IMG/VR virus record: IMGVR_UViG_3300028805_000074
Span: 1-64,000 of that record
Direction: 5' to 3' (one strand)
DNA length: 64,000 nucleotides
Origin: a virus
Taxonomy: Duplodnaviria; Caudoviricetes
The notes beneath the pieces are model-generated. The model was not told the DNA's origin and ran no database searches. It saw nothing but the letters and a program-made list of their open reading frames with translations. A program made the translations under genes and the position numbers. This document shows, piece after piece, positions 1 through 64,000 of the stretch; positions within the stretch are counted from its first letter, which is position 1, and every line of letters starts with the position of its first letter.

Positions 1-174
1 GAACTAAAGGCAGTAAGCCATACAACCGACGAGCATGTGCGTCAACTGTGGAGCTACCTGAACATCACCCACAAAGAGTATGGCATGCTGATAAATTTCG
101 GTTCAAAGCATCTGTACTCCATCTGGTACCGCCGCTATCCCGACGGGCGTATCGAGCAAATCCGTTTGTATTAA
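1..174 (+). CDS. GxxExxY (PD-(D/E)XK-like) family protein, 3' fragment
   Basis: Frame 1 translates ELKAVSHTTDEHVRQLWSYLNITHKEYGMLINFG...IRLY*, matching the ELKAV..H..QL..YL..T....G.LINFG C-terminal signature; truncated by the window start. Confidence 0.75.
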   Translation, partial: ELKAVSHTTDEHVRQLWSYLNITHKEYGMLINFGSKHLYSIWYRRYPDGRIEQIRLY

Positions 175-262
175 CACAATAACCTTCGGGCGTCAGCCAT
201 AATTTTAATAATAATTTTAAAAATAATTTCAAGCGAAGCGCCCCTAAACACCCAAAACAACA

Positions 263-1141
263 ATGAAAGCAATCAAGAATCTCTGCGCCCTGTGCGCACT
301 CAGCATGGCACTCGTCGCCTGCGAGAAACCCATCCTCGACACAGAGGACAGTAACGAACCCCTTGGCAACGTGACCCTCACGTTCAGCGCTCACGGCGCA
401 ACAACACGCGCCGCCGCCACCGACATTGGCACCTGCTTCTCGAAGCTCAACGTCATGCTGTTCAATGCCGACGGCACGAAATACTTCGACAAGGTGCGGA
501 CACAGTTCTCCACCGACGAGAACTTCGGACAGCTATCGCTCACGCTGCCAGCCGGGGAGTACGGCGTGGTGGCCGTCGGACACTCGTCGGCCAAGAGTGC
601 CACCATCAAGAGCATGGAGATGGTGCAGTTCACGGCTACCGACGGCCAGAAACTGACGGACACCTTCTGCTATGGCGGCACCGTGACCGTGGGCGAAGCA
701 CCCGAGCAGCACCAGCTCACGATGAACCGCATGGGCGCAATGGTCCGCTTCCAGTTCACCGACGAGGAAATCCCCGCTCAGCTCACGCACGTCAAGTTCG
801 ACTATACTGGCGGCTCGGCCAACTTCAACCCCACCACTTCGGAGGGCACCACGAAATCGACACAATCAGAGACGCGCCCTGTCTCAGCCGATGATGTCTA
901 TGAAATCTACACGTTCCCCTATCTCTCCTCCTCCGGCACGCTGAAAGTCACCATCACCGCTCTCACCGCCCAAGGCGACGTGATCAAGAAGCGAACCCTC
1001 GATGCCGTCCCGGTGACGCGCAACCGCATCACCTCATACACCGGAAAATTATTCTCAGATGAGGATGGTGTTATCACGCAGTCCGGCTTCGGCTTCACGG
1101 TCAACGGAACGTGGGAAGGGGAGGACGAGCATGAGTTCTGA
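263..1141 (+). CDS. Lipoprotein, FimB/Mfa2-like fimbrial family
   Basis: Signal peptide with lipobox LVA-C, ATTRA motif, beta-rich body, C-terminal VPVTRNRITSYTGKLF typical of Bacteroidales type V pilin/anchor proteins. Confidence 0.65.
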   Translation: MKAIKNLCALCALSMALVACEKPILDTEDSNEPLGNVTLTFSAHGATTRAAATDIGTCFSKLNVMLFNADGTKYFDKVRTQFSTDENFGQLSLTLPAGEYGVVAVGHSSAKSATIKSMEMVQFTATDGQKLTDTFCYGGTVTVGEAPEQHQLTMNRMGAMVRFQFTDEEIPAQLTHVKFDYTGGSANFNPTTSEGTTKSTQSETRPVSADDVYEIYTFPYLSSSGTLKVTITALTAQGDVIKKRTLDAVPVTRNRITSYTGKLFSDEDGVITQSGFGFTVNGTWEGEDEHEF

Positions 1142-1200
1142 AAGTGGGAATTACGCCCCATGTTCCCGTATGATGCAAGGACGTGGGGCGTTTTCAATGT

Positions 1201-1704
1201 TTAGATGATTATCTGGATGCCCATCAAGCAGTCGATGCGGAACTGTACGGAGGTCTTCGCGCCGTCACGGTCAACGGTGCAGAGGTAGGTGTCTTTGCTG
1301 CCTTGCACGAAGGCGCGGCTCTGGTCGCGGAAGGTGAGCAGCAGATGGCTGGGGGTGCGCTCCAGCGTGAGCAGATGATCAAGGACGGTCATTCCGTTGG
1401 CATTGCGGCTCAGGTCGCGGTCGTCTATCTGACAGCTAACCGTCACCTTGTGCAGGCGGCCAGCAGTCTGGTCGCTTTCGTCATCCTTGGCCTTGCCCGT
1501 GAGGCGCATGATGGGGACGAGGGTGCCGCCGGTGGTGGCGGGTTGCTGTCCGATGGTGACGGCACCGGTGAGGGTGGGGGAAAAAGCAGCTACGGCGATG
1601 ACGGGCTGTAACTGCCATCCAGAGAAACCAGGATTGAAGTCGGTGACGGGGATGGCGGTGATGGCCATGAGGTCGTCGAGGAAAAATTCTTTGCAGGAGG
1701 GCAT
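1201..1704 (-). CDS. Hypothetical phage protein (possibly structural)
   Basis: Clean ORF; ATG at 1704 follows an A-rich leader (track start 1728 is TTG); preceded by the late-type motif. Confidence 0.65.
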   Translation of the reverse strand: MPSCKEFFLDDLMAITAIPVTDFNPGFSGWQLQPVIAVAAFSPTLTGAVTIGQQPATTGGTLVPIMRLTGKAKDDESDQTAGRLHKVTVSCQIDDRDLSRNANGMTVLDHLLTLERTPSHLLLTFRDQSRAFVQGSKDTYLCTVDRDGAKTSVQFRIDCLMGIQIII

Positions 1705-1714
1705 ATTTTTTTTG

Positions 1715-1752
1715 CGAAAATATCGCAAAATACCGGACGGAAATCAAGGGCA
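1715..1752 (-). promoter_or_regulatory. Putative phage late promoter, copy 1 (degenerate second box)
   Basis: TGCCCTTGATT at 1752-1742, 16-nt spacer, then CGATATTTTCG. Confidence 0.45.
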
Positions 1753-2139
1753 GACGGGGCAGAGGAGCGGCAGGATGCCGTCGTAGGCCACCTGTCCGAG
1801 GTAGCCCTGGAGATAGGCTGCGTCTTCGGTGCCTTGTGACACGTCGTAGTACTGGAGGATGGCGTCTTGCAGGTGGTCGAACTCGTGCAGGAGGGAGTTG
1901 AGGAACTGCGAGGGGTGGGTAACGCGGCCTACAACAAGGACGGACATGCGCGCCCAGGGGACGTTGAAGATGAACGCCTTGTTGGTGTAGTGGATGGTCT
2001 GCCAGGCTTTTTCTATTTCCTGTTCTGGGCAGGAGAACTCACGGAGAATTGGGCCGAGCTGTGAGAAGTCGGCGGGGATGACGTCATAGTAGGCCAGAAT
2101 GCCCCAATGACGGTCGATGTCTAAGTAGTCGCGGGTCAT
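1744..2139 (-). CDS. Hypothetical protein with HExxH motif (metallopeptidase-like)
   Basis: LLHEFDHL followed by a downstream E-x-A-A-Y segment. Confidence 0.6.
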   Translation of the reverse strand: MTRDYLDIDRHWGILAYYDVIPADFSQLGPILREFSCPEQEIEKAWQTIHYTNKAFIFNVPWARMSVLVVGRVTHPSQFLNSLLHEFDHLQDAILQYYDVSQGTEDAAYLQGYLGQVAYDGILPLLCPVCP

Positions 2140-2143
2140 TTTA

Positions 2144-2171
2144 AGTGAAGAGTGAAAAGTGAAGAGTGAAG
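2144..2171. repeat. Heptamer tandem repeat (AGTGAAR)x4
   Basis: agtgaag agtgaaa agtgaag agtgaag; related heptamer runs at 8664-8689, 36144-36162, 44483-44573. Confidence 0.8.
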
Positions 2172-2188
2172 AATTTGCTACCGCGCTG

Positions 2189-2212
2189 GGCTGCCGTGTT
2201 ACAGCATCATAC
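2189..2212. repeat. Degenerate copy of GGCTGCCGTGACACGGCAGCATAC palindrome
   Basis: ggctgccgtgttacagcatcatac; other copies at 6383-6406 and 8275-8298. Confidence 0.6.
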
Positions 2213-2218
2213 CGAACA

Positions 2219-2638
2219 TTAAATCATGTCTTCCCAATAGGGGAGGTAGTGAGGACCGAGACCACAGAGGTCTGACATCCATCGGTCGAAGAGATAGCCT
2301 TCGGCCTTGTCTACATCGTCGATGTAGTCTTTGATGGCGAGAGCGTGATGCTTGGCGTCGATGATACTGGAGCCGAGCTGGTCGGACTTCACCATGTTTG
2401 CGACGAACACATGATCGTAGAGGACGTTGTTTTTCAATTCAACACCGTGGGTTTTCAGGAGGGTGTCAACTTCCTCGCGGGTCATGGGAGTGATGCGGAC
2501 GGGCTTGCCGTCTGGACCAGCCTTCATCATCAGCGAGACAGCGTAGTCGCAAAGAGGCTTGGAGAAATGGTGACCATACTGGGCAAGATAGGCTCGCAGC
2601 CCACTGGGCAGTATATCGTATTGTCGTAAATCGTTCAT
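2219..2638 (-). CDS. Conserved hypothetical phage protein
   Basis: 139-aa ORF with YL..YG.HF..KLCDYAVS.M and YIDDVD..EG..FDRW..D motifs that I recognise from Bacteroidales phage proteins. Confidence 0.7.
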   Translation of the reverse strand: MNDLRQYDILPSGLRAYLAQYGHHFSKPLCDYAVSLMMKAGPDGKPVRITPMTREEVDTLLKTHGVELKNNVLYDHVFVANMVKSDQLGSSIIDAKHHALAIKDYIDDVDKAEGYLFDRWMSDLCGLGPHYLPYWEDMI

Positions 2639-2680
2639 ATTTATTATTACGTTATATCGTTATTGTGGAGTTTCAAAGAT

Positions 2681-2740
2681 AAAAACGGGCGGGCGGCGGG
2701 ATTGCCACGGCGGAGAAACACCATGCACCGGCGCCCGCCC
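2681..2740 (-). terminator. Possible intrinsic terminator or processing stem
   Basis: gggcgggcg (2687-2695) pairs with cgcccgccc (2732-2740); T-run follows on the minus strand; large loop. Confidence 0.35.
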
Positions 2741-2749
2741 AAGGGGAGA

Positions 2750-3115
2750 TTAGTAGCCGCGACGGTCGTTGCCGCCGGCGTAGGCGGGATTCTCGCGGAA
2801 GTGACCGAAGGGTGCATTGCCCTCGCGGTAGTAACCACCGCTCATGTCGTAGCCGCCGCGATAGCCGCCCGACATGTCATAGACACCACGGTAGTTGGAG
2901 CCGCCACCGTAGTTGCGGTAGCCCACGTTGCCACCCCAGCCGTTCATGCCGTAGCCGCCGCGATAGCGGCCGTTGCGCTCCTGAATCTCATGGAGTTCAG
3001 GCATGTGCTCGGCAAGTTTCTCCCAAAGGTCACAGGCCGCTTCCTTGGCGTTCTGCGCCAGTTCGACGAGTTCGCGCTTGTCGTGCTCGTCGCGAAATTC
3101 TATACCTAAAATCAT
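2750..3115 (-). CDS. Hypothetical protein, helical N-terminus plus Gly/Tyr/Arg low-complexity tail
   Basis: ATG at 3115 (MILGIEF); repeats GGYRGGYDMSGGY. Confidence 0.7.
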   Translation of the reverse strand: MILGIEFRDEHDKRELVELAQNAKEAACDLWEKLAEHMPELHEIQERNGRYRGGYGMNGWGGNVGYRNYGGGSNYRGVYDMSGGYRGGYDMSGGYYREGNAPFGHFRENPAYAGGNDRRGY

Positions 3116-3166
3116 AGTCGTAATGGGTATTAAGGCGCGGCGGAGCGACCCGCCGCGCACGGATTC

Positions 3167-3721
3167 CTACTTGGTCTTCGACGAGGACGAGATGCTCTTC
3201 TGCAGGTTCTGCATCATGTTCATCATCGTGTTCATGGTGTTTACCACGTCGCCCATCTGTCCTTTCAGGTTGGCGATATCCTGCTTCTGCTCTTCCTCCT
3301 CTTTGTAGCGAGGATTGAGCGACATCAGGAACTCTTTGCCTTTCACCATAACCGCATCGTCATAGGGCCGTTCCTCTATTCGCTTCCTGGCCTTTTGCAT
3401 CATGGCATCTACTGCGGGCAGCATGCCTTCAGTCGTGCAACTGATAGTAGTCTGTCCGTTGTTGTACGTGGCTGTCGAAGCAGTCGGAGAGAGGTTGGAG
3501 AACGGAACGTCCTCATTACCCATGTGGACTACAATCTCCACAACGGGCTGCATCATGTTCGTACCGGCATAGATACTGGGCGTTGCACCAGGTGTCTGTG
3601 TCATATACATTGGCTTTGGTTCTGGCTTGTTGGCCACCGTTGCAACGGTAAGTTGTGGTTCGGTGCCGCCTTCCTGAAGGATATAGATGGGAGAACCTTG
3701 CTTTAGACTTTGGAAATCCAT
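3167..3721 (-). CDS. Hypothetical protein, beta N-domain plus C-terminal coiled coil
   Basis: 184-aa ORF, ATG with A-rich leader, operon context. Confidence 0.7.
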   Translation of the reverse strand: MDFQSLKQGSPIYILQEGGTEPQLTVATVANKPEPKPMYMTQTPGATPSIYAGTNMMQPVVEIVVHMGNEDVPFSNLSPTASTATYNNGQTTISCTTEGMLPAVDAMMQKARKRIEERPYDDAVMVKGKEFLMSLNPRYKEEEEQKQDIANLKGQMGDVVNTMNTMMNMMQNLQKSISSSSKTK

Positions 3722-3750
3722 GTTGTTTTACTTTTTTGTGTTGGTTAATA

Positions 3751-3777
3751 GCAGGCTGCGGAGTTTCCGCAGCCTGC
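3751..3777. other. Perfect intergenic hairpin (12-bp stem)
   Basis: gcaggctgcgga-gtt-tccgcagcctgc. Confidence 0.7.
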
Positions 3778-3783
3778 GGAAGA

Positions 3784-4128
3784 TTAGACGACGGTGCGGC
3801 TCATCAGTTGGAGGATGCCATTGCCAGCGTCGTTGAAGACGGTGAACACACCGGTGCCGCCAATCAGCTCGGCCACTGTGACGGGCGTGCCGTCGAAGAG
3901 CGTGAGCTGTCGTGTCTGGCCGTTGCGGGTCAGCGTGACGGGCAGCGTGGTCGTAGTACCGGCAGGAATGGCATCGGTGAGACGCACGGTGAAGTAACCT
4001 ACGGGCGGCAGCGGACGGCGGTTGAAGCCGAGGGCGATGTCTACAGCCGTTGTGCCAACGGTGGTGTTGGTGGACTGTAGATAGGGAATGCCGCCCTGGT
4101 TCGTTGGAATATTGAAATTACATCCCAT
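3784..4128 (-). CDS. Hypothetical small beta-rich protein
   Basis: 114-aa Thr/Val-rich ORF; GGAGG before the ATG. Confidence 0.7.
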   Translation of the reverse strand: MGCNFNIPTNQGGIPYLQSTNTTVGTTAVDIALGFNRRPLPPVGYFTVRLTDAIPAGTTTTLPVTLTRNGQTRQLTLFDGTPVTVAELIGGTGVFTVFNDAGNGILQLMSRTVV

Positions 4129-4145
4129 AGCTCACCTCCTTCCGC

Positions 4146-5222
4146 TTAAAAACCGTAGTTGCCGCCGTAACCGCCGAACATTCCGTTGGGGTAGATGCCG
4201 CCGCTGACGTAGGGCGTAGCGTTGACAGCCACCAAGTTCGGATACTGCACGCTCACGGTGTTAGGCAACTTGCACTTGATATCGTCCACCTCCTTGTTCA
4301 GTCCTGCGAGGGCTGCGTTGACAGGTCCGAGGCTCTGACCGACCACGCTGGCGATGTACTGGTTCTGGTTCAGTTGACTGATCTCACCCTTCAGGGCGGT
4401 GTTCTTGTCGCGCTCAGCCTCCAGTTTGTCCTGCAGCGTCTGGGTCTGCATCTCGGCGAGTTTGCCGAGGATGGCCTGCGTCGAGGCGTTCTGTCCGTCA
4501 CGCAGTGTATAGGTCTGTTGACAGACATTCAAGTCGTCACGACCCTGGTTTAGGGCCATCTGCGTCTGGATGCCGCTGATGCCGCGCTCCACGCCGTTGA
4601 ATCCCTGGTTCAGGCCCATTGTCACGCCAGTGAAACCAGCGTTCATGCCCTGCTGCAGCTGCGAGGTCTGCTCGGCGATAGCGAACTTATTATCGCAGCA
4701 GCACTGACAGAGCTGCTGGCTCAGGGCTGCGTTGCCTGCCTGGATGCTGTTGATGATTTGCAGCGGAGTCATGCCCTGCTGAGCAGCAATCTGTGCGAGA
4801 GCAGACTGCACAGCCTGAATGCCGCCGTAGACCTGATTGAAGTCCTGACCAAGCATGGTGCTCAACGTCTGTGTAGCCTGACGGCTCTGCTCGCCCTGCG
4901 AGGTAACGGCCTGCATGATGAGGTCGCGCTCGTTGGTGGCGTTGATCTGATTGGAGAGCATTGCTGCTCCGCCGTAGCCTCCCATGCCGTCACCGTTACC
5001 GTACCAGCCGAACATGCGTGCGAGAATGCCCATGGCGAACAACTCAGTAATGTTGTTCATATTCATGGCATTCCAGCCGCCGTAGCCACCGCCGAAGCCG
5101 CCGAAGCCCATACCGCCACCCATGCCCGCTCCGAGTATGAAGGGCACGATGCCGTTGGCGAGCGCATTGCCTCCATTGCCTCCGTTAGAGTCAGGAATGG
5201 AAAAAACTTTCATGTCACTCAT
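4146..5222 (-). CDS. Gly-rich/Gln-rich coiled-coil protein with CQCCC motif
   Basis: Hydrophobic Gly-rich N-terminus, long Q/N heptad region, QLCQCCCDNK, aromatic Gly-rich C-terminus. Confidence 0.75.
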   Translation of the reverse strand: MSDMKVFSIPDSNGGNGGNALANGIVPFILGAGMGGGMGFGGFGGGYGGWNAMNMNNITELFAMGILARMFGWYGNGDGMGGYGGAAMLSNQINATNERDLIMQAVTSQGEQSRQATQTLSTMLGQDFNQVYGGIQAVQSALAQIAAQQGMTPLQIINSIQAGNAALSQQLCQCCCDNKFAIAEQTSQLQQGMNAGFTGVTMGLNQGFNGVERGISGIQTQMALNQGRDDLNVCQQTYTLRDGQNASTQAILGKLAEMQTQTLQDKLEAERDKNTALKGEISQLNQNQYIASVVGQSLGPVNAALAGLNKEVDDIKCKLPNTVSVQYPNLVAVNATPYVSGGIYPNGMFGGYGGNYGF

Positions 5223-5292
5223 AATTGTAAAGTGTTTGTGTTGGTGAATAAATAATGTGAACTGTAGCGGAAGTCCTTTCGGAAATCCGCCA

Positions 5293-5300
5293 CAAATTTA
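5293..5300 (-). promoter_or_regulatory. Bacteroidetes primary-sigma -7 box for the CQCCC operon
   Basis: TAAATTTG (TAnnTTTG) on the minus strand ~70 nt upstream of ATG 5222; no clear -33 box. Confidence 0.5.
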
Positions 5301-5384
5301 GACACAAAAACACTGCTATAAAAGGAAAAGCCTGCACTTCGACCGAAGGTGGCCTTTCCTTATAGAATCATCTGTTTCAAACCC

Positions 5385-5615
5385 TTACGAAATCGGTGTT
5401 TTGAGGTGATTGATGATGTTGTAGACCTGCCTGTCGGTTATCTTGTATCTGTCGGCCAGCGTCAGCATCACCTCCTTGCGGGAGCCCGTTGTTTCAGACA
5501 ATTCCAAGTAGTCGCGGTATAAATCGCAATACTTATAGTCATCCAACTTTACTCCAACTTCCTTCAATCTTTGAAGTACTTCGCGGTTAAAAATAACTAA
5601 ATCTGCAATAATCAT
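5385..5615 (-). CDS. Small HTH DNA-binding protein (Mor/C-like C-terminus)
   Basis: ATG at 5615, 76 aa; LADRYKITDRQVYNII helix-turn-helix. Confidence 0.65.
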   Translation of the reverse strand: MIIADLVIFNREVLQRLKEVGVKLDDYKYCDLYRDYLELSETTGSRKEVMLTLADRYKITDRQVYNIINHLKTPIS

Positions 5616-5639
5616 AACTAATATTTGTAAAAATGTTAT

Positions 5640-5784
5640 TAACTTTGCAGCGCTTACATACATACGCCACAGTTCCACATTGGCCGAAGTGACCCTTAGA
5701 AAGAGGCAACTTCCGATAGCCGATGTGGAACTTGGCACAAATGTATGTAAGCAGTACAATAGTCGGAAGCCCTCTTTCTTTTTT
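5640..5784 (+). ncRNA. Candidate structured ncRNA or cis-regulatory RNA
   Basis: TAACTTTG box at 5640-5647, then a ~100-nt rod (5652-5663 with 5741-5752 perfect 12 bp; 5671-5684 with 5719-5732); alternative pairing 5698-5717 with 5762-5779 then a T-run. Confidence 0.45.
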
Positions 5785-5832
5785 AGTTCTTTATGCTGTT
5801 GGCAGCCGGATGGTATTCATTGATTTCTGTGT

Positions 5833-6366
5833 TTAAGTTGTTAAGATGTAAGTAATATCAGAGCCGATGATGGCGGCGTAACAAATGACCTCAGAGATTA
5901 GCACACCCTTGCCATCGACCCATTCTTGCTTACGACAGGAATATGCTGCCAAAGGTAAGACGAACCATCCAAACAGCCACCATGGGCAGATAAGCCATAC
6001 GTCGATCTGCGAGATGAAGCCTGCGGAGATGGCGAGGACATAATGCCACACACGGTGCTCCGTATCGAACAGAGGCCACACGGCGACGAATCCGAGCATG
6101 GCCATCGGCAGGAAGCCGAGGATGCCAAACCCTCGCCGGTCGAGGATCTCGATGACCGGGGCGAAGGTCAGCACATCCACGAGGACGAGCCACAGCGACC
6201 ACAGCCACCGCCACCCGCCCTGGCTGGGCAGCAGGTAGACCATCGCGCTGATGCTGTCGGGCAGCGACTGCGACCACGGCTTACGTTCAAGCCAGTGGAT
6301 CATCCCGATGGCCGCGCCCACACCAAGCGCGACCAAGAGGATGGAAAGGATAATCATTGTTGTCAT
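5833..6366 (-). CDS. Multi-pass membrane protein
   Basis: About five hydrophobic segments; P.SIS motif after TM1. Confidence 0.7.
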   Translation of the reverse strand: MTTMIILSILLVALGVGAAIGMIHWLERKPWSQSLPDSISAMVYLLPSQGGWRWLWSLWLVLVDVLTFAPVIEILDRRGFGILGFLPMAMLGFVAVWPLFDTEHRVWHYVLAISAGFISQIDVWLICPWWLFGWFVLPLAAYSCRKQEWVDGKGVLISEVICYAAIIGSDITYILTT

Positions 6367-6382
6367 AAGCGTTACTGTTTAT

Positions 6383-6406
6383 GGCTGCCGTGACACGGCA
6401 GCATAC
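6383..6406. repeat. Perfect palindrome GCTGCCGTG-A-CACGGCAGC
   Basis: 9-bp arms at 6384-6402; degenerate copies at 2189 and 8275. Confidence 0.75.
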
Positions 6407-6442
6407 TCAACAAGGACATGGCGGCAAAACCGCCCTGCACAC

Positions 6443-7036
6443 TTATTCTTCGGCGGGCTCCTGCTGCTGGCCGTTATCTTCTGTTGCAGGGAACAATGCC
6501 TCATAGGGTGCCCAGTCGATGCCGTCCTTCTCTATCCAGCCTGCACTGTACTGCGCCTCGATGTAGTCCTGACCGCCGAGTACAAACTGCTCCAGTTCGT
6601 CGCTGTCGGCAAAGTGCTCGTAGACGGCAGCCTTGGTCTCGTCGTTTTCGCTGATCTTGTAGGTCATGGGCCACGTCACGCTGTAGGGTTTGGCGATGGC
6701 ACGGTCGTACTTAGCCTTGAAGTTGGTCTGGTTCTCCTTTGAAAGCCAGACTTTCACTGTCTTACCTGCATCGTCGCCGTGCAGGACTGTCCACTCGTAG
6801 CCGCTGGTGATGCGCTCTACGGTACGTGCGTCGATGTCGGCGATGATGGCATCCTTGACCGTCTGCAGGGTGACGATGGGGTACTGCTTCTTGTAGAGCG
6901 TCACCTCACGCCATTTGTACTGGCCCTCCTGACCGTCTACTGGTGTCAGGCCGTAGCCTACGCGCACTGCGCTGCCCATGGACTCCACGTATGCGAAGTC
7001 CTGCCGGGTGCCTTGCTTGATGTTTTCTGTTGTCAT
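6443..7036 (-). CDS. Phage protein, tail-fibre assembly/DUF4376-like
   Basis: I..G..W....VWLS.ENQ.NFK and G.IEKD.IDW..Y pattern; lies downstream of the fibre/DGR cassette. Confidence 0.5.
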   Translation of the reverse strand: MTTENIKQGTRQDFAYVESMGSAVRVGYGLTPVDGQEGQYKWREVTLYKKQYPIVTLQTVKDAIIADIDARTVERITSGYEWTVLHGDDAGKTVKVWLSKENQTNFKAKYDRAIAKPYSVTWPMTYKISENDETKAAVYEHFADSDELEQFVLGGQDYIEAQYSAGWIEKDGIDWAPYEALFPATEDNGQQQEPAEE

Positions 7037-7071
7037 AATTGTAATGTATTAAATGGTGAATAAAAATGTTG

Positions 7072-8257
7072 TTACTTATGTCTGGTCATTTTGGTCATCT
7101 GAGGATCAAACCAGCCTATCCGCAGGAACTCGGGACGATAGAACAGTTCCAGGCGCAGGTGGTATGAGGCGGTGTGCGCCATGATGCCGAGGTAGGAGTT
7201 GACGGACCGCACCACCTTGTCCCTGTCCGAGAAGTCCATCTCTGCAAGATGCTCGCGCATACGCTGCAGCGTGGCGTTGGAGAGGTAGATGCGGTAGGGC
7301 TTGATAAAGGCACCGAGGAACTCCACACCCTGACTGGCCTCGCTGATGCGCACCTTGCCGAGATGAAGTTCCAGCGAAAGCTCCTCCTTTAGGAACTTCT
7401 GTATGCGCGGTACCAAAGACAGCAGCCACTCGCGGTCGCAGCTCACGATGTAGAAGTCGTCCACATAGCGGCCGTAGCGGCGGCAGTGGAGCTCGCGCTT
7501 GCAGAACTGGTCGAGCAGGTTGAGATATACATTGCTGAACAGCTGCGATGTCAGGTTGCCGATTGGCAGCCCGCAGCCCTCCTCGGTGCAGAAGAGCGAC
7601 TTGGCCGGGTCGAGACCGGCCCATGCCTCGGCTGGCATCGCCCGCTCGCACGACGTCTTCGGGTCGAGCATGACGATGAGCTCCGTCAGCCACTTCACGA
7701 ACCGCATGTCCAAGGCCTGCTCCCATGTCACCACCGAGCCGTGACGCATGTCCTTCGGCAGTTTGTGCTTGGCCATCTGGTCGAGCGTCCGCAGGCAAAT
7801 CTCCAGCAGCCGCTCCCGGCGTATGTGCATGAAGTAGCCACGTATGTCGAGCTTCAGGATATAGCAGCGGCGCGTCCAGTTCCGGCTCTCCCGTCGTATA
7901 TGGTCCGACAGTCGTAATACGCCATCCAGCGTTCCACGGCCCTCGATGCACGAGTACGAGTCGCGGATGAACGTCGCCTCGTAGAGACGGTGCGTCCAGT
8001 TGAAGTAGAGGTGATGGACCACACGGTCCGGAAAACTGGGCTGCAAACACCTCCCTCTGCTTGGGCTTGAAGACGATGAAGCACTTCGACGGCAGCGGTA
8101 CGTAAATCATCAGCCACAGCGCGAGGGCCAGGCGCAGCAGGCTCCACCGCAGCGACTCGTAGAACCGCCGCACGTATGACATCTGGCGCTTGTGTCTGGC
8201 AGCATCGGCGGCGGCCACCGTCAGGTCGCGCAGCAGCATGGGGAATGTCAGCTTCAT
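7072..8257 (-). pseudogene. DGR reverse transcriptase, split by a +1 frameshift at 8032-8035
   Basis: N-part MKLTFP...KPKQREVFAAQF (from 8257) and C-part PDRVVHH...LKLDIRGYF...GLPIGNLTSQ...YGRYVDDF...FLG are in different frames; deleting one T from CAG-TTTT-CCG gives a 394-aa RT. Confidence 0.9.
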
Positions 8258-8649
8258 GAGGCGAGAGTGTTTAGGGCTGCCGTGACACAGCAGCATACGT
8301 GACAATAAGGAAAGGATGGTCGCCGAGATTGCTGGACCGGCCGAACCGCGAACCCGTTGAACCGATTGTTCGTGTTCTGAGGGTTCACGCCACCACTGTT
8401 GAAGTTCAGGTTCCGCCCGTTGGTGGCGGAGTTGAGCGACGAAGACCAGTAGTTGCCGTTCGACCCGCGATTGTTCCACGACTGCCCGTTGCCGTTGCCG
8501 GAAGCAGGGAAGAAAAGCGTGGCTGCGGTTGCCTCCTGGTACGAGCGGCGCAGGGAGTGGCGCAAGGCCAGGCCAAGCACCGTCTTTGATTTTTCACGCG
8601 GGGCGCTGACCCCGAATGACGGGCAACCTATGAAATACTTCTGGACCAT
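8254..8649 (-). CDS. ORF spanning the TR, in frame with the VR reading; may not be translated
   Basis: ATG after an A-rich leader; its TGA overlaps the RT ATG (ATGA, 8257-8254). Confidence 0.35.
   Translation of the reverse strand: MVQKYFIGCPSFGVSAPREKSKTVLGLALRHSLRRSYQEATAATLFFPASGNGNGQSWNNRGSNGNYWSSSLNSATNGRNLNFNSGGVNPQNTNNRFNGFAVRPVQQSRRPSFPYCHVCCCVTAALNTLAS
8332..8521 (-). repeat. DGR template repeat (TR)
   Basis: AAC-rich; ungapped alignment to 9558-9747 (offset 1226) with 20 mismatches, 19 at TR adenines. Confidence 0.97.
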
Positions 8650-8685
8650 CCTTTTTTCTGTAAATTAAGAGTTAAGAATTAAGAG

Positions 8686-9414
8686 TTAAAAGTGTGCCAG
8701 CAGTTCCTGCTGCGTGTCGAAGAGGAACTGCTGCGCCTGAAACGGCGTGCGGTTAGCGATAGGGTACGACATCACCTTTGACACGATAGACATGATCTTC
8801 TGCAGACGCTCGGGCGATTCCATGAACGGCAGTCGGCTGGCATCGGGCTGTGTGCCCTGCTTGTCCGACTTCTTATCAGACTTGTCCTTCGACAGCGGCA
8901 CCTGATTCTTCCAGTCCATATACATCTTCAGCAGACGCTCATACGAGAGCGGTTCCTTCTCGGCCAGCTCGGCTGGCAGCTCGACGGCCACGTCGATGCG
9001 CAGGGCGTCGACTGGTGTCCACGATATCTGCAACTCCTTTGGCAGATACTTGTCGAACGATTTCTCCTGACAGCCCACGAAGATGTACTCGCCGCCCAGG
9101 TTCTTGGCAAACTTCTTCACCGGCGTAATCGCCTGTCGCTCTTCCTGCGGGTAGCGGCGCTTCATCTCGTCGGGGATTATGACGCCCATCAGCCAGCCGC
9201 TCCACTCGTTAGCGTGCCAGTAGTTGCCGTCGCGCAGCAGGTGGATGACATTCCACGACTTCGAGTCCTGGCGGTCGGCCTCGATGACCTGGATTTCCTG
9301 ATTGGTGAATCCCTTCTTCTCTTCCTGCTGCTGCGGCGTGGGCTTGCTCGCCGGCACCTGCGCGGCGGCCTGCTGCGGGGTCTTGGGCTTGTTGTCGGTT
9401 GTCTCGTTTGCCAT
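8686..9414 (-). CDS. DGR accessory protein, MutS domain I-like
   Basis: VIHLLRDGNYWHANEWSG ... YIFVGCQEKSFDKYL resembles the MutS-I mismatch-binding fold; sits between VR and TR. Confidence 0.6.
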   Translation of the reverse strand: MANETTDNKPKTPQQAAAQVPASKPTPQQQEEKKGFTNQEIQVIEADRQDSKSWNVIHLLRDGNYWHANEWSGWLMGVIIPDEMKRRYPQEERQAITPVKKFAKNLGGEYIFVGCQEKSFDKYLPKELQISWTPVDALRIDVAVELPAELAEKEPLSYERLLKMYMDWKNQVPLSKDKSDKKSDKQGTQPDASRLPFMESPERLQKIMSIVSKVMSYPIANRTPFQAQQFLFDTQQELLAHF

Positions 9415-9455
9415 ATTTCTTATTACCTTTATTATATTACTATTTTCTTTGGTTG

Positions 9456-9525
9456 GTCATCTCCCGCCCCGCCGCTGCTGTACCGCGCTGGGGCGCGGCG
9501 GTGCAGCGGCGCTGCGTGCGATGAC
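9456..9525 (-). other. GC-rich stem-loop downstream of VR (DGR homing element candidate)
   Basis: gtcatc/gatgac outer, gccgctgc/gcagcggc middle, ccgcgc-tggg-gcgcgg inner stems, 30-100 nt after the target stop codon. Confidence 0.7.
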
Positions 9526-9554
9526 GAGGTTGGTGATTTCGGTTGGTCGAAGTA

Positions 9555-10616
9555 TTACTGGACCGGCCGAACCGCGAACCCGTAGAACCGATAGTTCGCG
9601 TACTGAGGGTTCACGCCACCACTGAGGAAGCTCAGGCCCCGCCCGACGGAGGCGGAGTGGAGCGACGAAGACCAGAAGTTGCCGTTCGACCCGCGAGTGT
9701 ACCACGACTGCCCGTAACCGCCGCCGGAAGCAGGGAAGAAAAGCGTGTTACCGTTAATCTTGCTCTGCAGGTGTAGGCCAACGATGCTGTTAATGGTTAC
9801 TCGCTTGTCGGTAGTGTCCGAGTCGATGACGTTGCCGCTGGCATCGAGGTAGTTGATGTTGCTGAACAACTCGTTATACTCGCCAGTAGTAGGCTCACGC
9901 CACGGAGCACCTAAGTTGGCGCGGGCGGCATCGTGGCTCGGGCCGCAGCTGCCCGGATAGGTCAGCGCAGCACCAGGCGTTGACGCATAAGGGCCGTCGT
10001 TTGCCGAACCGAAGTCATGTGCAAAGGCCGACGTGCTGGTGGGATTGAACATCTCCGTATTGCCCCACGACACAAACGAGCATTCGTACTTGTAGGGTGA
10101 CACAGCACCGTCCACCTCCTGGAAACCCGAGTCGGTGGTGACGTCGATGTTGGCCTTGGCCCACAGCAGTCCGCTGGGCAGGCCCATGTCCACGTAGAGG
10201 TCGCTCGGACTGCCGCCCTTCTGCAGTCCCTCCATAGAGACAATCTGATAGCGCGTGCCGTCGTAGACCATTGTCACGATGGTCATCGGACGGATGGTGC
10301 CCGGCTGCAGGGCCTCGCCCATGTAGTAGAGTGCCTTGGCGCCGGTCGAGTTGATGTTCAGCGTGGCGTTAGCGGCGGTGATGCCTTTCGAGAAAAGGAT
10401 GCTCACCGGCATGTTCTTCAGCAGCAGGAAGTTCGACAGTGAGGCCGTCTGCGCCACGGTAGCGCCGCTGGCGGTGGTCTGCGTGCCGTAGCCTGTGCCG
10501 ATGTACGCGGCGTCGAAATTGCCGTTGCTGGCATTGGAGTTAGCGCGAAGGGCCTCCGGGTCCTTGATGGTGCGCCGGTTGCCGTTCTTGTCTTGAATGG
10601 TTGTTGTGTAAGCCAT
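9555..10616 (-). CDS. DGR target: fibre/adhesin with C-terminal C-type-lectin-fold variable domain
   Basis: ATLNINSTGAKALYY fibre-type domain; YVDMGLPSGLLWAKAN...WREPT..E..EL...FFPASG...FWSSS...GFAVRPV domain; VR at the 3' end. Confidence 0.9.
   Translation of the reverse strand: MAYTTTIQDKNGNRRTIKDPEALRANSNASNGNFDAAYIGTGYGTQTTASGATVAQTASLSNFLLLKNMPVSILFSKGITAANATLNINSTGAKALYYMGEALQPGTIRPMTIVTMVYDGTRYQIVSMEGLQKGGSPSDLYVDMGLPSGLLWAKANIDVTTDSGFQEVDGAVSPYKYECSFVSWGNTEMFNPTSTSAFAHDFGSANDGPYASTPGAALTYPGSCGPSHDAARANLGAPWREPTTGEYNELFSNINYLDASGNVIDSDTTDKRVTINSIVGLHLQSKINGNTLFFPASGGGYGQSWYTRGSNGNFWSSSLHSASVGRGLSFLSGGVNPQYANYRFYGFAVRPVQ
9558..9747 (-). repeat. DGR variable repeat (VR)
   Basis: Last 63 codons of the target gene; TR AAC codons read TAC, GGC, CTC, AGC, GTC, CAC etc. 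Confidence 0.97.
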
Positions 10617-10699
10617 AATCTTTTAGTGTTTTATGTTTATGTTAATACTTGATGGATTGTCTGTGTCTTTGAGTGCCGTGACGGCCAGCCTGCAGCGGC

Positions 10700-10960
10700 C
10701 TATCCCAGCACGAGCACTTCACCGGAGAACGCTGCGCCCGAGTAGAACACCAGTGTCTCGCCGACAAACGCCGCCTCGGGGTTGTCGTAGTCGGTGATGT
10801 CGCTCTTAGTGTGGGTATGAGCGAAGTCGGTAATCTGTGACTTTGTGTGGTTGTGGCTGGCGGCGGCCTTGCCGCCAAGACCTTGCTCTATATACGGCTT
10901 CATCTTGTCGTCCCACACGGTCTGCAGGTCGTCGAGCGCCATGTATTTTGCTTTTGTCAT
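10700..10960 (-). CDS. Small fibre-like protein
   Basis: H.HTKS.ITD repeats typical of phage fibres; shares MTK.KYMAL.DLQTVW with the neighbouring gene. Confidence 0.7.
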   Translation of the reverse strand: MTKAKYMALDDLQTVWDDKMKPYIEQGLGGKAAASHNHTKSQITDFAHTHTKSDITDYDNPEAAFVGETLVFYSGAAFSGEVLVLG

Positions 10961-11047
10961 ATCCTTCTTTGTTTATTGAAAATTGAAAAACGAGAAAGGG
11001 AGAGGGAAGGATAACCGGAACCCATCCCTTTCCCATTTGTGAGAGAC

Positions 11048-11785
11048 TTAGACCACGAATGCAGCCAGTTCCTGGGCAGTGACGCGCTCGGGAATCTCAA
11101 ACTCGACGTTCACCACACCGTTGGTAGGTGTCAGGTCTGAGCCGTTCACCTGTACGCCCTGGATGGCAGTGTCGGCCTTGCCCAGCGATGTCTGTACGGC
11201 AGACTCCAGGTCGGTCTTGGGGATGCCAGTAGAGGGCTTGTCGTACTTCGCACTCCAGGCCTGCTGCAGAGCGGCGGTCACGTGGATGTCGGCGTCGGCA
11301 GCGTGGGTGTCGTAGGCGGTCTTCAGGGCGGCGCCCTTACTTCCCTCGTAGGCTGTGCCTGCGGTCTCGCCCAAGGCGATGCTGGCGCTGATCTCGGCGT
11401 AGGCTGAGCCACCCCAGCGGTAGGTCTTGTTGTCGTCGAGGGTCACGTAGATCTTGCCGCCCTCACCCTCTGCGGGCAGGGCTGCGAAGTTAGCGGCCTC
11501 GATAACGTCGTCGACGTAGCTTGGCAGCTGGCTTGACGGAACGTGTCCGTTTTCGTCGAGCGTTGCCACTCCGCTGGCTGCACCCATCTGGGCTGTGGTT
11601 ACATACGAGCCGGCAGCCTGGAATGTAGACTGTGGCAGAAGCGAGCCGTCCTGGAGAACGAGCTGGGCTGTCTCGCCCTGGGCAACTGCGGTCACTGCGA
11701 TGAAGCCGGCAACGATCCAGGGCTTCAGGGTGTTGGTCCATACGGTCTGTAAGTCCGCGAGGGCCATGTACTTCTCTTTTGTCAT
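11048..11785 (-). CDS. Head/tail fibre-like protein
   Basis: GVATLD..G.VP.SQLPSYVDDV, LP..GE.GKIYV and ALGET..TAYEG.KG motifs common in phage fibres. Confidence 0.75.
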   Translation of the reverse strand: MTKEKYMALADLQTVWTNTLKPWIVAGFIAVTAVAQGETAQLVLQDGSLLPQSTFQAAGSYVTTAQMGAASGVATLDENGHVPSSQLPSYVDDVIEAANFAALPAEGEGGKIYVTLDDNKTYRWGGSAYAEISASIALGETAGTAYEGSKGAALKTAYDTHAADADIHVTAALQQAWSAKYDKPSTGIPKTDLESAVQTSLGKADTAIQGVQVNGSDLTPTNGVVNVEFEIPERVTAQELAAFVV

Positions 11786-11864
11786 GTCTTTAAAGAAGAA
11801 TTTAATGAAACATTATGAGGGAATCTCAACCCTCGTTGCTATTTTAGTGTTTAAACTTCGTTTG

Positions 11865-11922
11865 ACTTTCCTCGCGATCGGCCATTGATGCGAGCATCAT
11901 GGCTCTTGCTTAATCGGAAAGT
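11865..11922 (-). repeat. Dispersed GCTCGC-loop hairpin element
   Basis: actttcc/ggaaagt ends; core gagccatgat-gctcgc-atcaatggc-cga on the minus strand. Confidence 0.75.
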
Positions 11923-11927
11923 TGTGC

Positions 11928-12224
11928 TTATATGCTTGCGATGAACTCCAGGGCCCTGCGGCGCATCTCGCCACGGTCCTCGCCCTGCTGCTCGGCCTGG
12001 TCGATGAGTATCTTCACCACCGTGCAGGCTCCCAGCAGATAGCCCATCGGCCCCGCCTTCGGTGCGCCCTCCGCCAGGAGCGAGGCGTACATCTGTCGTG
12101 ATACTTCCACTGCCTCCTTTGCCTCGCGGGGCACGGCGGGCTTGGTGTGGGTCTTCTTCCTTCCGCGAGGTGCGGGGGCCTTGCCGATAGGCTTCTGGGC
12201 CTTTGTCGTTTTCTTTGTCGCCAT
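11928..12224 (-). CDS. Hypothetical protein with basic N-terminus
   Basis: 98-aa ORF, ATG, operon context. Confidence 0.6.
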   Translation of the reverse strand: MATKKTTKAQKPIGKAPAPRGRKKTHTKPAVPREAKEAVEVSRQMYASLLAEGAPKAGPMGYLLGACTVVKILIDQAEQQGEDRGEMRRRALEFIASI

Positions 12225-12237
12225 GATCTTTCTGTGT

Positions 12238-12534
12238 TTATGCGTTAAAGTTGTCGAGTTCGTCCTGTGTCACGCGCTCTGCCGGCGAGAGATTCTCCTT
12301 TACGTCCTTCGAGAGGTCCTGCATCTCCACGCTCTCGTCCTCAATCTGCTTCGAGCCCACCGAGCCCTCGGGTATTTCGACGGTCACGCAGTCGGCGGGC
12401 ACCTCGAACTGATGCCAGTTCACGCGGATGTGACGGAGAATGCGCTGTCCGTCTTTGGTCTTCTCGTAATAGAAGTGGAGCGGCCCGTTGACGTACATGT
12501 GCTCCAGCTTCGATAAGTCTGTGGTTTTTGCCAT
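12238..12534 (-). CDS. Hypothetical virion-associated protein
   Basis: IPEGSVGSKQIEDESVEMQDL repeat-like segment; C-terminal ERVT..EL..F motif. Confidence 0.65.
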   Translation of the reverse strand: MAKTTDLSKLEHMYVNGPLHFYYEKTKDGQRILRHIRVNWHQFEVPADCVTVEIPEGSVGSKQIEDESVEMQDLSKDVKENLSPAERVTQDELDNFNA

Positions 12535-12566
12535 AATCGTCTAATGTTTTGTGTTTGTGTTGTTGT

Positions 12567-12604
12567 CTGCAATTTACTGCGAGGCTCGATGGTAATCAAG
12601 GGCA
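12567..12604 (-). promoter_or_regulatory. Putative phage late promoter, copy 2
   Basis: TGCCCTTGATT-N16-GTAAATTGCAG upstream of ATG 12534. Confidence 0.7.
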
Positions 12605-12684
12605 GCCTGAGCCGAGCGAAGAATCACGAGCTTGCTCGATGATTATTCCGAGGCGATGGTTGCGCTCGGCGAAGCCAAGGGCAG
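12605..12684 (+). repeat. Composite hairpin element (GCTTGC loop) ending in GGCGAAGCC-AAGGGCA
   Basis: gaatcacga-gcttgc-tcgatgattattc-cgag; flanked by direct repeats CAAGGGCAG. Confidence 0.7.
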
Positions 12685-12724
12685 TGCAAACCGGGCGCAT
12701 CCGGCGTGGTCGCAGTTTCCTGTC

Positions 12725-13453
12725 CTACACTTGGAAGGCGGCGAGTTCCTCGGGGCTGACGCGCTCCACCTCGGTCTCCTCGTTGTTCTCCTCGATCTTC
12801 ACGTCGATACGCTCGTCCACGTCGTGCTGTATCGTCTCGTCGTCGCTGATGCCCTGCATAGCACGCATCTGTTCGGGGACGGTGTTGATGGTTCCGTCGT
12901 GGTTGTCACCTTCGATGAGTGTCTTGAACTCATCGCCTGTCATGTTCAGTCTTACCTTGCCCATATCGTCTATCTTGTCTTTGGTTGGGTTCTTGAATGC
13001 GATGCGCTTGCCGTCAGATGTCAGGATGTACTTGCCGTCGGTGTCGGCCAGGTACTCGTCGCCGTCCACCGATACCGTCGTCACCTCCTGATACTGCACC
13101 ACGTGCCGGCACTGGCAGCCCTGGTGTGCCGCTGTGCCACAGCGACACGCCTTTACGCCCACCTCGCAGAGCACCTGCCCGTCGGTGAACTGGCGCGTCT
13201 GCTTGTCGTAGTCGTCGTCCTCGTACCAGCCCTTGAACCATGCGTAGTACGTTCCGCGCAGCGTCCGTTCCAGCGTGAAGTAGTATCGCCCGTCGCTGTC
13301 GAAGAAGCAGTCCTGCTTCTTGATCCTGCGCTGCCGGCGGTAGGGGTCTATGACGGTTATCTCGAAGTCATCCTCCGTCATCAGGAAGTCCTCCTGCGTC
13401 GTGGTCACCATGAACTTGCGGTCGGTGCCGGGATAGTTTGTCGTCTGTGCCAT
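12725..13453 (-). CDS. Hypothetical virion-associated protein
   Basis: 242 aa; YLAD.DGKYILT.DG motif; C-terminal ERVSPEELAAF. Confidence 0.7.
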   Translation of the reverse strand: MAQTTNYPGTDRKFMVTTTQEDFLMTEDDFEITVIDPYRRQRRIKKQDCFFDSDGRYYFTLERTLRGTYYAWFKGWYEDDDYDKQTRQFTDGQVLCEVGVKACRCGTAAHQGCQCRHVVQYQEVTTVSVDGDEYLADTDGKYILTSDGKRIAFKNPTKDKIDDMGKVRLNMTGDEFKTLIEGDNHDGTINTVPEQMRAMQGISDDETIQHDVDERIDVKIEENNEETEVERVSPEELAAFQV

Positions 13454-13465
13454 AGTCCTTTAGTT

Positions 13466-14350
13466 TTATGTTAGTACGAGTTTCTCGCCGCTGAACTCAC
13501 CGCGCTCTGATACTACCAGCGTCTCGCCGACGTGCATGGCACCACCGGTGAAGGCCAGCGTCTCGCCGACGAACACACCGTATGGAGCCGTCACGTAGGC
13601 CTTCATGTCTTCCACCAACTGGTTGTATTGCGCTTGCGTCAGGGTTGTCACGTCGAGCGACAGCTTCGCTCCGCGCACGTACTGCTGCGTTGCATAGTCC
13701 CATGAATAGAAGTAGCCGATGTCGCCCGGGTGGGCTGTCGTGCCGTCGGCAATGTATGGCTGATGACCGTGCATGTTTTCCGCACGGGTGTGGTCGTTTC
13801 CTGCCGTCGTATGGTCGGCGATGGCCGTCCGGTGGTCCTGATCGGCGCGGCTGTGGTCCTCCGACGCCTGCCTGACGCGCAGGTTTTCCGCCTGCACTCG
13901 GGCTTCCTCTGCCTGCGACACGCGGGCCTCGGTGTTTTTGGCAGCGGCGGTGGCGGCCTTTGCCTCGACGGTAGCCTGTACGGCCTGGTCGGCTGCCAGT
14001 GCTATCTCGGCGGCGCTGTCGTCCACGCGAATCATCTCGCCCGTGTCGGTGTGGCGCAGCCACTGTCCGTTGTAGTGCCAGTACATGCCCTGGTACTCGC
14101 CGTTGGCGTCGTAGTAGGGCTCGATGGTCAGCACGGTGTCCTCGGCCACTGCGCTCGACATGAGCGTTATCAGGTGGGGTATCAACACCTTCTTGGCGCT
14201 GTTCTGCTGTGCCCCTGCGGCGTGGAGCAGTATGCTGTCGGTCTTCAGTATGCTCGTGTCGGTGCGGAACACGGGTAGCACGTCGGCAGGCGTCAGGTCG
14301 GAGATGCCGACCTGGTATGTCACGCCGTTGATGGTTACTGTTCCTGTCAT
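13466..14350 (-). CDS. Tail-fibre-associated coiled-coil protein
   Basis: AE.ARV.AE heptads, DH..A repeats, three C-terminal GETLV-type repeats. Confidence 0.7.
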   Translation of the reverse strand: MTGTVTINGVTYQVGISDLTPADVLPVFRTDTSILKTDSILLHAAGAQQNSAKKVLIPHLITLMSSAVAEDTVLTIEPYYDANGEYQGMYWHYNGQWLRHTDTGEMIRVDDSAAEIALAADQAVQATVEAKAATAAAKNTEARVSQAEEARVQAENLRVRQASEDHSRADQDHRTAIADHTTAGNDHTRAENMHGHQPYIADGTTAHPGDIGYFYSWDYATQQYVRGAKLSLDVTTLTQAQYNQLVEDMKAYVTAPYGVFVGETLAFTGGAMHVGETLVVSERGEFSGEKLVLT

Positions 14351-14781
14351 GTTGTCTGTCGTTTGTTATATGTCTTCTTTCCTGTGAATCTTACCCATGC
14401 GAAGGGCCTGCGCTGCTGCAGGTAGGCGCAATCGAGCTGGTTCTGGTAGGCCTCCTGCTCACAGGCGATATTGCGGTATGCCTCGATGTGCGAGCTGTAG
14501 AGGATGCGGCGCACGGCATAGTCAAGCCCATAGCCTGCGTAGTAGACCGCCAGCGACAGGAGCATCCACCACCATGAGAGTCCCGACAGCCATATCACTG
14601 CCGCGATGACTGCAGCCGACAGCAGAAGCACCTCCAGCTGCTGGCGCAGGTGGATCTTCTCGTGGTTCTCCACGTGCGACTTCAGCGGCTTTGCGCCCTT
14701 CCTGGCAAAGACCAGCGGCCACAGCGTGACGGCTGTGTATCCCTTCAGGGGGATGAGACTGTTATAGATAATAATCGCCAT
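14347..14781 (-). CDS. Membrane-associated HExxH protein
   Basis: ATG at 14781 (MAIIIYN..IP.KGY.A.TLWP); NHEKIH; AYRNI..EQEAY. Confidence 0.7.
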   Translation of the reverse strand: MAIIIYNSLIPLKGYTAVTLWPLVFARKGAKPLKSHVENHEKIHLRQQLEVLLLSAAVIAAVIWLSGLSWWWMLLSLAVYYAGYGLDYAVRRILYSSHIEAYRNIACEQEAYQNQLDCAYLQQRRPFAWVRFTGKKTYNKRQTT

Positions 14782-14796
14782 ACTTCTGTTTCTTTC

Positions 14797-14834
14797 CCGC
14801 AATATACATCGCGGCGGCGACGGAATCAAGGGCA
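14797..14834 (-). promoter_or_regulatory. Putative phage late promoter, copy 3
   Basis: TGCCCTTGATT-N16-GTATATTGCGG upstream of ATG 14781. Confidence 0.75.
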
Positions 14835-14984
14835 GTGCAAGCCGAGTGCAGAATCCGCGAGCTTGCTCGACGGTTATGCCGAAGTGACGGAGCAGCGAGA
14901 GCCATGATGCTCGCATCAATGGCCGAGTCGCGTCGGAACTCGACGAATGTCAACCGCAGCCTGCCCTCGGCGAAGCCAGGGGCA
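14835..14984 (+). repeat. Composite element containing two GCTYGC-loop hairpins
   Basis: Hairpins at 14844-14882 and 14894-14927; ends ccgcagcctgccctcggcgaagccaggggca. Confidence 0.75.
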
Positions 14985-15006
14985 ACTCAAAATAATCGCG
15001 AAAACA

Positions 15007-15038
15007 TTTGGCGGTTACGGAATTATTTCATATCTTTG
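15007..15038 (+). promoter_or_regulatory. Canonical Bacteroidetes primary-sigma promoter
   Basis: TTTG (15007-15010), 20-nt spacer, TATCTTTG (15031-15038). Confidence 0.8.
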
Positions 15039-15164
15039 CCACCGATACAGGCTACAACAAACGACAATGGAACAGGCAAAGCAGCGCATGAGATATGGAG
15101 AACAGTCACAGAATCGGGCTTTACCTCCGCGAGGCGGAGGACGGGCCGCTGAACATCATCGGCG

Positions 15165-15599
15165 ATGAAGATATCGAGAGCATCGAGGAGGATCGTTGCG
15201 ACCTGTCGCAATACGAGTGCTCCCTTGACGATCTTGTACGTCGGGCACAGGGTGGGTGACAAGGTGTACAGCTATCCCGTCACGGCCATGTGGGACACGG
15301 GCAGCACGCGCACCGTCATAACTCCCCGGCTGGCGAACAGACTGGGCCTGGAATACGTGGGCGAATGCTCTGCCGACACGGCTAACGGCATAAAGAACGT
15401 GGCGGCGTTCTTCGGTGCATACTTCCGCATCGGCGAGGTGACGTTTGGGCCGCGAGGCGTCGACGTGACGGAGTTCAACAGCGAAGGCGTAGAGACTTAT
15501 GTCGATGTACTTGTCGGCATGGACATCATCAGCAAGGGCGTCCTCACGATTGAGCCTTCGGAAGACAAGCACTACAACTTCTCGTTCGAGTTGAAATAG
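15165..15599 (+). CDS. Retropepsin-like (clan AA) aspartic protease
   Basis: AMWDTGSTRTVI catalytic motif and DVLVGMDII; start overlaps the stop of a 33-codon upstream ORF (15067-15168). Confidence 0.85.
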   Translation: MKISRASRRIVATCRNTSAPLTILYVGHRVGDKVYSYPVTAMWDTGSTRTVITPRLANRLGLEYVGECSADTANGIKNVAAFFGAYFRIGEVTFGPRGVDVTEFNSEGVETYVDVLVGMDIISKGVLTIEPSEDKHYNFSFELK

Positions 15600-15633
15600 C
15601 GCGACAACGGAACAAAATTAAAAGCTACACAAT

Positions 15634-16149
15634 ATGAAGACAAGGATTTTAGTAACCATGGCGCTCGTGGCCGGCATGATGCTGGCGGGGTGCTCGAAAA
15701 GCGAAGACAATATGGAAGAGAATAACGAGAGCGTGAAGAACGAACAGCTGGTCAGCATCATCCGACAGCATATCGTCGGGACGTGGGAGCCTGTAGGAAG
15801 GTATCGCGAGACCAACGGAGTTTCGTTTACCACCGACGAGAACCTTTTCGTAACGATGTTAAATCCTAATGGAGTTGAGGGAGAACCCATAAAAGGCATA
15901 AAAGGCGTTATCACATTCAATGCAGACGGAACATTCTATCTGGATGTAAAAGAGGATGATAAAGACCAGCATTATGAGGGCAATTACACTATTACAGATG
16001 ATATGTGGAGGTTTCTAAAAATCACAAGCAAAGATCCAATTAGCATTTATATTCACAGAGAAGCCCCAATACGTGGTATGAGCTCGGACTATAATCAATT
16101 GTTTCTGATGCAGAACGGCGGCTATACAGATGTTTATAAAAGGAAATAG
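15634..16149 (+). CDS. Lipoprotein, lipocalin-like
   Basis: Lipobox LAG-C; IVGTW; ITFNADGTF; GNYTI. Confidence 0.7.
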   Translation: MKTRILVTMALVAGMMLAGCSKSEDNMEENNESVKNEQLVSIIRQHIVGTWEPVGRYRETNGVSFTTDENLFVTMLNPNGVEGEPIKGIKGVITFNADGTFYLDVKEDDKDQHYEGNYTITDDMWRFLKITSKDPISIYIHREAPIRGMSSDYNQLFLMQNGGYTDVYKRK

Positions 16150-16191
16150 ACACAAAAGAGCGCCCACTCTTTTGTGTCTATTTCCTTTTAT
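16136..16191. terminator. Bidirectional terminator, perfect 25-bp inverted repeat
   Basis: 16136-16160 is the exact reverse complement of 16167-16191; covers both convergent stop codons. Confidence 0.8.
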
Positions 16192-19100
16192 CCAGAACAA
16201 TCAAATCTTATCCATACTTCATCCCCACCAGAAGCTCCATATCTTGGCCCCATAAAAACAAATATATTTGAGCCAGTGCCGACGCTGAAACTGTCTCGTA
16301 AGGCTGTATCGTAAGCTGACATAATCTTAGCACCGGAAGGGGCATATACAGTACAATCCGTATTGATGGCCTTGAAAAAGATGACATGTCCGTATAGTAC
16401 TTCATTAGACGTCGGAAGTGTGAAAGACGACCCGGTACACAAACAGAAAGACCTCGTATTACCAGTAGACGGCCAACCAACGGAAAACTTCTCTATTTTT
16501 CCGTGACCTGCAACATTTAATAAAGCATAATCGTTAGGAGGAGTTCCCTCCAAAGTAAGCATGTTGTCAGTTGACTTCAAATGACCGTTACTAATCTCAA
16601 AGTTTCCAATTCTTCCGCTTTCTGCAATTATATTTCCCCTGACATACGCATCGTTCTGGTACGTCTTGCCCGTCCTGCCATCGACGGCGAAGTTTGGGAT
16701 GAATCCGCTGTAACTTGTGCCGTTCGTAACGTAGGCGGCAAAGTCTTCAGGGTCGAAATCCGTGTATGACTTGCCGCTCGGCCCTCCGTACTGGCTGATC
16801 ATCCAGTCGCCGTTGATGAAGAACGAACCGAGATAGGCGGTATCGCTGAATACGGCCTTGGCGATGTAGTACTGCATGGTGGACTGCATGAGCGTCCACG
16901 GCTGGCTGCCCTGCCCGCTCACGGGATTGTAGTTCGTGGCGGGGTCTGCGGTTGTCGATCCCGTGCTCCGCCCGTCCGTGCCCCAGTCGAGCATGTAGAA
17001 GCTGTCGCCGCGCTTCACGAAGGGCGCCTGCGTCTCCTGCATGGTGTAGGTATGTCCGTCGGCCCACTCTCCTGCATAGTAGTACCAGCGGCCTACATGT
17101 CCGGGGTCTCCTGTCACGCTGTCGCCGTCTGACACATGGCTGACGCAAGTGCCGATGATATTATTTTCCGTCACCGACGTACACCTCCAGATGGCGGTAT
17201 GTCGCTTGCCGGAGTTGGTGGCGGTTCCTGTCGTCATGAAGAAGTCGCCGACCCTGCATTTGGTGAAGTCGTCGTCGCCGTCACGTTTGCCGTAGCTGTC
17301 CGACTGTCCGATGACGGCCCATGCGTTCCACTGCTCCTCGGAGTAGATGTTCCTGACGAGCACCAGCACCACGCCGTATCCGTCGGTGCCATCGTTTCCT
17401 TTGTCGCCCTTGTCACCCTTGTCGCCTTTATCTCCTTTATCTCCGTCCTTGCCATATTTCGCCCAGAGTTCCATGTCGCCGGTGGGGAACTTGTTCCATG
17501 AGCGCTTGCCCGTCTGTGCGTTCGGCGATGCCTTGGTGCGCTTGGCCACCCACTCGAAGGGGTAGGCTGCGCTCACGCCCTTCGGGTCGTCGGTACAGGT
17601 TTCCGACTCCGCGCCCGCCGCCGACTGATTAGTAATTGCGGGCAGGAACTCGTCCTTGTCGTAGCCGGTCTGCGTAGAGCTGATCTTCGGGGCGACGTCC
17701 TTCGTGGTGCGCATGAAGACATACTCCACGCCGTCGCCGTCCATGCCGTTCGTTCCCCAGTGGCTCCAGAGCACGGGGGCTGAGAAGTTACCCCACGTCT
17801 GGTTCTTGCCCTTGGGCTTCGTGCGGAAGGATGCGTACTCGTACTGGTTGCTGTAGTTGACGCCCTGCGGGTTGTCCGTCCAGCCTGTCGGAACATAGTC
17901 GTCCACCGTGCGGTCCGTCGGGTTCGTCGGTGCAGACGGGGTGGCGCCCGTATTGTTCCTGGTATAGATCCACTCCGTGTCGCTGCCGTCCTCGCCTGCC
18001 GTTCCCGTGTCGCCGCTGATGCGCACGGCGGCGCTCCAGTTGTCGTAAGTGACGGTGCCGTCGGCTGCGGTGTGCTTGATGGTCTGCGTCATCCAGAGGA
18101 AGTAGCCGTCGCCGGGGCGGTTCGGTGCCGACTGCTTCCAGGTGCCGAGCGTCGCACCGCTTGGCAGCGGCGACGGAGCCGTCGTCGCGCTCTGGTTCCA
18201 TTGGTACGCCTGCATCGGCACGTCGCTCTTCTGCGAGTAGTTCGCCCAGAGTTCCATGTCGCCGGTGGGGAACTTGTTCCATGAGCGCTTGCCCGTCTGT
18301 GCGTTCGGAGCGGCCTTCGTCCGCTTGGCCACCCACTCGAAGGGGTAGGCTGCGCTCACGCCCTTCGGGTCGTCGGTACAGGTTGCCGACTCCGCGCCCG
18401 CCGCCGACTGATTAGTAATAGCGGGCAGGAACTCGTCTGCGTCGTAGCCGGTCTGCGTAGAGCTGATCTTCGGGGCGACGTCCTTCGTGGTGCGCATGAA
18501 GACATACTCCACGCCGTCGCCGTCCATGCCGTTCGTTCCCCAGTGGCTCCAGAGCACGGGGGCTGAGAAGTTACCCCACGTCTGGTTCTTGCCCTTGGGC
18601 TTCGTGCGGAAGGATGCGTACTCGTACTGGTTGCTGTAGTTGACGCCCTGCGGGTTGTCCGTCCAGCCTGTCGGAACATAGTCGTCCACCGTCCTGTCGG
18701 TCGGGTTCGTCGGCGCAGACGGGGTAGTGCCATTATTGTTCCTGGTATAGATCCACTCCGTGTCGCTGCCGTCCTCGCCTGCCGTTCCCGTGTCGCCGCT
18801 GATGCGCACGGCGGCGCTCCAGTTGTCGTAGGTCACGGTGCCGTCGGCTGCGGTGTGCTTGATGGTCTGCGTCATCCAGAGGAAGTAGCCGTCGCCGGGG
18901 CGGTTCGGTGCCGACTGCTTCCAGTTGCCGAGCGTCGCACCGCTTGGCAGCGGCGACGGAGCCGTCGTCGCGCTCTGGTTCCATTGGTACGCCTGCATCG
19001 GCACGTCGGCATTCTTGCCGTTCTCGCCGTCGCAGACCACTGGGATGGTCTCGCGGTCGAGCAGGACGCCCGAGGCGTTGAACATGGCGATGTACACGTT

Positions 19101-22100
19101 GTCGGTGGTGCTGGCCACGGTGATGCTGTTGCCCGTGGGCCATGCGGAGCCTGCCGTCGCGCTGCCGGGCATCGAGGAGGTGCTGTAGCGCACGGTGAGC
19201 CCCCATGCCGCGAGGTTGGCCGACGTGGCGGCCTTGGTCTCGGTCGAGTTGTTGTCTATCTTCAGGATGTCGAGCGTCAGCTTGTCGTTGGCCGACGTCA
19301 GGGTGTTGTCGCTCTTGCGCGAGTAGATGACGCTCGACTGCGATGGCTTCAGCTGCCAGACGGCCTGCCCCTTCGATGCGCTGACGGTGAAGGTGGCGGT
19401 GTATGCCGTGCCGTTGTAGGTGTAGGCGATACTGATGTTGTACACGTCGTTCATCGTCTGCCCCGCCTTGAACGCCCAGGAGAGTTTCTTTCCCTTGCCG
19501 CTTGCCGCTGCCGTCTGCGTGGCTACAGCCGATGCGGGGCCGCCGGTGACGGTGAGCGTGGCATTGCTGATGTCCACCTCCTTCGATCCGTCGTACAGAT
19601 GCACCACGGTCTCGACGGTGCGGGCTGCCGTAATCCTGCCCGTCGAGTCGGTCGCCACCATGTCCACCTCGTTGTCGATGTCGAGACGGACGGTGTTCTG
19701 AGCATAGCGGTCGATGATGACGGGCGTGCCCCAGCCGCTCCATGTGCCGTTGCTGTACTTGTTGACGCTCTGGTACATCACCTGTCCCTGCGCCGTGAAG
19801 CCCGGGTTGTCGTCGTACCAGCCGCCGTCAGCGCCGCTCCAGTCGGGTATCACGGGGTTCTTCGCGGTACCTGCATGCCGCTGGTTCAGCACGTCCGCCG
19901 TCGGCTTGTTGGCCGCCGAGTCGTCGGCAGCGCGGTAGTAGGCGAACTCCACGCCGCTGCCGTCCTGACCCCAGTAGGCGAGCATGGTGTAGACGATCTT
20001 GGGATAGGCAATGCCGCCCACGGTGACGGTCTGCTCGGCGCCGTTCTTGTAGTAGCGGGCCGTGTCGCGGCTGTAGAGGTATTTGTTGGTGGCGCTGTAG
20101 TTGGCGGGGGTGCTCTCGCTCCAGCTGGCGTTCGGGATGGTCCCCAACTGCGCCTGCGTCAATTCGGTCGGCGAGGCGTAGTAGTCGCGGTCGTGGATGA
20201 CGGTGATGGTGTTGCCCGTGCCGATGGTGCCGTAGCTGTAGACGTAGGTCTGCTCCGAGTCGCTGAACACGGTGATGCTGACGTAGTGGATGAACTTGCC
20301 CTCCACGGAGGCTGGGCATGTCGTCTTCAGGTAGGGGCTGACGGGCCTGCCACGGTCGGCGTCGGTCGCAGGGTTGTATGCGGGAGGCGTGCTGGCTGTC
20401 GTCGGATCGGTATAATATATAAAGGTGCCAGTGACCTCGGTGCCTTTGGCAAATACCTCGGTGTTCACACCGCCGATGTACCAGTTGCCGTCGTCGCCTA
20501 TGGAGAGGTTGGCGCCGTTTCGCAGGATGGGTACGCCCTCCGACTCATAGTCCAAGCCATCGAGCTTGATGGCGAAGACAATCTCGGAAAGTTCGTCGAA
20601 GAGGTTGTGGCCGGTGCTGCCGACGGGCGTGTTCTCTACGCCGGTGGTGCGGAAGCCTTCGAGCGTGCTGGCCGCGCCGTTGATGAAGAAGGTAAGCTGG
20701 TCGTGGATGGCGCTGGCGGAGGTAATCTCCGTCAGGTTGTCGTTCTGGTCGTAGCACATGAGCTTACACGTCACCTTGCTGCATGCCTCGCCAGCGGCCA
20801 CGTAGCTGTATCGCGCGTTGCTGACGGTGTTGGTCTGCGGGTCCCATGTGCCGCCGATCATCGTACCGGTCACCTGGCGTACCGACGGAGCAAGCACATA
20901 GACGGCCTTGTCGGTGGTGACGTTCAGCGTGAAGGGCACGACGTTCTCATACTCCACGCCGTCTACAACGGTCGTCACGTTGAACTTCAGCAGGTTTGTT
21001 GTCGGTATCTCCTTAGCGGTACCGCCCTCCTGCCACGTCCTGAGTATATTGGCGATGGGGATGGTAATCTCCACCGACATGTGCTGCGAGGCGGTGTACT
21101 CGGCCCGTCCGTCGCCGTCCTCGTCGTAGTCGGCCCACGCCACGCTGTAGCCAGGCGTGCCGCTGAGCCATCCCGGTTTGTTGAGCAGGCGGATGTCGGG
21201 CGTCGTGCCGCCGTTGACGGTCTGGAACCTGACGGGCTGTCCGCCGCTCGACGCCGTCAGCGGGATGACGATGTCTTGGCGGTTGGTCCAGGCGTTCTTC
21301 TTCGTGCTCCAGTTCAGGGCGGCTATCTCGTTGTGGCTCTCTATCGTGATGGTGTCTGTCGGCAGGTGGACGAGCTGCAGGCGGTAGTCCTTGGTGACGG
21401 AGGTCCTGCCCTCGATGTTGAGCGTGATGTGGGCCACAGCCTCGGTCATGGCCCGCATCAGCTGGTAGTCCTCGGGTGTGCGGTTGTAACTGGTATATGG
21501 ATCGGTACTTGCATCGCCGTCGTTGCAGTGCCATATAAAGGTAATGTAGCAGGTAGAGCCCTCCACCTTCAGGTCGCAGCCCGCCCCGACGGCATCGACG
21601 GTGAAGTTGCCGTCGCCCAGCTCCTCCTCGTCGTCGAGCGCTCCGCACAGGTGCAGGTATTCGCCGCCCTTCATGACGGTCACTGAGGTGAAGAAGCGGT
21701 AGGTATAGAACTCGTTGCCCGAGCTGTCCTTGCTGACGGTGCGGTAGCCGCCGACGACGTTGCCCGAAGGGTCGATGACCACTGCGTCCGACGACTTCGT
21801 GAGCTCGACATTATAGGCATCCTCGCCGCCCTGCAGCAGCAGCTTCCACTGCAGGCTGGCGTCGCTGGGAACGTCGGTCGCGCCGTCCACCAGGCACTCC
21901 CACAGCCGTCCGTCGCGCCACACGCGGCTGGTCTCCACCCAGTTCTCCTCCTCCCATCCGCTCGACGGCGTTGTCAGTTCCTCGTAGAGCTCGGCGTCGG
22001 TATAGCCGGCATTGTACTCCGCCAGTCGGTGGGTCAGCCATCGGCAGCGCGTCAGGCTCTGATAGTGATAGGGTTCGTTGATCTCCTGTCCGCTGGTGAA

Positions 22101-22826
22101 GCTCAGCTCCACGGTGCCAGCCCATCCGAGGGCCTGGGCGACGGCGGCAGGCAGCGTTCCGTCGGGTGCCATTGAGCCCGTCTCGCCTGTATAGGTCGCC
22201 ATCGGGGTGGCAGCCCACTCGCCGCGCTCCACGTAGATAATCCTGATGGGTCGCTGCGGCATCTTGTCGGGGTCGAGGTACCAGTCCTTGTTGTACTGGT
22301 CGGTGCCCAGTGTTCCCGTATCGAGGTCGACGGTGCGCTGTCCGCCCGTGTCGGCCAGCGATACGCTGCCGAGCCTGACCCACCAGTAGTCGCTGCGACC
22401 ATCGGCTGCTTGTCGCTCTGGAATGGCACCCCAGAGGTACTTGTTGCCGTCGGCACCCTCGGCCCTCATGGCACTGGTGGCACTGGTGTTCGGCGAGAGG
22501 ATGTAGGGATCCTGCCACTCGCCCGTTGCCTCGTCCTGCGTCTGCGGGGCGAACACCAGGTAGCCGTCGGTCGGGTCGGTCTTCTTCAGACGGGCGTAGA
22601 TGGTATATGGCACGCTGGCATCCGCCAGTCGGCGGTTGCGGCCCTTCAGCGTCCACTGCCTGATGTTGGCGTCGTCGTAGGCCAGGTCGGCTATCGGCTG
22701 GTAGCACACCTTGATCTTCGTGCCCTTGGCTATGTAGACGGCCAGGTCGTTGGCAGAATTGTTGGCATTCGGGGTAATCGCAATAGCTGACGGTGCTATG
22801 TAGTGGATAGGGGATGTACGGGCCAT
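16188..22826 (-). CDS. Large tail fibre / host-specificity protein (2212 aa)
   Basis: Thr/Gly-rich beta repeats, G.DG linkers, collagen-like (GDK)n, carbohydrate-binding-like W/Y modules, G.I.A.SG.IGNF motif before the tip. Confidence 0.85.
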   Translation of the reverse strand: MARTSPIHYIAPSAIAITPNANNSANDLAVYIAKGTKIKVCYQPIADLAYDDANIRQWTLKGRNRRLADASVPYTIYARLKKTDPTDGYLVFAPQTQDEATGEWQDPYILSPNTSATSAMRAEGADGNKYLWGAIPERQAADGRSDYWWVRLGSVSLADTGGQRTVDLDTGTLGTDQYNKDWYLDPDKMPQRPIRIIYVERGEWAATPMATYTGETGSMAPDGTLPAAVAQALGWAGTVELSFTSGQEINEPYHYQSLTRCRWLTHRLAEYNAGYTDAELYEELTTPSSGWEEENWVETSRVWRDGRLWECLVDGATDVPSDASLQWKLLLQGGEDAYNVELTKSSDAVVIDPSGNVVGGYRTVSKDSSGNEFYTYRFFTSVTVMKGGEYLHLCGALDDEEELGDGNFTVDAVGAGCDLKVEGSTCYITFIWHCNDGDASTDPYTSYNRTPEDYQLMRAMTEAVAHITLNIEGRTSVTKDYRLQLVHLPTDTITIESHNEIAALNWSTKKNAWTNRQDIVIPLTASSGGQPVRFQTVNGGTTPDIRLLNKPGWLSGTPGYSVAWADYDEDGDGRAEYTASQHMSVEITIPIANILRTWQEGGTAKEIPTTNLLKFNVTTVVDGVEYENVVPFTLNVTTDKAVYVLAPSVRQVTGTMIGGTWDPQTNTVSNARYSYVAAGEACSKVTCKLMCYDQNDNLTEITSASAIHDQLTFFINGAASTLEGFRTTGVENTPVGSTGHNLFDELSEIVFAIKLDGLDYESEGVPILRNGANLSIGDDGNWYIGGVNTEVFAKGTEVTGTFIYYTDPTTASTPPAYNPATDADRGRPVSPYLKTTCPASVEGKFIHYVSITVFSDSEQTYVYSYGTIGTGNTITVIHDRDYYASPTELTQAQLGTIPNASWSESTPANYSATNKYLYSRDTARYYKNGAEQTVTVGGIAYPKIVYTMLAYWGQDGSGVEFAYYRAADDSAANKPTADVLNQRHAGTAKNPVIPDWSGADGGWYDDNPGFTAQGQVMYQSVNKYSNGTWSGWGTPVIIDRYAQNTVRLDIDNEVDMVATDSTGRITAARTVETVVHLYDGSKEVDISNATLTVTGGPASAVATQTAAASGKGKKLSWAFKAGQTMNDVYNISIAYTYNGTAYTATFTVSASKGQAVWQLKPSQSSVIYSRKSDNTLTSANDKLTLDILKIDNNSTETKAATSANLAAWGLTVRYSTSSMPGSATAGSAWPTGNSITVASTTDNVYIAMFNASGVLLDRETIPVVCDGENGKNADVPMQAYQWNQSATTAPSPLPSGATLGNWKQSAPNRPGDGYFLWMTQTIKHTAADGTVTYDNWSAAVRISGDTGTAGEDGSDTEWIYTRNNNGTTPSAPTNPTDRTVDDYVPTGWTDNPQGVNYSNQYEYASFRTKPKGKNQTWGNFSAPVLWSHWGTNGMDGDGVEYVFMRTTKDVAPKISSTQTGYDADEFLPAITNQSAAGAESATCTDDPKGVSAAYPFEWVAKRTKAAPNAQTGKRSWNKFPTGDMELWANYSQKSDVPMQAYQWNQSATTAPSPLPSGATLGTWKQSAPNRPGDGYFLWMTQTIKHTAADGTVTYDNWSAAVRISGDTGTAGEDGSDTEWIYTRNNTGATPSAPTNPTDRTVDDYVPTGWTDNPQGVNYSNQYEYASFRTKPKGKNQTWGNFSAPVLWSHWGTNGMDGDGVEYVFMRTTKDVAPKISSTQTGYDKDEFLPAITNQSAAGAESETCTDDPKGVSAAYPFEWVAKRTKASPNAQTGKRSWNKFPTGDMELWAKYGKDGDKGDKGDKGDKGDKGNDGTDGYGVVLVLVRNIYSEEQWNAWAVIGQSDSYGKRDGDDDFTKCRVGDFFMTTGTATNSGKRHTAIWRCTSVTENNIIGTCVSHVSDGDSVTGDPGHVGRWYYYAGEWADGHTYTMQETQAPFVKRGDSFYMLDWGTDGRSTGSTTADPATNYNPVSGQGSQPWTLMQSTMQYYIAKAVFSDTAYLGSFFINGDWMISQYGGPSGKSYTDFDPEDFAAYVTNGTSYSGFIPNFAVDGRTGKTYQNDAYVRGNIIAESGRIGNFEISNGHLKSTDNMLTLEGTPPNDYALLNVAGHGKIEKFSVGWPSTGNTRSFCLCTGSSFTLPTSNEVLYGHVIFFKAINTDCTVYAPSGAKIMSAYDTALRDSFSVGTGSNIFVFMGPRYGASGGDEVWIRFDCSG
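17458..19008. repeat. Near-identical tandem duplication, 783-bp period (261 codons)
   Basis: 17458-18225 matches 18241-19008 with only scattered substitutions. Confidence 0.95.
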
Positions 22827-22839
22827 ATATCTTTTTTGT

Positions 22840-22877
22840 CTGCAATATACTCGGCCATGGCGAGAAAATCAAGGGCA
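22840..22877 (-). promoter_or_regulatory. Putative phage late promoter, copy 4
   Basis: TGCCCTTGATT-N16-GTATATTGCAG upstream of the tail-fibre ATG 22826. Confidence 0.75.
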
Positions 22878-22885
22878 TGGCACGT

Positions 22886-22923
22886 TGCCCTTGATTCCGT
22901 CGCCGCCACTTTGTATATTGCAG
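22886..22923 (+). promoter_or_regulatory. Putative phage late promoter, copy 5 (divergent from copy 4)
   Basis: TGCCCTTGATT-N16-GTATATTGCAG upstream of ATG 22946. Confidence 0.75.
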
Positions 22924-22945
22924 GCAAAAACAGAATCGTAGAAAG

Positions 22946-23320
22946 ATGAATCAAGTAATGACAGACATTTGGCCCTACCTGTTCGGATCCATGCTTGCCG
23001 TTATCGGGTGGCTGTTCCGGCAGGTGTTCACCCTGAAGAGCGACCTCGACACGACGAAGAAGGAGCTGGACAGCCTGAAGGACAAGATGCAAAACAGCAT
23101 CGAGAATATCGAGAAGACCATCGAAAACATCCAGAAGCGACAAGACTCGCACTCGAAGAAGCAGGACGAGTTTTTGGAGAAGATGTCGTCGATGGAGAAG
23201 GAGGTACTGAAGTCGATGGGGTCGGTGAGGTCTGAGATTTCAGCCCTGTCATCAGACCTGAAGGGACTGAGCAATCTGATACTGGTCAGCGACCCTGGCA
23301 TTAAGATTAACAGACAATAG
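22946..23320 (+). CDS. Membrane-anchored coiled-coil protein (holin/lysis-accessory-like)
   Basis: One N-terminal TM helix, then heptads. Confidence 0.6.
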   Translation: MNQVMTDIWPYLFGSMLAVIGWLFRQVFTLKSDLDTTKKELDSLKDKMQNSIENIEKTIENIQKRQDSHSKKQDEFLEKMSSMEKEVLKSMGSVRSEISALSSDLKGLSNLILVSDPGIKINRQ

Positions 23321-23326
23321 CGCACT

Positions 23327-23713
23327 ATGGGAGAGATGATCAAGCAGACGGGCTCGGAGCTGAAGGGACGGTGGATGGGGCGCATGCCGCGCTTCTTCCG
23401 GCAGCTGGTGAAGCTGTGCGCCTGCGTGATGGTGACGGCCTTCGGCATCAACGAGATCATGATCATCGGCAAGGCCACGCCCCACGAGTGGTGGAACGAC
23501 GTGTACCCGTTGCTGCTGGCTGTTCCGTTCGGCATGATCTGCGTGTGCAAGCTGACCGTGGCTGGAGGGTATAAGGAGATAGACCCCGACAAGGTGATGC
23601 AGGGCGACATGCTGATAGGCCGCGACGCGCAGCAGCCCAACATGAGCGACGTGGAGACGCAGCAGCCCGGCGGCATGGAGCCGCCGTACCGCGACATAGC
23701 CGACAGCCACTGA
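23327..23713 (+). CDS. Two-TM holin-like protein
   Basis: RW....P.FF before TM1, KLTV after TM2, charged tail. Confidence 0.55.
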   Translation: MGEMIKQTGSELKGRWMGRMPRFFRQLVKLCACVMVTAFGINEIMIIGKATPHEWWNDVYPLLLAVPFGMICVCKLTVAGGYKEIDPDKVMQGDMLIGRDAQQPNMSDVETQQPGGMEPPYRDIADSH

Positions 23714-23900
23714 ACCACACAAAACGTTTATATATAGGGAGTCGTGAGACTCGTGCTTTCTTTTTTAACAAAGTAAAGTAATGAATAGTTGATTGATTTT
23801 TTCTCAGGCCGGAGCGCCGACCTTCTTTGAACAACAAGGTAGTTTTTTGATTTGTTTTAGTAGTAATATTTAAGGTTTTAGGTTTTTAGTTATTGGTAAG

Positions 23901-23935
23901 AAAAGGCCGCCGTCCGGGATGGATAGCGGCCTTTC
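23901..23935. terminator. Intrinsic terminator between convergent units
   Basis: aaaggccgc...gcggccttt stem with inner tcc-gggat-gga. Confidence 0.65.
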
Positions 23936-24074
23936 TGCTTTGTAACAATGTAACGCAGAAATTCCAAGAGCCGGACGGACTTACACATTAATATAATATA
24001 CGCGCACGCGAGGACTGCATCCTGCCGGAGGTGACAGGATGCTGCCCTCGATGCTTTTACAGCCTCGCGGCCGA

Positions 24075-24599
24075 TCAGACATACGGCTGGCCGCGCTCGG
24101 GATCAACAGGTGCCGACGGGGAAGTACCAGTCAAGAGCCCCTTTTCCACCGCCAACTGGGTGCGGAGGTCGAACAGTTGCTGCTGCAGGTTCGCAATCAG
24201 AGCATCCTTGGCGGCCAGTTCGCGCTTCTGGGCGGCGATGGTCTCGTCCTTCGAGGCAAGGAGGGCGGCTGTCAGGGTGTCGACGGCGGTCGCCGATGAA
24301 GTGGGGGAGGGCGCCCCGTGCATAGCCATGCCGACTTGTGCAGACTCCTGCCTTTTGGCGTCGGCCGTCAGCATCACGTCGCTTGCACCTCGCAGCCAGG
24401 CGGGGTTGAACACATTTCCGAAGGCGGCATTCACCGCCCGCAGCGTTTCCAATTTCACACTTTTCACCCGGTCGTTGGCGATACGTGAGACGGTTGTCTC
24501 GTTCAGCCCTGCCTGCCGGGCTACGTCGGCCTGGTTCTTTGCCTCGGTGTTGGCATAGAGCCAGTCGAGCATCTGCTTGAAAATCTCAATTGTTGTCAT
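24075..24599 (-). CDS. CI-like repressor (XRE HTH)
   Basis: NQADVARQAGLNETTVSRI HTH, FNPAWLRG, C-terminal coiled coil; divergent from the early operon. Confidence 0.85.
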   Translation of the reverse strand: MTTIEIFKQMLDWLYANTEAKNQADVARQAGLNETTVSRIANDRVKSVKLETLRAVNAAFGNVFNPAWLRGASDVMLTADAKRQESAQVGMAMHGAPSPTSSATAVDTLTAALLASKDETIAAQKRELAAKDALIANLQQQLFDLRTQLAVEKGLLTGTSPSAPVDPERGQPYV

Positions 24600-24673
24600 A
24601 CTGTACTCTGCGTTGATATACTAATTAAAGTTAATTATCTGCATGGGTCTGCACGACTTTGAGATTTCTTTCT

Positions 24674-24681
24674 TACCTTTG
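24674..24681 (+). promoter_or_regulatory. Rightward (early/lytic) -7 box
   Basis: TACCTTTG(CA). Confidence 0.6.
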
Positions 24682-24792
24682 CATCCGAGAGTTAGTTAAT
24701 TAACTCCTATCGGGAATAAGAAGAGCCTGTAGACGCCTTGAAGCGTCCTTTCCGATGAAAGACGTGCGTCGCCTGATGTATTGTAGCAGATG

Positions 24793-24800
24793 CAAAGGTA
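24793..24800 (-). promoter_or_regulatory. Leftward (repressor) -7 box
   Basis: TACCTTTG(CA) on the minus strand, facing the rightward promoter. Confidence 0.6.
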
Positions 24801-24860
24801 AGGCTTTTCTCCCGTTTTAGTGGTATTTGTGTCGATAAATTAAGAGATTTTTAGAAACCT

Positions 24861-25055
24861 ATGCAGGAAACTGTGAGCAAAGATGAGTTAAGGGATATGC
24901 GCGTCAGGCAGTCGCGTATATTCACCCTGGCCGACAAGAAGAAGATCAAGTCGGTTAAGGTGCAGGCCCACGACCTCAAGAAGGAGGAGGACAAGGAGTA
25001 TGAGGTGCGGACGGACTACGACGCATCGGCCATTTGTGTGACCCGTGTAAAGTGA
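24861..25055 (+). CDS. Small basic protein in the Cro position
   Basis: 64 aa; first gene divergent from the repressor. Confidence 0.6.
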   Translation: MQETVSKDELRDMRVRQSRIFTLADKKKIKSVKVQAHDLKKEEDKEYEVRTDYDASAICVTRVK

Positions 25056-25065
25056 CCGGCGGCCT

Positions 25066-25596
25066 ATGAAGCGTTACATTAAGAACCTGGTGTTGGCCAT
25101 CTGTGGCCGCAATCCGTTTGCCGAGGAGGTGGAGGACTTGAAGGATAAGCTGGAGAAGGCCGGCGAGAATGTGCGCGGGCTGCAAGACCAGTTGTATGCG
25201 GCGCTGGAGAAGTGGAACGAGGCGCAGCAGCTGCTCTTCGAGAGCGGACGGATGGTGGGCGAGCGCGACAAGTGGCTGGCGGAGAAGGGCAGGCAGATGG
25301 ACAGTCAGCAGCAGTTGGTGGAGAACCTGCGGGAGCGCATCCGTGACAAGGATGCCGAGCTGGAGGAGCAGGGTAGGGCGTTCCGCCAGAGCATGGAGCA
25401 GACGCGCCAGGACTGCGACAAGCGCATAGCGACGTATGCCCAGAAGATTGAGAGGCTGCAGAAGCGGCAGGAAAACGCCAAGAGAGAAATTGAGGGAATG
25501 CTGTCTGAGGCCGAGCATCAGCCCATGGCTACCACAGAGCGTAAAAGAGCATTCATGGATTTGCTTAATTCCATTCTGAAATGTCTGAATGATTAA
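25066..25596 (+). CDS. Coiled-coil hypothetical protein
   Basis: E/Q/R/K-rich heptads. Confidence 0.7.
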   Translation: MKRYIKNLVLAICGRNPFAEEVEDLKDKLEKAGENVRGLQDQLYAALEKWNEAQQLLFESGRMVGERDKWLAEKGRQMDSQQQLVENLRERIRDKDAELEEQGRAFRQSMEQTRQDCDKRIATYAQKIERLQKRQENAKREIEGMLSEAEHQPMATTERKRAFMDLLNSILKCLND

Positions 25597-25624
25597 GCGG
25601 TGAAACAATAAAAGCTACACGATT

Positions 25625-25954
25625 ATGAGAACGACAAAACTACCCCCCCCGACGAGGTTTGCAGGCAAGGCTACGGGCAAGCGAGGACAAGACCCGGGAA
25701 TGCAGAAGCAGGCTCGACGGTTCAGCGGCCGCTCGACCTCTGGTCGCTTGCTACCAACGGGACGCAAGAACGGACTCAGCCGCACGGCGATGCTGTTCAA
25801 GATTGCGACGGTGGCCGGACACAAACTGACCGTGCCGGAGATGAACAAGTTCAAGAACGTGAATCCCAGAAGCCTGGAACGGGTGTACGACGAAGTGCTG
25901 CGCATAGGCGACGCCGGAAACGCGATGTTCGCCCTGCGGCTGCTGCTGGGATGA
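25625..25954 (+). CDS. Basic hypothetical protein
   Basis: ATG after the AAAGCTAC leader. Confidence 0.6.
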   Translation: MRTTKLPPPTRFAGKATGKRGQDPGMQKQARRFSGRSTSGRLLPTGRKNGLSRTAMLFKIATVAGHKLTVPEMNKFKNVNPRSLERVYDEVLRIGDAGNAMFALRLLLG

Positions 25955-25988
25955 GACAGAAAGTATTAACCAATTAAAACAAAGTAAT

Positions 25989-26192
25989 ATGGGAAAAGAT
26001 TCAAACACATCAACCGGAGGCATCGGCTTCACAGGAGCCCTGTTCCTCGTGTTCCTCGTACTGAAACTGACGAACGTCATCAACTGGTCGTGGTGGTGGG
26101 TCACCGCGCCGCTGTGGATTCACGCCATACTGGCGGTGCTGGTGCTGATAGCCGTGTTCGTATTTAAGGAGTATATCAGGAGAAGGTATTGA
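25989..26192 (+). CDS. Small two-TM phage membrane protein
   Basis: GGIGF.G.L..VF.VLKL..VI.WSWWWV.APLW motif common in phages. Confidence 0.75.
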   Translation: MGKDSNTSTGGIGFTGALFLVFLVLKLTNVINWSWWWVTAPLWIHAILAVLVLIAVFVFKEYIRRRY

Positions 26193-26390
26193 GGATTATG
26201 GGAAGAAACAGTGGTAATTTATCGTCGGCGATACTGCTGACACTGGTTGGAGCATTTGTGCCCGTGGTATGTTGGATTATGAGCATCCAGTTCGACCAGA
26301 ACTGCGTCGTCCACCATCGCCGGCCCCGGCTTACTATCTGAACATGGACGACCTGGAGCAACTGCCAGGAATTGTAAACAAGAATGAAGG

Positions 26391-26720
26391 ATGAACAAAC
26401 AGATTGACATTGTAAACCTGCTGAAGGATAAGTCGGCACTGCTGAATTATATCCTGACGATGATTACGTCGAGCGAGAAGTTCGCCAGCAACCTGCCACA
26501 CCTGCGAGAGAAAGGATGGTCGGAGCAGGGGATGCTCGACAAGGTGATTGAGGTGACGGCCATACAGTCGGCACAGATCAAGCACCTGGCACTGATAGCC
26601 CTGCTGCTCGTGCAGTCGAACGACTTCGACACGATGGTGGGTCACCTGATGATTAAGATGGGTCGCGGCGAGGAAGCACTCAAAGCGATGTTTGACGCGA
26701 AACTGAAAGGGAAGGGGTGA
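26391..26720 (+). CDS. Hypothetical protein, paralogue A
   Basis: 97/109 aa identical to 42361-42690. Confidence 0.8.
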   Translation: MNKQIDIVNLLKDKSALLNYILTMITSSEKFASNLPHLREKGWSEQGMLDKVIEVTAIQSAQIKHLALIALLLVQSNDFDTMVGHLMIKMGRGEEALKAMFDAKLKGKG

Positions 26721-26760
26721 GAGAAACAAGACATACAGAACGCGCTTATCCGTGTTTGAG

Positions 26761-26820
26761 CTTTCCGATTAAGCGAGAGTAGAGCCAAACTCGCTTGTGC
26801 TATGCCGAGCGTGAGGAAAG
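26761..26820 (+). repeat. Dispersed hairpin element
   Basis: Same ends as 11865-11922 (ctttccgattaagcRagag ... gccgaKcgYgaggaaag) with a different internal stem. Confidence 0.7.
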
Positions 26821-26861
26821 TATTAAAATGTGAGAATGACAGCCGGGAAAGACCGGTAACC

Positions 26862-26942
26862 TGACGGCGAAAGACTGGTAAATGGGCAACCAGCATGTAA
26901 GACTTGGCGCTGAGCGGGGGTTCGATTCTCTCCGCCGTCACA
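26862..26942 (+). tRNA. Degenerate tRNA / tRNA-like RNA
   Basis: Acceptor-like tgacggcg/cgccgtca, T-arm ggggg-TTCGATT-ctctc; D and anticodon arms non-canonical; preceded by ccgg-gaaaga-ccgg hairpin. Confidence 0.4.
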
Positions 26943-26968
26943 GAAACAACAAAAGAAAAAGAGATGAT

Positions 26969-28012
26969 ATGAAAACAGATAATGAGACTATCGACAAGGC
27001 TGCGCTGGGCGACTATCTGACAGACGGCGATATCGTATTCATCAGCAGCGGACAGCCCGACCCGATGAAGGCGGTGGTGGGGCTGAACTGGCCGCGCAAC
27101 TATATATTCTTCGACGAATACTGCTGCCTGGCTGTGAAGGAGAATGTGCGTAAGGCAACCGATGCGGAGCGCATAAGTCTGGACGATGTGCTCAGGAAAC
27201 AACGGCTGGCATGGTCGCAGGCAGAAGGAAAACTGAAGCGTACAGAGCAAGAGGTCAGCGCCGTATGGCCACTGATATCCAACTGCCAGCCCATCATCGC
27301 CGGCTACGGCGGTACGGTGACGCGGATGGAGGAAGGTGACACGCGCTACGACGAAAACTTCATCCTGCGACAGCATGAGAACGGTGGCTGGTGGATATGG
27401 CAACTGGTGCTGCCACAATTCAAGGTTGGTGACTGCATCCGCGCCAAGGGTACCAACGGCGAGGGTTCTGTCATCAAAGCCATCGACGACGAGGCGGGCT
27501 GCTACGTGTTCGACCACGATGTGCGAGGCAGTTACGTCTGCCAGGAGTACGAACTTGTGCCGTGGGAACCTCGCAGCGGCGACATTGTGCGCCATAAGGG
27601 CGACGACGACGGGCGGCGGTTCCGCATCAGCGACAACCCCGAGGGCTACTGCGGCGGCGGAGAGTTCTTCATCATGCAGATCATGGAGTTCGGCGTAGCT
27701 GGCGGCAGCATCAGCCGCTACAGTCTAAAAGAGGGCTACGAACTGGTGGAGCGTCCGCAGACGTTCGACGAGGCACTATACGGCCTCAGTCAGCAACTGG
27801 GCGATGCACTGAAGAGCAGTCAGAAGCCCGTCGGCAAAGTTGAAATAATCATCGACGGCGAGCGGCACTGTCTCATCGACATCAAGGACAGCGATATCAA
27901 CGAGTCGTGCGCCGTCTGCTCGCTCGACAAGGTGTGCAACCGATTCAAGGAAGCACTCTGCAACGCCATCGCCGGACGCGACGGCGGACATCTGTTCCAA
28001 AAAGAAGAATAA
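26969..28012 (+). CDS. Multi-domain hypothetical protein
   Basis: ATG at 26969; repeated FKVGD/PRSGD small beta modules; C-terminal CxxC...C...C. Confidence 0.7.
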   Translation: MKTDNETIDKAALGDYLTDGDIVFISSGQPDPMKAVVGLNWPRNYIFFDEYCCLAVKENVRKATDAERISLDDVLRKQRLAWSQAEGKLKRTEQEVSAVWPLISNCQPIIAGYGGTVTRMEEGDTRYDENFILRQHENGGWWIWQLVLPQFKVGDCIRAKGTNGEGSVIKAIDDEAGCYVFDHDVRGSYVCQEYELVPWEPRSGDIVRHKGDDDGRRFRISDNPEGYCGGGEFFIMQIMEFGVAGGSISRYSLKEGYELVERPQTFDEALYGLSQQLGDALKSSQKPVGKVEIIIDGERHCLIDIKDSDINESCAVCSLDKVCNRFKEALCNAIAGRDGGHLFQKEE

Positions 28013-28020
28013 GAAAGTTC

Positions 28021-31000
28021 GTGACTGAAGAGAGCCTACAGATACTGAGGAACATTTCGCTCGTGGAAGTGATGCGGGCGAATGGATATGAGCCGGAGAA
28101 CCTGCCGAGGAGCGGCCGGGCGGTGTACCATTGTCCGTTGGGAGGGCACGCCGACCACAAGCCGTCGTTCAGCGTGGAGCAGAAGGCGGGCGACGGACAC
28201 GATGCGCCGGGCTGGGGATGCTTCGGGTGCGACAAGAAGGGCTACGGGGCCGTGGCGCTGCAGGCGGCGCTGATGGGCTACGACTGGAGCAACCTGACGC
28301 AGGAGCAGATGCAGAAGGTGTGCCAGCGGCTGGTGGACGAGCATGACGTGGAGGTGAAGGACGTGGCGCCGACGAGTCCGGAGGAACGGACGAAGGCGAT
28401 AGACCCGCAGGAGTGTGAGTTCACCGTGACGAAGTGGACGATATATCATCTGAGAGCGCTGGGCTTCACGGTGAAGAACGCGACCAAGGCAGGTGAGGAC
28501 GGCGAGCAGGTGGTGATGTATAAAGAGCCCGACCTCGGCGGCAAAACCGCCGAGCACAGTGAGGGCGACGGGAAGCCGGTGCCGCTGTACCGCTGCTCAA
28601 TCGACCGCGAGTTCTGGCGGGGCAGGGGAGAGGCCAAGACTGCCCAGGAGTGGGGCGAGACGATCGAGAGGGAGTTCCAGACGTACCCAGTCGATGTGTT
28701 CATCACCTCGCCTGTAAAAGCCAAGCAGGGCGGCAAGTGCTCGCTGGAGATTCACGACAGGCTGACGTACCCGATATTCGCGATGCCGTATGAATGGGGC
28801 ACGAAGAAATACGAGCCGAGAAGCAAGACGACGAAATGGGCGTGGTATAAGAAGGGCGACGTGGCCACACGGCTGTATGGCGACCATGTGGCGATGGCGG
28901 CGATGGAAGCCCTCGGCGGCAGAACCGCCGAGCACAGGACCGCAGCCGGAGAAGCGGCAGCCGCTCCGTGGTTTGCCGACGCGCTGAAGGACAGGCGGCA
29001 TCCGCTGGTGGTGACAGAGCGCGACAGCGACAAGAACCCCGTGAAGGCGAAGATGAAGCGGCTGGTGCTGTGCTCAGGGCCTCGCGATGCGATGCAGATG
29101 TGGGCGGCGACGGATGCTCATGTGCTGTGGCTGCACAACGAACTGGCGGGCATCAAGGACGGCGTGGTCGAGGAATGGCTGCGCGTGCTGCTCGTAAGGA
29201 TGGCTCAGGTGGCGGTGGATATATATGTATGCTACGACACCGACGCAACGGGGCAGGCCTGCAGCGCCAGCATCGCTCTGGAGAATGCCAGGGTGCATTG
29301 GGTCAGGTTGCCGAAGGAGATGGGGGCTGTTGACCTCGGCGGCAAAACCGCCGAGCACAGTAAGCCCTACAAGGACGTGACGGACTTCGTGACGCACTTC
29401 TCGCAGATACAGAAACTGTTTGCGCCGGACTTGCGGAAGGCGAACCCCAGCGAGGCGCTGATGCGGATGCTGAAAAATGCGCTGACGATGCAGTTCTGGA
29501 TTGACAAGCACACGTCGAAGAAGAACGACAAGGACGAGAAGGAGCACAACGTGCGCTACGTGCTGAGCGTGGCGAACCTGCTGCAGTTCCTCGACGCGAA
29601 GGGCATCCGCTGCCATCAGGACGAGCGCGGCCAGCGGGCGTTCTATCAGCTCTCGCACAATAATACATATAGATATCTCGACACCAGCCGCACGGGCAAC
29701 CAGCTGGAGTCAGTCTGCCGCACGTCGATGCTCGACTGGATAGACGCACACTTCGGCAACGACGCGGACTATGCCGACCAGGACGAGCGCAGGGACGACC
29801 CGTCGCAGTTCAAGGCGAACCTCGTGAACACCATCTTCACCGGCAAGGGACTCGACGCCAGGACGATGAACACCATGCCGCCGGCACCCATCAACGAGCA
29901 CTCGTGGGGCGAGGACTTCGACCACTTCTTCTTCCAAAACACCGCCGTCCGCGTGACGAAGGACGAGATCCGCGAGGTGCCCTACGACCGGCTGCCATGG
30001 GTGACCAACGAGGAAGCCATCATGCCGGGCGAGTTCCATGTGCAGCAGCAGCCGTGGCGCATCGTGGTCAACCCGAAGTACGAGGCCGAGCGGAAGCGCC
30101 ACGAGGAGATATCGAAGCAATGCACCACTCCCGCCATGCGTGCCGCCGAGAACCTGCGGTGGAAGCAGTGGGAGGAACTGTGGAAGTTCCAGCTCGTCAT
30201 GGACAAGCCCCTGGAAGAGATGCCGATGCACTTCCAGTTCGAGTACAACACGTGCCGCATCTTCTGGGAGAAGGAGTCGTTCGGCGAGAAGCTGACGGCC
30301 GTCGAGCGGCAGATGCAGGACATGCACTTCATCAACCACTGCCACGCCATCGGCTACAGCATCACCCGGCACCGGAGCCTGGCACGGCAGCTGACCGTCC
30401 ACATGACCGACTACAGCGTGACCGACGAGCAGAAGGCCAGCGGGCGCAACGGCAAGAGCATACACATCGACATGATGGCCACCGTCAGGCCCTCGTCGGC
30501 CAACATCGCGGGCAAGTCGATGAAGAACATCTCGATGGAGGTGCTGTTCGGCTACGTCATAGCCCACCTGCACACGCTGGTCTGCATGGACGAAATGCCC
30601 GACAACTTCAACGTCGAGGACCTGTACAACATCGGCACGAAACTGGTGTGCAAGACGCTCTACCACCAGCCCGTCACGCTGACCGGCGACGAGGTGCCCA
30701 AGGTGTTCATCACCTCGAACAAGCCCTTCGACCGCTCGGCGGGCTCCACCAAGGGGCGCATCTACCCCTGCTTCACCTCGGACTACTACCACGCCGCCAC
30801 CGACGACGGGCGCTGGCTCGACCATGCCCCCAAGGACGACTTCCTGGAGAAGTACGGCGTGGCGGAGGTGGCGCGTAACCTGCCGCCGCAGTTGCTGAAC
30901 GAGCTGCAGAACATGCTGCTGGCGATGGCGCAGTTCTACCTGCAGCACCCCAACGAGACCATCCTGCCGCCGACCGAGAGCCGTAGCCTGCGCCGCGAAC

Positions 31001-31536
31001 TCTACGCCATGACGAAGGACTCAGGGCTGACCGACTGGCTCATCACTTACTTCGAGGACACGCCCGACAACCCACACATCGGCCAGCCCATACCGCCGCA
31101 GGAGATGGCGATATCCTTATTGGACGCAGAGGGCGAGGGCGTCACCTGGGACACCATCGAGAAGGCGAAGAAACGCATCGCGAAGTACCTGAAGCCCTGT
31201 CTGAACCGCATGGGCATCGTGATGGATCCCGACGTGGTGCTGAACACGTCGTCGTACCGCCGTCGCGGCGGGCGCCAGACCCGTGCCTGGCTCACCGTGC
31301 TCGACCAGCAGGGCAAGCCCGTGGAGCGCATGGAGAAGAACAAGTACCGCCACGAGGTCAGCACCGGCGAGCGTGTGCCCCGCGAACTCTCCGCCCAGCA
31401 CACCTTCGTGCATTACTTCTATCGCAACCGTCCAGGCGGCGTGCCCACCAAGCCCTATACCGCCGGCAAGGAGTATGAGGAGGGGTATGTGCAGGCAGCA
31501 GCCGAGAAAGATCCGGAGGAAGGAGGTGAGTCATGA
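28021..31536 (+). CDS. DNA primase-helicase (CHC2 zinc finger + TOPRIM + P-loop ATPase)
   Basis: CPLGGH...CFGC; LCSGPRDA and CYDTDATG TOPRIM motifs; SGRNGKS Walker A, CMDE Walker B, ITSN; start uncertain (GTG 28021; frame open from 27907). Confidence 0.85.
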   Translation: MTEESLQILRNISLVEVMRANGYEPENLPRSGRAVYHCPLGGHADHKPSFSVEQKAGDGHDAPGWGCFGCDKKGYGAVALQAALMGYDWSNLTQEQMQKVCQRLVDEHDVEVKDVAPTSPEERTKAIDPQECEFTVTKWTIYHLRALGFTVKNATKAGEDGEQVVMYKEPDLGGKTAEHSEGDGKPVPLYRCSIDREFWRGRGEAKTAQEWGETIEREFQTYPVDVFITSPVKAKQGGKCSLEIHDRLTYPIFAMPYEWGTKKYEPRSKTTKWAWYKKGDVATRLYGDHVAMAAMEALGGRTAEHRTAAGEAAAAPWFADALKDRRHPLVVTERDSDKNPVKAKMKRLVLCSGPRDAMQMWAATDAHVLWLHNELAGIKDGVVEEWLRVLLVRMAQVAVDIYVCYDTDATGQACSASIALENARVHWVRLPKEMGAVDLGGKTAEHSKPYKDVTDFVTHFSQIQKLFAPDLRKANPSEALMRMLKNALTMQFWIDKHTSKKNDKDEKEHNVRYVLSVANLLQFLDAKGIRCHQDERGQRAFYQLSHNNTYRYLDTSRTGNQLESVCRTSMLDWIDAHFGNDADYADQDERRDDPSQFKANLVNTIFTGKGLDARTMNTMPPAPINEHSWGEDFDHFFFQNTAVRVTKDEIREVPYDRLPWVTNEEAIMPGEFHVQQQPWRIVVNPKYEAERKRHEEISKQCTTPAMRAAENLRWKQWEELWKFQLVMDKPLEEMPMHFQFEYNTCRIFWEKESFGEKLTAVERQMQDMHFINHCHAIGYSITRHRSLARQLTVHMTDYSVTDEQKASGRNGKSIHIDMMATVRPSSANIAGKSMKNISMEVLFGYVIAHLHTLVCMDEMPDNFNVEDLYNIGTKLVCKTLYHQPVTLTGDEVPKVFITSNKPFDRSAGSTKGRIYPCFTSDYYHAATDDGRWLDHAPKDDFLEKYGVAEVARNLPPQLLNELQNMLLAMAQFYLQHPNETILPPTESRSLRRELYAMTKDSGLTDWLITYFEDTPDNPHIGQPIPPQEMAISLLDAEGEGVTWDTIEKAKKRIAKYLKPCLNRMGIVMDPDVVLNTSSYRRRGGRQTRAWLTVLDQQGKPVERMEKNKYRHEVSTGERVPRELSAQHTFVHYFYRNRPGGVPTKPYTAGKEYEEGYVQAAAEKDPEEGGES
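28531..28560 (+). repeat. 30-bp in-frame palindromic element, copy 1 (DLGGKTAEHS)
   Basis: gacctcggcggcaaaaccgccgagcacagt. Confidence 0.9.
28909..28938 (+). repeat. 30-bp in-frame palindromic element, copy 2 (ALGGRTAEHR)
   Basis: 27/30 identical to copy 1. Confidence 0.85.
29332..29361 (+). repeat. 30-bp in-frame palindromic element, copy 3 (DLGGKTAEHS)
   Basis: 30/30 identical to copy 1. Confidence 0.9.
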
Positions 31537-31991
31537 CGAAGCGCAGGCATCTCGTCACCATCATCAAGCGGAGCTGCATCACCAACAAGGTAGTGTGGAT
31601 ATACCGGGGAGCGAGCCGCAATGCAGGCAGGCATGCCTACTGGAAGGCCTGCAAGAAGGAACTGGAGAAGGTGAAGCAGTGGGCCGAGCGGATGGCCGAG
31701 CGCAAGCGCAGGCTGACAATGGTGCTGGGAATGTCGGAAAGCAGTTTATCTGGCAGCAAATCGTCCGGCAATATGTTTGGAGGCGAACTGACCGACGAGC
31801 AGCGCAAGGCCGCCCGCGAACTGGTCAGGATGGCCAAGCAGGAACCGCCGCCCGACATGGAGTTCTACAACCACATCGTCGAGGAACGCCGACGGCGCCA
31901 GCAGGACAAGGACATCCGCCGCAAGATGCGTGAGCGCGAGCAGAAAGCTGCCGAAGGCAAGGATTCCACGACTGGAGAAAAATTACGATAA
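31533..31991 (+). CDS. Basic hypothetical protein
   Basis: ATGA overlap with the primase stop. Confidence 0.7.
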   Translation: MTKRRHLVTIIKRSCITNKVVWIYRGASRNAGRHAYWKACKKELEKVKQWAERMAERKRRLTMVLGMSESSLSGSKSSGNMFGGELTDEQRKAARELVRMAKQEPPPDMEFYNHIVEERRRRQQDKDIRRKMREREQKAAEGKDSTTGEKLR

Positions 31992-32037
31992 TCACTGTTA
32001 TGATAAATAGGCGGTAAACATTAAACAAAAAGGCGAT

Positions 32038-32325
32038 ATGAGAACAGAGAAAAGACAGAAGACCGTCACATACGAAGTTTATGTAGCTTCTGATGGTAAG
32101 GAATTTGAATCTCAAGAAAAGTGCAGACATCACGAAATGCTGCTTAATGGTTCAAGAAAAGAGTGTCCTAAATGTCATGGCAAAGGACGGATTAACGGAC
32201 ATTATGAAAGGTATTTTGATGGTGGCTCAATGGGTGACCATCAGTACCACGAGCGCTGGACATCTGACGAATGTCCTGAATGTAAAGGCAAAGGATATCT
32301 TGAAAGAGTTACTGAATGGAGATAA
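32038..32325 (+). CDS. Small DnaJ-type zinc-finger protein
   Basis: Two CxxCxGxG motifs; AT-rich. Confidence 0.7.
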   Translation: MRTEKRQKTVTYEVYVASDGKEFESQEKCRHHEMLLNGSRKECPKCHGKGRINGHYERYFDGGSMGDHQYHERWTSDECPECKGKGYLERVTEWR

Positions 32326-32434
32326 AAATATGAACGAACAAGAAATTAAGGCGCAAGCCAACGAACAGAACAACGAGACAGTAACCACCACCCCGACGGA
32401 CGTGTGGTATTCATAAACGACAAAGAGCAACAGA

Positions 32435-33667
32435 ATGAAGAATCCATTCAATATCATCAAGCGCAAAGCCGACAAGATTCGCAAGAGCGAAGAAGCGATG
32501 AAGGCCGGTGTGGAGATGGCCGCCAGGGCGAAAGCTGAGGGCTGGAGCGACGAGCGGATGATGCAGGAGGTGATGAACTGGGCTGACCAGATGATTCGCT
32601 GTGAGATGGAAGAAGCCGTCGGCAAGGACATCGACCGAATGGTGGAAGCCATGCTGCAGAACGAACCCAACGCCAAGCGCTACGAAGAGAAACTGCGGCA
32701 GGAAGTTCGTCAGGAGTTCCTGAAGTATGCCATGACTGGCAAGGAACCCGACCTGGTGCAGGCCGCGAGCAGAGCCATTGGCGTGAACGAAGAAAAACCA
32801 ATCGCTGCCGACAACAAGCCGACGATGACCATCGAGGAGATGGAGCGCAAGATGGTCAGTGCGACATCGGTGGTGAAGCTGGTGTGCGGCGTTGGCAACA
32901 ATGCGGCGTGGCTGGTGGTGCTCGAAGCCTACGGACATGCCAAAGAGCATCCACGGTACAACCAGTCGGTGAAGGGCGGCAAGCGCGTGGGCTGGTTCTT
33001 CCGCCGCGTGATGAAACTCTACCACGAGTACGAGGACCATCTGGTGAACGCCAGGCAGAACCGCATGTTCCACCTGGCCGACATGGACGAGAAGACGCGC
33101 CGCAAGTACGGCGACATCAGCGACCGCGAGTACTACGACTTCTGGGCTGCCATCGGCGGGCCGGCCTACCACGAGACGCACCCACTGGTGACGAGCCTCT
33201 GGAACAAGTACCGCCTGTCGCTGCAGAACAACGGCGTAGAGCATGCCGACAAGGTGGCGTGGGTGATGACCGCTCAGGCGGCGCTGGAGCTGGCAGGCAC
33301 GATGTACGACATGGCCATCGACGAGTGCGAGACGGGCTACGGACTGCCGCGCAACCTGCTGGAGTACGTCTTCGGGCAGTTCTCGATGAAGGCAATCGCC
33401 AAGGAGTGGTACCGCGCCATGATGACGCTGGCCCCCGAGACCGAGCCCATCAAGCCGTCGGAACTGGACGAGAAGAACATCGACATCGGCATACGGCAGC
33501 TGATGGAGGCATGGATGGACCACGACCTGCTCTACCGCTCGACCGCCGACACCGTGGCCGACTACGACGAGGTGTTCTCGACCAAGGGCCACCAGAAGAA
33601 AGCCCTCCGCGAGATTGCCGAGGTGAGAGAAGAAACGCAACGAATGATTGATAACGACAATGACTAA
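32435..33667 (+). CDS. Hypothetical alpha-helical protein (410 aa)
   Basis: Long ORF with phage-typical codon usage. Confidence 0.8.
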   Translation: MKNPFNIIKRKADKIRKSEEAMKAGVEMAARAKAEGWSDERMMQEVMNWADQMIRCEMEEAVGKDIDRMVEAMLQNEPNAKRYEEKLRQEVRQEFLKYAMTGKEPDLVQAASRAIGVNEEKPIAADNKPTMTIEEMERKMVSATSVVKLVCGVGNNAAWLVVLEAYGHAKEHPRYNQSVKGGKRVGWFFRRVMKLYHEYEDHLVNARQNRMFHLADMDEKTRRKYGDISDREYYDFWAAIGGPAYHETHPLVTSLWNKYRLSLQNNGVEHADKVAWVMTAQAALELAGTMYDMAIDECETGYGLPRNLLEYVFGQFSMKAIAKEWYRAMMTLAPETEPIKPSELDEKNIDIGIRQLMEAWMDHDLLYRSTADTVADYDEVFSTKGHQKKALREIAEVREETQRMIDNDND

Positions 33668-33670
33668 GAT

Positions 33671-35437
33671 ATGACCTACGACGAGACAACGCTGTTTACG
33701 AAGTTCATGCAGGGAAAGGGTGTGATGAACAACTTCGAGTACCTGTACCGCTCGCACCGGTTCGACAAGCGCGACCTCGACACCTACCTCGACGAGGTGG
33801 CGGCAGAGGACGTGATACTGTCGGCCTTCGACTTCACGGGTGCTGGCAACACCATCTTCGGCTTCAAGTACTGGAAGGATATCGACCAGAAGTGGCAGGC
33901 GAAGCTGACGGAGTTCCGCAACACGGGCATCCTGACGGCCGACGAGGCACAGGTGTACTGCCCCCACTGCCAGCGGGTGCTGCCCAGGACGGCCTTTGCC
34001 ACGAAGTCGAATGGCGTGCTGCACAAGCACTGCCGTGAGTGCGAGGGCGGCAAATGGGACAAAGAGAAGAAGGAGCGCGAGAAGGCTGAGAAGGAGGCCG
34101 AGAAGCAGGCCAAGGCCATCAAGCAGCTGGAGAAGGAGATTGCCGAGAAGCAGGCGAAGCTGGAGCGGCTGTCGGCACAGGAGCCTGTAGCAGAGCCGAC
34201 GGGCAAGATCCTGACGAACAATCGTGCTGAGAGTGCCCGTCGTGAGATAGCCGAAGGACAGGCCAACCTCGACAAGACCACGAAGGTGTGCGGCCACTGC
34301 GGCAAGCGCAAGTTCCGCTCGGAGTTCTACAAGTCGGACTCCAGCGAGGACGGTCTGCAGGAGTATTGCAAGACCTGCCAGACGGAGCTGTTGGCCGCTG
34401 CTGAGGAGGCACAGCGGAAAGAGGGGGAACAGCGTCGGCTGGAGATTGAAATAGCCGAGTGCGAGGCCGAGGTACAGCGGATGGAGCAGGAGAAGAAGGC
34501 TCTCGATGAAGAAGTACGACGCAAGAAGGAAGCAGAGCGTCAGGCCGACGAGCAGCGCAAGGCTGTATCTGCAACCGCCGAGCCTACGACCGGCATGACC
34601 GTTGACACGACCGAAAATACGACCGAAATCCCGACAGCCACACGCTTGGGCGAGCACGACGTGACGATGCACTACAAGACGACGGAGAAGCGCATCACGC
34701 TCAATGCCGTGCTGTCGGACATCGTGCGACGGGCAGGGTTGACGAAGTGCTACATCTACGCCGACCGCAAGGGCTGTCAGTTCCTCGTGTTCAACAATGC
34801 CGAGGGCTCCAACGTCACCAAGGCCAACAGCCGTACCAGCGACCTGCTGCAGGTGTGCTCGTCCAGCATCTGCCGACAGATTGCCGAGCGATTCGAGCTG
34901 AGAATTGGCGACAACTACTACCTGCATGTTACGAAGAACCTGGCACACACGGCTGACATCGTGAACGTCGAGGTGAAGCAGGTGCGGACCCGAGAGGAGT
35001 ATGCCGTCATTGTGGCACAGCGCGAGGCAGCCGTGAAGAGCGGCATCACGCCCGACATCGACGAGACCGACGATCCTATGGAAGAGGCCCCTACCCCATC
35101 CACCGACACCAACGACATGCCGCTGATAGAGTTTGCGGACATCGACGATAACCATACAGGCGACGGGCAGACCCCGACCACGGGTGAGAGTGGCGGCAGT
35201 TCTGCCCCCACGCCTGAACCCAAGCAGAAGGCCAAGGCTGGCAACATGAAACCTGCCAGCCTGAAACCTGAAACCACCGGCATCCCCCTCTCTGGCCGCA
35301 AGCCGCAGGATATCCTCCAGCAGCTCATCGACCGGGGCCACCTGCAGGAGCGCGACATCGCCGCCTTCCTCTTCCAGAAAGGCTGGGAACTGCACGAGCC
35401 GGTCGTGGTCACCAAGCACAAGAAATTCTCACTGTAA
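33671..35437 (+). CDS. Zinc-finger and coiled-coil hypothetical protein (588 aa)
   Basis: Two CxxC...CxxC fingers (CPHC..CREC, CGHC..CKTC) separated by coiled coils. Confidence 0.8.
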   Translation: MTYDETTLFTKFMQGKGVMNNFEYLYRSHRFDKRDLDTYLDEVAAEDVILSAFDFTGAGNTIFGFKYWKDIDQKWQAKLTEFRNTGILTADEAQVYCPHCQRVLPRTAFATKSNGVLHKHCRECEGGKWDKEKKEREKAEKEAEKQAKAIKQLEKEIAEKQAKLERLSAQEPVAEPTGKILTNNRAESARREIAEGQANLDKTTKVCGHCGKRKFRSEFYKSDSSEDGLQEYCKTCQTELLAAAEEAQRKEGEQRRLEIEIAECEAEVQRMEQEKKALDEEVRRKKEAERQADEQRKAVSATAEPTTGMTVDTTENTTEIPTATRLGEHDVTMHYKTTEKRITLNAVLSDIVRRAGLTKCYIYADRKGCQFLVFNNAEGSNVTKANSRTSDLLQVCSSSICRQIAERFELRIGDNYYLHVTKNLAHTADIVNVEVKQVRTREEYAVIVAQREAAVKSGITPDIDETDDPMEEAPTPSTDTNDMPLIEFADIDDNHTGDGQTPTTGESGGSSAPTPEPKQKAKAGNMKPASLKPETTGIPLSGRKPQDILQQLIDRGHLQERDIAAFLFQKGWELHEPVVVTKHKKFSL

Positions 35438-35449
35438 TATATAAATGTA

Positions 35450-35752
35450 ATGGCAAGACACAAGCAAAGAAGATACGCAGAGATGAAGCCCGCCGTGAAG
35501 ATGAATGGCGGCTACAGCCGACGCCAGCGCACCGACATACTGACCGCACAGGGCGAGATAACCGAGGCGCTGGGCTACGACAACTACCACGTGGAGCTGG
35601 ACAACGGCGTCACCATCCTCGCCACCATCAGCGGCAAGATGCGACAGAACCACATCCGCGTCATGGTGGGCGACCGCGTGGAGCTGGAACTCTCCGTCTA
35701 CGACCTCACCAAGGGCCGCATCACAAGACGATTTCAAGTTAAGCAGCAATGA
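35450..35752 (+). CDS. infA: Translation initiation factor IF-1 homologue with basic N-terminal extension
   Basis: GEITEALG...VELDNG..ILATISGKMRQNHIRVMVGDRVELELSVYDLTKGRI is the IF-1 signature. Confidence 0.92.
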   Translation: MARHKQRRYAEMKPAVKMNGGYSRRQRTDILTAQGEITEALGYDNYHVELDNGVTILATISGKMRQNHIRVMVGDRVELELSVYDLTKGRITRRFQVKQQ

Positions 35753-35782
35753 TTATAGAATTAAACAAACGATTAAGGTATT

Positions 35783-35938
35783 ATGACGAAAAGACTTCAC
35801 GGAGGCAGGACAACGGAGCAGTACGTGCTCGACCTGCACAGCAACGGATGGCAAGTGGCGAACATTGCAAGCATCGCAGGGGTAAGCGCCCAGACGGTGC
35901 GAGAAATCCTGAAGAGAAAAAACATCATCATGGACTGA
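35783..35938 (+). CDS. Small HTH protein (51 aa, below track cutoff)
   Basis: MTKRLHGG...VLDLHSNGWQVANIASIAGVSAQTVREIL. Confidence 0.6.
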   Translation: MTKRLHGGRTTEQYVLDLHSNGWQVANIASIAGVSAQTVREILKRKNIIMD

Positions 35939-35954
35939 AAGACAAGGCAGCGAG

Positions 35955-36134
35955 ATGATTGACCCCGACGAGCAGAAGACCATCAGGTTCAGCGCCGACG
36001 ACGTGCCCGAGCTGCCGGAGATAGACCGGCAGCGGCGCGAGGCCGACAGGCAGCGCAGGCGGCAGCAGGCGATGGAGAACCTGCGGTGGCTGGAGCGGAA
36101 CATGGGTTTCCAGCCGTTCGGCGGGGAGTGGTGA
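35955..36134 (+). CDS. Hypothetical protein (59 aa, below track cutoff)
   Basis: MIDPDEQKTIRF...FGGEW*, fills the operon gap. Confidence 0.5.
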   Translation: MIDPDEQKTIRFSADDVPELPEIDRQRREADRQRRRQQAMENLRWLERNMGFQPFGGEW

Positions 36135-36163
36135 AGGGATTTAAAAGTGAAAAGTGAAAAGTT

Positions 36164-36454
36164 ATGGCAAAGAAGACAGAGAAGAAGACGCAGGAGCGGA
36201 CGCTGGAGGTGTCGGCTCAGAGGATGCAGGAAATCATGGAGCGGGTGGCGCCGGTGCTGGACGGACTGAAGACGACGACGCTGGAGGACATCTTCGCCGG
36301 GCAGGAAATCATGCTGAACGGACTGCGCCATCTGGTGAAGGACAACCCGAAGGCGGACCGCGTGGCACTCATCGGCACCATCATGCAGCAGCTGCACATG
36401 AAGGCCCTGCGCGAACTGCAGCCCACTCCGATGGCTCCCGTCGGCGAGGCGTGA
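36164..36454 (+). CDS. Hypothetical protein
   Basis: ATG ORF, typical codon usage. Confidence 0.65.
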   Translation: MAKKTEKKTQERTLEVSAQRMQEIMERVAPVLDGLKTTTLEDIFAGQEIMLNGLRHLVKDNPKADRVALIGTIMQQLHMKALRELQPTPMAPVGEA

Positions 36455-36501
36455 GAGAGACTGGAATATATAGTATTAACAAATTAAAAAGCTACAACAT
36501 T

Positions 36502-36792
36502 ATGGAGCAACTGACAAGAGAACAGGCGATAGCCTTTGCCGAGAACAAGGGCTATGAGGGATGGACGGCGAGACAGATAGCCGAGTTCCAAGTACAGCAA
36601 GACAGGCTGTGCATGCCGGTGGATGTGTTCCACAAGGCCATCAACGAGGCACTTGGCAGACCTGTATGGACACATGAGTTTGCCAACCGCGAAGCCTTGG
36701 AGAGGGAACTGATGGGCGACCGTCCGGCCCCGACCATGCAGGAAATCATCGAAATGATACCGGCAGAGAAAAGAATTATTATAGGATTATAA
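36502..36792 (+). CDS. Conserved phage hypothetical protein
   Basis: ATG 36502; RLCMP...FH.A..EALGRPVWTHEF motif. Confidence 0.75.
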   Translation: MEQLTREQAIAFAENKGYEGWTARQIAEFQVQQDRLCMPVDVFHKAINEALGRPVWTHEFANREALERELMGDRPAPTMQEIIEMIPAEKRIIIGL

Positions 36793-36806
36793 AAAGCTAC
36801 AACATT

Positions 36807-37055
36807 ATGGCATGTAATTGCGTAAACGAGTGGAGCCAGCTGCTCAAGGAGAAGCTGAACCACACAGCGACAGTCAACCACGACATGATTTCCGGTCGTG
36901 TAGTAATCAACGGCATCTACCACAAGCTGAAGAAGGACGGCTCCTACAACCCCAACAAGTGGGAAGAGGTGAACCTGTGGCCGAAGTACTGCCCGTTCTG
37001 CGGCAAGCCCTACGACGAGAAGGAAGTGGAAGAAAAACCGGAGGAAAAAGTATGA
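36807..37055 (+). CDS. Small zinc-ribbon protein
   Basis: N-terminal CxC, C-terminal YCPFCG. Confidence 0.7.
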   Translation: MACNCVNEWSQLLKEKLNHTATVNHDMISGRVVINGIYHKLKKDGSYNPNKWEEVNLWPKYCPFCGKPYDEKEVEEKPEEKV

Positions 37056-37834
37056 ACCAGACATACCGACAGATGAACGCCGAGATAGGCCGGGGCATCG
37101 GCAAGGAGGCGCAGATGCAGGCGCTCATAGCGGCGCAGAGGAACAACAGGCGGACGGTGATCGACCCCGACCGCATCGACACGGAGAGGGTGATGGAGCT
37201 GACGCGCAGGCTGACGGAGGACACCGACCTGGGCATGATAGTGCGCCCGCTGCCCTACGCCGACATCGAGGGCGACACGGAGGCGACGCTGAACGTGGTG
37301 ATGCAGGCGCTGGGGCTCTACACCTTCCCGACGGTGGAGCTGACCGACTGGCTGCGGCGGGAGATTGACGACGACCCGGAGCTGGAGCCGCACTCGGCCA
37401 TCGAGATCTGCGCCGGCACGGGCTGGATAGGCCGCACGCTGGGCATACCGACGACCGACGCGCAGTGGCAGAAGTGCGACGACATCCACGAGCTGTACCT
37501 GCGGCAGGGGGCGATACCCATCAACTACCCCGCCGACATCGAGCCGCTGGAGGCCAGGGAGGCCATCCGCAAGTACGAGCCGGAGCTGGTCATCGCCTCC
37601 TACTGCACCCACCTTTACGGCACGGGCGGCTCGAAGCAGGGCAGCTCGCTGGGCGTGGACACCCGCTGGGTGCGCTCGCACTGCCGCCGCTTCTACCACA
37701 TCGGCAACGACGCCATCCACAGCCGCGACCCGCTGATGCGGATGCCACACAAGCGCCTCTCGTTCGACTGGCTCGTCACCCGTGGCGACTCGTCGAAGGC
37801 CAGGATATACGTGTGGGAGAATAAAATGTATTAA
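37052..37834 (+). CDS. Class I SAM-dependent methyltransferase-like protein
   Basis: AIEICAGTGWIG motif I; start at 37052 overlaps the previous stop (ATGA). Confidence 0.6.
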   Translation: MNQTYRQMNAEIGRGIGKEAQMQALIAAQRNNRRTVIDPDRIDTERVMELTRRLTEDTDLGMIVRPLPYADIEGDTEATLNVVMQALGLYTFPTVELTDWLRREIDDDPELEPHSAIEICAGTGWIGRTLGIPTTDAQWQKCDDIHELYLRQGAIPINYPADIEPLEAREAIRKYEPELVIASYCTHLYGTGGSKQGSSLGVDTRWVRSHCRRFYHIGNDAIHSRDPLMRMPHKRLSFDWLVTRGDSSKARIYVWENKMY

Positions 37835-37842
37835 CAATAAAA

Positions 37843-38487
37843 ATGAATAGCACTATGAGAGAACAATCGAATCTGGACAGCCGCGAGGCGCAGGAGGTGC
37901 GCCAGCGGTCGGAGTTCATCAAGAAAGTGAACGACTTTGCGCACTTCATGCAGAAGGAGTACATCGACGAGTGCGACGGCGACATCGGACTGCTGATCTG
38001 CGCTCTCGACAAGACCATCGGCGATGGCAAGGCGGGCGCGGCCCACATCGTGCTCGGCGGAAAGGCAACGGTTACCACCGGGCTGGTCTCGATGATGCAG
38101 CAAGAGAATATGCGCGACGTGTTCCATGTGGCACGGACGGTGGCCGGCGAATGTGAAAGTGAGCGTCAGGACATCGGCGGACTGCGCCGCCGCCTGCGCC
38201 TCGGTTACTGGATGGCTGGGCTTTGCGCCCTGTGGACGGCGTTCCTCGTCTTCCTGCAGGTGTGGGGCATCGCCAACTGGATAACCACCGTGCCGAACCT
38301 GCTGCTGATGGGCTTCATCGGCTACCAGTTGTGGATGACCATCCGCGACCAGCGCCGCCGTCTGAAGCGCATCGAGCGCGAGGAGATGCAGGAGCGACGC
38401 GAACGGCTGGACCACGCCATGGGCATGTTCACCGCTATACTGAAGGACATGGCAGGGCGCATGAACGGCGACGATGACGACGAGTAA
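37843..38487 (+). CDS. Hypothetical membrane protein (2 TM)
   Basis: Two hydrophobic helices in the C-terminal half. Confidence 0.7.
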   Translation: MNSTMREQSNLDSREAQEVRQRSEFIKKVNDFAHFMQKEYIDECDGDIGLLICALDKTIGDGKAGAAHIVLGGKATVTTGLVSMMQQENMRDVFHVARTVAGECESERQDIGGLRRRLRLGYWMAGLCALWTAFLVFLQVWGIANWITTVPNLLLMGFIGYQLWMTIRDQRRRLKRIEREEMQERRERLDHAMGMFTAILKDMAGRMNGDDDDE

Positions 38488-38508
38488 TAAATAAAAGGAA
38501 TAAGAACT

Positions 38509-38916
38509 ATGGCAACAAAAGCATTTATCAACAACGAGGTGCAGAAGCGCATGAAGGCGGAAATGGATCGGACGGGCTTCAAGGCGTTTGAGATGGGTTA
38601 TGCAAACGGCTATGTGGCTGTCAGTCCCGACCATCCGCTGCACGGGCTGAATTACGACAAGGTGTACGACGTGCAGGACGTCAGCGTGTGGGGCGGTCTG
38701 ACGTTCTCGGAGAAGAAGGCCGACTGCCAGTGGGACGGCTCGTGTGTCGAGGTGATTGGCGGCGGTTCGTTCGACGACATCCCCGGCGACTGGTGGGTGT
38801 TCGGCTTCGACACCATGCACTACAACGACGGCCCGGAGCACGACCGCGAGTGGTGCATCAGAGAGACGCGCCAGTTACAACTCCAGTTGGACGCAATCAA
38901 AAGTAAGGAGGGCTGA
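38509..38916 (+). CDS. Conserved phage protein
   Basis: NGYV....HP.HG, GGLTFS and WVFGFDT.H motifs. Confidence 0.75.
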   Translation: MATKAFINNEVQKRMKAEMDRTGFKAFEMGYANGYVAVSPDHPLHGLNYDKVYDVQDVSVWGGLTFSEKKADCQWDGSCVEVIGGGSFDDIPGDWWVFGFDTMHYNDGPEHDREWCIRETRQLQLQLDAIKSKEG

Positions 38917-38919
38917 CGC

Positions 38920-39123
38920 ATGACCAGAGAAGAAGCCATCGGGCACTGGATGCCCATCGTGAGCGCGGTGTTCACCGCAGAGCACAACATCCTGGGCGAG
39001 TGGGATGCGAAGCTGAAAGCCGCCAAGGGTTCGCCGCAGGTGGAGGAAACCTGCAGGGCATACGTCCGCGCCGTGGCTGCGGAAATCGTGGACCACGGCG
39101 ACATCGAGTTCGACGAGGAGTAA
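38920..39123 (+). CDS. Hypothetical protein
   Basis: Short ORF tightly packed in the operon. Confidence 0.55.
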   Translation: MTREEAIGHWMPIVSAVFTAEHNILGEWDAKLKAAKGSPQVEETCRAYVRAVAAEIVDHGDIEFDEE

Positions 39124-39152
39124 CAATGAAGAATAAAAAAAAGAAAGAGATC

Positions 39153-39488
39153 ATGAAGACAGAACAACATTTCCCGATTTGCATGGACGAAGAGTTCTGG
39201 GCCAGCAGTCAGTTTTCGGTAGCCCGCCACTACGGGCGTGTCAGGATCAACGGACATGAGTACATCATCGTGAACAAGGAGGGCAAGGACATCTTCGAGT
39301 GCTCCATCGAGGCGGAACGGGCCGGACGCGAGAAGGCCATCGAGCCGGGCGAGCCTGCCGACCTGGTACGCAGCGACTTCGTGAAGCACTACCGCCGGCT
39401 GGGGCGAGACCGCTTCATCGACGTGCTGAAGCAGAACCAGCAGGCCTCCGACAAGGAACTGGAGAATATTTACAAGGGGATGAAATGA
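39153..39488 (+). CDS. Hypothetical protein
   Basis: ATG 39153 (alternative 39126) after an A-rich leader. Confidence 0.65.
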   Translation: MKTEQHFPICMDEEFWASSQFSVARHYGRVRINGHEYIIVNKEGKDIFECSIEAERAGREKAIEPGEPADLVRSDFVKHYRRLGRDRFIDVLKQNQQASDKELENIYKGMK

Positions 39489-39509
39489 CAGATAAAAAGG
39501 AAAGAGATT

Positions 39510-40229
39510 ATGCAAGACCCAATGTATGACAGACTCCGGGACGTGCTCGGAGCAAATGCCGAAGAAGGCATCGACGAGAGATTCAAGAAACTGGTTGGCA
39601 ATCCTACGGAGCCCGACTTCGAGGAGCTGATGGAGCGTGAGCATCTGCGCGAAAAGTTGGAGCCGAAGTACGTCATCGTGAAGAACGGACCGCTCTACGA
39701 GTTCCGTGCCCGATACGTTGACATGCACCGCACGCTGCTCTCGGAGCGTGAGATACGCGACAGGCTGTGCGACGGCGGCGGCTTCTGGGGCGTGGACGGC
39801 GAGAAGCGGCTGGTGACGCTCTACGACAGCAGTTCGGACTTCGGATTCCCCAAGCACATCGAGGACGCCATCCGCCAGGACGGTCACCACCTGCTGGAGA
39901 TACTCGGCAAGGTGTGCGACAAGAGCGGCGAGCAGCACGACCTGACAGGCTACAAGATTTCGTATATGTACCGTGATGGTCGGCACTACGTTGACTACCT
40001 GAGCGCCGAGGAGGTGGAGAAGCTGCGGCAGGTGGCAGAACGCAATGCCGACATCGGAGCGAACGCCAGCCCCGAAACGGTTGGGGCGATTGGCCGGCTG
40101 AGCCGTGAGGACTACGAGCGGTTCGGTCGCTGCACCAACTACACGCCGCCCAGCCCCGTCAACAAGAAGAAGCGCAAGGCAAAGGCCAAGGCGCAGAAGC
40201 AGTCAAGGAAGAAGAATCGTAAACACTGA
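39510..40229 (+). CDS. Hypothetical protein with Lys-rich tail
   Basis: KKKRKAKAKAQKQSRKKNR C-terminus. Confidence 0.7.
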   Translation: MQDPMYDRLRDVLGANAEEGIDERFKKLVGNPTEPDFEELMEREHLREKLEPKYVIVKNGPLYEFRARYVDMHRTLLSEREIRDRLCDGGGFWGVDGEKRLVTLYDSSSDFGFPKHIEDAIRQDGHHLLEILGKVCDKSGEQHDLTGYKISYMYRDGRHYVDYLSAEEVEKLRQVAERNADIGANASPETVGAIGRLSREDYERFGRCTNYTPPSPVNKKKRKAKAKAQKQSRKKNRKH

Positions 40230-40285
40230 ACAACATTCCACGCCGCAAGGCACAGTTTATTAACAACATTAAAATTTCAACGATT

Positions 40286-40585
40286 ATGGCAAAATTCATT
40301 ATTGAAATCAGTGACGAACAAATCCGTGAGATGGCAAACCCCGACAAGGCGAAGGAGCAGATAGGGGGTGAGGACAAGATGAACCCGATGATGGTGCTCT
40401 TCAACATGATAGGAGCATCGGTCGTAGAGCGCGAGCTGGACAAGGGTGTCAACGAGTTCCACATCTCACGTGAGAAGATGAAGGACAAACAGCCCATCGA
40501 GTTCTTCGACCGCAACGTCGGCGACATCTGCAACCTCGCCATGTTCGCCCTCAAGGACGAGAAGGAAGAGAAGAAGGACGAGTAA
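40286..40585 (+). CDS. Hypothetical protein
   Basis: ATG ORF with A-rich leader. Confidence 0.65.
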   Translation: MAKFIIEISDEQIREMANPDKAKEQIGGEDKMNPMMVLFNMIGASVVERELDKGVNEFHISREKMKDKQPIEFFDRNVGDICNLAMFALKDEKEEKKDE

Positions 40586-40640
40586 CTTGTCAAGAAACCG
40601 GAGCCCCGCCGCGACGACCCCCGGAAACGGCCCTGGGAGA

Positions 40641-40702
40641 CCGACCGAGGGTCGATGGGGGAAACCGACCGAGGGTCGGACAGCCAAGCCGACCGAGGGT
40701 CG
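40641..40702. repeat. Three 14-bp palindromic direct repeats at 24-bp period
   Basis: CCGACCGAGGGTCG at 40641, 40665 and 40689 with unique 10-bp spacers. Confidence 0.85.
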
Positions 40703-40853
40703 GTCCCGGGAACCCTCCGGGGGCGCATCGGGCGAAGGCGTCGGAATGTAAAGAAAACAGACTATCAACAGAAGGCTGCCGAAAGTCACGGGGCAGTCAG
40801 TAACAATCAAAACGGTCGCCACCGTGACGGCGGCCAATAGGAGACTCACAGAA

Positions 40854-41435
40854 ATGATAGAGTACAAAGGGCAGATTAACCTGCCCAACCCGAATTTCGG
40901 TACGACCGAAAAAACCATCACGGCCAACGAGGACGTGCGCACCTGCGACGTGAAGGCGCTGGCCAAGGAGATTGCCCACCAGAACCACGACATCATCACC
41001 GAAGGCATTGCCGAGATGGTGCTCAACTCGTTCTGCAAGGCTGCCGTCGAGAAGATCAGCGAGGGCTTCGCCATCCAGCTGATGAACGGCCAGGACGTGG
41101 CCATGCGCATCTTCCCCGACGCTCACCTGGCCACCAAGACTGGCAACATCAACCTGAAGCGTGCCAAGGAACTGATGCCAGGTGTGGTGACCGACGAGGA
41201 GACGATGGTGGCCCACGCCGGCGAGCTCATCGACAAGGTGGGCGTCCGCGTCACCGTCCGCGCCGTCGTGCAGCAGAAGTTCACCGAGCTGCTGGAGAAG
41301 GAGGGCTACCAGCTGAAGCGCACCGACATCGTGACCGCCACAGCCGCCCAGCAGAACCAGCAGCAGCAGGACGACTCCGGCACCGGCGACGAGACGCCCC
41401 AGGGCGGCGGTGGCGACAACGGGGACAATGAGTGA
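40854..41435 (+). CDS. HU-like (Bacteroidales histone-like) DNA-binding protein
   Basis: LAKEIA....ITEG....VL......EK..EG..IQL HU-fold pattern and acidic Gly-rich tail. Confidence 0.6.
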   Translation: MIEYKGQINLPNPNFGTTEKTITANEDVRTCDVKALAKEIAHQNHDIITEGIAEMVLNSFCKAAVEKISEGFAIQLMNGQDVAMRIFPDAHLATKTGNINLKRAKELMPGVVTDEETMVAHAGELIDKVGVRVTVRAVVQQKFTELLEKEGYQLKRTDIVTATAAQQNQQQQDDSGTGDETPQGGGGDNGDNE

Positions 41436-41552
41436 GCAAGCCGAGCGCAGTGCCATGCTCGCATGAACCGAAGGAGCAGCGAGAGCCGAATGATGCTCGC
41501 ATCAATTTGGCCGAGTCGCGACTGAGGAAGGCGATAGCCAACACTGCCGAGG
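41434..41552 (+). repeat. Nested GCTCGC-loop hairpin elements
   Basis: Outer gcagtgccat-gctcgc-atgaac...actgc-cgag interrupted by an inner copy, with AAC on both sides. Confidence 0.7.
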
Positions 41553-41684
41553 CGCCGCCACTCTTCGACCGAAAGGTCAACGAGTAGTTTCCCCACCCTC
41601 TGAGCAACCGGGGAACGGGCGGCGGACATGCCGCCGGCCGCTCCCTTCAAGAAAGAAAGTGAAACGAATAAAAAGGAAAGAGAT

Positions 41685-42128
41685 ATGACAGTACAACAAT
41701 TAAAGGAAACGTGCCGAGTGAAAGGCATCAGTTTTATCCCACATCACGAATGCGGAGTGTGCAGACAACCTACAGGATGGTATCTGTTTGAACGCTGGCC
41801 GCCCTACGAGGTCGCCTACTCATCGGATTGCGGATGTGGCGACAGCGGAGCGCGCCGCAGTTCGTGGCAGGAAATCATCTACTGGGTATGCGACAAGGAC
41901 GGGGTGCTGCGTCCCGAATACGATTATCTGCAGCCCGTCGCCGCAGAGCACAAGCCGTCGGCCATCGAGCGCATCAAGGCCGAGCTGCTGGCAAGGAAGG
42001 AAAAGTACACCAAGCGCGGCGACGAGTCGGATGCCAATCACGACGGCAAGGGTATGTTCTGGGGCGGTGTCCTGTCGGCATTCAACGAGGCACTGACGGT
42101 AGTTGAACAAATAGAAAGGGAGGACTGA
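41685..42128 (+). CDS. Hypothetical Cys-containing protein
   Basis: ATG 41685; CxxC and CxC motifs. Confidence 0.65.
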   Translation: MTVQQLKETCRVKGISFIPHHECGVCRQPTGWYLFERWPPYEVAYSSDCGCGDSGARRSSWQEIIYWVCDKDGVLRPEYDYLQPVAAEHKPSAIERIKAELLARKEKYTKRGDESDANHDGKGMFWGGVLSAFNEALTVVEQIERED

Positions 42129-42131
42129 CCT

Positions 42132-42359
42132 ATGAAGAAGACAGAAAAGGCAGTAATGTATATCATCCTGACGCTGGCGTTTGCCGTCGGCTCGTTCATC
42201 GGCCACGGCATCGGCTGGGCGGTGTTCGACCGCCACGAGACCAGCCACGTCTGCCAGTGCGAGACGTGCAAGACCATCCGCCAGCTGGAAGCCGTCGAGG
42301 TGGTGGACTCCATCATCCACGACCGCATAGTCATCAACATCAACGGGGAGGAGCAGTAA
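42132..42359 (+). CDS. Small membrane protein
   Basis: N-terminal TM, CxCxxC. Confidence 0.6.
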   Translation: MKKTEKAVMYIILTLAFAVGSFIGHGIGWAVFDRHETSHVCQCETCKTIRQLEAVEVVDSIIHDRIVININGEEQ

Positions 42360-42360
42360 C

Positions 42361-42690
42361 ATGAACGAACAGATTGACATTGTGAACCTGCTGAAGGACA
42401 AGTCGGCGCTGCTGAAGTACATCCTCGGCATGATTACGTCGAGCGACAAGTTCGCCGCCAACCTGCCCGAACTGCGGCAGCGCGGATGGTCGGAGCAGGG
42501 GATGCTCGACAAGGTGTTGGAGGTGACGGCCATACAGTCGTCGCAGATCAAGCACCTGGCACTGATAGCCCTGCTGCTCGTGCAGTCCAACGACTTCGAC
42601 ACGATGGTGGGCCACCTGATGGTTAAGATGGGACGCGGCGAGGAAGCCCTCAAAGCGATGTTTGAAGCGAAACTGAAAGGAAAGGGGTAG
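42361..42690 (+). CDS. Hypothetical protein, paralogue B
   Basis: 97/109 aa identical to 26391-26720. Confidence 0.8.
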   Translation: MNEQIDIVNLLKDKSALLKYILGMITSSDKFAANLPELRQRGWSEQGMLDKVLEVTAIQSSQIKHLALIALLLVQSNDFDTMVGHLMVKMGRGEEALKAMFEAKLKGKG

Positions 42691-42842
42691 AGCGGTATGA
42701 TGCAGGAACTGATAGACACCTTGCAAAAGGAAATGGGCGAAGGTGCAGAGATAGTAACCTTTACCGTCGTTCTGAAAAAGAACTACACGGCATATACGGT
42801 CACTCCAGACCATTTGTCTAACGATGTTTATGTTGACGAAGT

Positions 42843-43118
42843 ATGAGCCGCAAAAATACACGACATGCAAGGACGCTGGCCCATCGGCGCTATGAGCATC
42901 GCAGCCAGCAGAAGCCGGGCCGCATGCCCCGCAAGATGAAGAAGGCCTACTGCCACGGATGGCTCTACCGCCGCGACACCAGGTGGAAGCGCAAGGCCGG
43001 CAACTACAGGCGCCGCCTCCTGGTCACCCTGCACAATGCAGAGATAGTCGTCGCCAACGAACAGCACGACCGCCTCGCATCCACGATCGAGATGACCATC
43101 AGCGGCAAGGCTGAATAA
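42843..43118 (+). CDS. Basic hypothetical protein
   Basis: RMPRKMKKA motif. Confidence 0.6.
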   Translation: MSRKNTRHARTLAHRRYEHRSQQKPGRMPRKMKKAYCHGWLYRRDTRWKRKAGNYRRRLLVTLHNAEIVVANEQHDRLASTIEMTISGKAE

Positions 43119-43176
43119 TTTGAAACGGATTTGGATAATTTCTCGGCGACAGCCGATAACAAAACAGAAAGAGAAT

Positions 43177-43572
43177 ATGGAGAAATCAAAATCACGGGAG
43201 CAGTTCTACAAGGCATACGCCTTCTACCAGTACCCCGATGTCATCCACGTCAAGAAGGACGGCTACCATTCCGATGTGGTCTGCCTGAAGGAGTTCGGCT
43301 CGGCCTACATGGAGGTCGTCAACGGCCCGCAGGAGGAGACGGAGATATTCGTCAAGCTGAGCTCGTTTGTCAAGTATGCCACCCGCAAGATAGGCCTGCA
43401 CATCGACTACCTGAAGGACGAGATGCAGAAGTCCGGCATGGAGCTTGGCGGCGATTACCAGTACGGATTCCACAGCAATCGTATCGAGGCGCTTCATACT
43501 GCCATCGGCACGCTCATCTGCCTGCAGTCGGAAATCGAGAAGGAAGGATTGTCAAAACTAAGGGAGGAGTGA
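43177..43572 (+). CDS. Hypothetical protein
   Basis: ATG 43177 after an A-rich leader. Confidence 0.6.
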   Translation: MEKSKSREQFYKAYAFYQYPDVIHVKKDGYHSDVVCLKEFGSAYMEVVNGPQEETEIFVKLSSFVKYATRKIGLHIDYLKDEMQKSGMELGGDYQYGFHSNRIEALHTAIGTLICLQSEIEKEGLSKLREE

Positions 43573-43576
43573 TTAT

Positions 43577-43930
43577 ATGAAGGCAAAGAAACCAAACGAG
43601 ATTCGTGAGGAGGTTCGCAAGCAGATGGCGGCAAAGTACAAGCAAGAGGTCGAGGACTGGAGAAAGACAGCCAACGAATATCGCTCGAAGTGGGCGAAAG
43701 TCTGCAACGAAATGCGAGACCTGCGCGATGAGAACGCCGAGCTGAAAGAGAAACTGGAGGCTCAGAAGGAATGGATAGAGCGGCTGATGGAGTTCGTCAA
43801 CATGCCCGACGATAAACGGTCGGCAGCAGTCAAGGAATATGTCGTCAACCGTCGTATCACGCAGGAGTTCCGCGACCTCTTCGGCCCATACTTCGACACC
43901 CTCAATCGGTTAAACATCCTAAGTTGGTAA
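43577..43930 (+). CDS. Coiled-coil hypothetical protein
   Basis: Heptads; WIERL.EF.NM motif. Confidence 0.65.
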   Translation: MKAKKPNEIREEVRKQMAAKYKQEVEDWRKTANEYRSKWAKVCNEMRDLRDENAELKEKLEAQKEWIERLMEFVNMPDDKRSAAVKEYVVNRRITQEFRDLFGPYFDTLNRLNILSW

Positions 43931-43935
43931 AGCGA

Positions 43936-44325
43936 ATGATTATGAACAACAAGATTCAGGTAAAGAAATTCCTTGATGTCGGCGGCCGGGTTGACATGTG
44001 GCTCTACACCGACTACTGGGTATTCGAGAAGTACCCACCGCTGCTGTGCGCCAACAGCAGGGAGTCGGCAGAGAAGATGCTCGATATGCTTGACGAGATT
44101 CGCCGAAAGCTGTTGTTTAAGTATCAAGTCCCGTTATACAGCGACTTCCATCTTGTTCGTTCTGTAATCTTCAGTTGGAATGGCATCGTGTATGACTTCG
44201 GCTTCGACCGGTCGGAATACCGCAGGGCATTGATGTGTATGGACAGAGTACCTAATCATACACTGAACGGCGTTGACACTTCTCCCTATTATCTCATTGC
44301 CAAAGAAAAATGTTACAGAGGATAG
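43936..44325 (+). CDS. Hypothetical protein
   Basis: ATG 43936 or 43942. Confidence 0.55.
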   Translation: MIMNNKIQVKKFLDVGGRVDMWLYTDYWVFEKYPPLLCANSRESAEKMLDMLDEIRRKLLFKYQVPLYSDFHLVRSVIFSWNGIVYDFGFDRSEYRRALMCMDRVPNHTLNGVDTSPYYLIAKEKCYRG

Positions 44326-44330
44326 ACATC

Positions 44331-45359
44331 ATGAGTGAAGCAAACCATATATTACCTGCATTGCCCCAGTCCTGGTCGGCCCTGACGTGGCAGCAGCTCT
44401 GCGATGTCTGGACGGCGAAGATGCGCTACGGTGGCAACCCGGACGTGGCGGCTGCGGCGGCGCTGCTGGCGCTGACGCTTGGTTCCAAGTTTCAAGTTTC
44501 AAGTTTCAAGTTCGACGAGACGACAGGAGAGAGCATCTATCACCTGAAACCTGAAACCTGTCAACCTGAAACCGGCGAAGCCATCTACGTCGTGACCGCA
44601 AGGGAACTGGCATGGATGGCGAAGCAGGCCCTGCCCTGGCTGGCGTTCCCCTACGGCGACCAGGGCGACCGCGAGGAGCGCGACGACGAGGGCAAGGTGG
44701 TCCGCGAGCGCCGCGAGGGACATCCGGGCTACGTCAACCCCGCCACCGACTGGCGCGACGCCATGGCCCTGCCCCAGGAGACGGTCACGATAGACGGCAT
44801 CACCTTCGCCCTGCCCCAGGTGGCGATGAACAATCTGACGTGGCACCAGTACCGCGCCCTGCAGGCCATCGTGCCGATGATATTCCAGGAGGGCACGAGC
44901 GACGACGACAAGCTCTCGATGCAGGCCCAGTTCCTCGCCTACGCGATGACGCCCGAGGCAGTTTCAAGTTCCGCCGCCGACCCCTTCGCCCCCCGCCACC
45001 GCTTCAAGTACGACGCCGACCGCGCCGAGCAGACCGTCGCCTTCTGGCGCGAGCAGCTGGCGCAGGGCAGCCCCCTGTTCCACATCTGCTTCCAGGTGTA
45101 TCAGACCGCGATGCAGAATTACTATCCCTCGGTCTATCCCCTGCTGTTCGGCGGCTCCTCGTCGAAGAGCGACCCCCTCCACACCGCCCTCAGCGGCGAG
45201 GTGGACACGATCAACGCCGTGATGAAGTACCAAGGCTACAACGACCCCCAGCAGGTCTATGACGCCAACCTGCCCATCGTCTTCGGCACCCTGAACACCA
45301 TGACCAAGGAGGCGAAGGAAATCGAGAAGATGAACCAGAAAATCAAAAGGAAACATTAA
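44331..45359 (+). CDS. Hypothetical phage protein (possible tail assembly chaperone-like)
   Basis: LPQSWSALTWQQL start; internal heptamer-repeat insertion; function inferred weakly. Confidence 0.6.
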   Translation: MSEANHILPALPQSWSALTWQQLCDVWTAKMRYGGNPDVAAAAALLALTLGSKFQVSSFKFDETTGESIYHLKPETCQPETGEAIYVVTARELAWMAKQALPWLAFPYGDQGDREERDDEGKVVRERREGHPGYVNPATDWRDAMALPQETVTIDGITFALPQVAMNNLTWHQYRALQAIVPMIFQEGTSDDDKLSMQAQFLAYAMTPEAVSSSAADPFAPRHRFKYDADRAEQTVAFWREQLAQGSPLFHICFQVYQTAMQNYYPSVYPLLFGGSSSKSDPLHTALSGEVDTINAVMKYQGYNDPQQVYDANLPIVFGTLNTMTKEAKEIEKMNQKIKRKH

Positions 45360-45371
45360 AGATAAGGAATT

Positions 45372-46139
45372 ATGATTGATTTATTTGGAATTAAAGCGCG
45401 ACGGCTTGCCAAGGCACAAGCCGAGAAGCAAAAGTATCAGGAAAGGAAAGAGCGGATTGATGCTTACCTGACGGAATATCGAAAGGAAGAGCAGAAGAAG
45501 GCGAGTAAGGAGTACGCCGAACGGCAGAAGCATGCAGACGGTGTTAATTCTCAATGCCCGAAATGCAAGTCAAAGAACGTCATCCATCACATCATCCGCA
45601 CCAAAGGGGAAATCCACGGAGAAGGTTCGTCCTATTCATCCAGTACGCACTTTCTCATAGGATCCAGTTCGTCGTATGGCAGTCACTCCCGCTTAGACGG
45701 AAAGGTTGACACGCTGCCCGTCAACAAGTGTCAGGACTGCGGCAACGAGTGGAACATCGAAAAGGCAGAGTACCCTGAAGCAGAAAACATATTTGGTGGT
45801 TGCGACTCGCACTTCCTCTTCAGTGCCATCAATCAGTATCTCAAAATCAAGTATGACCCGTTTGATAAGACCGAGCCGTATAACTCATTGGAAGAAAAGC
45901 GTGAAGAGTTCTGCAAGAAAGAGTCTGGATATTATTATGCCGGTAAATACCGAAGTGTACCCAGATTCATGCTGGACTATGCCGTAGCCCGTGGTGGCAG
46001 GAGTGAATTTAGTTACGAAGAAGACACTGCAAAGGCTTTCGGCTTCTTGAACGACAACGACGAATACTCTTATATCATGCCCGACAAGATATGGGAAATT
46101 GCCAAGAAGATTATCCGATGGGAAGGGAATGAAGAATAA
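45372..46139 (+). CDS. Zinc-ribbon hypothetical protein
   Basis: CPKCKS...CQDCGNEW; lower GC than neighbours. Confidence 0.7.
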   Translation: MIDLFGIKARRLAKAQAEKQKYQERKERIDAYLTEYRKEEQKKASKEYAERQKHADGVNSQCPKCKSKNVIHHIIRTKGEIHGEGSSYSSSTHFLIGSSSSYGSHSRLDGKVDTLPVNKCQDCGNEWNIEKAEYPEAENIFGGCDSHFLFSAINQYLKIKYDPFDKTEPYNSLEEKREEFCKKESGYYYAGKYRSVPRFMLDYAVARGGRSEFSYEEDTAKAFGFLNDNDEYSYIMPDKIWEIAKKIIRWEGNEE

Positions 46140-46157
46140 ATTTAAAGCTACGAGATT

Positions 46158-46472
46158 ATGGAGAATGACGAAATCAAAATGTTTAAGGAGCAAGAGCGAG
46201 CCTCGATGATACGAGGGTATGCCAACGGCTATACAGCCCACTGGATAGACATGCACCCTCACGGTAAGACATACCGAACGCTTGACAATGCCAGCGGACT
46301 TGTAGCCCTACCTGAAGAGCAGATAATGCTGTTGCATCGTGACGGACCTGTCGTGATGTTCCTTGAAACCACAGGCGACCTCGATAGAATTGAAAAGGAA
46401 ATGCGCTTGGTGAGAACGGTAGACTATCCTAATGCGCAGTTACCACCATTAAACAGAAGGAAGAGTGAATGA
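46158..46472 (+). CDS. Hypothetical protein
   Basis: ATG after the AAAGCTAC leader. Confidence 0.6.
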   Translation: MENDEIKMFKEQERASMIRGYANGYTAHWIDMHPHGKTYRTLDNASGLVALPEEQIMLLHRDGPVVMFLETTGDLDRIEKEMRLVRTVDYPNAQLPPLNRRKSE

Positions 46473-46628
46473 TGATCGACAGACTTATACATGAATACCT
46501 CAGTGCGACCGACGACGAGCGTGCCGCCTTCCACGAAAGGGTGGCTCAGTGCGGACTGTCGGCAGCGGAACTCGTCAAGGCCGCCAATACGCTAAGTGAA
46601 ATTGCAAGGAACATTCAAACAAAATAAT

Positions 46629-46910
46629 ATGAAATTACAAACATTGTCACGAGTGGAGTTTGCGTTCAACGTGTTTATCGCAATCGTAATGCTCCCGTTC
46701 TGTATTATAAACATTGTCTTGTGGGTTGTAAGATACCCGTTTGACCGCATTGTCGATTTACTTGCATTGCTGCGGCAGCGGGTAGGCAACATACTGCTAA
46801 AGAAGTCCGACGAGGTGAAGGACGGTACGATATGCAATCCGATGTGCCTGCGTCAATACACCGCACGGTTTGCACTGAAAGAGTTAAAGAGACAAGCAAA
46901 TTTGAAATAA
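46629..46910 (+). CDS. Small membrane protein
   Basis: ATG 46629; hydrophobic N-terminal half. Confidence 0.55.
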   Translation: MKLQTLSRVEFAFNVFIAIVMLPFCIINIVLWVVRYPFDRIVDLLALLRQRVGNILLKKSDEVKDGTICNPMCLRQYTARFALKELKRQANLK

Positions 46911-46916
46911 AAGATT

Positions 46917-47219
46917 ATGGACTCGAAATTCAAGAAACAGATAGTGGACGGCTCGGAAACGATAGAGCAGCTGGCAAAGAAGATTTGTGGATATAGCCAC
47001 TTCGCCTACGAGAACGACGACCGCGAACACCCGATACCCATCAAGGCCGTCGAAGAATATCTAAGCGTCGGTGTGATGTTCGCCGACAAGAAACTGAAGC
47101 AGCTAAAGCAACTGGCCGATGCGATGTACTCGGCGGCGCAGTACCTTACCACCGACGCCTCGCGACTGCACAAGGCAATGGAAGAGTATCGACAGTTTAT
47201 CATTCACCTAAACAAATAA
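46917..47219 (+). CDS. Hypothetical protein
   Basis: ATG ORF in operon. Confidence 0.6.
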   Translation: MDSKFKKQIVDGSETIEQLAKKICGYSHFAYENDDREHPIPIKAVEEYLSVGVMFADKKLKQLKQLADAMYSAAQYLTTDASRLHKAMEEYRQFIIHLNK

Positions 47220-47224
47220 AGGTT

Positions 47225-47662
47225 ATGGAAGAAATTATCACAGACTTCGGCGAGGTCAGACTGTCGCTGAAGGAGTACAACGAAATGCGTGACAAGATCC
47301 GCAAGTTGGAAGAAGACAACGACGCGCTGGTGGAAGAGCGCGACCAGATTTGCGACGAGAACAAGGTGAGGGTGCGCCGGCAGACCATCGTCGAGACCCG
47401 CCTGACGACCAATCCCCGTGCCCTCGGTACGAAGGAAATCATCGAGGATAGGCTGGAGAACTGCGAGGACTTGAAGCAGGAAATCGACGCGAAAATCAAA
47501 GAGTGCGAAGAGGGTTGGATAAAGAAAGCCGACGAACTGCAGGAGAATCTCGACCGTGCGGAGAAGTCGCTTGAACAGTGCCAGCGGCAGAAGTTAGACG
47601 TCGAACTGGAACTGCAACGCCTGAAGGGACGTAACTGGTGGCAGCGATTGTGGAACATGTAA
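47225..47662 (+). CDS. Coiled-coil protein ending RNWWQRL
   Basis: Heptads, amphipathic C-terminus. Confidence 0.65.
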   Translation: MEEIITDFGEVRLSLKEYNEMRDKIRKLEEDNDALVEERDQICDENKVRVRRQTIVETRLTTNPRALGTKEIIEDRLENCEDLKQEIDAKIKECEEGWIKKADELQENLDRAEKSLEQCQRQKLDVELELQRLKGRNWWQRLWNM

Positions 47663-47674
47663 ACTGTAAGGATT

Positions 47675-48652
47675 ATGAAGATACTATCAAGACCAAAAGG
47701 AAATGCCGAGGAGTACGGACGCTGGGCGGTGAACGCCTACCTCGGATGCCCAAACCGCTGCAAATACTGCTACCTGCAGTCAGGCCCCGGCGCGAAGAAC
47801 CTGGGCGGCTCGGTGGCGAAACTGAAGACGCACGTCATCAACGAGGAGCACGCCTACCACCTGGCGATGGCCGAAATCATCGAGAACCGCGAGGCCATCA
47901 TCCGCGACGGCGGACTGTTCTTCACGTTCACCAGCGACCCGTGCATCAAGGATACGCGCAATCTGAATTTCACTATCGCCCACGACGCCCTGATGATGCG
48001 CATACCAGTAACGATGCTCACCAAAGACGCTACATTTCTCAACCTCGACCCGTTCGACGAGGAAATAATCGGCCTTGACAAAGAGGAAGACTGGCGGCGT
48101 AGCATTCCGTTCTATCATTCAGGCAGCGGACATCTCAGCTTCATCGACAATCCGCACTTCACAACCGACACGGCCATCATCGCCTTTGGCTTCACGCTTA
48201 CAGGTCACGATGAACTGGAGCCTAACGCCTCGCCTAATGAGGAGCGTATCAACGCCATGCAACGCCTGAACGAAAGAAACTTCAAGACATGGGCCTCGAT
48301 TGAGCCGGTCATCGAATTTCGCAGAAGCTACCGCATGATTCAGCAGGCGCTCGACGCAGGCTGCCGGCACTTCAAGATTGGCCTGATGACCAGCCGCACG
48401 AAGGTGTGCCGCAAGGGCTTCACGCTGGGCGGACAGGCCTTCGAGCCCTACGACCCCGCCCGCTGCCTGGCCTTCGTGCAGGACGTGATGCAGCTGACCC
48501 GCGACCGCGCCACCGTCTACTGGAAGCAGTCGTTCCGCGAGTTCATCGGCGGCACCCCGGCGCACCGCCTCTTTACCGACGACGAGCTACACAATATCTT
48601 CGACGACTACCCCAACGCCGTCGGCAAGGACTGGACGATGTTCAATATATAA
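47675..48652 (+). CDS. Radical SAM protein (SplB-like phage family)
   Basis: Y.GCPNRCKYCY (CxxxCxxC), F..TSDP, MLTK, EPNAS...RI.A, TWASIEP. Confidence 0.85.
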   Translation: MKILSRPKGNAEEYGRWAVNAYLGCPNRCKYCYLQSGPGAKNLGGSVAKLKTHVINEEHAYHLAMAEIIENREAIIRDGGLFFTFTSDPCIKDTRNLNFTIAHDALMMRIPVTMLTKDATFLNLDPFDEEIIGLDKEEDWRRSIPFYHSGSGHLSFIDNPHFTTDTAIIAFGFTLTGHDELEPNASPNEERINAMQRLNERNFKTWASIEPVIEFRRSYRMIQQALDAGCRHFKIGLMTSRTKVCRKGFTLGGQAFEPYDPARCLAFVQDVMQLTRDRATVYWKQSFREFIGGTPAHRLFTDDELHNIFDDYPNAVGKDWTMFNI

Positions 48653-48663
48653 AGGTAACGACT

Positions 48664-48837
48664 ATGGCAAACCGAGACATCACCTACTGCAACGGAAAAG
48701 GCTGCGGACTGCGCGAGCGCTGCCGCCGCTACGTGGACGGCCAGCGGATAATGACGAGCCAACAGGAGGGCCAGTACTACTGGATGGACAATTGCGACGA
48801 GGAGCATCGCGACGGATATGTGGAATTAACAACTTAA
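48664..48837 (+). CDS. Small Cys-rich protein (57 aa)
   Basis: DITYC.G..C..RE.C.RY motif. Confidence 0.6.
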   Translation: MANRDITYCNGKGCGLRERCRRYVDGQRIMTSQQEGQYYWMDNCDEEHRDGYVELTT

Positions 48838-48851
48838 AACAGATAAACATT

Positions 48852-49304
48852 ATGCAAGCAATCGACAAGAAGACAGGCATACTGATGGAGGTATTGCCAT
48901 CGAGCAAAAAGAGTGACGAAGGCAGCGATGTAATGGTGAGTCTTCAAGGATTCCGTTACCGCCGCGACGAACTGGAGTTCCCAGAGCAGCCGGTGGAGCC
49001 ACAGAGACTCTATGCGGTGCTGGAAAACGGACATGAGTTCGACGACCTGGATGCAGGCGAGTCGTCGCCTGTGTTCCTCTCGACCGACCACCGCCGCGCC
49101 CGCAGCATCTACAACCGCCTCGTGATACAGGCACGTCAGCAGGGGCTGGAAGGGAAGAAGCAGTACGGCGACGACTACTATGAAGAGGATGACGAGAACA
49201 ACGAGAACATGTTCTGCTACTACCTCGGCAAGTGGTGCTATACCTACCGCTTCGAGGAGTACCTGATGGACTCAGAGCGTGTAAAAGCAAGAAACGATTT
49301 TTGA
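48852..49304 (+). CDS. Hypothetical protein
   Basis: ATG 48852. Confidence 0.6.
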   Translation: MQAIDKKTGILMEVLPSSKKSDEGSDVMVSLQGFRYRRDELEFPEQPVEPQRLYAVLENGHEFDDLDAGESSPVFLSTDHRRARSIYNRLVIQARQQGLEGKKQYGDDYYEEDDENNENMFCYYLGKWCYTYRFEEYLMDSERVKARNDF

Positions 49305-49319
49305 AACTTTACCAGTGGA

Positions 49320-49562
49320 ATGAGTATAAAAGTGAGACGGTTTAACATTGAGCAGAACGGTGCCGTGATGACTAAGGACGGCGAGTTCCTGCACATCAAC
49401 GACATTATGCTGTTGTTGAAAGAAGAGCGTGAGTCGGCGGTGAACTGCATGAAGATCCATGAAGAAGCAGAAACGGATTTTTCTCAAAAGCAGCTGTTTG
49501 CATACAAGCATCAAGTGGATTTTATCAACAAATTGATTAACAAGATAAGAAAACAGGATTGA
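49320..49562 (+). CDS. Hypothetical protein
   Basis: AT-rich ORF in operon. Confidence 0.55.
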   Translation: MSIKVRRFNIEQNGAVMTKDGEFLHINDIMLLLKEERESAVNCMKIHEEAETDFSQKQLFAYKHQVDFINKLINKIRKQD

Positions 49563-49565
49563 CTT

Positions 49566-49838
49566 ATGGCAAAGACTATCGAAGAATTATCAGAGGAATA
49601 TACTGAAATCCAAATGAGCATCATCATTACGGCTGGCGAAGATGATGACAACTCTATTGCCGAGTATATTCAGGAGGCATGTAAGTATGGTGCAAACACC
49701 GTGCTTGAAGAAGTGAAGTCGGAAATAAAAAGGGCTTTCCTTGAAGACTACAATGACTTCTCTGATTACGACAGAGACCTTGCACAAGGTGTGCTTGGCT
49801 CTATAGATATTTTCATTGAAAGACTAAAATGTAGTTAG
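49566..49838 (+). CDS. Hypothetical acidic protein
   Basis: AT-rich ORF in operon. Confidence 0.55.
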   Translation: MAKTIEELSEEYTEIQMSIIITAGEDDDNSIAEYIQEACKYGANTVLEEVKSEIKRAFLEDYNDFSDYDRDLAQGVLGSIDIFIERLKCS

Positions 49839-49841
49839 ACT

Positions 49842-51446
49842 ATGGCAAGAAACGAAGATATCAACCTATTATACATCGACCTGTTCTGTGGGGCGGGCGG
49901 CACGTCAACGGGCGTGGAGTATGCCCGGCACGACGGGATGCCGTGCGCCAAGGTGGTGGCCTGCGTGAATCACGACAAGAATGCCATTCTCTCGCATCAG
50001 GCCAACCATCCGCACACGCTCCACTTCACCGAGGACATCCGCACGCTGGAACTGTCGCCGATGGTGAGCCACCTGCAGAAGATGAAGGCCGAATACCCCA
50101 AGGCCCGCGTGGTGTTATGGGCGAGTTTGGAATGTACGAACTTCAGCAAGGCGAAGGGCGGGCAGCCGCGCGATGCCGACAGCCGGACGCTGGCCGAGCA
50201 CCTGTTCCGCTACATCGAGGCGCTGCAGCCCGATTACATACAAATAGAGAACGTGGAGGAGTTTATGTGCTGGGGCGAACTGGACGAGCACGGCAAGCCC
50301 ATCAGCAAGCGCAAGGGGATTGACTACATGCGCTGGGTGATGCACGTCTGCGACTACGGCTACGACTTCGGGTGGCGCATCCTGAACGCTGCCGACTTCG
50401 GGGCCTACACCTCGCGCAAGCGGTACTTCGGGCAGTTCGCCAGGAAGGGACTGCCGATAGCCTTCCCACAGCAGACCCACGCCAAAAACGGCGACGAGGG
50501 CGGCATGTTCAAGATGTACAAGAAGTGGCGGCCCGTGCGCGAAGTGCTCGACCTCGACGACGACGGCGAGAGCATCTTCACTCGCAAGAAACCGCTGTGC
50601 GAGAAGACATTGGAGCGCATCTATGCCGGACTGGTGAAATTCGTGGCTGGCGGTAAGAAGCAGCACGAGCAGTTTATGATGCGATACAACACGGTGAGGG
50701 CGCAGGACACGGTGAAGTCGATTGAAGAGCCGTGCGGCGTGGTGACTACGGAGAACCGCTTTGCCAAGGTGAAGTGCCAGTTCCTCTCGAAGCAGTTCAG
50801 CGGCGACCCGTCGGGCAAGAACATCGACCTGGAGCAGCCCGCCGGCACCGTAACTTGTAAGGATCATCACGCCTTCGTTACCGCCTATTACGGCAACGGC
50901 TTCAACACAAGCATCGACGACCCGGCTCCCACCGTCACCACTAAGGACAGGATTTCGCTGGTGACGACGAAGTTCTTAGACAACCAGTACGGCAAGAGCA
51001 AGCCCACGTCCATCGACGCCCCGTCGCCTACCCTTCTGAACAATCCCAAGCAGAAAATCGTGTCGGCGCAGTATCTGATGAACCCGCAGTATCAGAGCGA
51101 CGGCGGCAGCATCGACAAGCCCTGCTTCACGCTCATTGCCCGCATGGACAAGATGCCGCCCTATCTGATTACCACCAAGGAGGGCGTGGTGGGCATCGCC
51201 ATCTACGACGACGACAGCCCCTGGACGCGACGGGTCAAGGAGTTCATGGCCGCCTACGGCATCGTGGACATCTGTATGCGTATGCTCAACATCGGCGAAC
51301 TGAAGCGCATCATGGGCTTCCCGACGGACTACACCCTCATAGGCACCCAGGCCGAGCAGAAGAAGTTCATCGGCAACGCCGTCGAGGTGAACATGAGCCG
51401 CGTGCTCTGCGAGGCCCTGAGCGAGCGACTGAGACAGATAGCGTAA
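49842..51446 (+). CDS. DNA (cytosine-5)-methyltransferase
   Basis: DLFCGAGG (I), WASLECTNFS (IV), IENVEEF (VI), TSRKR (VIII), RML...EL..IMGFP (IX), IGNAV (X). Confidence 0.92.
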   Translation: MARNEDINLLYIDLFCGAGGTSTGVEYARHDGMPCAKVVACVNHDKNAILSHQANHPHTLHFTEDIRTLELSPMVSHLQKMKAEYPKARVVLWASLECTNFSKAKGGQPRDADSRTLAEHLFRYIEALQPDYIQIENVEEFMCWGELDEHGKPISKRKGIDYMRWVMHVCDYGYDFGWRILNAADFGAYTSRKRYFGQFARKGLPIAFPQQTHAKNGDEGGMFKMYKKWRPVREVLDLDDDGESIFTRKKPLCEKTLERIYAGLVKFVAGGKKQHEQFMMRYNTVRAQDTVKSIEEPCGVVTTENRFAKVKCQFLSKQFSGDPSGKNIDLEQPAGTVTCKDHHAFVTAYYGNGFNTSIDDPAPTVTTKDRISLVTTKFLDNQYGKSKPTSIDAPSPTLLNNPKQKIVSAQYLMNPQYQSDGGSIDKPCFTLIARMDKMPPYLITTKEGVVGIAIYDDDSPWTRRVKEFMAAYGIVDICMRMLNIGELKRIMGFPTDYTLIGTQAEQKKFIGNAVEVNMSRVLCEALSERLRQIA

Positions 51447-51471
51447 CAAACAAATAGAAAGGAATAAGCGT

Positions 51472-51690
51472 ATGATACACTTTGGAAAAGAACCGTCGGG
51501 CGACCTGCAAATCTGCATCAGCCCCGACGAAGTGGGAGAAATCTTCGACCTGCTGCAGACCGCCGGACTGCTGCAGCGCCGCACGTTCGACGCGCTGGGC
51601 ACTTACATCAGGAAAGAGTTCGCCGCCGAGCTGGAGCAGTACCGCCGCCGCATGACGGCACAGATACCGAGAAAGGAGGGCGAGGGATGA
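51472..51690 (+). CDS. Hypothetical protein
   Basis: ATG ORF; stop overlaps the next start. Confidence 0.55.
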   Translation: MIHFGKEPSGDLQICISPDEVGEIFDLLQTAGLLQRRTFDALGTYIRKEFAAELEQYRRRMTAQIPRKEGEG

Positions 51691-52079
51691 AAACAAGAGA
51701 ACAGTTGGAGAAATGCCGACGCCCGTGGCCAGTGGCAGTGGTGGCGGCGATGAAGGAGTATGGTGGCGACGATATGGATTTTGAGCCGACTGTGGTAGAG
51801 GACGACTACGGAGTGTACTCCACGGGCTTCTTCCAGTGGAAAGGCAAGGAGATATTCATTACCATCGACGCTGGGCTATGGCACCTGTCGGCATCAACGA
51901 ACCACACTATTGGTTACTACGAGTTGAAGGAGCTGCGTTACGAGTTCATGCCAAACGCCATGTTCGTGGCACAGATATTCCCTCCACGCGAAGAGTTTGT
52001 GAACCTCGACCAGAACTGCTTCCACCTCTGGCAACTTGCACCGGGAGCCTACGCAGACTTTCCTGGTGACTCTGAATAA
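51687..52079 (+). CDS. Conserved phage protein
   Basis: WHLS.S, ELK..RY.F.P, QIFPP.EEFVN...CFHLW motifs. Confidence 0.75.
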   Translation: MKTREQLEKCRRPWPVAVVAAMKEYGGDDMDFEPTVVEDDYGVYSTGFFQWKGKEIFITIDAGLWHLSASTNHTIGYYELKELRYEFMPNAMFVAQIFPPREEFVNLDQNCFHLWQLAPGAYADFPGDSE

Positions 52080-52129
52080 TTTTTAATCAATTTCCCTGCG
52101 CAAGCAGGCTTAAAACAAAACAGCAAACA

Positions 52130-52513
52130 ATGGAACAGACAGGAACAATCATCCAAGTCATGCCGCCACAGAGCGGCGTAAGTCAACGGACCGGCAACCA
52201 GTGGATGTCACAGGAGTATGTGCTGGAGGTGCCGGGGCAGTACCCCAGGAAGATGGTCTTCCGAATCTTCGGCGAAGACCGCATCAAGCAATTCAATCTT
52301 CATCAGGGCGAGCAGAACGTGACGGTGCAGTTCGACATCGACGCCCACGAGTACCAGGGCCGTTGGTTCAACGAGATCAGAGCCTACAACGTCATCCGTC
52401 CCTACGTCGGCCAGCCCGCCCCGCAAGCCGCCGCACCGCAGCCCACGTCGCCAGCCCCCTTCCCACCGCCACAGCCCGTATCGCAGGACGGCACGGACGA
52501 TTTACCATTTTGA
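52130..52513 (+). CDS. DUF3127-like OB-fold protein (putative ssDNA-binding)
   Basis: G.W..QEYVLE..GQYP.K..F..FGED.I, FDIDA.E.QGRWFN, acidic DDLPF tail. Confidence 0.85.
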   Translation: MEQTGTIIQVMPPQSGVSQRTGNQWMSQEYVLEVPGQYPRKMVFRIFGEDRIKQFNLHQGEQNVTVQFDIDAHEYQGRWFNEIRAYNVIRPYVGQPAPQAAAPQPTSPAPFPPPQPVSQDGTDDLPF

Positions 52514-52527
52514 ACAAGTTCAAGAAA

Positions 52528-52583
52528 TTGCTTGGCGCTCGGCAGTCTGAAAGCGAGCTTTCGACTGCTCTCGCTTAGCGCAA
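52528..52583 (-). repeat. Dispersed GCTCGC-loop hairpin element
   Basis: agcgagagcagtcgaaa-gctcgc-tttcagactgc-cgagcg on the minus strand. Confidence 0.75.
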
Positions 52584-52621
52584 CATTTTAACGACAACGG
52601 ATTACACTAATTAAACGGATT

Positions 52622-52846
52622 ATGGCAAAGAGAGTAATTGTAACACTGACCTATGTGGCAGACGTGGACGACGATTTGGAAACCGACTATATCCACGAAC
52701 GGCTGGAGGACTATATCGACCAGCGAATCAACATGGATATCTACGACTGGGAGGGTGAGGACTCGTGGCTTGTCCCCCTGCAACTGCAACAGATGCAGAC
52801 AAGCATCGGTGGCAACACAATGGTAACAGTACAAAAGACGGATTAA
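52622..52846 (+). CDS. Small acidic protein
   Basis: ATG ORF. Confidence 0.55.
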   Translation: MAKRVIVTLTYVADVDDDLETDYIHERLEDYIDQRINMDIYDWEGEDSWLVPLQLQQMQTSIGGNTMVTVQKTD

Positions 52847-52858
52847 ACAGAACAACCA

Positions 52859-53335
52859 ATGAAGACAATTTACATTTCTGGCAGCATTACAAACAATGCT
52901 ACAGGTCAGCCACGAGAGGGCTGGCAGAAGGACTTTCTGGACGCAGAGGCAAGGCTGCGGGCGATGGGATTCTATGTGATTAACCCCGTGGACATTGCGC
53001 GGGAGGTGGAGGATGCGCTCAGGTGGCGGTACTACCACGTCGGCGGGCCGTGCTCATGTAACGGCGAGCCGGAGAAGCCGAGCCGTGCCGACTACATCAT
53101 GGCCTGCCTGCAGCGGATGCAGATGGCTCACGAGGCGGACGCGCTGCATGGCGTGTATGTCATCGGCGACAACGTGGCGTGCTACGAGTCGCGTGGTGTG
53201 CAGATGGAATTGTCGCTGGCCGAGGTGCTGGGTATTCCCATCTATGCCGAGTGCCGCACCGACTGCCGCGTGGATCATAACATCGTCGCCCTGCCAGGTG
53301 AGGGCGGCATCGAGGAATTGTTAAAGGAGGAGTGA
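52859..53335 (+). CDS. DUF4406-like (nucleoside deoxyribosyltransferase-like fold) protein
   Basis: IYISG.IT, F..AE..L...G..VINP, S.G...E..LA..LG. Confidence 0.8.
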   Translation: MKTIYISGSITNNATGQPREGWQKDFLDAEARLRAMGFYVINPVDIAREVEDALRWRYYHVGGPCSCNGEPEKPSRADYIMACLQRMQMAHEADALHGVYVIGDNVACYESRGVQMELSLAEVLGIPIYAECRTDCRVDHNIVALPGEGGIEELLKEE

Positions 53336-53489
53336 CCTATGAGTACAGTAATCGGACGAAAGTGCAGGACGTGTGGCTACTCATGTGGACTGGATCAGTA
53401 CCACCTATGGTGTCATTGGCTTGGCAGACCACGCAAGAAGAACGCCACAGAGTGTGAAGACGGATATAAACCAAAAGAAGAATAAGACT

Positions 53490-54026
53490 ATGGCAAAGAT
53501 TGAATTAAGACAGGAAGATCTTGACTTCCTGAAGGAACTGCAGCACGAACTGCTGACGCAGGACAACGACGGAACCGCCGACCCGCTGTATTGGGGCGTG
53601 ATGGAGGAAGAGACCGTCGGAGTGCCTGACGGTTGCGGCGACCCCATCATCTACATGGGCGACGGCGTGACGATGGACGTTGACGAAGCGGTGAAGTATA
53701 TCGAAGAGGGATATCTGAAAGACCTCGACGAAGCGAACCGTGAGGAATGGAACGAGAACACGGACAAGGGTTGCATGGATGATGTGGTGTACTTTATGAA
53801 CAACGTGCTCGACTGGCGGGATGTCCGCATTGTGTGGCAGGAGAAGCAGGAGGTCATCAGCCGCGAGACGGGTGCCTTCCTCACCAAGAGGGCTTGTAAG
53901 GAGTATATTCAGAAATGCGGCTACAACCACACGAACCCGCACACCTACGCCATGTGCGCCTACCGCAACTACGAGCTTGACCGTCTGCTGAAGATATTGA
54001 AGACAATGAAATTTGAGGAGGACTGA
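53490..54026 (+). CDS. Conserved phage protein
   Basis: ATG 53490; FLKELQHEL.TQD.DG.A.P.YW and FLTKRAC..YI....YN....HTYA motifs. Confidence 0.7.
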   Translation: MAKIELRQEDLDFLKELQHELLTQDNDGTADPLYWGVMEEETVGVPDGCGDPIIYMGDGVTMDVDEAVKYIEEGYLKDLDEANREEWNENTDKGCMDDVVYFMNNVLDWRDVRIVWQEKQEVISRETGAFLTKRACKEYIQKCGYNHTNPHTYAMCAYRNYELDRLLKILKTMKFEED

Positions 54027-54029
54027 CGT

Positions 54030-54284
54030 ATGACCAAAGAAGAAATTGAAATCGGCAAATGCTATTCTTGCAAGGACGATGCGCTCTATAAAGTCGTCGC
54101 CACGGGAAAGGACTGGGTGTGCGTCCTGCACTACTCTTACAACCATTGTGTATGTACGGCTGAGTTTCACGACTACGAGTTCTTCAAGGACTTGCAGGAA
54201 GAGACTGAACAGTGGATGTACGACATCTTCTGCGGCTTGCGGCTGAATAAGAAATGGGATTATCTGACCAACAAGGAGGACTGA
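54030..54284 (+). CDS. Hypothetical protein
   Basis: Flanked by identical GGAGGACTGACGTATG junctions. Confidence 0.6.
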   Translation: MTKEEIEIGKCYSCKDDALYKVVATGKDWVCVLHYSYNHCVCTAEFHDYEFFKDLQEETEQWMYDIFCGLRLNKKWDYLTNKED

Positions 54285-54287
54285 CGT

Positions 54288-54857
54288 ATGAGAGGCAAGC
54301 AATGGACTTTTGTGAGACCTGCCAAGGAGGGCGGCGTCATCAGGTTTCTGAACAGCAGCGGCGAGACGTTCGGCGCAAAGTATCAGGCACAGAAGTGGCT
54401 GCACGAGCACGGCTACAGCTACGGCTCGACGGACCTGAGCCCCTACGTGCCGGCGATGAAGGGCGAGCGGTACGACCTGCCGCAGAAGCTGCACAACTTC
54501 GACCGGGAGGACCTGAAGCGGGTGGACGCCGTGATGTTCTCCTACGACTACCGCGACGGCTGGGTGGAGGTATGGCTGGTGGAGTGGATGGAGATGCTCG
54601 ACCTGGTGCTGACCTACCAGTGGTTCGACATGATAGACCGTGGCGAGAAACGGGAGGAGTACCGCCGCATCTGCGACTACTGGACGAAGCGCCTCGCTGG
54701 CAAGCACTACACGCACATCCGCTTCCGCCGTGGCTACACCGGCCGCACGGCGATATTCCGCTACGAGGGATTCCGCGAGGGCACGGGCAATGCCGACTGG
54801 GGAGCCCCGGCGAACGAGCGGGTGTATATCCTGCCGATTGGCGAAAGGTATAAGTGA
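54288..54857 (+). CDS. Fusion protein with C-terminal ASCH domain
   Basis: L.L...WFDMI..GEK.EEYR....YW..RL and F..GY ASCH signature. Confidence 0.75.
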   Translation: MRGKQWTFVRPAKEGGVIRFLNSSGETFGAKYQAQKWLHEHGYSYGSTDLSPYVPAMKGERYDLPQKLHNFDREDLKRVDAVMFSYDYRDGWVEVWLVEWMEMLDLVLTYQWFDMIDRGEKREEYRRICDYWTKRLAGKHYTHIRFRRGYTGRTAIFRYEGFREGTGNADWGAPANERVYILPIGERYK

Positions 54858-54883
54858 TAAGAATATTAAAAGGTAAACGAATT

Positions 54884-55504
54884 ATGATAGGACATCCATT
54901 TTTGACAGCGATTGGCGACTGGGTAATGGTCGCACTGAAAGACGACGGCACTCCGGTTGGTATCGGCGACAAGCCTGCCCGCGTTGAAGTCTGCGAGGTG
55001 ATAGGCATCGTCGAGGAAGAACGTGGACTGATGGTGCACCTTATCGGTGAGAACGACGAGAAGTTCAAGGTGGGGTATTACAACATCCGCCACATAAGCA
55101 TCAGCGACGAAGCGCTGCAGGCTTTCGGCTTTGAGCCGTGCGACGGCGACAAGTACGCTTCCGACTGGCTCTTCGACACGCACCGCTGGCGGCTCGACTG
55201 CCGCAATGTGGGCAACCCTGAGCTGGGCTACTTCTATATCTCTTGGAATACGGACAATATAGAACTTGGTCGCTCGTACCGCATCATCTGCCGTGACTAT
55301 GGCGACGACATGAGTCTGCTGGAGGATACGATAGCCGAGTTGCAGCACTTCTTCTTCCGCTACAACAGCGAGTGGCCGATGCCGATGGAGTACAAAGGCC
55401 GTTCGCATTTCAAGACGACGAAGCGGCACGAGCCGTCGGCAGGTCCCATCTTCGAGGCGATCGGTATAGACAAGAGACTGATTGGAATGGAGGACAGCGT
55501 ATGA
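54884..55504 (+). CDS. Hypothetical protein
   Basis: ATG 54884; IGDWV and L..FGF motifs. Confidence 0.6.
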   Translation: MIGHPFLTAIGDWVMVALKDDGTPVGIGDKPARVEVCEVIGIVEEERGLMVHLIGENDEKFKVGYYNIRHISISDEALQAFGFEPCDGDKYASDWLFDTHRWRLDCRNVGNPELGYFYISWNTDNIELGRSYRIICRDYGDDMSLLEDTIAELQHFFFRYNSEWPMPMEYKGRSHFKTTKRHEPSAGPIFEAIGIDKRLIGMEDSV

Positions 55505-56133
55505 GCGACGAAGAAAGAATGTCAAAGGCAATGGAGGTGTTCAGGAACTACACGCCGGACTTTGACAACCTGAAGATATGGGACAACAAGGGGCAGGTAT
55601 CAACTGTCAAGGATATGTTAAAGAAGTTGTACCGCCGACCGAAGCCATACGAGTGGTACCGCCGCGACCTGAATCGCAAGCGACCGCACCGCAAGCAGGG
55701 GCGTAACCTATACAAGGGAATACAGGCCTACCGCCAGCGTGTCGGCCAGCCCGTGCCGTCGAAGAAGGGGCTCGGATTCCGTGGCGTGGCTCGGCTGTAT
55801 GACTATCTGCGCATCCGCGTCATCCACGATCACCCCGAAATGGCGGAGCGATGGCCAGACCTCTACACCCGCTACATGTATCTGCGCTTTCCACCGCTGG
55901 AGTTCAGAAACAAGATTTTGAATGATTTCGTTACACCTCAAAAGCCCAGTCGCGGCATCGACCTTTCACGCTACGGAATAGCGAAGGACGCCTGGATCCG
56001 GCTGCCTGCCGACAAGAGCCTGTTCGTCACGCCGTCGATATTTACGGCGGGTGCCGACGCCATCAGCCGTGCCGACCCGCACGACGATGCCGTGATGGGT
56101 ATGGCAATGGCGATGCTGAGAGACTCTGAATAA
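55501..56133 (+). CDS. Hypothetical basic protein
   Basis: ATGA overlap at 55501. Confidence 0.6.
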   Translation: MSDEERMSKAMEVFRNYTPDFDNLKIWDNKGQVSTVKDMLKKLYRRPKPYEWYRRDLNRKRPHRKQGRNLYKGIQAYRQRVGQPVPSKKGLGFRGVARLYDYLRIRVIHDHPEMAERWPDLYTRYMYLRFPPLEFRNKILNDFVTPQKPSRGIDLSRYGIAKDAWIRLPADKSLFVTPSIFTAGADAISRADPHDDAVMGMAMAMLRDSE

Positions 56134-56195
56134 TTTTAATCTAATTTTTTAATAATTTCCCGACCGGAAGAGAAGGCCAAAAACGAAAAGGATTT

Positions 56196-56612
56196 ATGAC
56201 AAAGGAAGAATTGACGGCCATTGAAAGCCGCATGACAAAAGAAGAGATAATGGAGCGGGCGCGGACGCTGCGACCCGTTGCCGAGTTCAAGGACAAGGGC
56301 GGGATGCGCTTCTGGATGGAGGCCGACCGCATCGCCACCATCGCCTACCTGTGGGACAAGAAGCCCCTCCAGCCGACGGGCTACCTGAAGGAGCTGGGGC
56401 GCATCACGACCTATCATCAGTACGGCCACCCGTCGCTGTTCAAGCCGTCGGTGGATGAGTGCGTCTACCAGTGTCCCTATCCGGAGGCCACTGCCTTTAT
56501 GATAGTCGGCGATGGCGAGTTCGACAGCCGTCTGGAGCGCCACACGGCCACGACCGTGTATTTCTCTGGCGACATTCCCGAAGAGATTATGAACCGAAAG
56601 ATTGAATGGTAG
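56196..56612 (+). CDS. Hypothetical protein
   Basis: ITTYH.YG...LFKPS..E motif. Confidence 0.7.
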   Translation: MTKEELTAIESRMTKEEIMERARTLRPVAEFKDKGGMRFWMEADRIATIAYLWDKKPLQPTGYLKELGRITTYHQYGHPSLFKPSVDECVYQCPYPEATAFMIVGDGEFDSRLERHTATTVYFSGDIPEEIMNRKIEW

Positions 56613-56623
56613 GAGGACTAACT

Positions 56624-57031
56624 ATGGCAGACCACGGAACAATATCTTTCGAGAACTCGAAGCGGATGCGGGAGCGTCGGCTGAAGGTGGACGGGCTGGT
56701 GGAACAGGCGGCCTGTGAACGGCAGGCACTCGTCGGCGCACAGCACAACCTGATAAGAGAGATAGTGAAGCAGGAGCGCAGCCACCTGAACAAGCAGGTG
56801 TATGACCTGGCCGAGCGGCAGGGCGTGAGCATCTATGACATCTGCCTGCAGTACATGCCAGAGTATGGCGAGCCGAAGTTTGACTTCGGTGGCGACGGCG
56901 TGAACATGACGCAGGAGGTAAGGCTCGTGCCCATGCCGCTGGAACTGGAGAAGGGCGGCGGCTACTGGAAGGACAAGTATTACCGTCTGAAAGAACACCT
57001 GCAGGAACTAATAGATAACAAGGAGGACTGA
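56624..57031 (+). CDS. Hypothetical protein
   Basis: ATG 56624 after GGAGG. Confidence 0.6.
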   Translation: MADHGTISFENSKRMRERRLKVDGLVEQAACERQALVGAQHNLIREIVKQERSHLNKQVYDLAERQGVSIYDICLQYMPEYGEPKFDFGGDGVNMTQEVRLVPMPLELEKGGGYWKDKYYRLKEHLQELIDNKED

Positions 57032-57035
57032 ACGT

Positions 57036-57893
57036 ATGAAATGGAATATCAACAGCTGCGACGGGATATATAACTCGTTCGACGTGCATTTCACGTCGGT
57101 GTGCGACAACCGGTGCCGTCATTGTATCGACGCAAAGTATGACGGCAAGGGAATTAAGAAACCGGATGCTCATGCCATCGCTAAGACTATCATCGAGCAT
57201 CAGGAGGGTTTCGAGGACGTGCTGTTCCTCGGCGGTGAGCCGTGCCTGTATCTGTCGGAACTCTGCGACTGTATCCGTATGATTAAGCAGGAAACTCGGC
57301 TAAAATGCTACGTCACGACCTCGGTGCCGCAGACTTGCTTCTACCAGTATCAGAAGTTTCTGGAGATGTCGGAACTGGCCGACGGCGTGAACCTTTCCGT
57401 GCAACACTACCGCGAGGACGTGGCCGACAAGATACGCTGCACCACGTCGTGCTACGACCGCCAGAAGTTCTACTCTGAGTTGCCGCATAAGGAGCGGTTT
57501 CGTATTCACTTGAACATCGTTCGGCCATGGCTCTGCGAGCGTGACGAGATACTGGCCTGTCTGCAGCATTACGACAGCATGGGATTCAACGTTATCAAGC
57601 TATCGGAACTGCAGCGTGCCACCGACAGTTACGCATCATTTGAACAGATTATGGGCATCAAACTCAAATCACCATTTGCTCATGGCTGTCAGACGTGGTT
57701 CGATATGCGTCAGTTCCTGCCAGACTATAAAGGCCGGCTGCTGCTGAAACGCTCCTGCTTCCTGAATGAGGAGACATGCCGCGCCAGTCTGATGGACGGC
57801 ATCAAGGTGTTCCGCAAGTGCCTGGTCCGACCACGGCTGCAGCACTATTCCGTGGTATATGAAGACGGCTCACTCAGCAATGGGTGGGTATAG
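57036..57893 (+). CDS. Radical SAM enzyme (candidate peptide maturase)
   Basis: CDNRCRHC (CxxxCxxC), LFLGGEP, YVTTS, VNLSVQH; extra C-terminal cysteines. Confidence 0.85.
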   Translation: MKWNINSCDGIYNSFDVHFTSVCDNRCRHCIDAKYDGKGIKKPDAHAIAKTIIEHQEGFEDVLFLGGEPCLYLSELCDCIRMIKQETRLKCYVTTSVPQTCFYQYQKFLEMSELADGVNLSVQHYREDVADKIRCTTSCYDRQKFYSELPHKERFRIHLNIVRPWLCERDEILACLQHYDSMGFNVIKLSELQRATDSYASFEQIMGIKLKSPFAHGCQTWFDMRQFLPDYKGRLLLKRSCFLNEETCRASLMDGIKVFRKCLVRPRLQHYSVVYEDGSLSNGWV

Positions 57894-57920
57894 TATAAAT
57901 CCTTTAATACATTAACAACT

Positions 57921-58106
57921 ATGTGGACAAGATTTCTTAGAAACATGATGGCGCAACACGCGCTGAAGATGAGCCACTGCTCAACGGGCGGCGGCTATGG
58001 CGGGGCATCACATTGCTCCAGTGGAGAAACATTTTATCGTAAAGTAGGCGCAGGGCACTGTGTCACCTATGAGCCAGTCAACCGAGGCAATGGGCACTGC
58101 GGGTAA
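57921..58106 (+). CDS. 61-aa peptide with four (S/G)HC motifs (candidate RiPP precursor)
   Basis: MWTRFLRNMMAQHALKM-SHC-STGGGYGGA-SHC-SSGETFYRKVGA-GHC-VTYEPVNRGN-GHC-G; A-rich leader; 27 nt after the radical SAM stop. Confidence 0.65.
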   Translation: MWTRFLRNMMAQHALKMSHCSTGGGYGGASHCSSGETFYRKVGAGHCVTYEPVNRGNGHCG

Positions 58107-58146
58107 AGAGAAATATTTGTTATTAACAATTTAAACATTTACGATT

Positions 58147-58623
58147 ATGAGATCAAGAACAGCTATTTGGTTTGAGTGCAAGGTCCGCTATGAGAAGGTC
58201 ATGGAGAACGGCTTGCAGAAGAAAGTGACGGAACAGTATGTGGTGGACGCCCTCTCGTTCAGCGAGGCGGAGCAGCGCATCATCGAGGAAATGTCGAGCT
58301 ACATCAGCGGCGAGTTTGAGGTGACGGACGTGAAGAAGGCGACGTACAAAGAGGTGTTTTTCAGCGATTGCGAGACGGAGGACCGCTACTTCAAGGCGAA
58401 GGTGCAGTTCATCACCATCGACGAGAAGACGGAGAAGGAGAAGCGCTCGAACGTGTACTATCTCGTGCAGGCCGCCACGCTCGACGGCGCCGTCAAGAAC
58501 ATCAACGAGGTGATGGGCGGCACGATGATCGACTACGAGAAGTCCACCGTCAGCGAGACGAAGATCCTCGATGTGTTCGAGTACCAGAAGGCGGACAAGA
58601 AGGAGGCTGGCGATGGCGAGTAG
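58147..58623 (+). CDS. DUF4494-like protein
   Basis: WFECKVRYEKVMENG.QKKVTE.YVVDALSF.EAE.RI.EEM and ETKILDVF. Confidence 0.85.
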   Translation: MRSRTAIWFECKVRYEKVMENGLQKKVTEQYVVDALSFSEAEQRIIEEMSSYISGEFEVTDVKKATYKEVFFSDCETEDRYFKAKVQFITIDEKTEKEKRSNVYYLVQAATLDGAVKNINEVMGGTMIDYEKSTVSETKILDVFEYQKADKKEAGDGE

Positions 58624-58921
58624 GGTGCCCACGTTCAAGGAGTTCTGGGCGGCGTACCCGCTGCACAAGGACCGGCTGAGGGCGGAGAAGGCGTGGCTGC
58701 GGATGACGGCTGCCGACAAGGCGGCTGCCATCGCGGCCCTGCCCGCCTACACCGCCGACTGCCGCCAGCGCGGCGTGGCATTCCAGTACGCACAGGGCTG
58801 GCTCAACGGCCGCCGGTGGGAGGATGAGATAGAGGAGCCGCAGACGGAAACTCCGCAGACGGAAACTCCACCGCCAGCCGACACCGCCGCCCCCTCGCTT
58901 GCGGACATGGAGACGTGGTGA
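58613..58921 (+). CDS. Small protein resembling phage replication-initiator C-terminal domains
   Basis: F.EFW.AYP.......AEKAW and WLN.RRWEDE; 15-bp tandem repeat (QTETP x2). Confidence 0.6.
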   Translation: MASRVPTFKEFWAAYPLHKDRLRAEKAWLRMTAADKAAAIAALPAYTADCRQRGVAFQYAQGWLNGRRWEDEIEEPQTETPQTETPPPADTAAPSLADMETW

Positions 58922-58955
58922 CACAGAGTATTAACAATTAAACGAAACAGAGATT

Positions 58956-59477
58956 ATGGACAAACTGACACCAACAAGAGAAGAGATGCTCGACTTCGCA
59001 AAGATGGCGACTTTCCATCTCGACGACCGCCTCTGCCCGTTCAGCCGCGAAGACTTGCGGGCGGAATCGTGGCTAAACGGCTACTACTTTGCCAAGCGGC
59101 ATCAGAAACCTGCCGAGGAAGAAGAGCAGAACCGGGCTCTCATGCCTGCCGACGTGGAGCATCTGGGCAAGCCGGTGCCCGAAGAGGAGCAACAGGGACT
59201 GGACGGATTCCAGCAGCACGTCGACCATATCATCAACCCCGAGAAGCGCGAGGCCATCGGCTTCTGCAACGTATGCGACGGCCTGCTGTTCCAGGCCCGC
59301 AAGGTGCTGCAAATGGACGAGCAGCAGGAGCAGGCGTACGAGAAGGGCTACGACGAAGCCAGCAGGAAGCTGATAGCCAAGGCTGAGAGCATCATAAGCG
59401 AGGCTCCGGAGGGACTGCTGTCTGAGGACTACATGCTGGGGATGAAGGAACTGTTGGAGAAAATTAAGGAGGACTGA
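58956..59477 (+). CDS. Hypothetical protein
   Basis: ATG ORF. Confidence 0.6.
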   Translation: MDKLTPTREEMLDFAKMATFHLDDRLCPFSREDLRAESWLNGYYFAKRHQKPAEEEEQNRALMPADVEHLGKPVPEEEQQGLDGFQQHVDHIINPEKREAIGFCNVCDGLLFQARKVLQMDEQQEQAYEKGYDEASRKLIAKAESIISEAPEGLLSEDYMLGMKELLEKIKED

Positions 59478-59479
59478 CT

Positions 59480-59650
59480 ATGAGAGTAAGAGTAAGAATT
59501 GACGGCTACATCAACGTCGATGACGAAAACGTAACCGAGCAGGAAGTTGAAGAGGCAGTTTATTTCAGCCTCGGAATGGGAAGCATGAGCTTAGACAATC
59601 CTGTTGGCGACCCGGACTGGGACGAAGCAGATGTCGAAGTGGATTTGTAA
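59480..59650 (+). CDS. Small acidic protein (56 aa, below track cutoff)
   Basis: MRVRVRIDGYINVDD...; follows the GGAGGACTGACTATG junction. Confidence 0.5.
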   Translation: MRVRVRIDGYINVDDENVTEQEVEEAVYFSLGMGSMSLDNPVGDPDWDEADVEVDL

Positions 59651-59667
59651 CAAGCATTAAACGAATT

Positions 59668-60570
59668 ATGAAGAAAGAAGAACTATCAATCGGCGATTGG
59701 GTATGGAACGAGTTCAACCATCAGCCGGAGCAGGTGGTGGAACTGAGGGAGCGGCAGGTGATGCTGGCCTACAACGACCTGTACGACTACGACGACATCA
59801 AGCCGCTGACGCCGACGGACTACATGATGCGACGCAACGGATTCACGGAGGACGGAGCACTGCGTCACTGGTGGCGCAAGTACGAGGGTGAGCGTAAAAT
59901 CAGCGTCTATCTGCACGAGGTAATGGGACGCTTCTTCACCTACGACTACTGGATTGACCAGCCCTTCGACATGACACGGCAGACCCTTTTCAGCAGCTCG
60001 ATAAGGGAAATGGGCGACCTGTTCGTCTGCAAGAAGCAGGCACGCAGCCTGACGGCAGGCTGTGCCGACGGCATCCACCTGCTACAGCACGCGATGAACA
60101 GTGCGGGCATCGACTTCGAGTGGGACATGACGCCGGAGCCGAAGCCGGAGAAACAAGAGGAGATAAGCCCCGGCCAGTACGAGTGGATACTCGACATCAA
60201 CACGGCGGCACACATGGCATGGCGCGGACTGCCGCTATATACTGCCGACAAGCGCCGCCCCATCGACGAGTGCCCGACCATCGACACAAGCATGGTGCAT
60301 TGGGTGAAGCAGAGCGACGGCACCTATCTGACGTGGTCGGCACAGCGGCTGATAGACATGCTGCCCGAGCGGCTGAACTACTATCTGGAGAACGACCTCC
60401 GCCTGCAGCACTACCGCCACGGCGACGTGTATGTGGTGAAGTACGAGAGCGACACCCAGATACTGGAGTGCCGCTCGTCGAACCTGCTCGATGCGCTCCG
60501 CAAGATGTACGACCGCCTGCTGCCCGACAGCCACCTGAAATCGCAGATCGACTTCAAGCGGTGGCAGTGA
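59668..60570 (+). CDS. Hypothetical protein
   Basis: EELSIGDWV...IKP......M.RNGF N-terminus. Confidence 0.7.
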   Translation: MKKEELSIGDWVWNEFNHQPEQVVELRERQVMLAYNDLYDYDDIKPLTPTDYMMRRNGFTEDGALRHWWRKYEGERKISVYLHEVMGRFFTYDYWIDQPFDMTRQTLFSSSIREMGDLFVCKKQARSLTAGCADGIHLLQHAMNSAGIDFEWDMTPEPKPEKQEEISPGQYEWILDINTAAHMAWRGLPLYTADKRRPIDECPTIDTSMVHWVKQSDGTYLTWSAQRLIDMLPERLNYYLENDLRLQHYRHGDVYVVKYESDTQILECRSSNLLDALRKMYDRLLPDSHLKSQIDFKRWQ

Positions 60571-60641
60571 GCCTTGATGCCCTCGCATACCGCGCACACA
60601 TTATATATATTATACAGCAAACCCACTAAACGAAAGAGATT

Positions 60642-61145
60642 ATGAAGAAGAAGCATAAAGACCTGCAGCCGTGGCTGGACTATTTCGCCATGCTGCGGCG
60701 GCACGAGGAGCAGGGGTTCCTGCACGTGAAGGCGCAGGAGCACGAGGCCTACGTGACGCTGCCGGCACTGCTGGTGCTGGCTGGCATGGACGAGACGGAG
60801 GTAAGGCAGGGTGACATCATGCGCGACGGAATGCGGATGATGCGCCGCTGCACCGCACTGGTGCGCCACCTGCGCACCTACGCCGCCTACCTCGCGGCCC
60901 ACGCCAAGGGCCTCTCGACATTCGACCCCAAAGTGGCCTACGACCCCACGCAGCCCCTGCCAAAGATTCCTGTCGGGCCACTGACGGACTACCTGCGCCA
61001 GCCCTTCGCCTTGAACGTCGTGCAGCCCGACGAGCCGCACGACCCGCTCTTTACCCTGCTCATCGAGACCCGCCGCCCCTGGTGGCGCCTCTGGATGCCG
61101 CACGACCACATCGAAGTAATCACGTATCAGGAGGAGAGAGTATGA
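60642..61145 (+). CDS. Hypothetical protein
   Basis: ATG ORF. Confidence 0.6.
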   Translation: MKKKHKDLQPWLDYFAMLRRHEEQGFLHVKAQEHEAYVTLPALLVLAGMDETEVRQGDIMRDGMRMMRRCTALVRHLRTYAAYLAAHAKGLSTFDPKVAYDPTQPLPKIPVGPLTDYLRQPFALNVVQPDEPHDPLFTLLIETRRPWWRLWMPHDHIEVITYQEERV

Positions 61146-61747
61146 GCAAGACCAATTCGCTGCACTACGACCTGTGCGTGGAGGGAGCCAAGTGGCTGCG
61201 CCGTCGGCAGGACTTCAACCGGTGTCGGAAGAAGGGGAAGCCGTGCTTCAACCTCGATCTGTGCCGTGGCTGTCGGCTGGCGTTCAAGTACGTTGCCGTG
61301 GAGCTATGCACCTATGGGACGGAGAACTGTGACGTGTGGGGCTACGACGGCTACTCGACCGCCGTCATCGAGGTCAAGGTGAGCCACGCCGACTTCATGG
61401 CCGACCAGAAGAAATGGTGGCGCAGGGACGCTCCCGACGATATGCGGGCGGGCAACCTGCGCTGGTATCTTTGTCCCGACGGCATCATCAAGCCAAACGA
61501 ACTGCCCGACGGCTGGGGGCTGCTCTACTGGGACGGACGGCAGATTGTTCCGCAGGTGGCGCCGAAGTCGCACATGGCGACGGGTCATGCCGACATGAAG
61601 ATACTCTACTCGATACTGCGCCGCGAGGGTTTCCCGCAGAAGATATTCAACTATCGCGGCCAGCCCTCGACCATCCAGCCCAAGACTATCAACGGAGTGC
61701 CCGAAAGGGAGTGGTATAAACAACAAGGAAAGGAGGACTGCCTATGA
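61142..61747 (+). CDS. PD-(D/E)XK-like nuclease-fold protein (MmcB-like)
   Basis: E..DVWG...VIEVKVS.ADF.AD.KK, G..RWYLCP, ELP.GWGLL. Confidence 0.7.
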   Translation: MSKTNSLHYDLCVEGAKWLRRRQDFNRCRKKGKPCFNLDLCRGCRLAFKYVAVELCTYGTENCDVWGYDGYSTAVIEVKVSHADFMADQKKWWRRDAPDDMRAGNLRWYLCPDGIIKPNELPDGWGLLYWDGRQIVPQVAPKSHMATGHADMKILYSILRREGFPQKIFNYRGQPSTIQPKTINGVPEREWYKQQGKEDCL

Positions 61748-62232
61748 CCGACTACAATCACAATGCCCGTTTCTCTCACCCTGCTATCAAGCCCGACGGC
61801 GAGGCGGAGGCACCGCTGACGCGGCCGACGAACCGCGACCCGGAGAACGAGAACATCATCGTCACGGGGCCGTTCTACCGGGTGATGAAGAACATGGACC
61901 GCGTGCCGCTCCGTGACTACATGGACCACGGCTACGAGACCCGACAGGATTTCTGCGACGCCGTGCGCGAACTCATCAGCCGCTGGGGCGGGCGCGAGGG
62001 CGAGTGCTTCGAGGAGCGGGCGTGGCACGGCAAAGAAGGCGAGGCAATCGACCAGCGCCACCGCGCCCTGCACCTGCGCTTCCACGACACGCCCGGCGGA
62101 CTGCCCGACGAGGCGTGGCTGCCCCTGTATCTGCTGGAGCCAATCCCCACGCCGCCCGGGCTCATACCCCACGAGCCGACCGAAGAGGAACTCCTGCAGC
62201 AGGAAATCGACGAGGCGCTGGGGTTCGACTGA
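61744..62232 (+). CDS. Hypothetical protein
   Basis: ATGA overlap; last gene of the early/middle run. Confidence 0.6.
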   Translation: MTDYNHNARFSHPAIKPDGEAEAPLTRPTNRDPENENIIVTGPFYRVMKNMDRVPLRDYMDHGYETRQDFCDAVRELISRWGGREGECFEERAWHGKEGEAIDQRHRALHLRFHDTPGGLPDEAWLPLYLLEPIPTPPGLIPHEPTEEELLQQEIDEALGFD

Positions 62233-62237
62233 CACGA

Positions 62238-62323
62238 TGCCCTTGGCTAAAGCCGAGCGCAGGCTGCGGTTCAGTATAGGGCGCTCATGCCTGGCATGGC
62301 GACACTCTGCGTTCACCTCGCGC
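62238..62323 (-). repeat. Composite element related to 12605-12684 and 14835-14984
   Basis: Minus strand ends aaccgcagcctgcgctcggctttagccaagggca; abuts the late-type motif. Confidence 0.6.
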
Positions 62324-62361
62324 TGCCCTTGATTTCGAGAACGCCGCAATGTATTATGGGG
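62324..62361 (+). promoter_or_regulatory. Putative phage late promoter, copy 6
   Basis: TGCCCTTGATT-N16-GTATTATGGGG upstream of ATG 62381. Confidence 0.65.
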
Positions 62362-62380
62362 TAAATAAATATTATCCCGT

Positions 62381-64000
62381 ATGGAACATTTAGCACTTGA
62401 AATCTTCGACCTCGCCGACGGCAAGACCAGCATCACGGCGCTGGGCTCACAGTATGCCAACCTGCCGGAGGATGCGAGCATCAGCATCACCGACACCAGC
62501 GAGATCTTCGACAGCGGCGACGTGTGGAGCCATTCGTTCACGCTGAACATCCCTGCCAACCTGCACATCTTCGGAACCAGCGGCGACATCCACGGCTCGC
62601 GGCTGCACGACCAGATAGACAAGCGCCGGGCCCGGCTCTGGGTGGAGGGCTTGCCCCTCTACCTGGGCTACCTGCGCCTGAGCGACGAGGTGGAGGTGGA
62701 CGAGGACGGCAACGTCGACGTCACATTCGAGAGCGGCCAGCACACCTTCGACGAGATGATCGACGGGGCCAAGGCCAACCAGGTGCCGATGATGTCGGAC
62801 GTACAGATAGGCATGGCCCTCTGGCGCAAGCGGTGGACGAAGTTCAGGGTGAAGCTGATGGCGTCGCTGACGCTTAAAGACAAAAAGACCCTGAAGGGAA
62901 ACGTAACCCGTGCGAACGGCGAGGAGTGGTTCGACTTTGAATACAACGGCGAGGACGAGGGCAACTCCGTGCAGCAGTACCCCCGCATGGTGTTCCCTAA
63001 CGGCACGTTCACCGACTACGCCCATGAGAACCCCGACGAGGACTCCGACTACATCAACACCGACAACCCCTACGACGAAGCCCACCCCTACTGCAATGTT
63101 CCGCTCTGCTACCAGAAGTACGGCTACGACAAGAAGGACAAAGACGGGGTGGTGACAACCGACTACAGCGGCGAGCCGGAGGCCCAGCGCGGCTACGAGT
63201 ACATGCCAGCGAACCGTGTGAACTCAGCACCCAATTTTTTTGTCATCTACTGGATCCGCGCCCTGATGAAGCACCTCGGCATCTACATTGAGGAGAACCA
63301 GATGATGGACGTGGCGGACCTGCGGCGGTTGTTTTTCGTAAACACCAACTGTGCCTACGAAGAACCGACCAACCTGAAAGGCGCCAACCGCTCGCGCTAC
63401 GGCAAGTATTTCCAGTACGCCTGGCAAGGCAGGCTCATACCTGAATACATCAACTCCAAACAGAACGTCAAGATAGATGAAAGCGGCTTCGTTGGTACTA
63501 ACGTAAAAATACTGGTCGGAAATATAGGCACCGAAGATATTACCAACAAAGTGTCGGTAAAAATCCGCGAGGTGGAGGAATGGAGCGACAACGACAAGAG
63601 CAAATACAAGTCGCACAACAGCTTCTTTCATAAGGCCTTCGCCACGAGCAAATGTTTCCCCGACGCGGACATCAGCGATGTAATCAGTGCCCTGGAGAGC
63701 GGTTTCGGCATCCGCCTGCTGTTCAGCGACGACTACCAGCGCGTACGCATCGTGCTGCTCAGGAACATCCTCCGCAGCCAAGAGGTACAGGCCATCAAGT
63801 GCGACATCATCGGCGAGCCCACGAAGACCGAGAACAATATCCGTGGATTCCGCATGACCTACGGCGACTCGGACGACACGCACTTCTACTACAAGGGATT
63901 CGCCGACATGCTGCCACACAAGAAGGAGCTGTGGGTGGACAACAGCGACACACACGACTACTCGCACTGGGACCTGAACGCCGACTACGCCAAGCTCATC
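62381..64000 (+). CDS. Large probable tail/structural protein, 5' part (>=540 aa; absent from the ORF track because it runs off the window)
   Basis: MEHLALEIFD...LPEDASISITDTSEIFDSGDVWSHSFTLNIPANLHIFG...; same frame at both ends of the stretch; N-terminus resembles Bacteroidales phage tail proteins. Confidence 0.75.
   Translation, partial: MEHLALEIFDLADGKTSITALGSQYANLPEDASISITDTSEIFDSGDVWSHSFTLNIPANLHIFGTSGDIHGSRLHDQIDKRRARLWVEGLPLYLGYLRLSDEVEVDEDGNVDVTFESGQHTFDEMIDGAKANQVPMMSDVQIGMALWRKRWTKFRVKLMASLTLKDKKTLKGNVTRANGEEWFDFEYNGEDEGNSVQQYPRMVFPNGTFTDYAHENPDEDSDYINTDNPYDEAHPYCNVPLCYQKYGYDKKDKDGVVTTDYSGEPEAQRGYEYMPANRVNSAPNFFVIYWIRALMKHLGIYIEENQMMDVADLRRLFFVNTNCAYEEPTNLKGANRSRYGKYFQYAWQGRLIPEYINSKQNVKIDESGFVGTNVKILVGNIGTEDITNKVSVKIREVEEWSDNDKSKYKSHNSFFHKAFATSKCFPDADISDVISALESGFGIRLLFSDDYQRVRIVLLRNILRSQEVQAIKCDIIGEPTKTENNIRGFRMTYGDSDDTHFYYKGFADMLPHKKELWVDNSDTHDYSHWDLNADYAKLI

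Follow-up and report, generated by a model that had tools for sequence, protein, structure and literature searches.

The closest described counterparts of the locus analysed here are the sacti- and ranthipeptide systems SkfB/SkfA, AlbA/SboA, CteB/CteA ("SCIFF") and PapB/PapA, which share with it an adjacent short precursor, invariant cysteines and a leader-core layout, and in which, as in the phage enzyme, extra conserved cysteines could hold an auxiliary cluster with a site open to a substrate thiolate. Most radical SAM enzymes of RiPP pathways use an RRE, a PqqD-like domain that binds the leader. Small enzymes that recognize their peptides without a functional RRE are represented by the epimerases YydG/EpeE and by SuiB, whose leader is bound outside its RRE; however, their substrates are not Cys-repeat peptides and there is no family-level sequence match, so that the likeness to the phage enzyme is architectural only. 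The viperins and MoaA act on nucleotides, and in MoaA three cysteines hold an auxiliary cluster that leaves an iron site open, a parallel to three invariant extra cysteines of the phage enzyme; in contrast to the phage system, neither has a dedicated partner peptide. RiPPs are regarded as products of cells, and to our knowledge phage-borne RiPP pathways are hardly known.

Compared with the sacti- and ranthipeptide enzymes, which have roughly 380–450 aa, the phage enzyme is only 285 aa long and matches neither SPASM nor RRE models; its peptide leader is predicted to bind a C-terminal helix, and the peptide core, a series of small-residue-X-Cys units, lacks any conserved acceptor residue like Asp or Glu. 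The phage system is, moreover, almost exclusively viral, and its chemistry is unproven. PapB can link a cysteine to the C-terminal residue (PMC12373016). That link recalls the conserved near-C-terminal cysteine of the phage peptide. No prior description of the phage system was found in curated families or in the searchable literature, subscription journals being outside the scope of the search, and the gene pair very probably represents an undescribed, mainly viral system that makes a chemically modified peptide, the modification itself being inferred.

Organization of the gene pair

The pair lies in the 122,574-bp (122-kb) genome of a gut virus, within the window, that is, the whole stretch of 64,000 nucleotides that was analysed; all features described below are on the plus strand. 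That the record is viral is inferred from its IMG/VR/CheckV label and from the viral setting of the relatives; some 30 of its largest ORFs were compared with PHROGs and Pfam, and none matched terminase, portal or capsid. The radical SAM enzyme gene (57036–57893, with the stop codon of the ORF call ending at 57893) encodes 285 aa and is followed by an A/T-rich spacer of 27 nt without a Shine-Dalgarno match (57894–57920) and by a precursor-like peptide gene encoding 61 aa plus stop (57921–58106). The sequence-only reading had described just this arrangement, a 285-aa CxxxCxxC/GGEP gene with a 61-aa ORF 27 nt downstream, and the coordinates bear it out. In low-GC relatives, the peptide start is located 0–8 nt past the enzyme gene, and the Shine-Dalgarno sequence is built from the last K-G-W codons of the enzyme. 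Promoter and terminator scans returned nothing above shuffles. The 61-aa peptide has no match in Pfam; in a six-frame search of the entire 122,574-bp genome for stop-to-stop frames with at least two [GSANT]-H-C units, the peptide frame was the only one recovered.

The enzyme

The enzyme is a member of the radical SAM superfamily by its cluster motif, its Radical_SAM (PF04055) score of 37.5 bits against a cut-off of 29.5 (3.4e-9; Fer4_12 is also matched), its barrel fold and its GGEP motif. The ligands of the SAM-binding [4Fe-4S] cluster, C23-x3-C27-x2-C30 (57102–57125), do not vary among 129 close and 52 distant relatives, and the SAM-binding motif G66-G-E-P69 (57231–57242) likewise occupies invariant alignment columns. 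The residue next to it, C70, is invariant in the H-C clade and lost in the enzymes of Lak megaphages.

Three extra cysteines, C8 (57057–57059), C218 (57687–57689) and C241 (57756–57758), are also invariant in the alignments of the 129 close and 52 distant relatives. C8 is invariant superfamily-wide, being kept even in the Lak enzymes, and C218 is found just ahead of a predicted beta-hairpin (residues 219–222 and 234–238); for both residues the role of auxiliary-cluster ligand is inferred. Position 244 is a cysteine in 93% of relatives and an asparagine in the window enzyme, which has C248 (57777–57779) instead. A shift of the ligand from C244 to C248 was considered and appears unconvincing, as C248 is present in only 4 of the 9 sequences without C244 and the compensation is partial.

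The AF2 model of the enzyme (pLDDT 86.8, pTM 0.85) yielded radical SAM barrel fold matches to MoaA (Z 12.9 over 240 residues), SuiB (11.9), PqqE (11.6) and CteB (11.6), with PFL-AE in the group at Z 11.5–12.9, ChlB in the group at Z 11–12, SkfB at 9.8 and EpeE at 7.7. The peptide-modifying SuiB, PqqE, CteB and ChlB (Z 11–12) are among the nearest folds, tied with MoaA. The sulfur-inserting enzymes LipA and BioB are among the matches as well (Z 8.4–10.9), without standing out from many other radical SAM enzymes. The succession of C218, the hairpin 219–222/234–238, C241 and helix 252–263 in the model may or may not correspond to a twitch domain, the shortened C-terminal domain (hairpin and helix, one auxiliary cluster) of SkfB, BtrN and MoaA; MoaA aligns over residues 8–285, and neither cysteine distances nor metal data are available for this layout.

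None of the SPASM, twitch or RRE models in Pfam and NCBIfam matched the enzyme. Maturases of the SPASM type (sacti- and ranthipeptide synthases, PqqE, anSME) carry a C-terminal seven-Cys motif for two auxiliary clusters; this type was rejected, with no SPASM model among the matches and only the three invariant extra cysteines available, and so was an RRE-dependent maturase: the first barrel strand starts at residue 13, which leaves no room for an N-terminal RRE domain. The absence of an RRE and of a full SPASM domain, inferred in the sequence-only reading, is thereby upheld. Among PDB entries the best sequence-profile matches are viperins (E about 1e-8), and viperins and MoaA are the nearest sequence matches overall, both confined to the barrel core (residues 13–194). 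The family models place the enzyme in neither: the viperin models NF038283 and TIGR04278, with cut-offs of 180 and 450, gave only 29.2 and 18.9 bits, respectively, PADLOC pVip gave 32.5 bits over the core only, and the MoaA model TIGR02666 gave 22.1 bits against 284. Glycyl-radical activating enzymes (PflA, NrdG) were excluded by the scores of TIGR02493 (15.6 against 231.75) and TIGR02495 (22.1 against 131), and no glycyl-radical enzyme partner is conserved near the cassettes. The His-Xaa-Ser system (HxsB/HxsC with HxsA) was excluded by those of TIGR03977 (19.4 against 267.9) and NF038332 (25.9 against 500), and the repeats of the phage peptide are H-C, not H-x-S. ESM Atlas and BFVD returned only generic "radical SAM" names. 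As far as such model comparisons can tell, the enzyme fits none of the known maturase families. It is among the smallest candidate peptide-modifying radical SAM proteins.

The peptide

The peptide begins with a leader (residues 1–17, 57921–57971) in the form of an amphipathic helix, M-W-T-R-F-L-R-N and so on, whose pattern M-[YFW]-T-[KR]-x-[LV]-[RK] is conserved in H-C-clade loci; in 64 of 80 unique peptides the first histidine comes 17 residues after the aromatic one. Core module 1 (residues 18–33, 57972–58019) consists, in the alignment, of S-H-C, an 8-residue Gly-rich spacer, a second S-H-C and a serine. This module alone makes up the entire core of the canonical precursors of 27–41 aa, and its residues H19, C20, H31 and C32 are invariant in the peptide alignment. 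A linker that is conserved in the subclade (residues 34–44, 58020–58052) leads to core module 2 (residues 45–61, 58053–58103), made of G-H-C, a 9-residue spacer, a further G-H-C and a glycine, so that the last cysteine is penultimate. All four cysteines had been described as preceded by histidine in SHC or GHC units, with a tyrosine in each spacer and a 17-aa leader-like segment in front, and each of these statements holds (H19-C20, H31-C32, H46-C47 and H59-C60, preceded by S18, S30, G45 and G58; Y26, Y39 and Y50; residues 1–17).

The window peptide is a double-core precursor that marks a subclade of ruminant-gut phages. Linker residues 37–42 resemble the leader docking motif in a weak match of six residues; that core module 2 may come from a second, fused precursor by duplication is a guess resting on this six-residue resemblance.

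Among the 80 unique peptides, 75 have exactly one residue after the last cysteine, and this cysteine is 0–1 residues from the C-terminus when distant loci are included. The spacer between units is hypervariable (2–14 residues, 39% Gly) and the number of units ranges from 2 to 8 across loci; the units themselves are invariant. One locus (L012) carries two different tandem precursor genes, and another (L112) a clean repeat expansion. The general layout of a RiPP locus is satisfied, with a precursor gene beside a modifying enzyme, a conserved leader and a core with invariant target residues.

Conservation of the pairing

The close set comprised 117 loci (42 viral/GTDB and 75 metagenomic) with an enzyme 47–89% identical and enough downstream DNA. 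A short ORF with the amphipathic leader of fixed length and 2–5 (G/S)-H-C units was found in 115 of them. The sequence-only reading had proposed to check whether a short HC-repeat ORF is conserved directly downstream of the homologues, and a Cys peptide indeed accompanies the enzyme in all 42 viral/GTDB loci, from -6 to +93 nt from the enzyme stop, and in all 75 metagenome loci; H-C units are present in 40 of the 42, the exceptions (L043 and L044) having 2-Cys peptides without histidine. Among distant loci (28–48% identity), 29 of 34 encode a Cys-repeat peptide of the G-H-C, G-C-H or G-G-C type. No match was obtained by blastn against GenBank phages, and tblastn retrieved only Lak megaphages (33–35% identity), in which a precursor of 153–166 aa ending in two G-G-C units is encoded 25–28 nt downstream of the enzyme. 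In total, the enzyme and a Cys-repeat peptide occur together in about 150 other phage loci, so that nearly every part of the enzyme superfamily keeps such a partner. The cassettes are found in phages from 20-kb contigs up to 550-kb Lak megaphages, from rumen, human gut, sediments and digesters.

Apart from the enzyme and the peptide, no neighbour is conserved in 44 loci, which agrees with the earlier statement that protease and exporter are lacking. The GC content of the loci spans 21 to 57%, in keeping with a wide host range, and the peptide is still conserved at the amino-acid level. Codon comparisons place it under purifying selection, with dN/dS of 0.07–0.15 for the peptide and 0.08–0.13 for the enzyme. 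Three enzyme clades track the peptide type, with 16 label changes needed compared with a mean of 49.4 after shuffling, so that a change of enzyme clade goes with a change of peptide type. The emphasis on the HC dyad was only partly sustained: H-C units prevail in the close loci, but they are not universal. Because the sister clades use G-C-H or G-G-C units, cysteine and its Gly-rich context are constant and histidine is clade-specific.

It had also been stated that the pair would be refuted if homologues lacked an adjacent HC peptide or carried it as a metal-binding C-terminal tail. The former is contradicted by the near-universal adjacent peptide, whereas a form of the latter does occur, though rarely: a Cys/His C-terminal tail is part of the enzyme in P0125 and P0258, 2 of the 15 longest database representatives inspected. 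Scans of viral contigs found no match to either protein. In several distant relatives, the enzyme terminates in a short tail that has one cysteine only.

A few contig joints in four gut runs skip from 57031 to 58121–58147, with sides of 21–41 letters at 80% likeness, and would represent relatives without a cassette; they were not counted, given the short sides and a downstream DUF4494 gene that is common to many organisms.

Predicted docking of the leader

Co-folding, which the sequence-only reading had proposed, favours binding of the peptide to the enzyme, with a score of 0.82 as against 0.00 for the best of three controls; 58 of 80 solved complexes attain that mark, as do 2 of 110 mismatched pairs. 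At least 17% of contacts are common to the runs, and the pLDDT of the partner is 38 or more. Confident contacts are made between leader residues 2, 3, 6, 7, 9, 10 and 13 and enzyme residues 242–243, 248–250, 254–255, 258–259 and 261–262. The corresponding surface, a loop and the C-terminal helix 252–263 (residues 242–262, 57759–57821), is predicted to be the leader-docking site, and F242, A250, D254 and K257 of the enzyme are invariant in the alignment. Binding of the leader to the C-terminal helix of the enzyme is, however, supported by the model only. The peptide core has a pLDDT of about 40 in the co-fold and makes no confident contact near SAM.

Alternative explanations

If only the enzyme were real, the 61-aa ORF would be a chance open frame. 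The peptide has no family match, as such a frame would, but this explanation is effectively refuted by its conservation downstream of about 150 relatives at 21–57% GC, by dN/dS of 0.07–0.15, by its being the sole such frame in the genome and by a co-fold that is specific relative to controls. A more serious, though still unlikely, alternative makes the peptide a permanent small subunit, anchored by its leader, whose cysteines and histidines ligate a metal or Fe-S cluster or relay redox equivalents or hydrogen atoms, while the substrate of the holo-enzyme is another molecule, for instance a nucleotide as with viperin and MoaA. Such a role is suggested by the outside matches, of which viperins (E about 1e-8) and MoaA (Z 12.9) are the best, by the Cys/His segment forming the enzyme's own tail in P0125 and P0258, by the single-Cys short tails of several distant relatives, by the lack of a conserved protease or exporter nearby and, by inference, by the Cys2His2 ligand set that two H-C dyads would make. 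A subunit would, however, be expected to have a fixed geometry, yet the spacers vary from 2 to 14 residues and the units from 2 to 8; histidine is dispensable in whole clades, and at one locus two different peptide genes stand in tandem. The viperin and MoaA matches cover the common barrel core only and fall far short of what the families require (29 bits where 180 are needed, and 22 where 284 are). Precursor fusions, for their part, occur in established RiPP systems too, the borosin OphMA being one example. The rare fused forms nevertheless keep a tail or subunit role alive, and the reading of the tail as a substrate in cis is unrefuted.

It is improbable, more so than the subunit role, that the peptide stays unmodified or is sacrificed as a carrier, similar to a metallochaperone, which supplies the enzyme with iron, sulfur or another metal, or that it is a metal-binding peptide of the phage, with the true substrate elsewhere. 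Metallochaperones such as UreE, SlyD and HypB carry His- and Cys-rich tails, and variable repeat number and spacing in a Gly-rich context are reminiscent of these; the presence of LipA and BioB among the fold matches points the same way, but these two match no better than many radical SAM enzymes do. The strict leader length and a last cysteine 0–1 residues from the C-terminus would be unexpected in a loose tail, and the co-variation of enzyme clade and unit type argues for specific recognition.

Proposed function

We consider it probable that the locus is a self-contained two-gene phage cassette in which a compact radical SAM enzyme is paired with a ribosomally made substrate, that is, a RiPP-like maturase-precursor pair; modification, chemistry and expression are inferred. 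The same compact pair had been proposed from the letters alone, and the adjacency in homologues and the controlled co-fold lend it support. Several observations count against a maturase: evidence of a modified peptide is lacking, the co-fold places the leader alone, SPASM, twitch and RRE models are unmatched and the nearest relatives by sequence are nucleotide enzymes, C244 is replaced in the window enzyme, and two database relatives carry the Cys/His segment as a tail.

As a maturase-precursor pair, the system might operate as follows. The amphipathic N-terminal helix of the peptide would dock on enzyme residues 242–262, replacing the RRE (so far in the model only), and the flexible Gly/Ser-rich core would presumably be fed into the barrel. 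A 5'-deoxyadenosyl radical, together with an auxiliary Fe-S cluster inferred to be held by C8, C218 and C241 with one iron site open, may then modify each small-residue-X-Cys unit, of which the window precursor would supply four, as His-Cys units, in two core modules. The chemistry would most likely be a link from cysteine sulfur to carbon (thioether) or another Cys-centred oxidation, which is pure inference. Neither a protease nor an exporter travels with the two genes, from which we infer that the product probably retains its leader and works within the infected cell or once lysis has occurred; the absence of both genes is unusual for a secreted RiPP and is a further point against the maturase-precursor reading.

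A more specific proposal, which we put forward only tentatively and regard as possible rather than probable, is a mainly viral RiPP class without RRE or SPASM, in which the leader is read by the C-terminal helix and an undescribed Cys-centred reaction gives a cross-linked or metal-binding product used inside the infected cell. The reaction in such a class could be a carbon-sulfur link from Cys to Gly or from Cys to His, or a link via the C-terminal residue, and examples of intracellular use would be the inhibition of a host enzyme or of a defence system. Phages of very different kinds from anaerobic habitats have retained the cassette, which is under strong selection and needs no other conserved gene, so it must be useful during infection. 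RRE-free binding of the leader, if true, would be a new mode of recognition and would offer a handy minimal scaffold for peptide engineering, and at only about 1.1 kb the cassette is amenable to direct synthesis and testing.

The cores of the G-G-C clade, Gly/Ser-rich with repeated Gly-Cys, also resemble the core of McbA, the precursor of microcin B17, a likeness that is a lead only. McbA is matured by a YcaO-type cyclodehydratase and a dehydrogenase, whereas the phage enzyme is a radical SAM protein; a thiazole/oxazole-modified microcin of this type was rejected, with no YcaO conserved and only the enzyme and the peptide kept in the 44 loci.

A radical SAM enzyme gene paired with a cysteine-repeat peptide gene

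The cassette consists of a 285-aa radical SAM enzyme ORF (57036–57893, +), which carries C23-x3-C27-x2-C30 and G66-G-E-P69, and a 61-aa precursor-like peptide ORF (57921–58106, +), separated from the enzyme stop by an A/T-rich spacer of 27 nt. Each of the four cysteines of the peptide (20, 32, 47 and 60) is preceded by His and each His by Ser or Gly; the spacers are Gly/Ser-rich, with a Tyr in each, and an N-terminal segment of 17 residues lies ahead of them. The sequence-only reading had described the enzyme motifs, the 27-nt gap, the His-Cys pattern, the Tyr-containing spacers and the leader in these terms, and re-reading of the ORFs found every detail correct. The enzyme matches Pfam Radical_SAM at 37.5 bits, above the cut-off of 29.5, as well as Fer4_12; the 61-aa peptide has no Pfam match, and all NCBIfam, PHROG and PADLOC matches to the cassette are far under the family thresholds and cover the barrel core only. 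The parent record, of which the window represents the first 64 kb, is 122,574 bp long with 56.5% GC, is rated complete by CheckV and derives from a sheep gut metagenome.

A DUF4494 gene (58147–58623, +; Pfam 5.5e-59, phrog_19572) lies directly 3' of the cassette. Contigs from four gut metagenome runs cover it at a depth of 150–700, as opposed to ~3–15 for the cassette, so this gene must also be carried by many further organisms or phages. A small number of contigs, found in two runs, connect the end of the upstream gene (57031) to the DUF4494 start (58121–58147), omitting 1089–1114 bases. These would imply cassette-less relatives, but the hint is weak because the flanking matches span just 21–41 letters at 80% likeness.

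Conservation of the pair

We identified 960 enzyme relatives of about 284 aa in the database and took the DNA around enzyme relatives from three collections. The proposal that a short HC-repeat ORF is conserved downstream of the homologues was borne out in 40 of 42 viral and GTDB loci, where an ORF with at least two H-C units (Gly or Ser followed by His-Cys) starts between -6 and +93 nt from the enzyme stop, and in all 75 metagenome loci, out of 80, that have enough downstream DNA to judge. It did not hold for the His, which is absent from the 2-Cys peptides of the remaining two viral/GTDB loci (47–49% identity) and is changed in distant clades. The loci range from 21 to 57% GC, and the peptide is nevertheless conserved as a protein; between the window and three relatives, dN/dS is alike for the peptide (0.07–0.15) and the enzyme (0.08–0.13). 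Coincidence can be virtually ruled out as the origin of the 61-aa ORF, given this low dN/dS, the conserved downstream ORF, and the fact that, among the six frames of the whole 122,574-bp genome, the peptide frame alone contains at least two [GSANT]-H-C units. No conserved gene other than the peptide gene was found beside the enzyme in 44 loci, so the unit comprises these two genes and nothing else, in agreement with the earlier observation that no protease or exporter accompanies the pair.

In low-GC relatives (loci L006–L038 and others), the enzyme gene ends in conserved K-G-W codons; these 9 bases double as a Shine-Dalgarno site for the peptide, which begins 0–8 nt further on. This arrangement is lost in the subclade of the window, which has in its place an A/T-rich spacer of 24–32 nt without such a site. 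The A/T-rich spacer, together with the adjoining DUF4494 gene, suggests by inference a Bacteroidota host.

Anatomy of the peptide

Among 80 unique H-C-type peptides, most have two units and 25–41 aa. The leader is amphipathic and starts M-[YFW]-T-[KR]-x-[LV]-[RK], with the first His 17 positions beyond the aromatic residue in 64 of the 80 (range 16–20). Gly precedes His in 165/188 units; the stretch from a Cys to the next His, including the Gly/Ser ahead of the His, covers 3–15 residues (39% Gly, 16% Ser), and 75 of the 80 peptides end one residue after their last Cys. The window peptide represents a canonical precursor (1–33) extended by a linker (34–44) and a second two-unit module (45–61). 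In the enzyme tree, the window falls inside a subclade of 17 rows (SH-aLRT 99), all from ruminant or other gut samples, of which 16 have 3–5 units, so the double core is a lineage trait. Independent expansions to four units are seen at loci L041/L042 and L151, a 13-residue unit closing with G-H-C is cleanly repeated in tandem at L112, and at L012 two different precursor genes follow the enzyme in tandem. The precursor at L104 has a 93-residue tail beyond the last Cys.

Distant relatives

When 1.84 billion representatives were searched with a profile of the enzyme, no more than 86 clusters scored E 1e-30 or better and 502 scored 1e-3 or better, so the family is a small island in sequence space. 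At 29 of 34 distant viral loci (28–48% identity) a partner peptide is still encoded, with the unit altered: reversed G-C-H units characterise one clade, H-C and C-H units occur together in a mixed group, and a third clade has 90–110-aa precursors with a ~50-aa helical leader and 5–8 G-G-C-G units, in which the last Cys is the final residue. The third clade includes the enzymes of Lak megaphages of Prevotella (GenBank; 33–35% identical), whose partner ORFs, unannotated in the records (L129:2383–2841 in Lak-A1, L130:2371–2868 in Lak-B1), encode 153–166 aa, start 25–28 nt downstream of the enzyme and carry two G-G-C units in the last 17–19 residues. Peptide type tracks enzyme clade, the tree requiring 16 changes of label where shuffling gives a mean of 49.4, a contrast inflated by relatedness alone. 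The constants of the superfamily are a Cys in a Gly-rich setting, present in at least two copies, with the last Cys at or beside the C-terminus, and His is a clade-specific companion of the Cys. No Pfam or NCBIfam model matched any precursor type.

Enzyme structure and predicted binding

The AF2 model of the enzyme is confident (pLDDT 86.8, pTM 0.85), and fold searches with it point to a radical SAM barrel of generic type, extended at the C-terminus. The matches to MoaA (Z 12.9), DesII (12.0), SuiB (11.9), PqqE (11.6), CteB (11.6), PFL-AE (11.5) and ChlB (11.0) are effectively tied; viperins and MoaA come first in Foldseek and the PDB sequence profile, with weak E-values and over the core only. 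The enzyme has no RRE, since residue 13 is already the start of the first barrel strand, and it gives no SPASM match, which upholds the claim that an obvious RRE and a full SPASM domain are absent. Besides the SAM-cluster cysteines, C8, C218 and C241 are invariant across 129 close relatives, 52 distant ones and the Lak enzymes. The modelled order of C218, a predicted beta-hairpin, C241 and a helix resembles the arrangement in twitch-type domains that hold an auxiliary cluster. The auxiliary cluster of MoaA and the first auxiliary cluster of CteB are three-Cys clusters with one open iron, and by analogy such a cluster would be in keeping with the binding of a substrate thiolate by the enzyme. 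Position 244 is Cys in 93% of relatives and Asn in the window enzyme; C248 substitutes in some only.

Co-folding of enzyme and peptide, as proposed from the sequence, was run with the enzyme and peptide alignments, two clusters and SAM, and scored 0.82 versus 0.00 for the best of 3 controls, with the runs agreeing in at least 17% of contacts and a partner pLDDT of at least 38. The mark was attained for 58 of 80 solved complexes and, among mismatched pairs, for 2 of 110, counts that are only a rough guide because our own alignments were supplied and ligands included. In the confident interface, one face of the leader helix (residues 2, 3, 6, 7, 9, 10 and 13) contacts enzyme residues 242–243, 248–250, 254–255, 258–259 and 261–262, a surface containing the invariant F242, A250 and D254. 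The peptide core was not placed in the co-fold. The prediction supports docking of the leader and is silent on chemistry.

Nature of the enzyme–peptide pair

The fixed leader, variable spacers, invariant repeated units, copy-number expansions, tandem precursors and enzyme–peptide co-variation lead us to regard the two genes as probably a RiPP-like maturase–precursor pair. The main rival, in which the enzyme acts on another substrate with the peptide bound as its subunit or tail, seems to us rather unlikely. It draws on the viperin/MoaA likeness of the enzyme, on the absence of any accompanying protease or exporter and on P0125 and P0258, distant relatives of 346 and 361 aa that carry a two-unit Cys/His segment behind a helical linker at the enzyme's own C-terminus; the varying geometry and copy number of the peptide speak against it. 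In the absence of DNA context, these two proteins could be either natural fusions or frameshifted calls. An HC peptide carried as a C-terminal metal-binding tail was among the conditions set to refute the sequence-only reading; a Cys/His tail is seen in these two database forms, without refuting a cis-substrate reading, and the close loci have a separate ORF (40/42 and 75/75). A carrier or chaperone role for the peptide is less plausible still.

If the pair is indeed RiPP-like, our best guess at the chemistry is a thioether from Cys to carbon, by analogy with sacti- and ranthipeptide synthases, the radical SAM enzymes known to modify precursors marked by Cys. PapB is able to take the C-terminal residue as acceptor (PMC12373016). 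Apart from Gly, and His in some clades, the peptides offer no conserved acceptor residue, which leaves other Cys-centred reactions possible. No description of this enzyme–peptide pair was found in curated families or the searchable literature.

Other features of the window and genome

No terminase, portal or capsid gene was recognised among ~30 of the genome's largest ORFs, and the genome has no tRNA. Very large ORFs without a Pfam or PHROG match encode 2211 aa (16188–22826, -), 1154 aa (28072–31536, +) and 913 aa (32411–35155, -). A 325-aa ORF (47675–48649, +) has a weak Radical_SAM match below threshold (Pfam E 9.5e-5; 23.1 bits, cut-off 29.5), a faint spore-photoproduct-lyase match and no PADLOC match, and may be a second radical SAM enzyme of the same phage. 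Elsewhere, the complete genome encodes a 1704-aa DarB-like antirestriction helicase-methylase (74594–79711, -), another anti-restriction protein (89934–91004, -) and a reverse-transcriptase-like protein (88205–89821, -), and the window a DNA methyltransferase (49842–51446, +).
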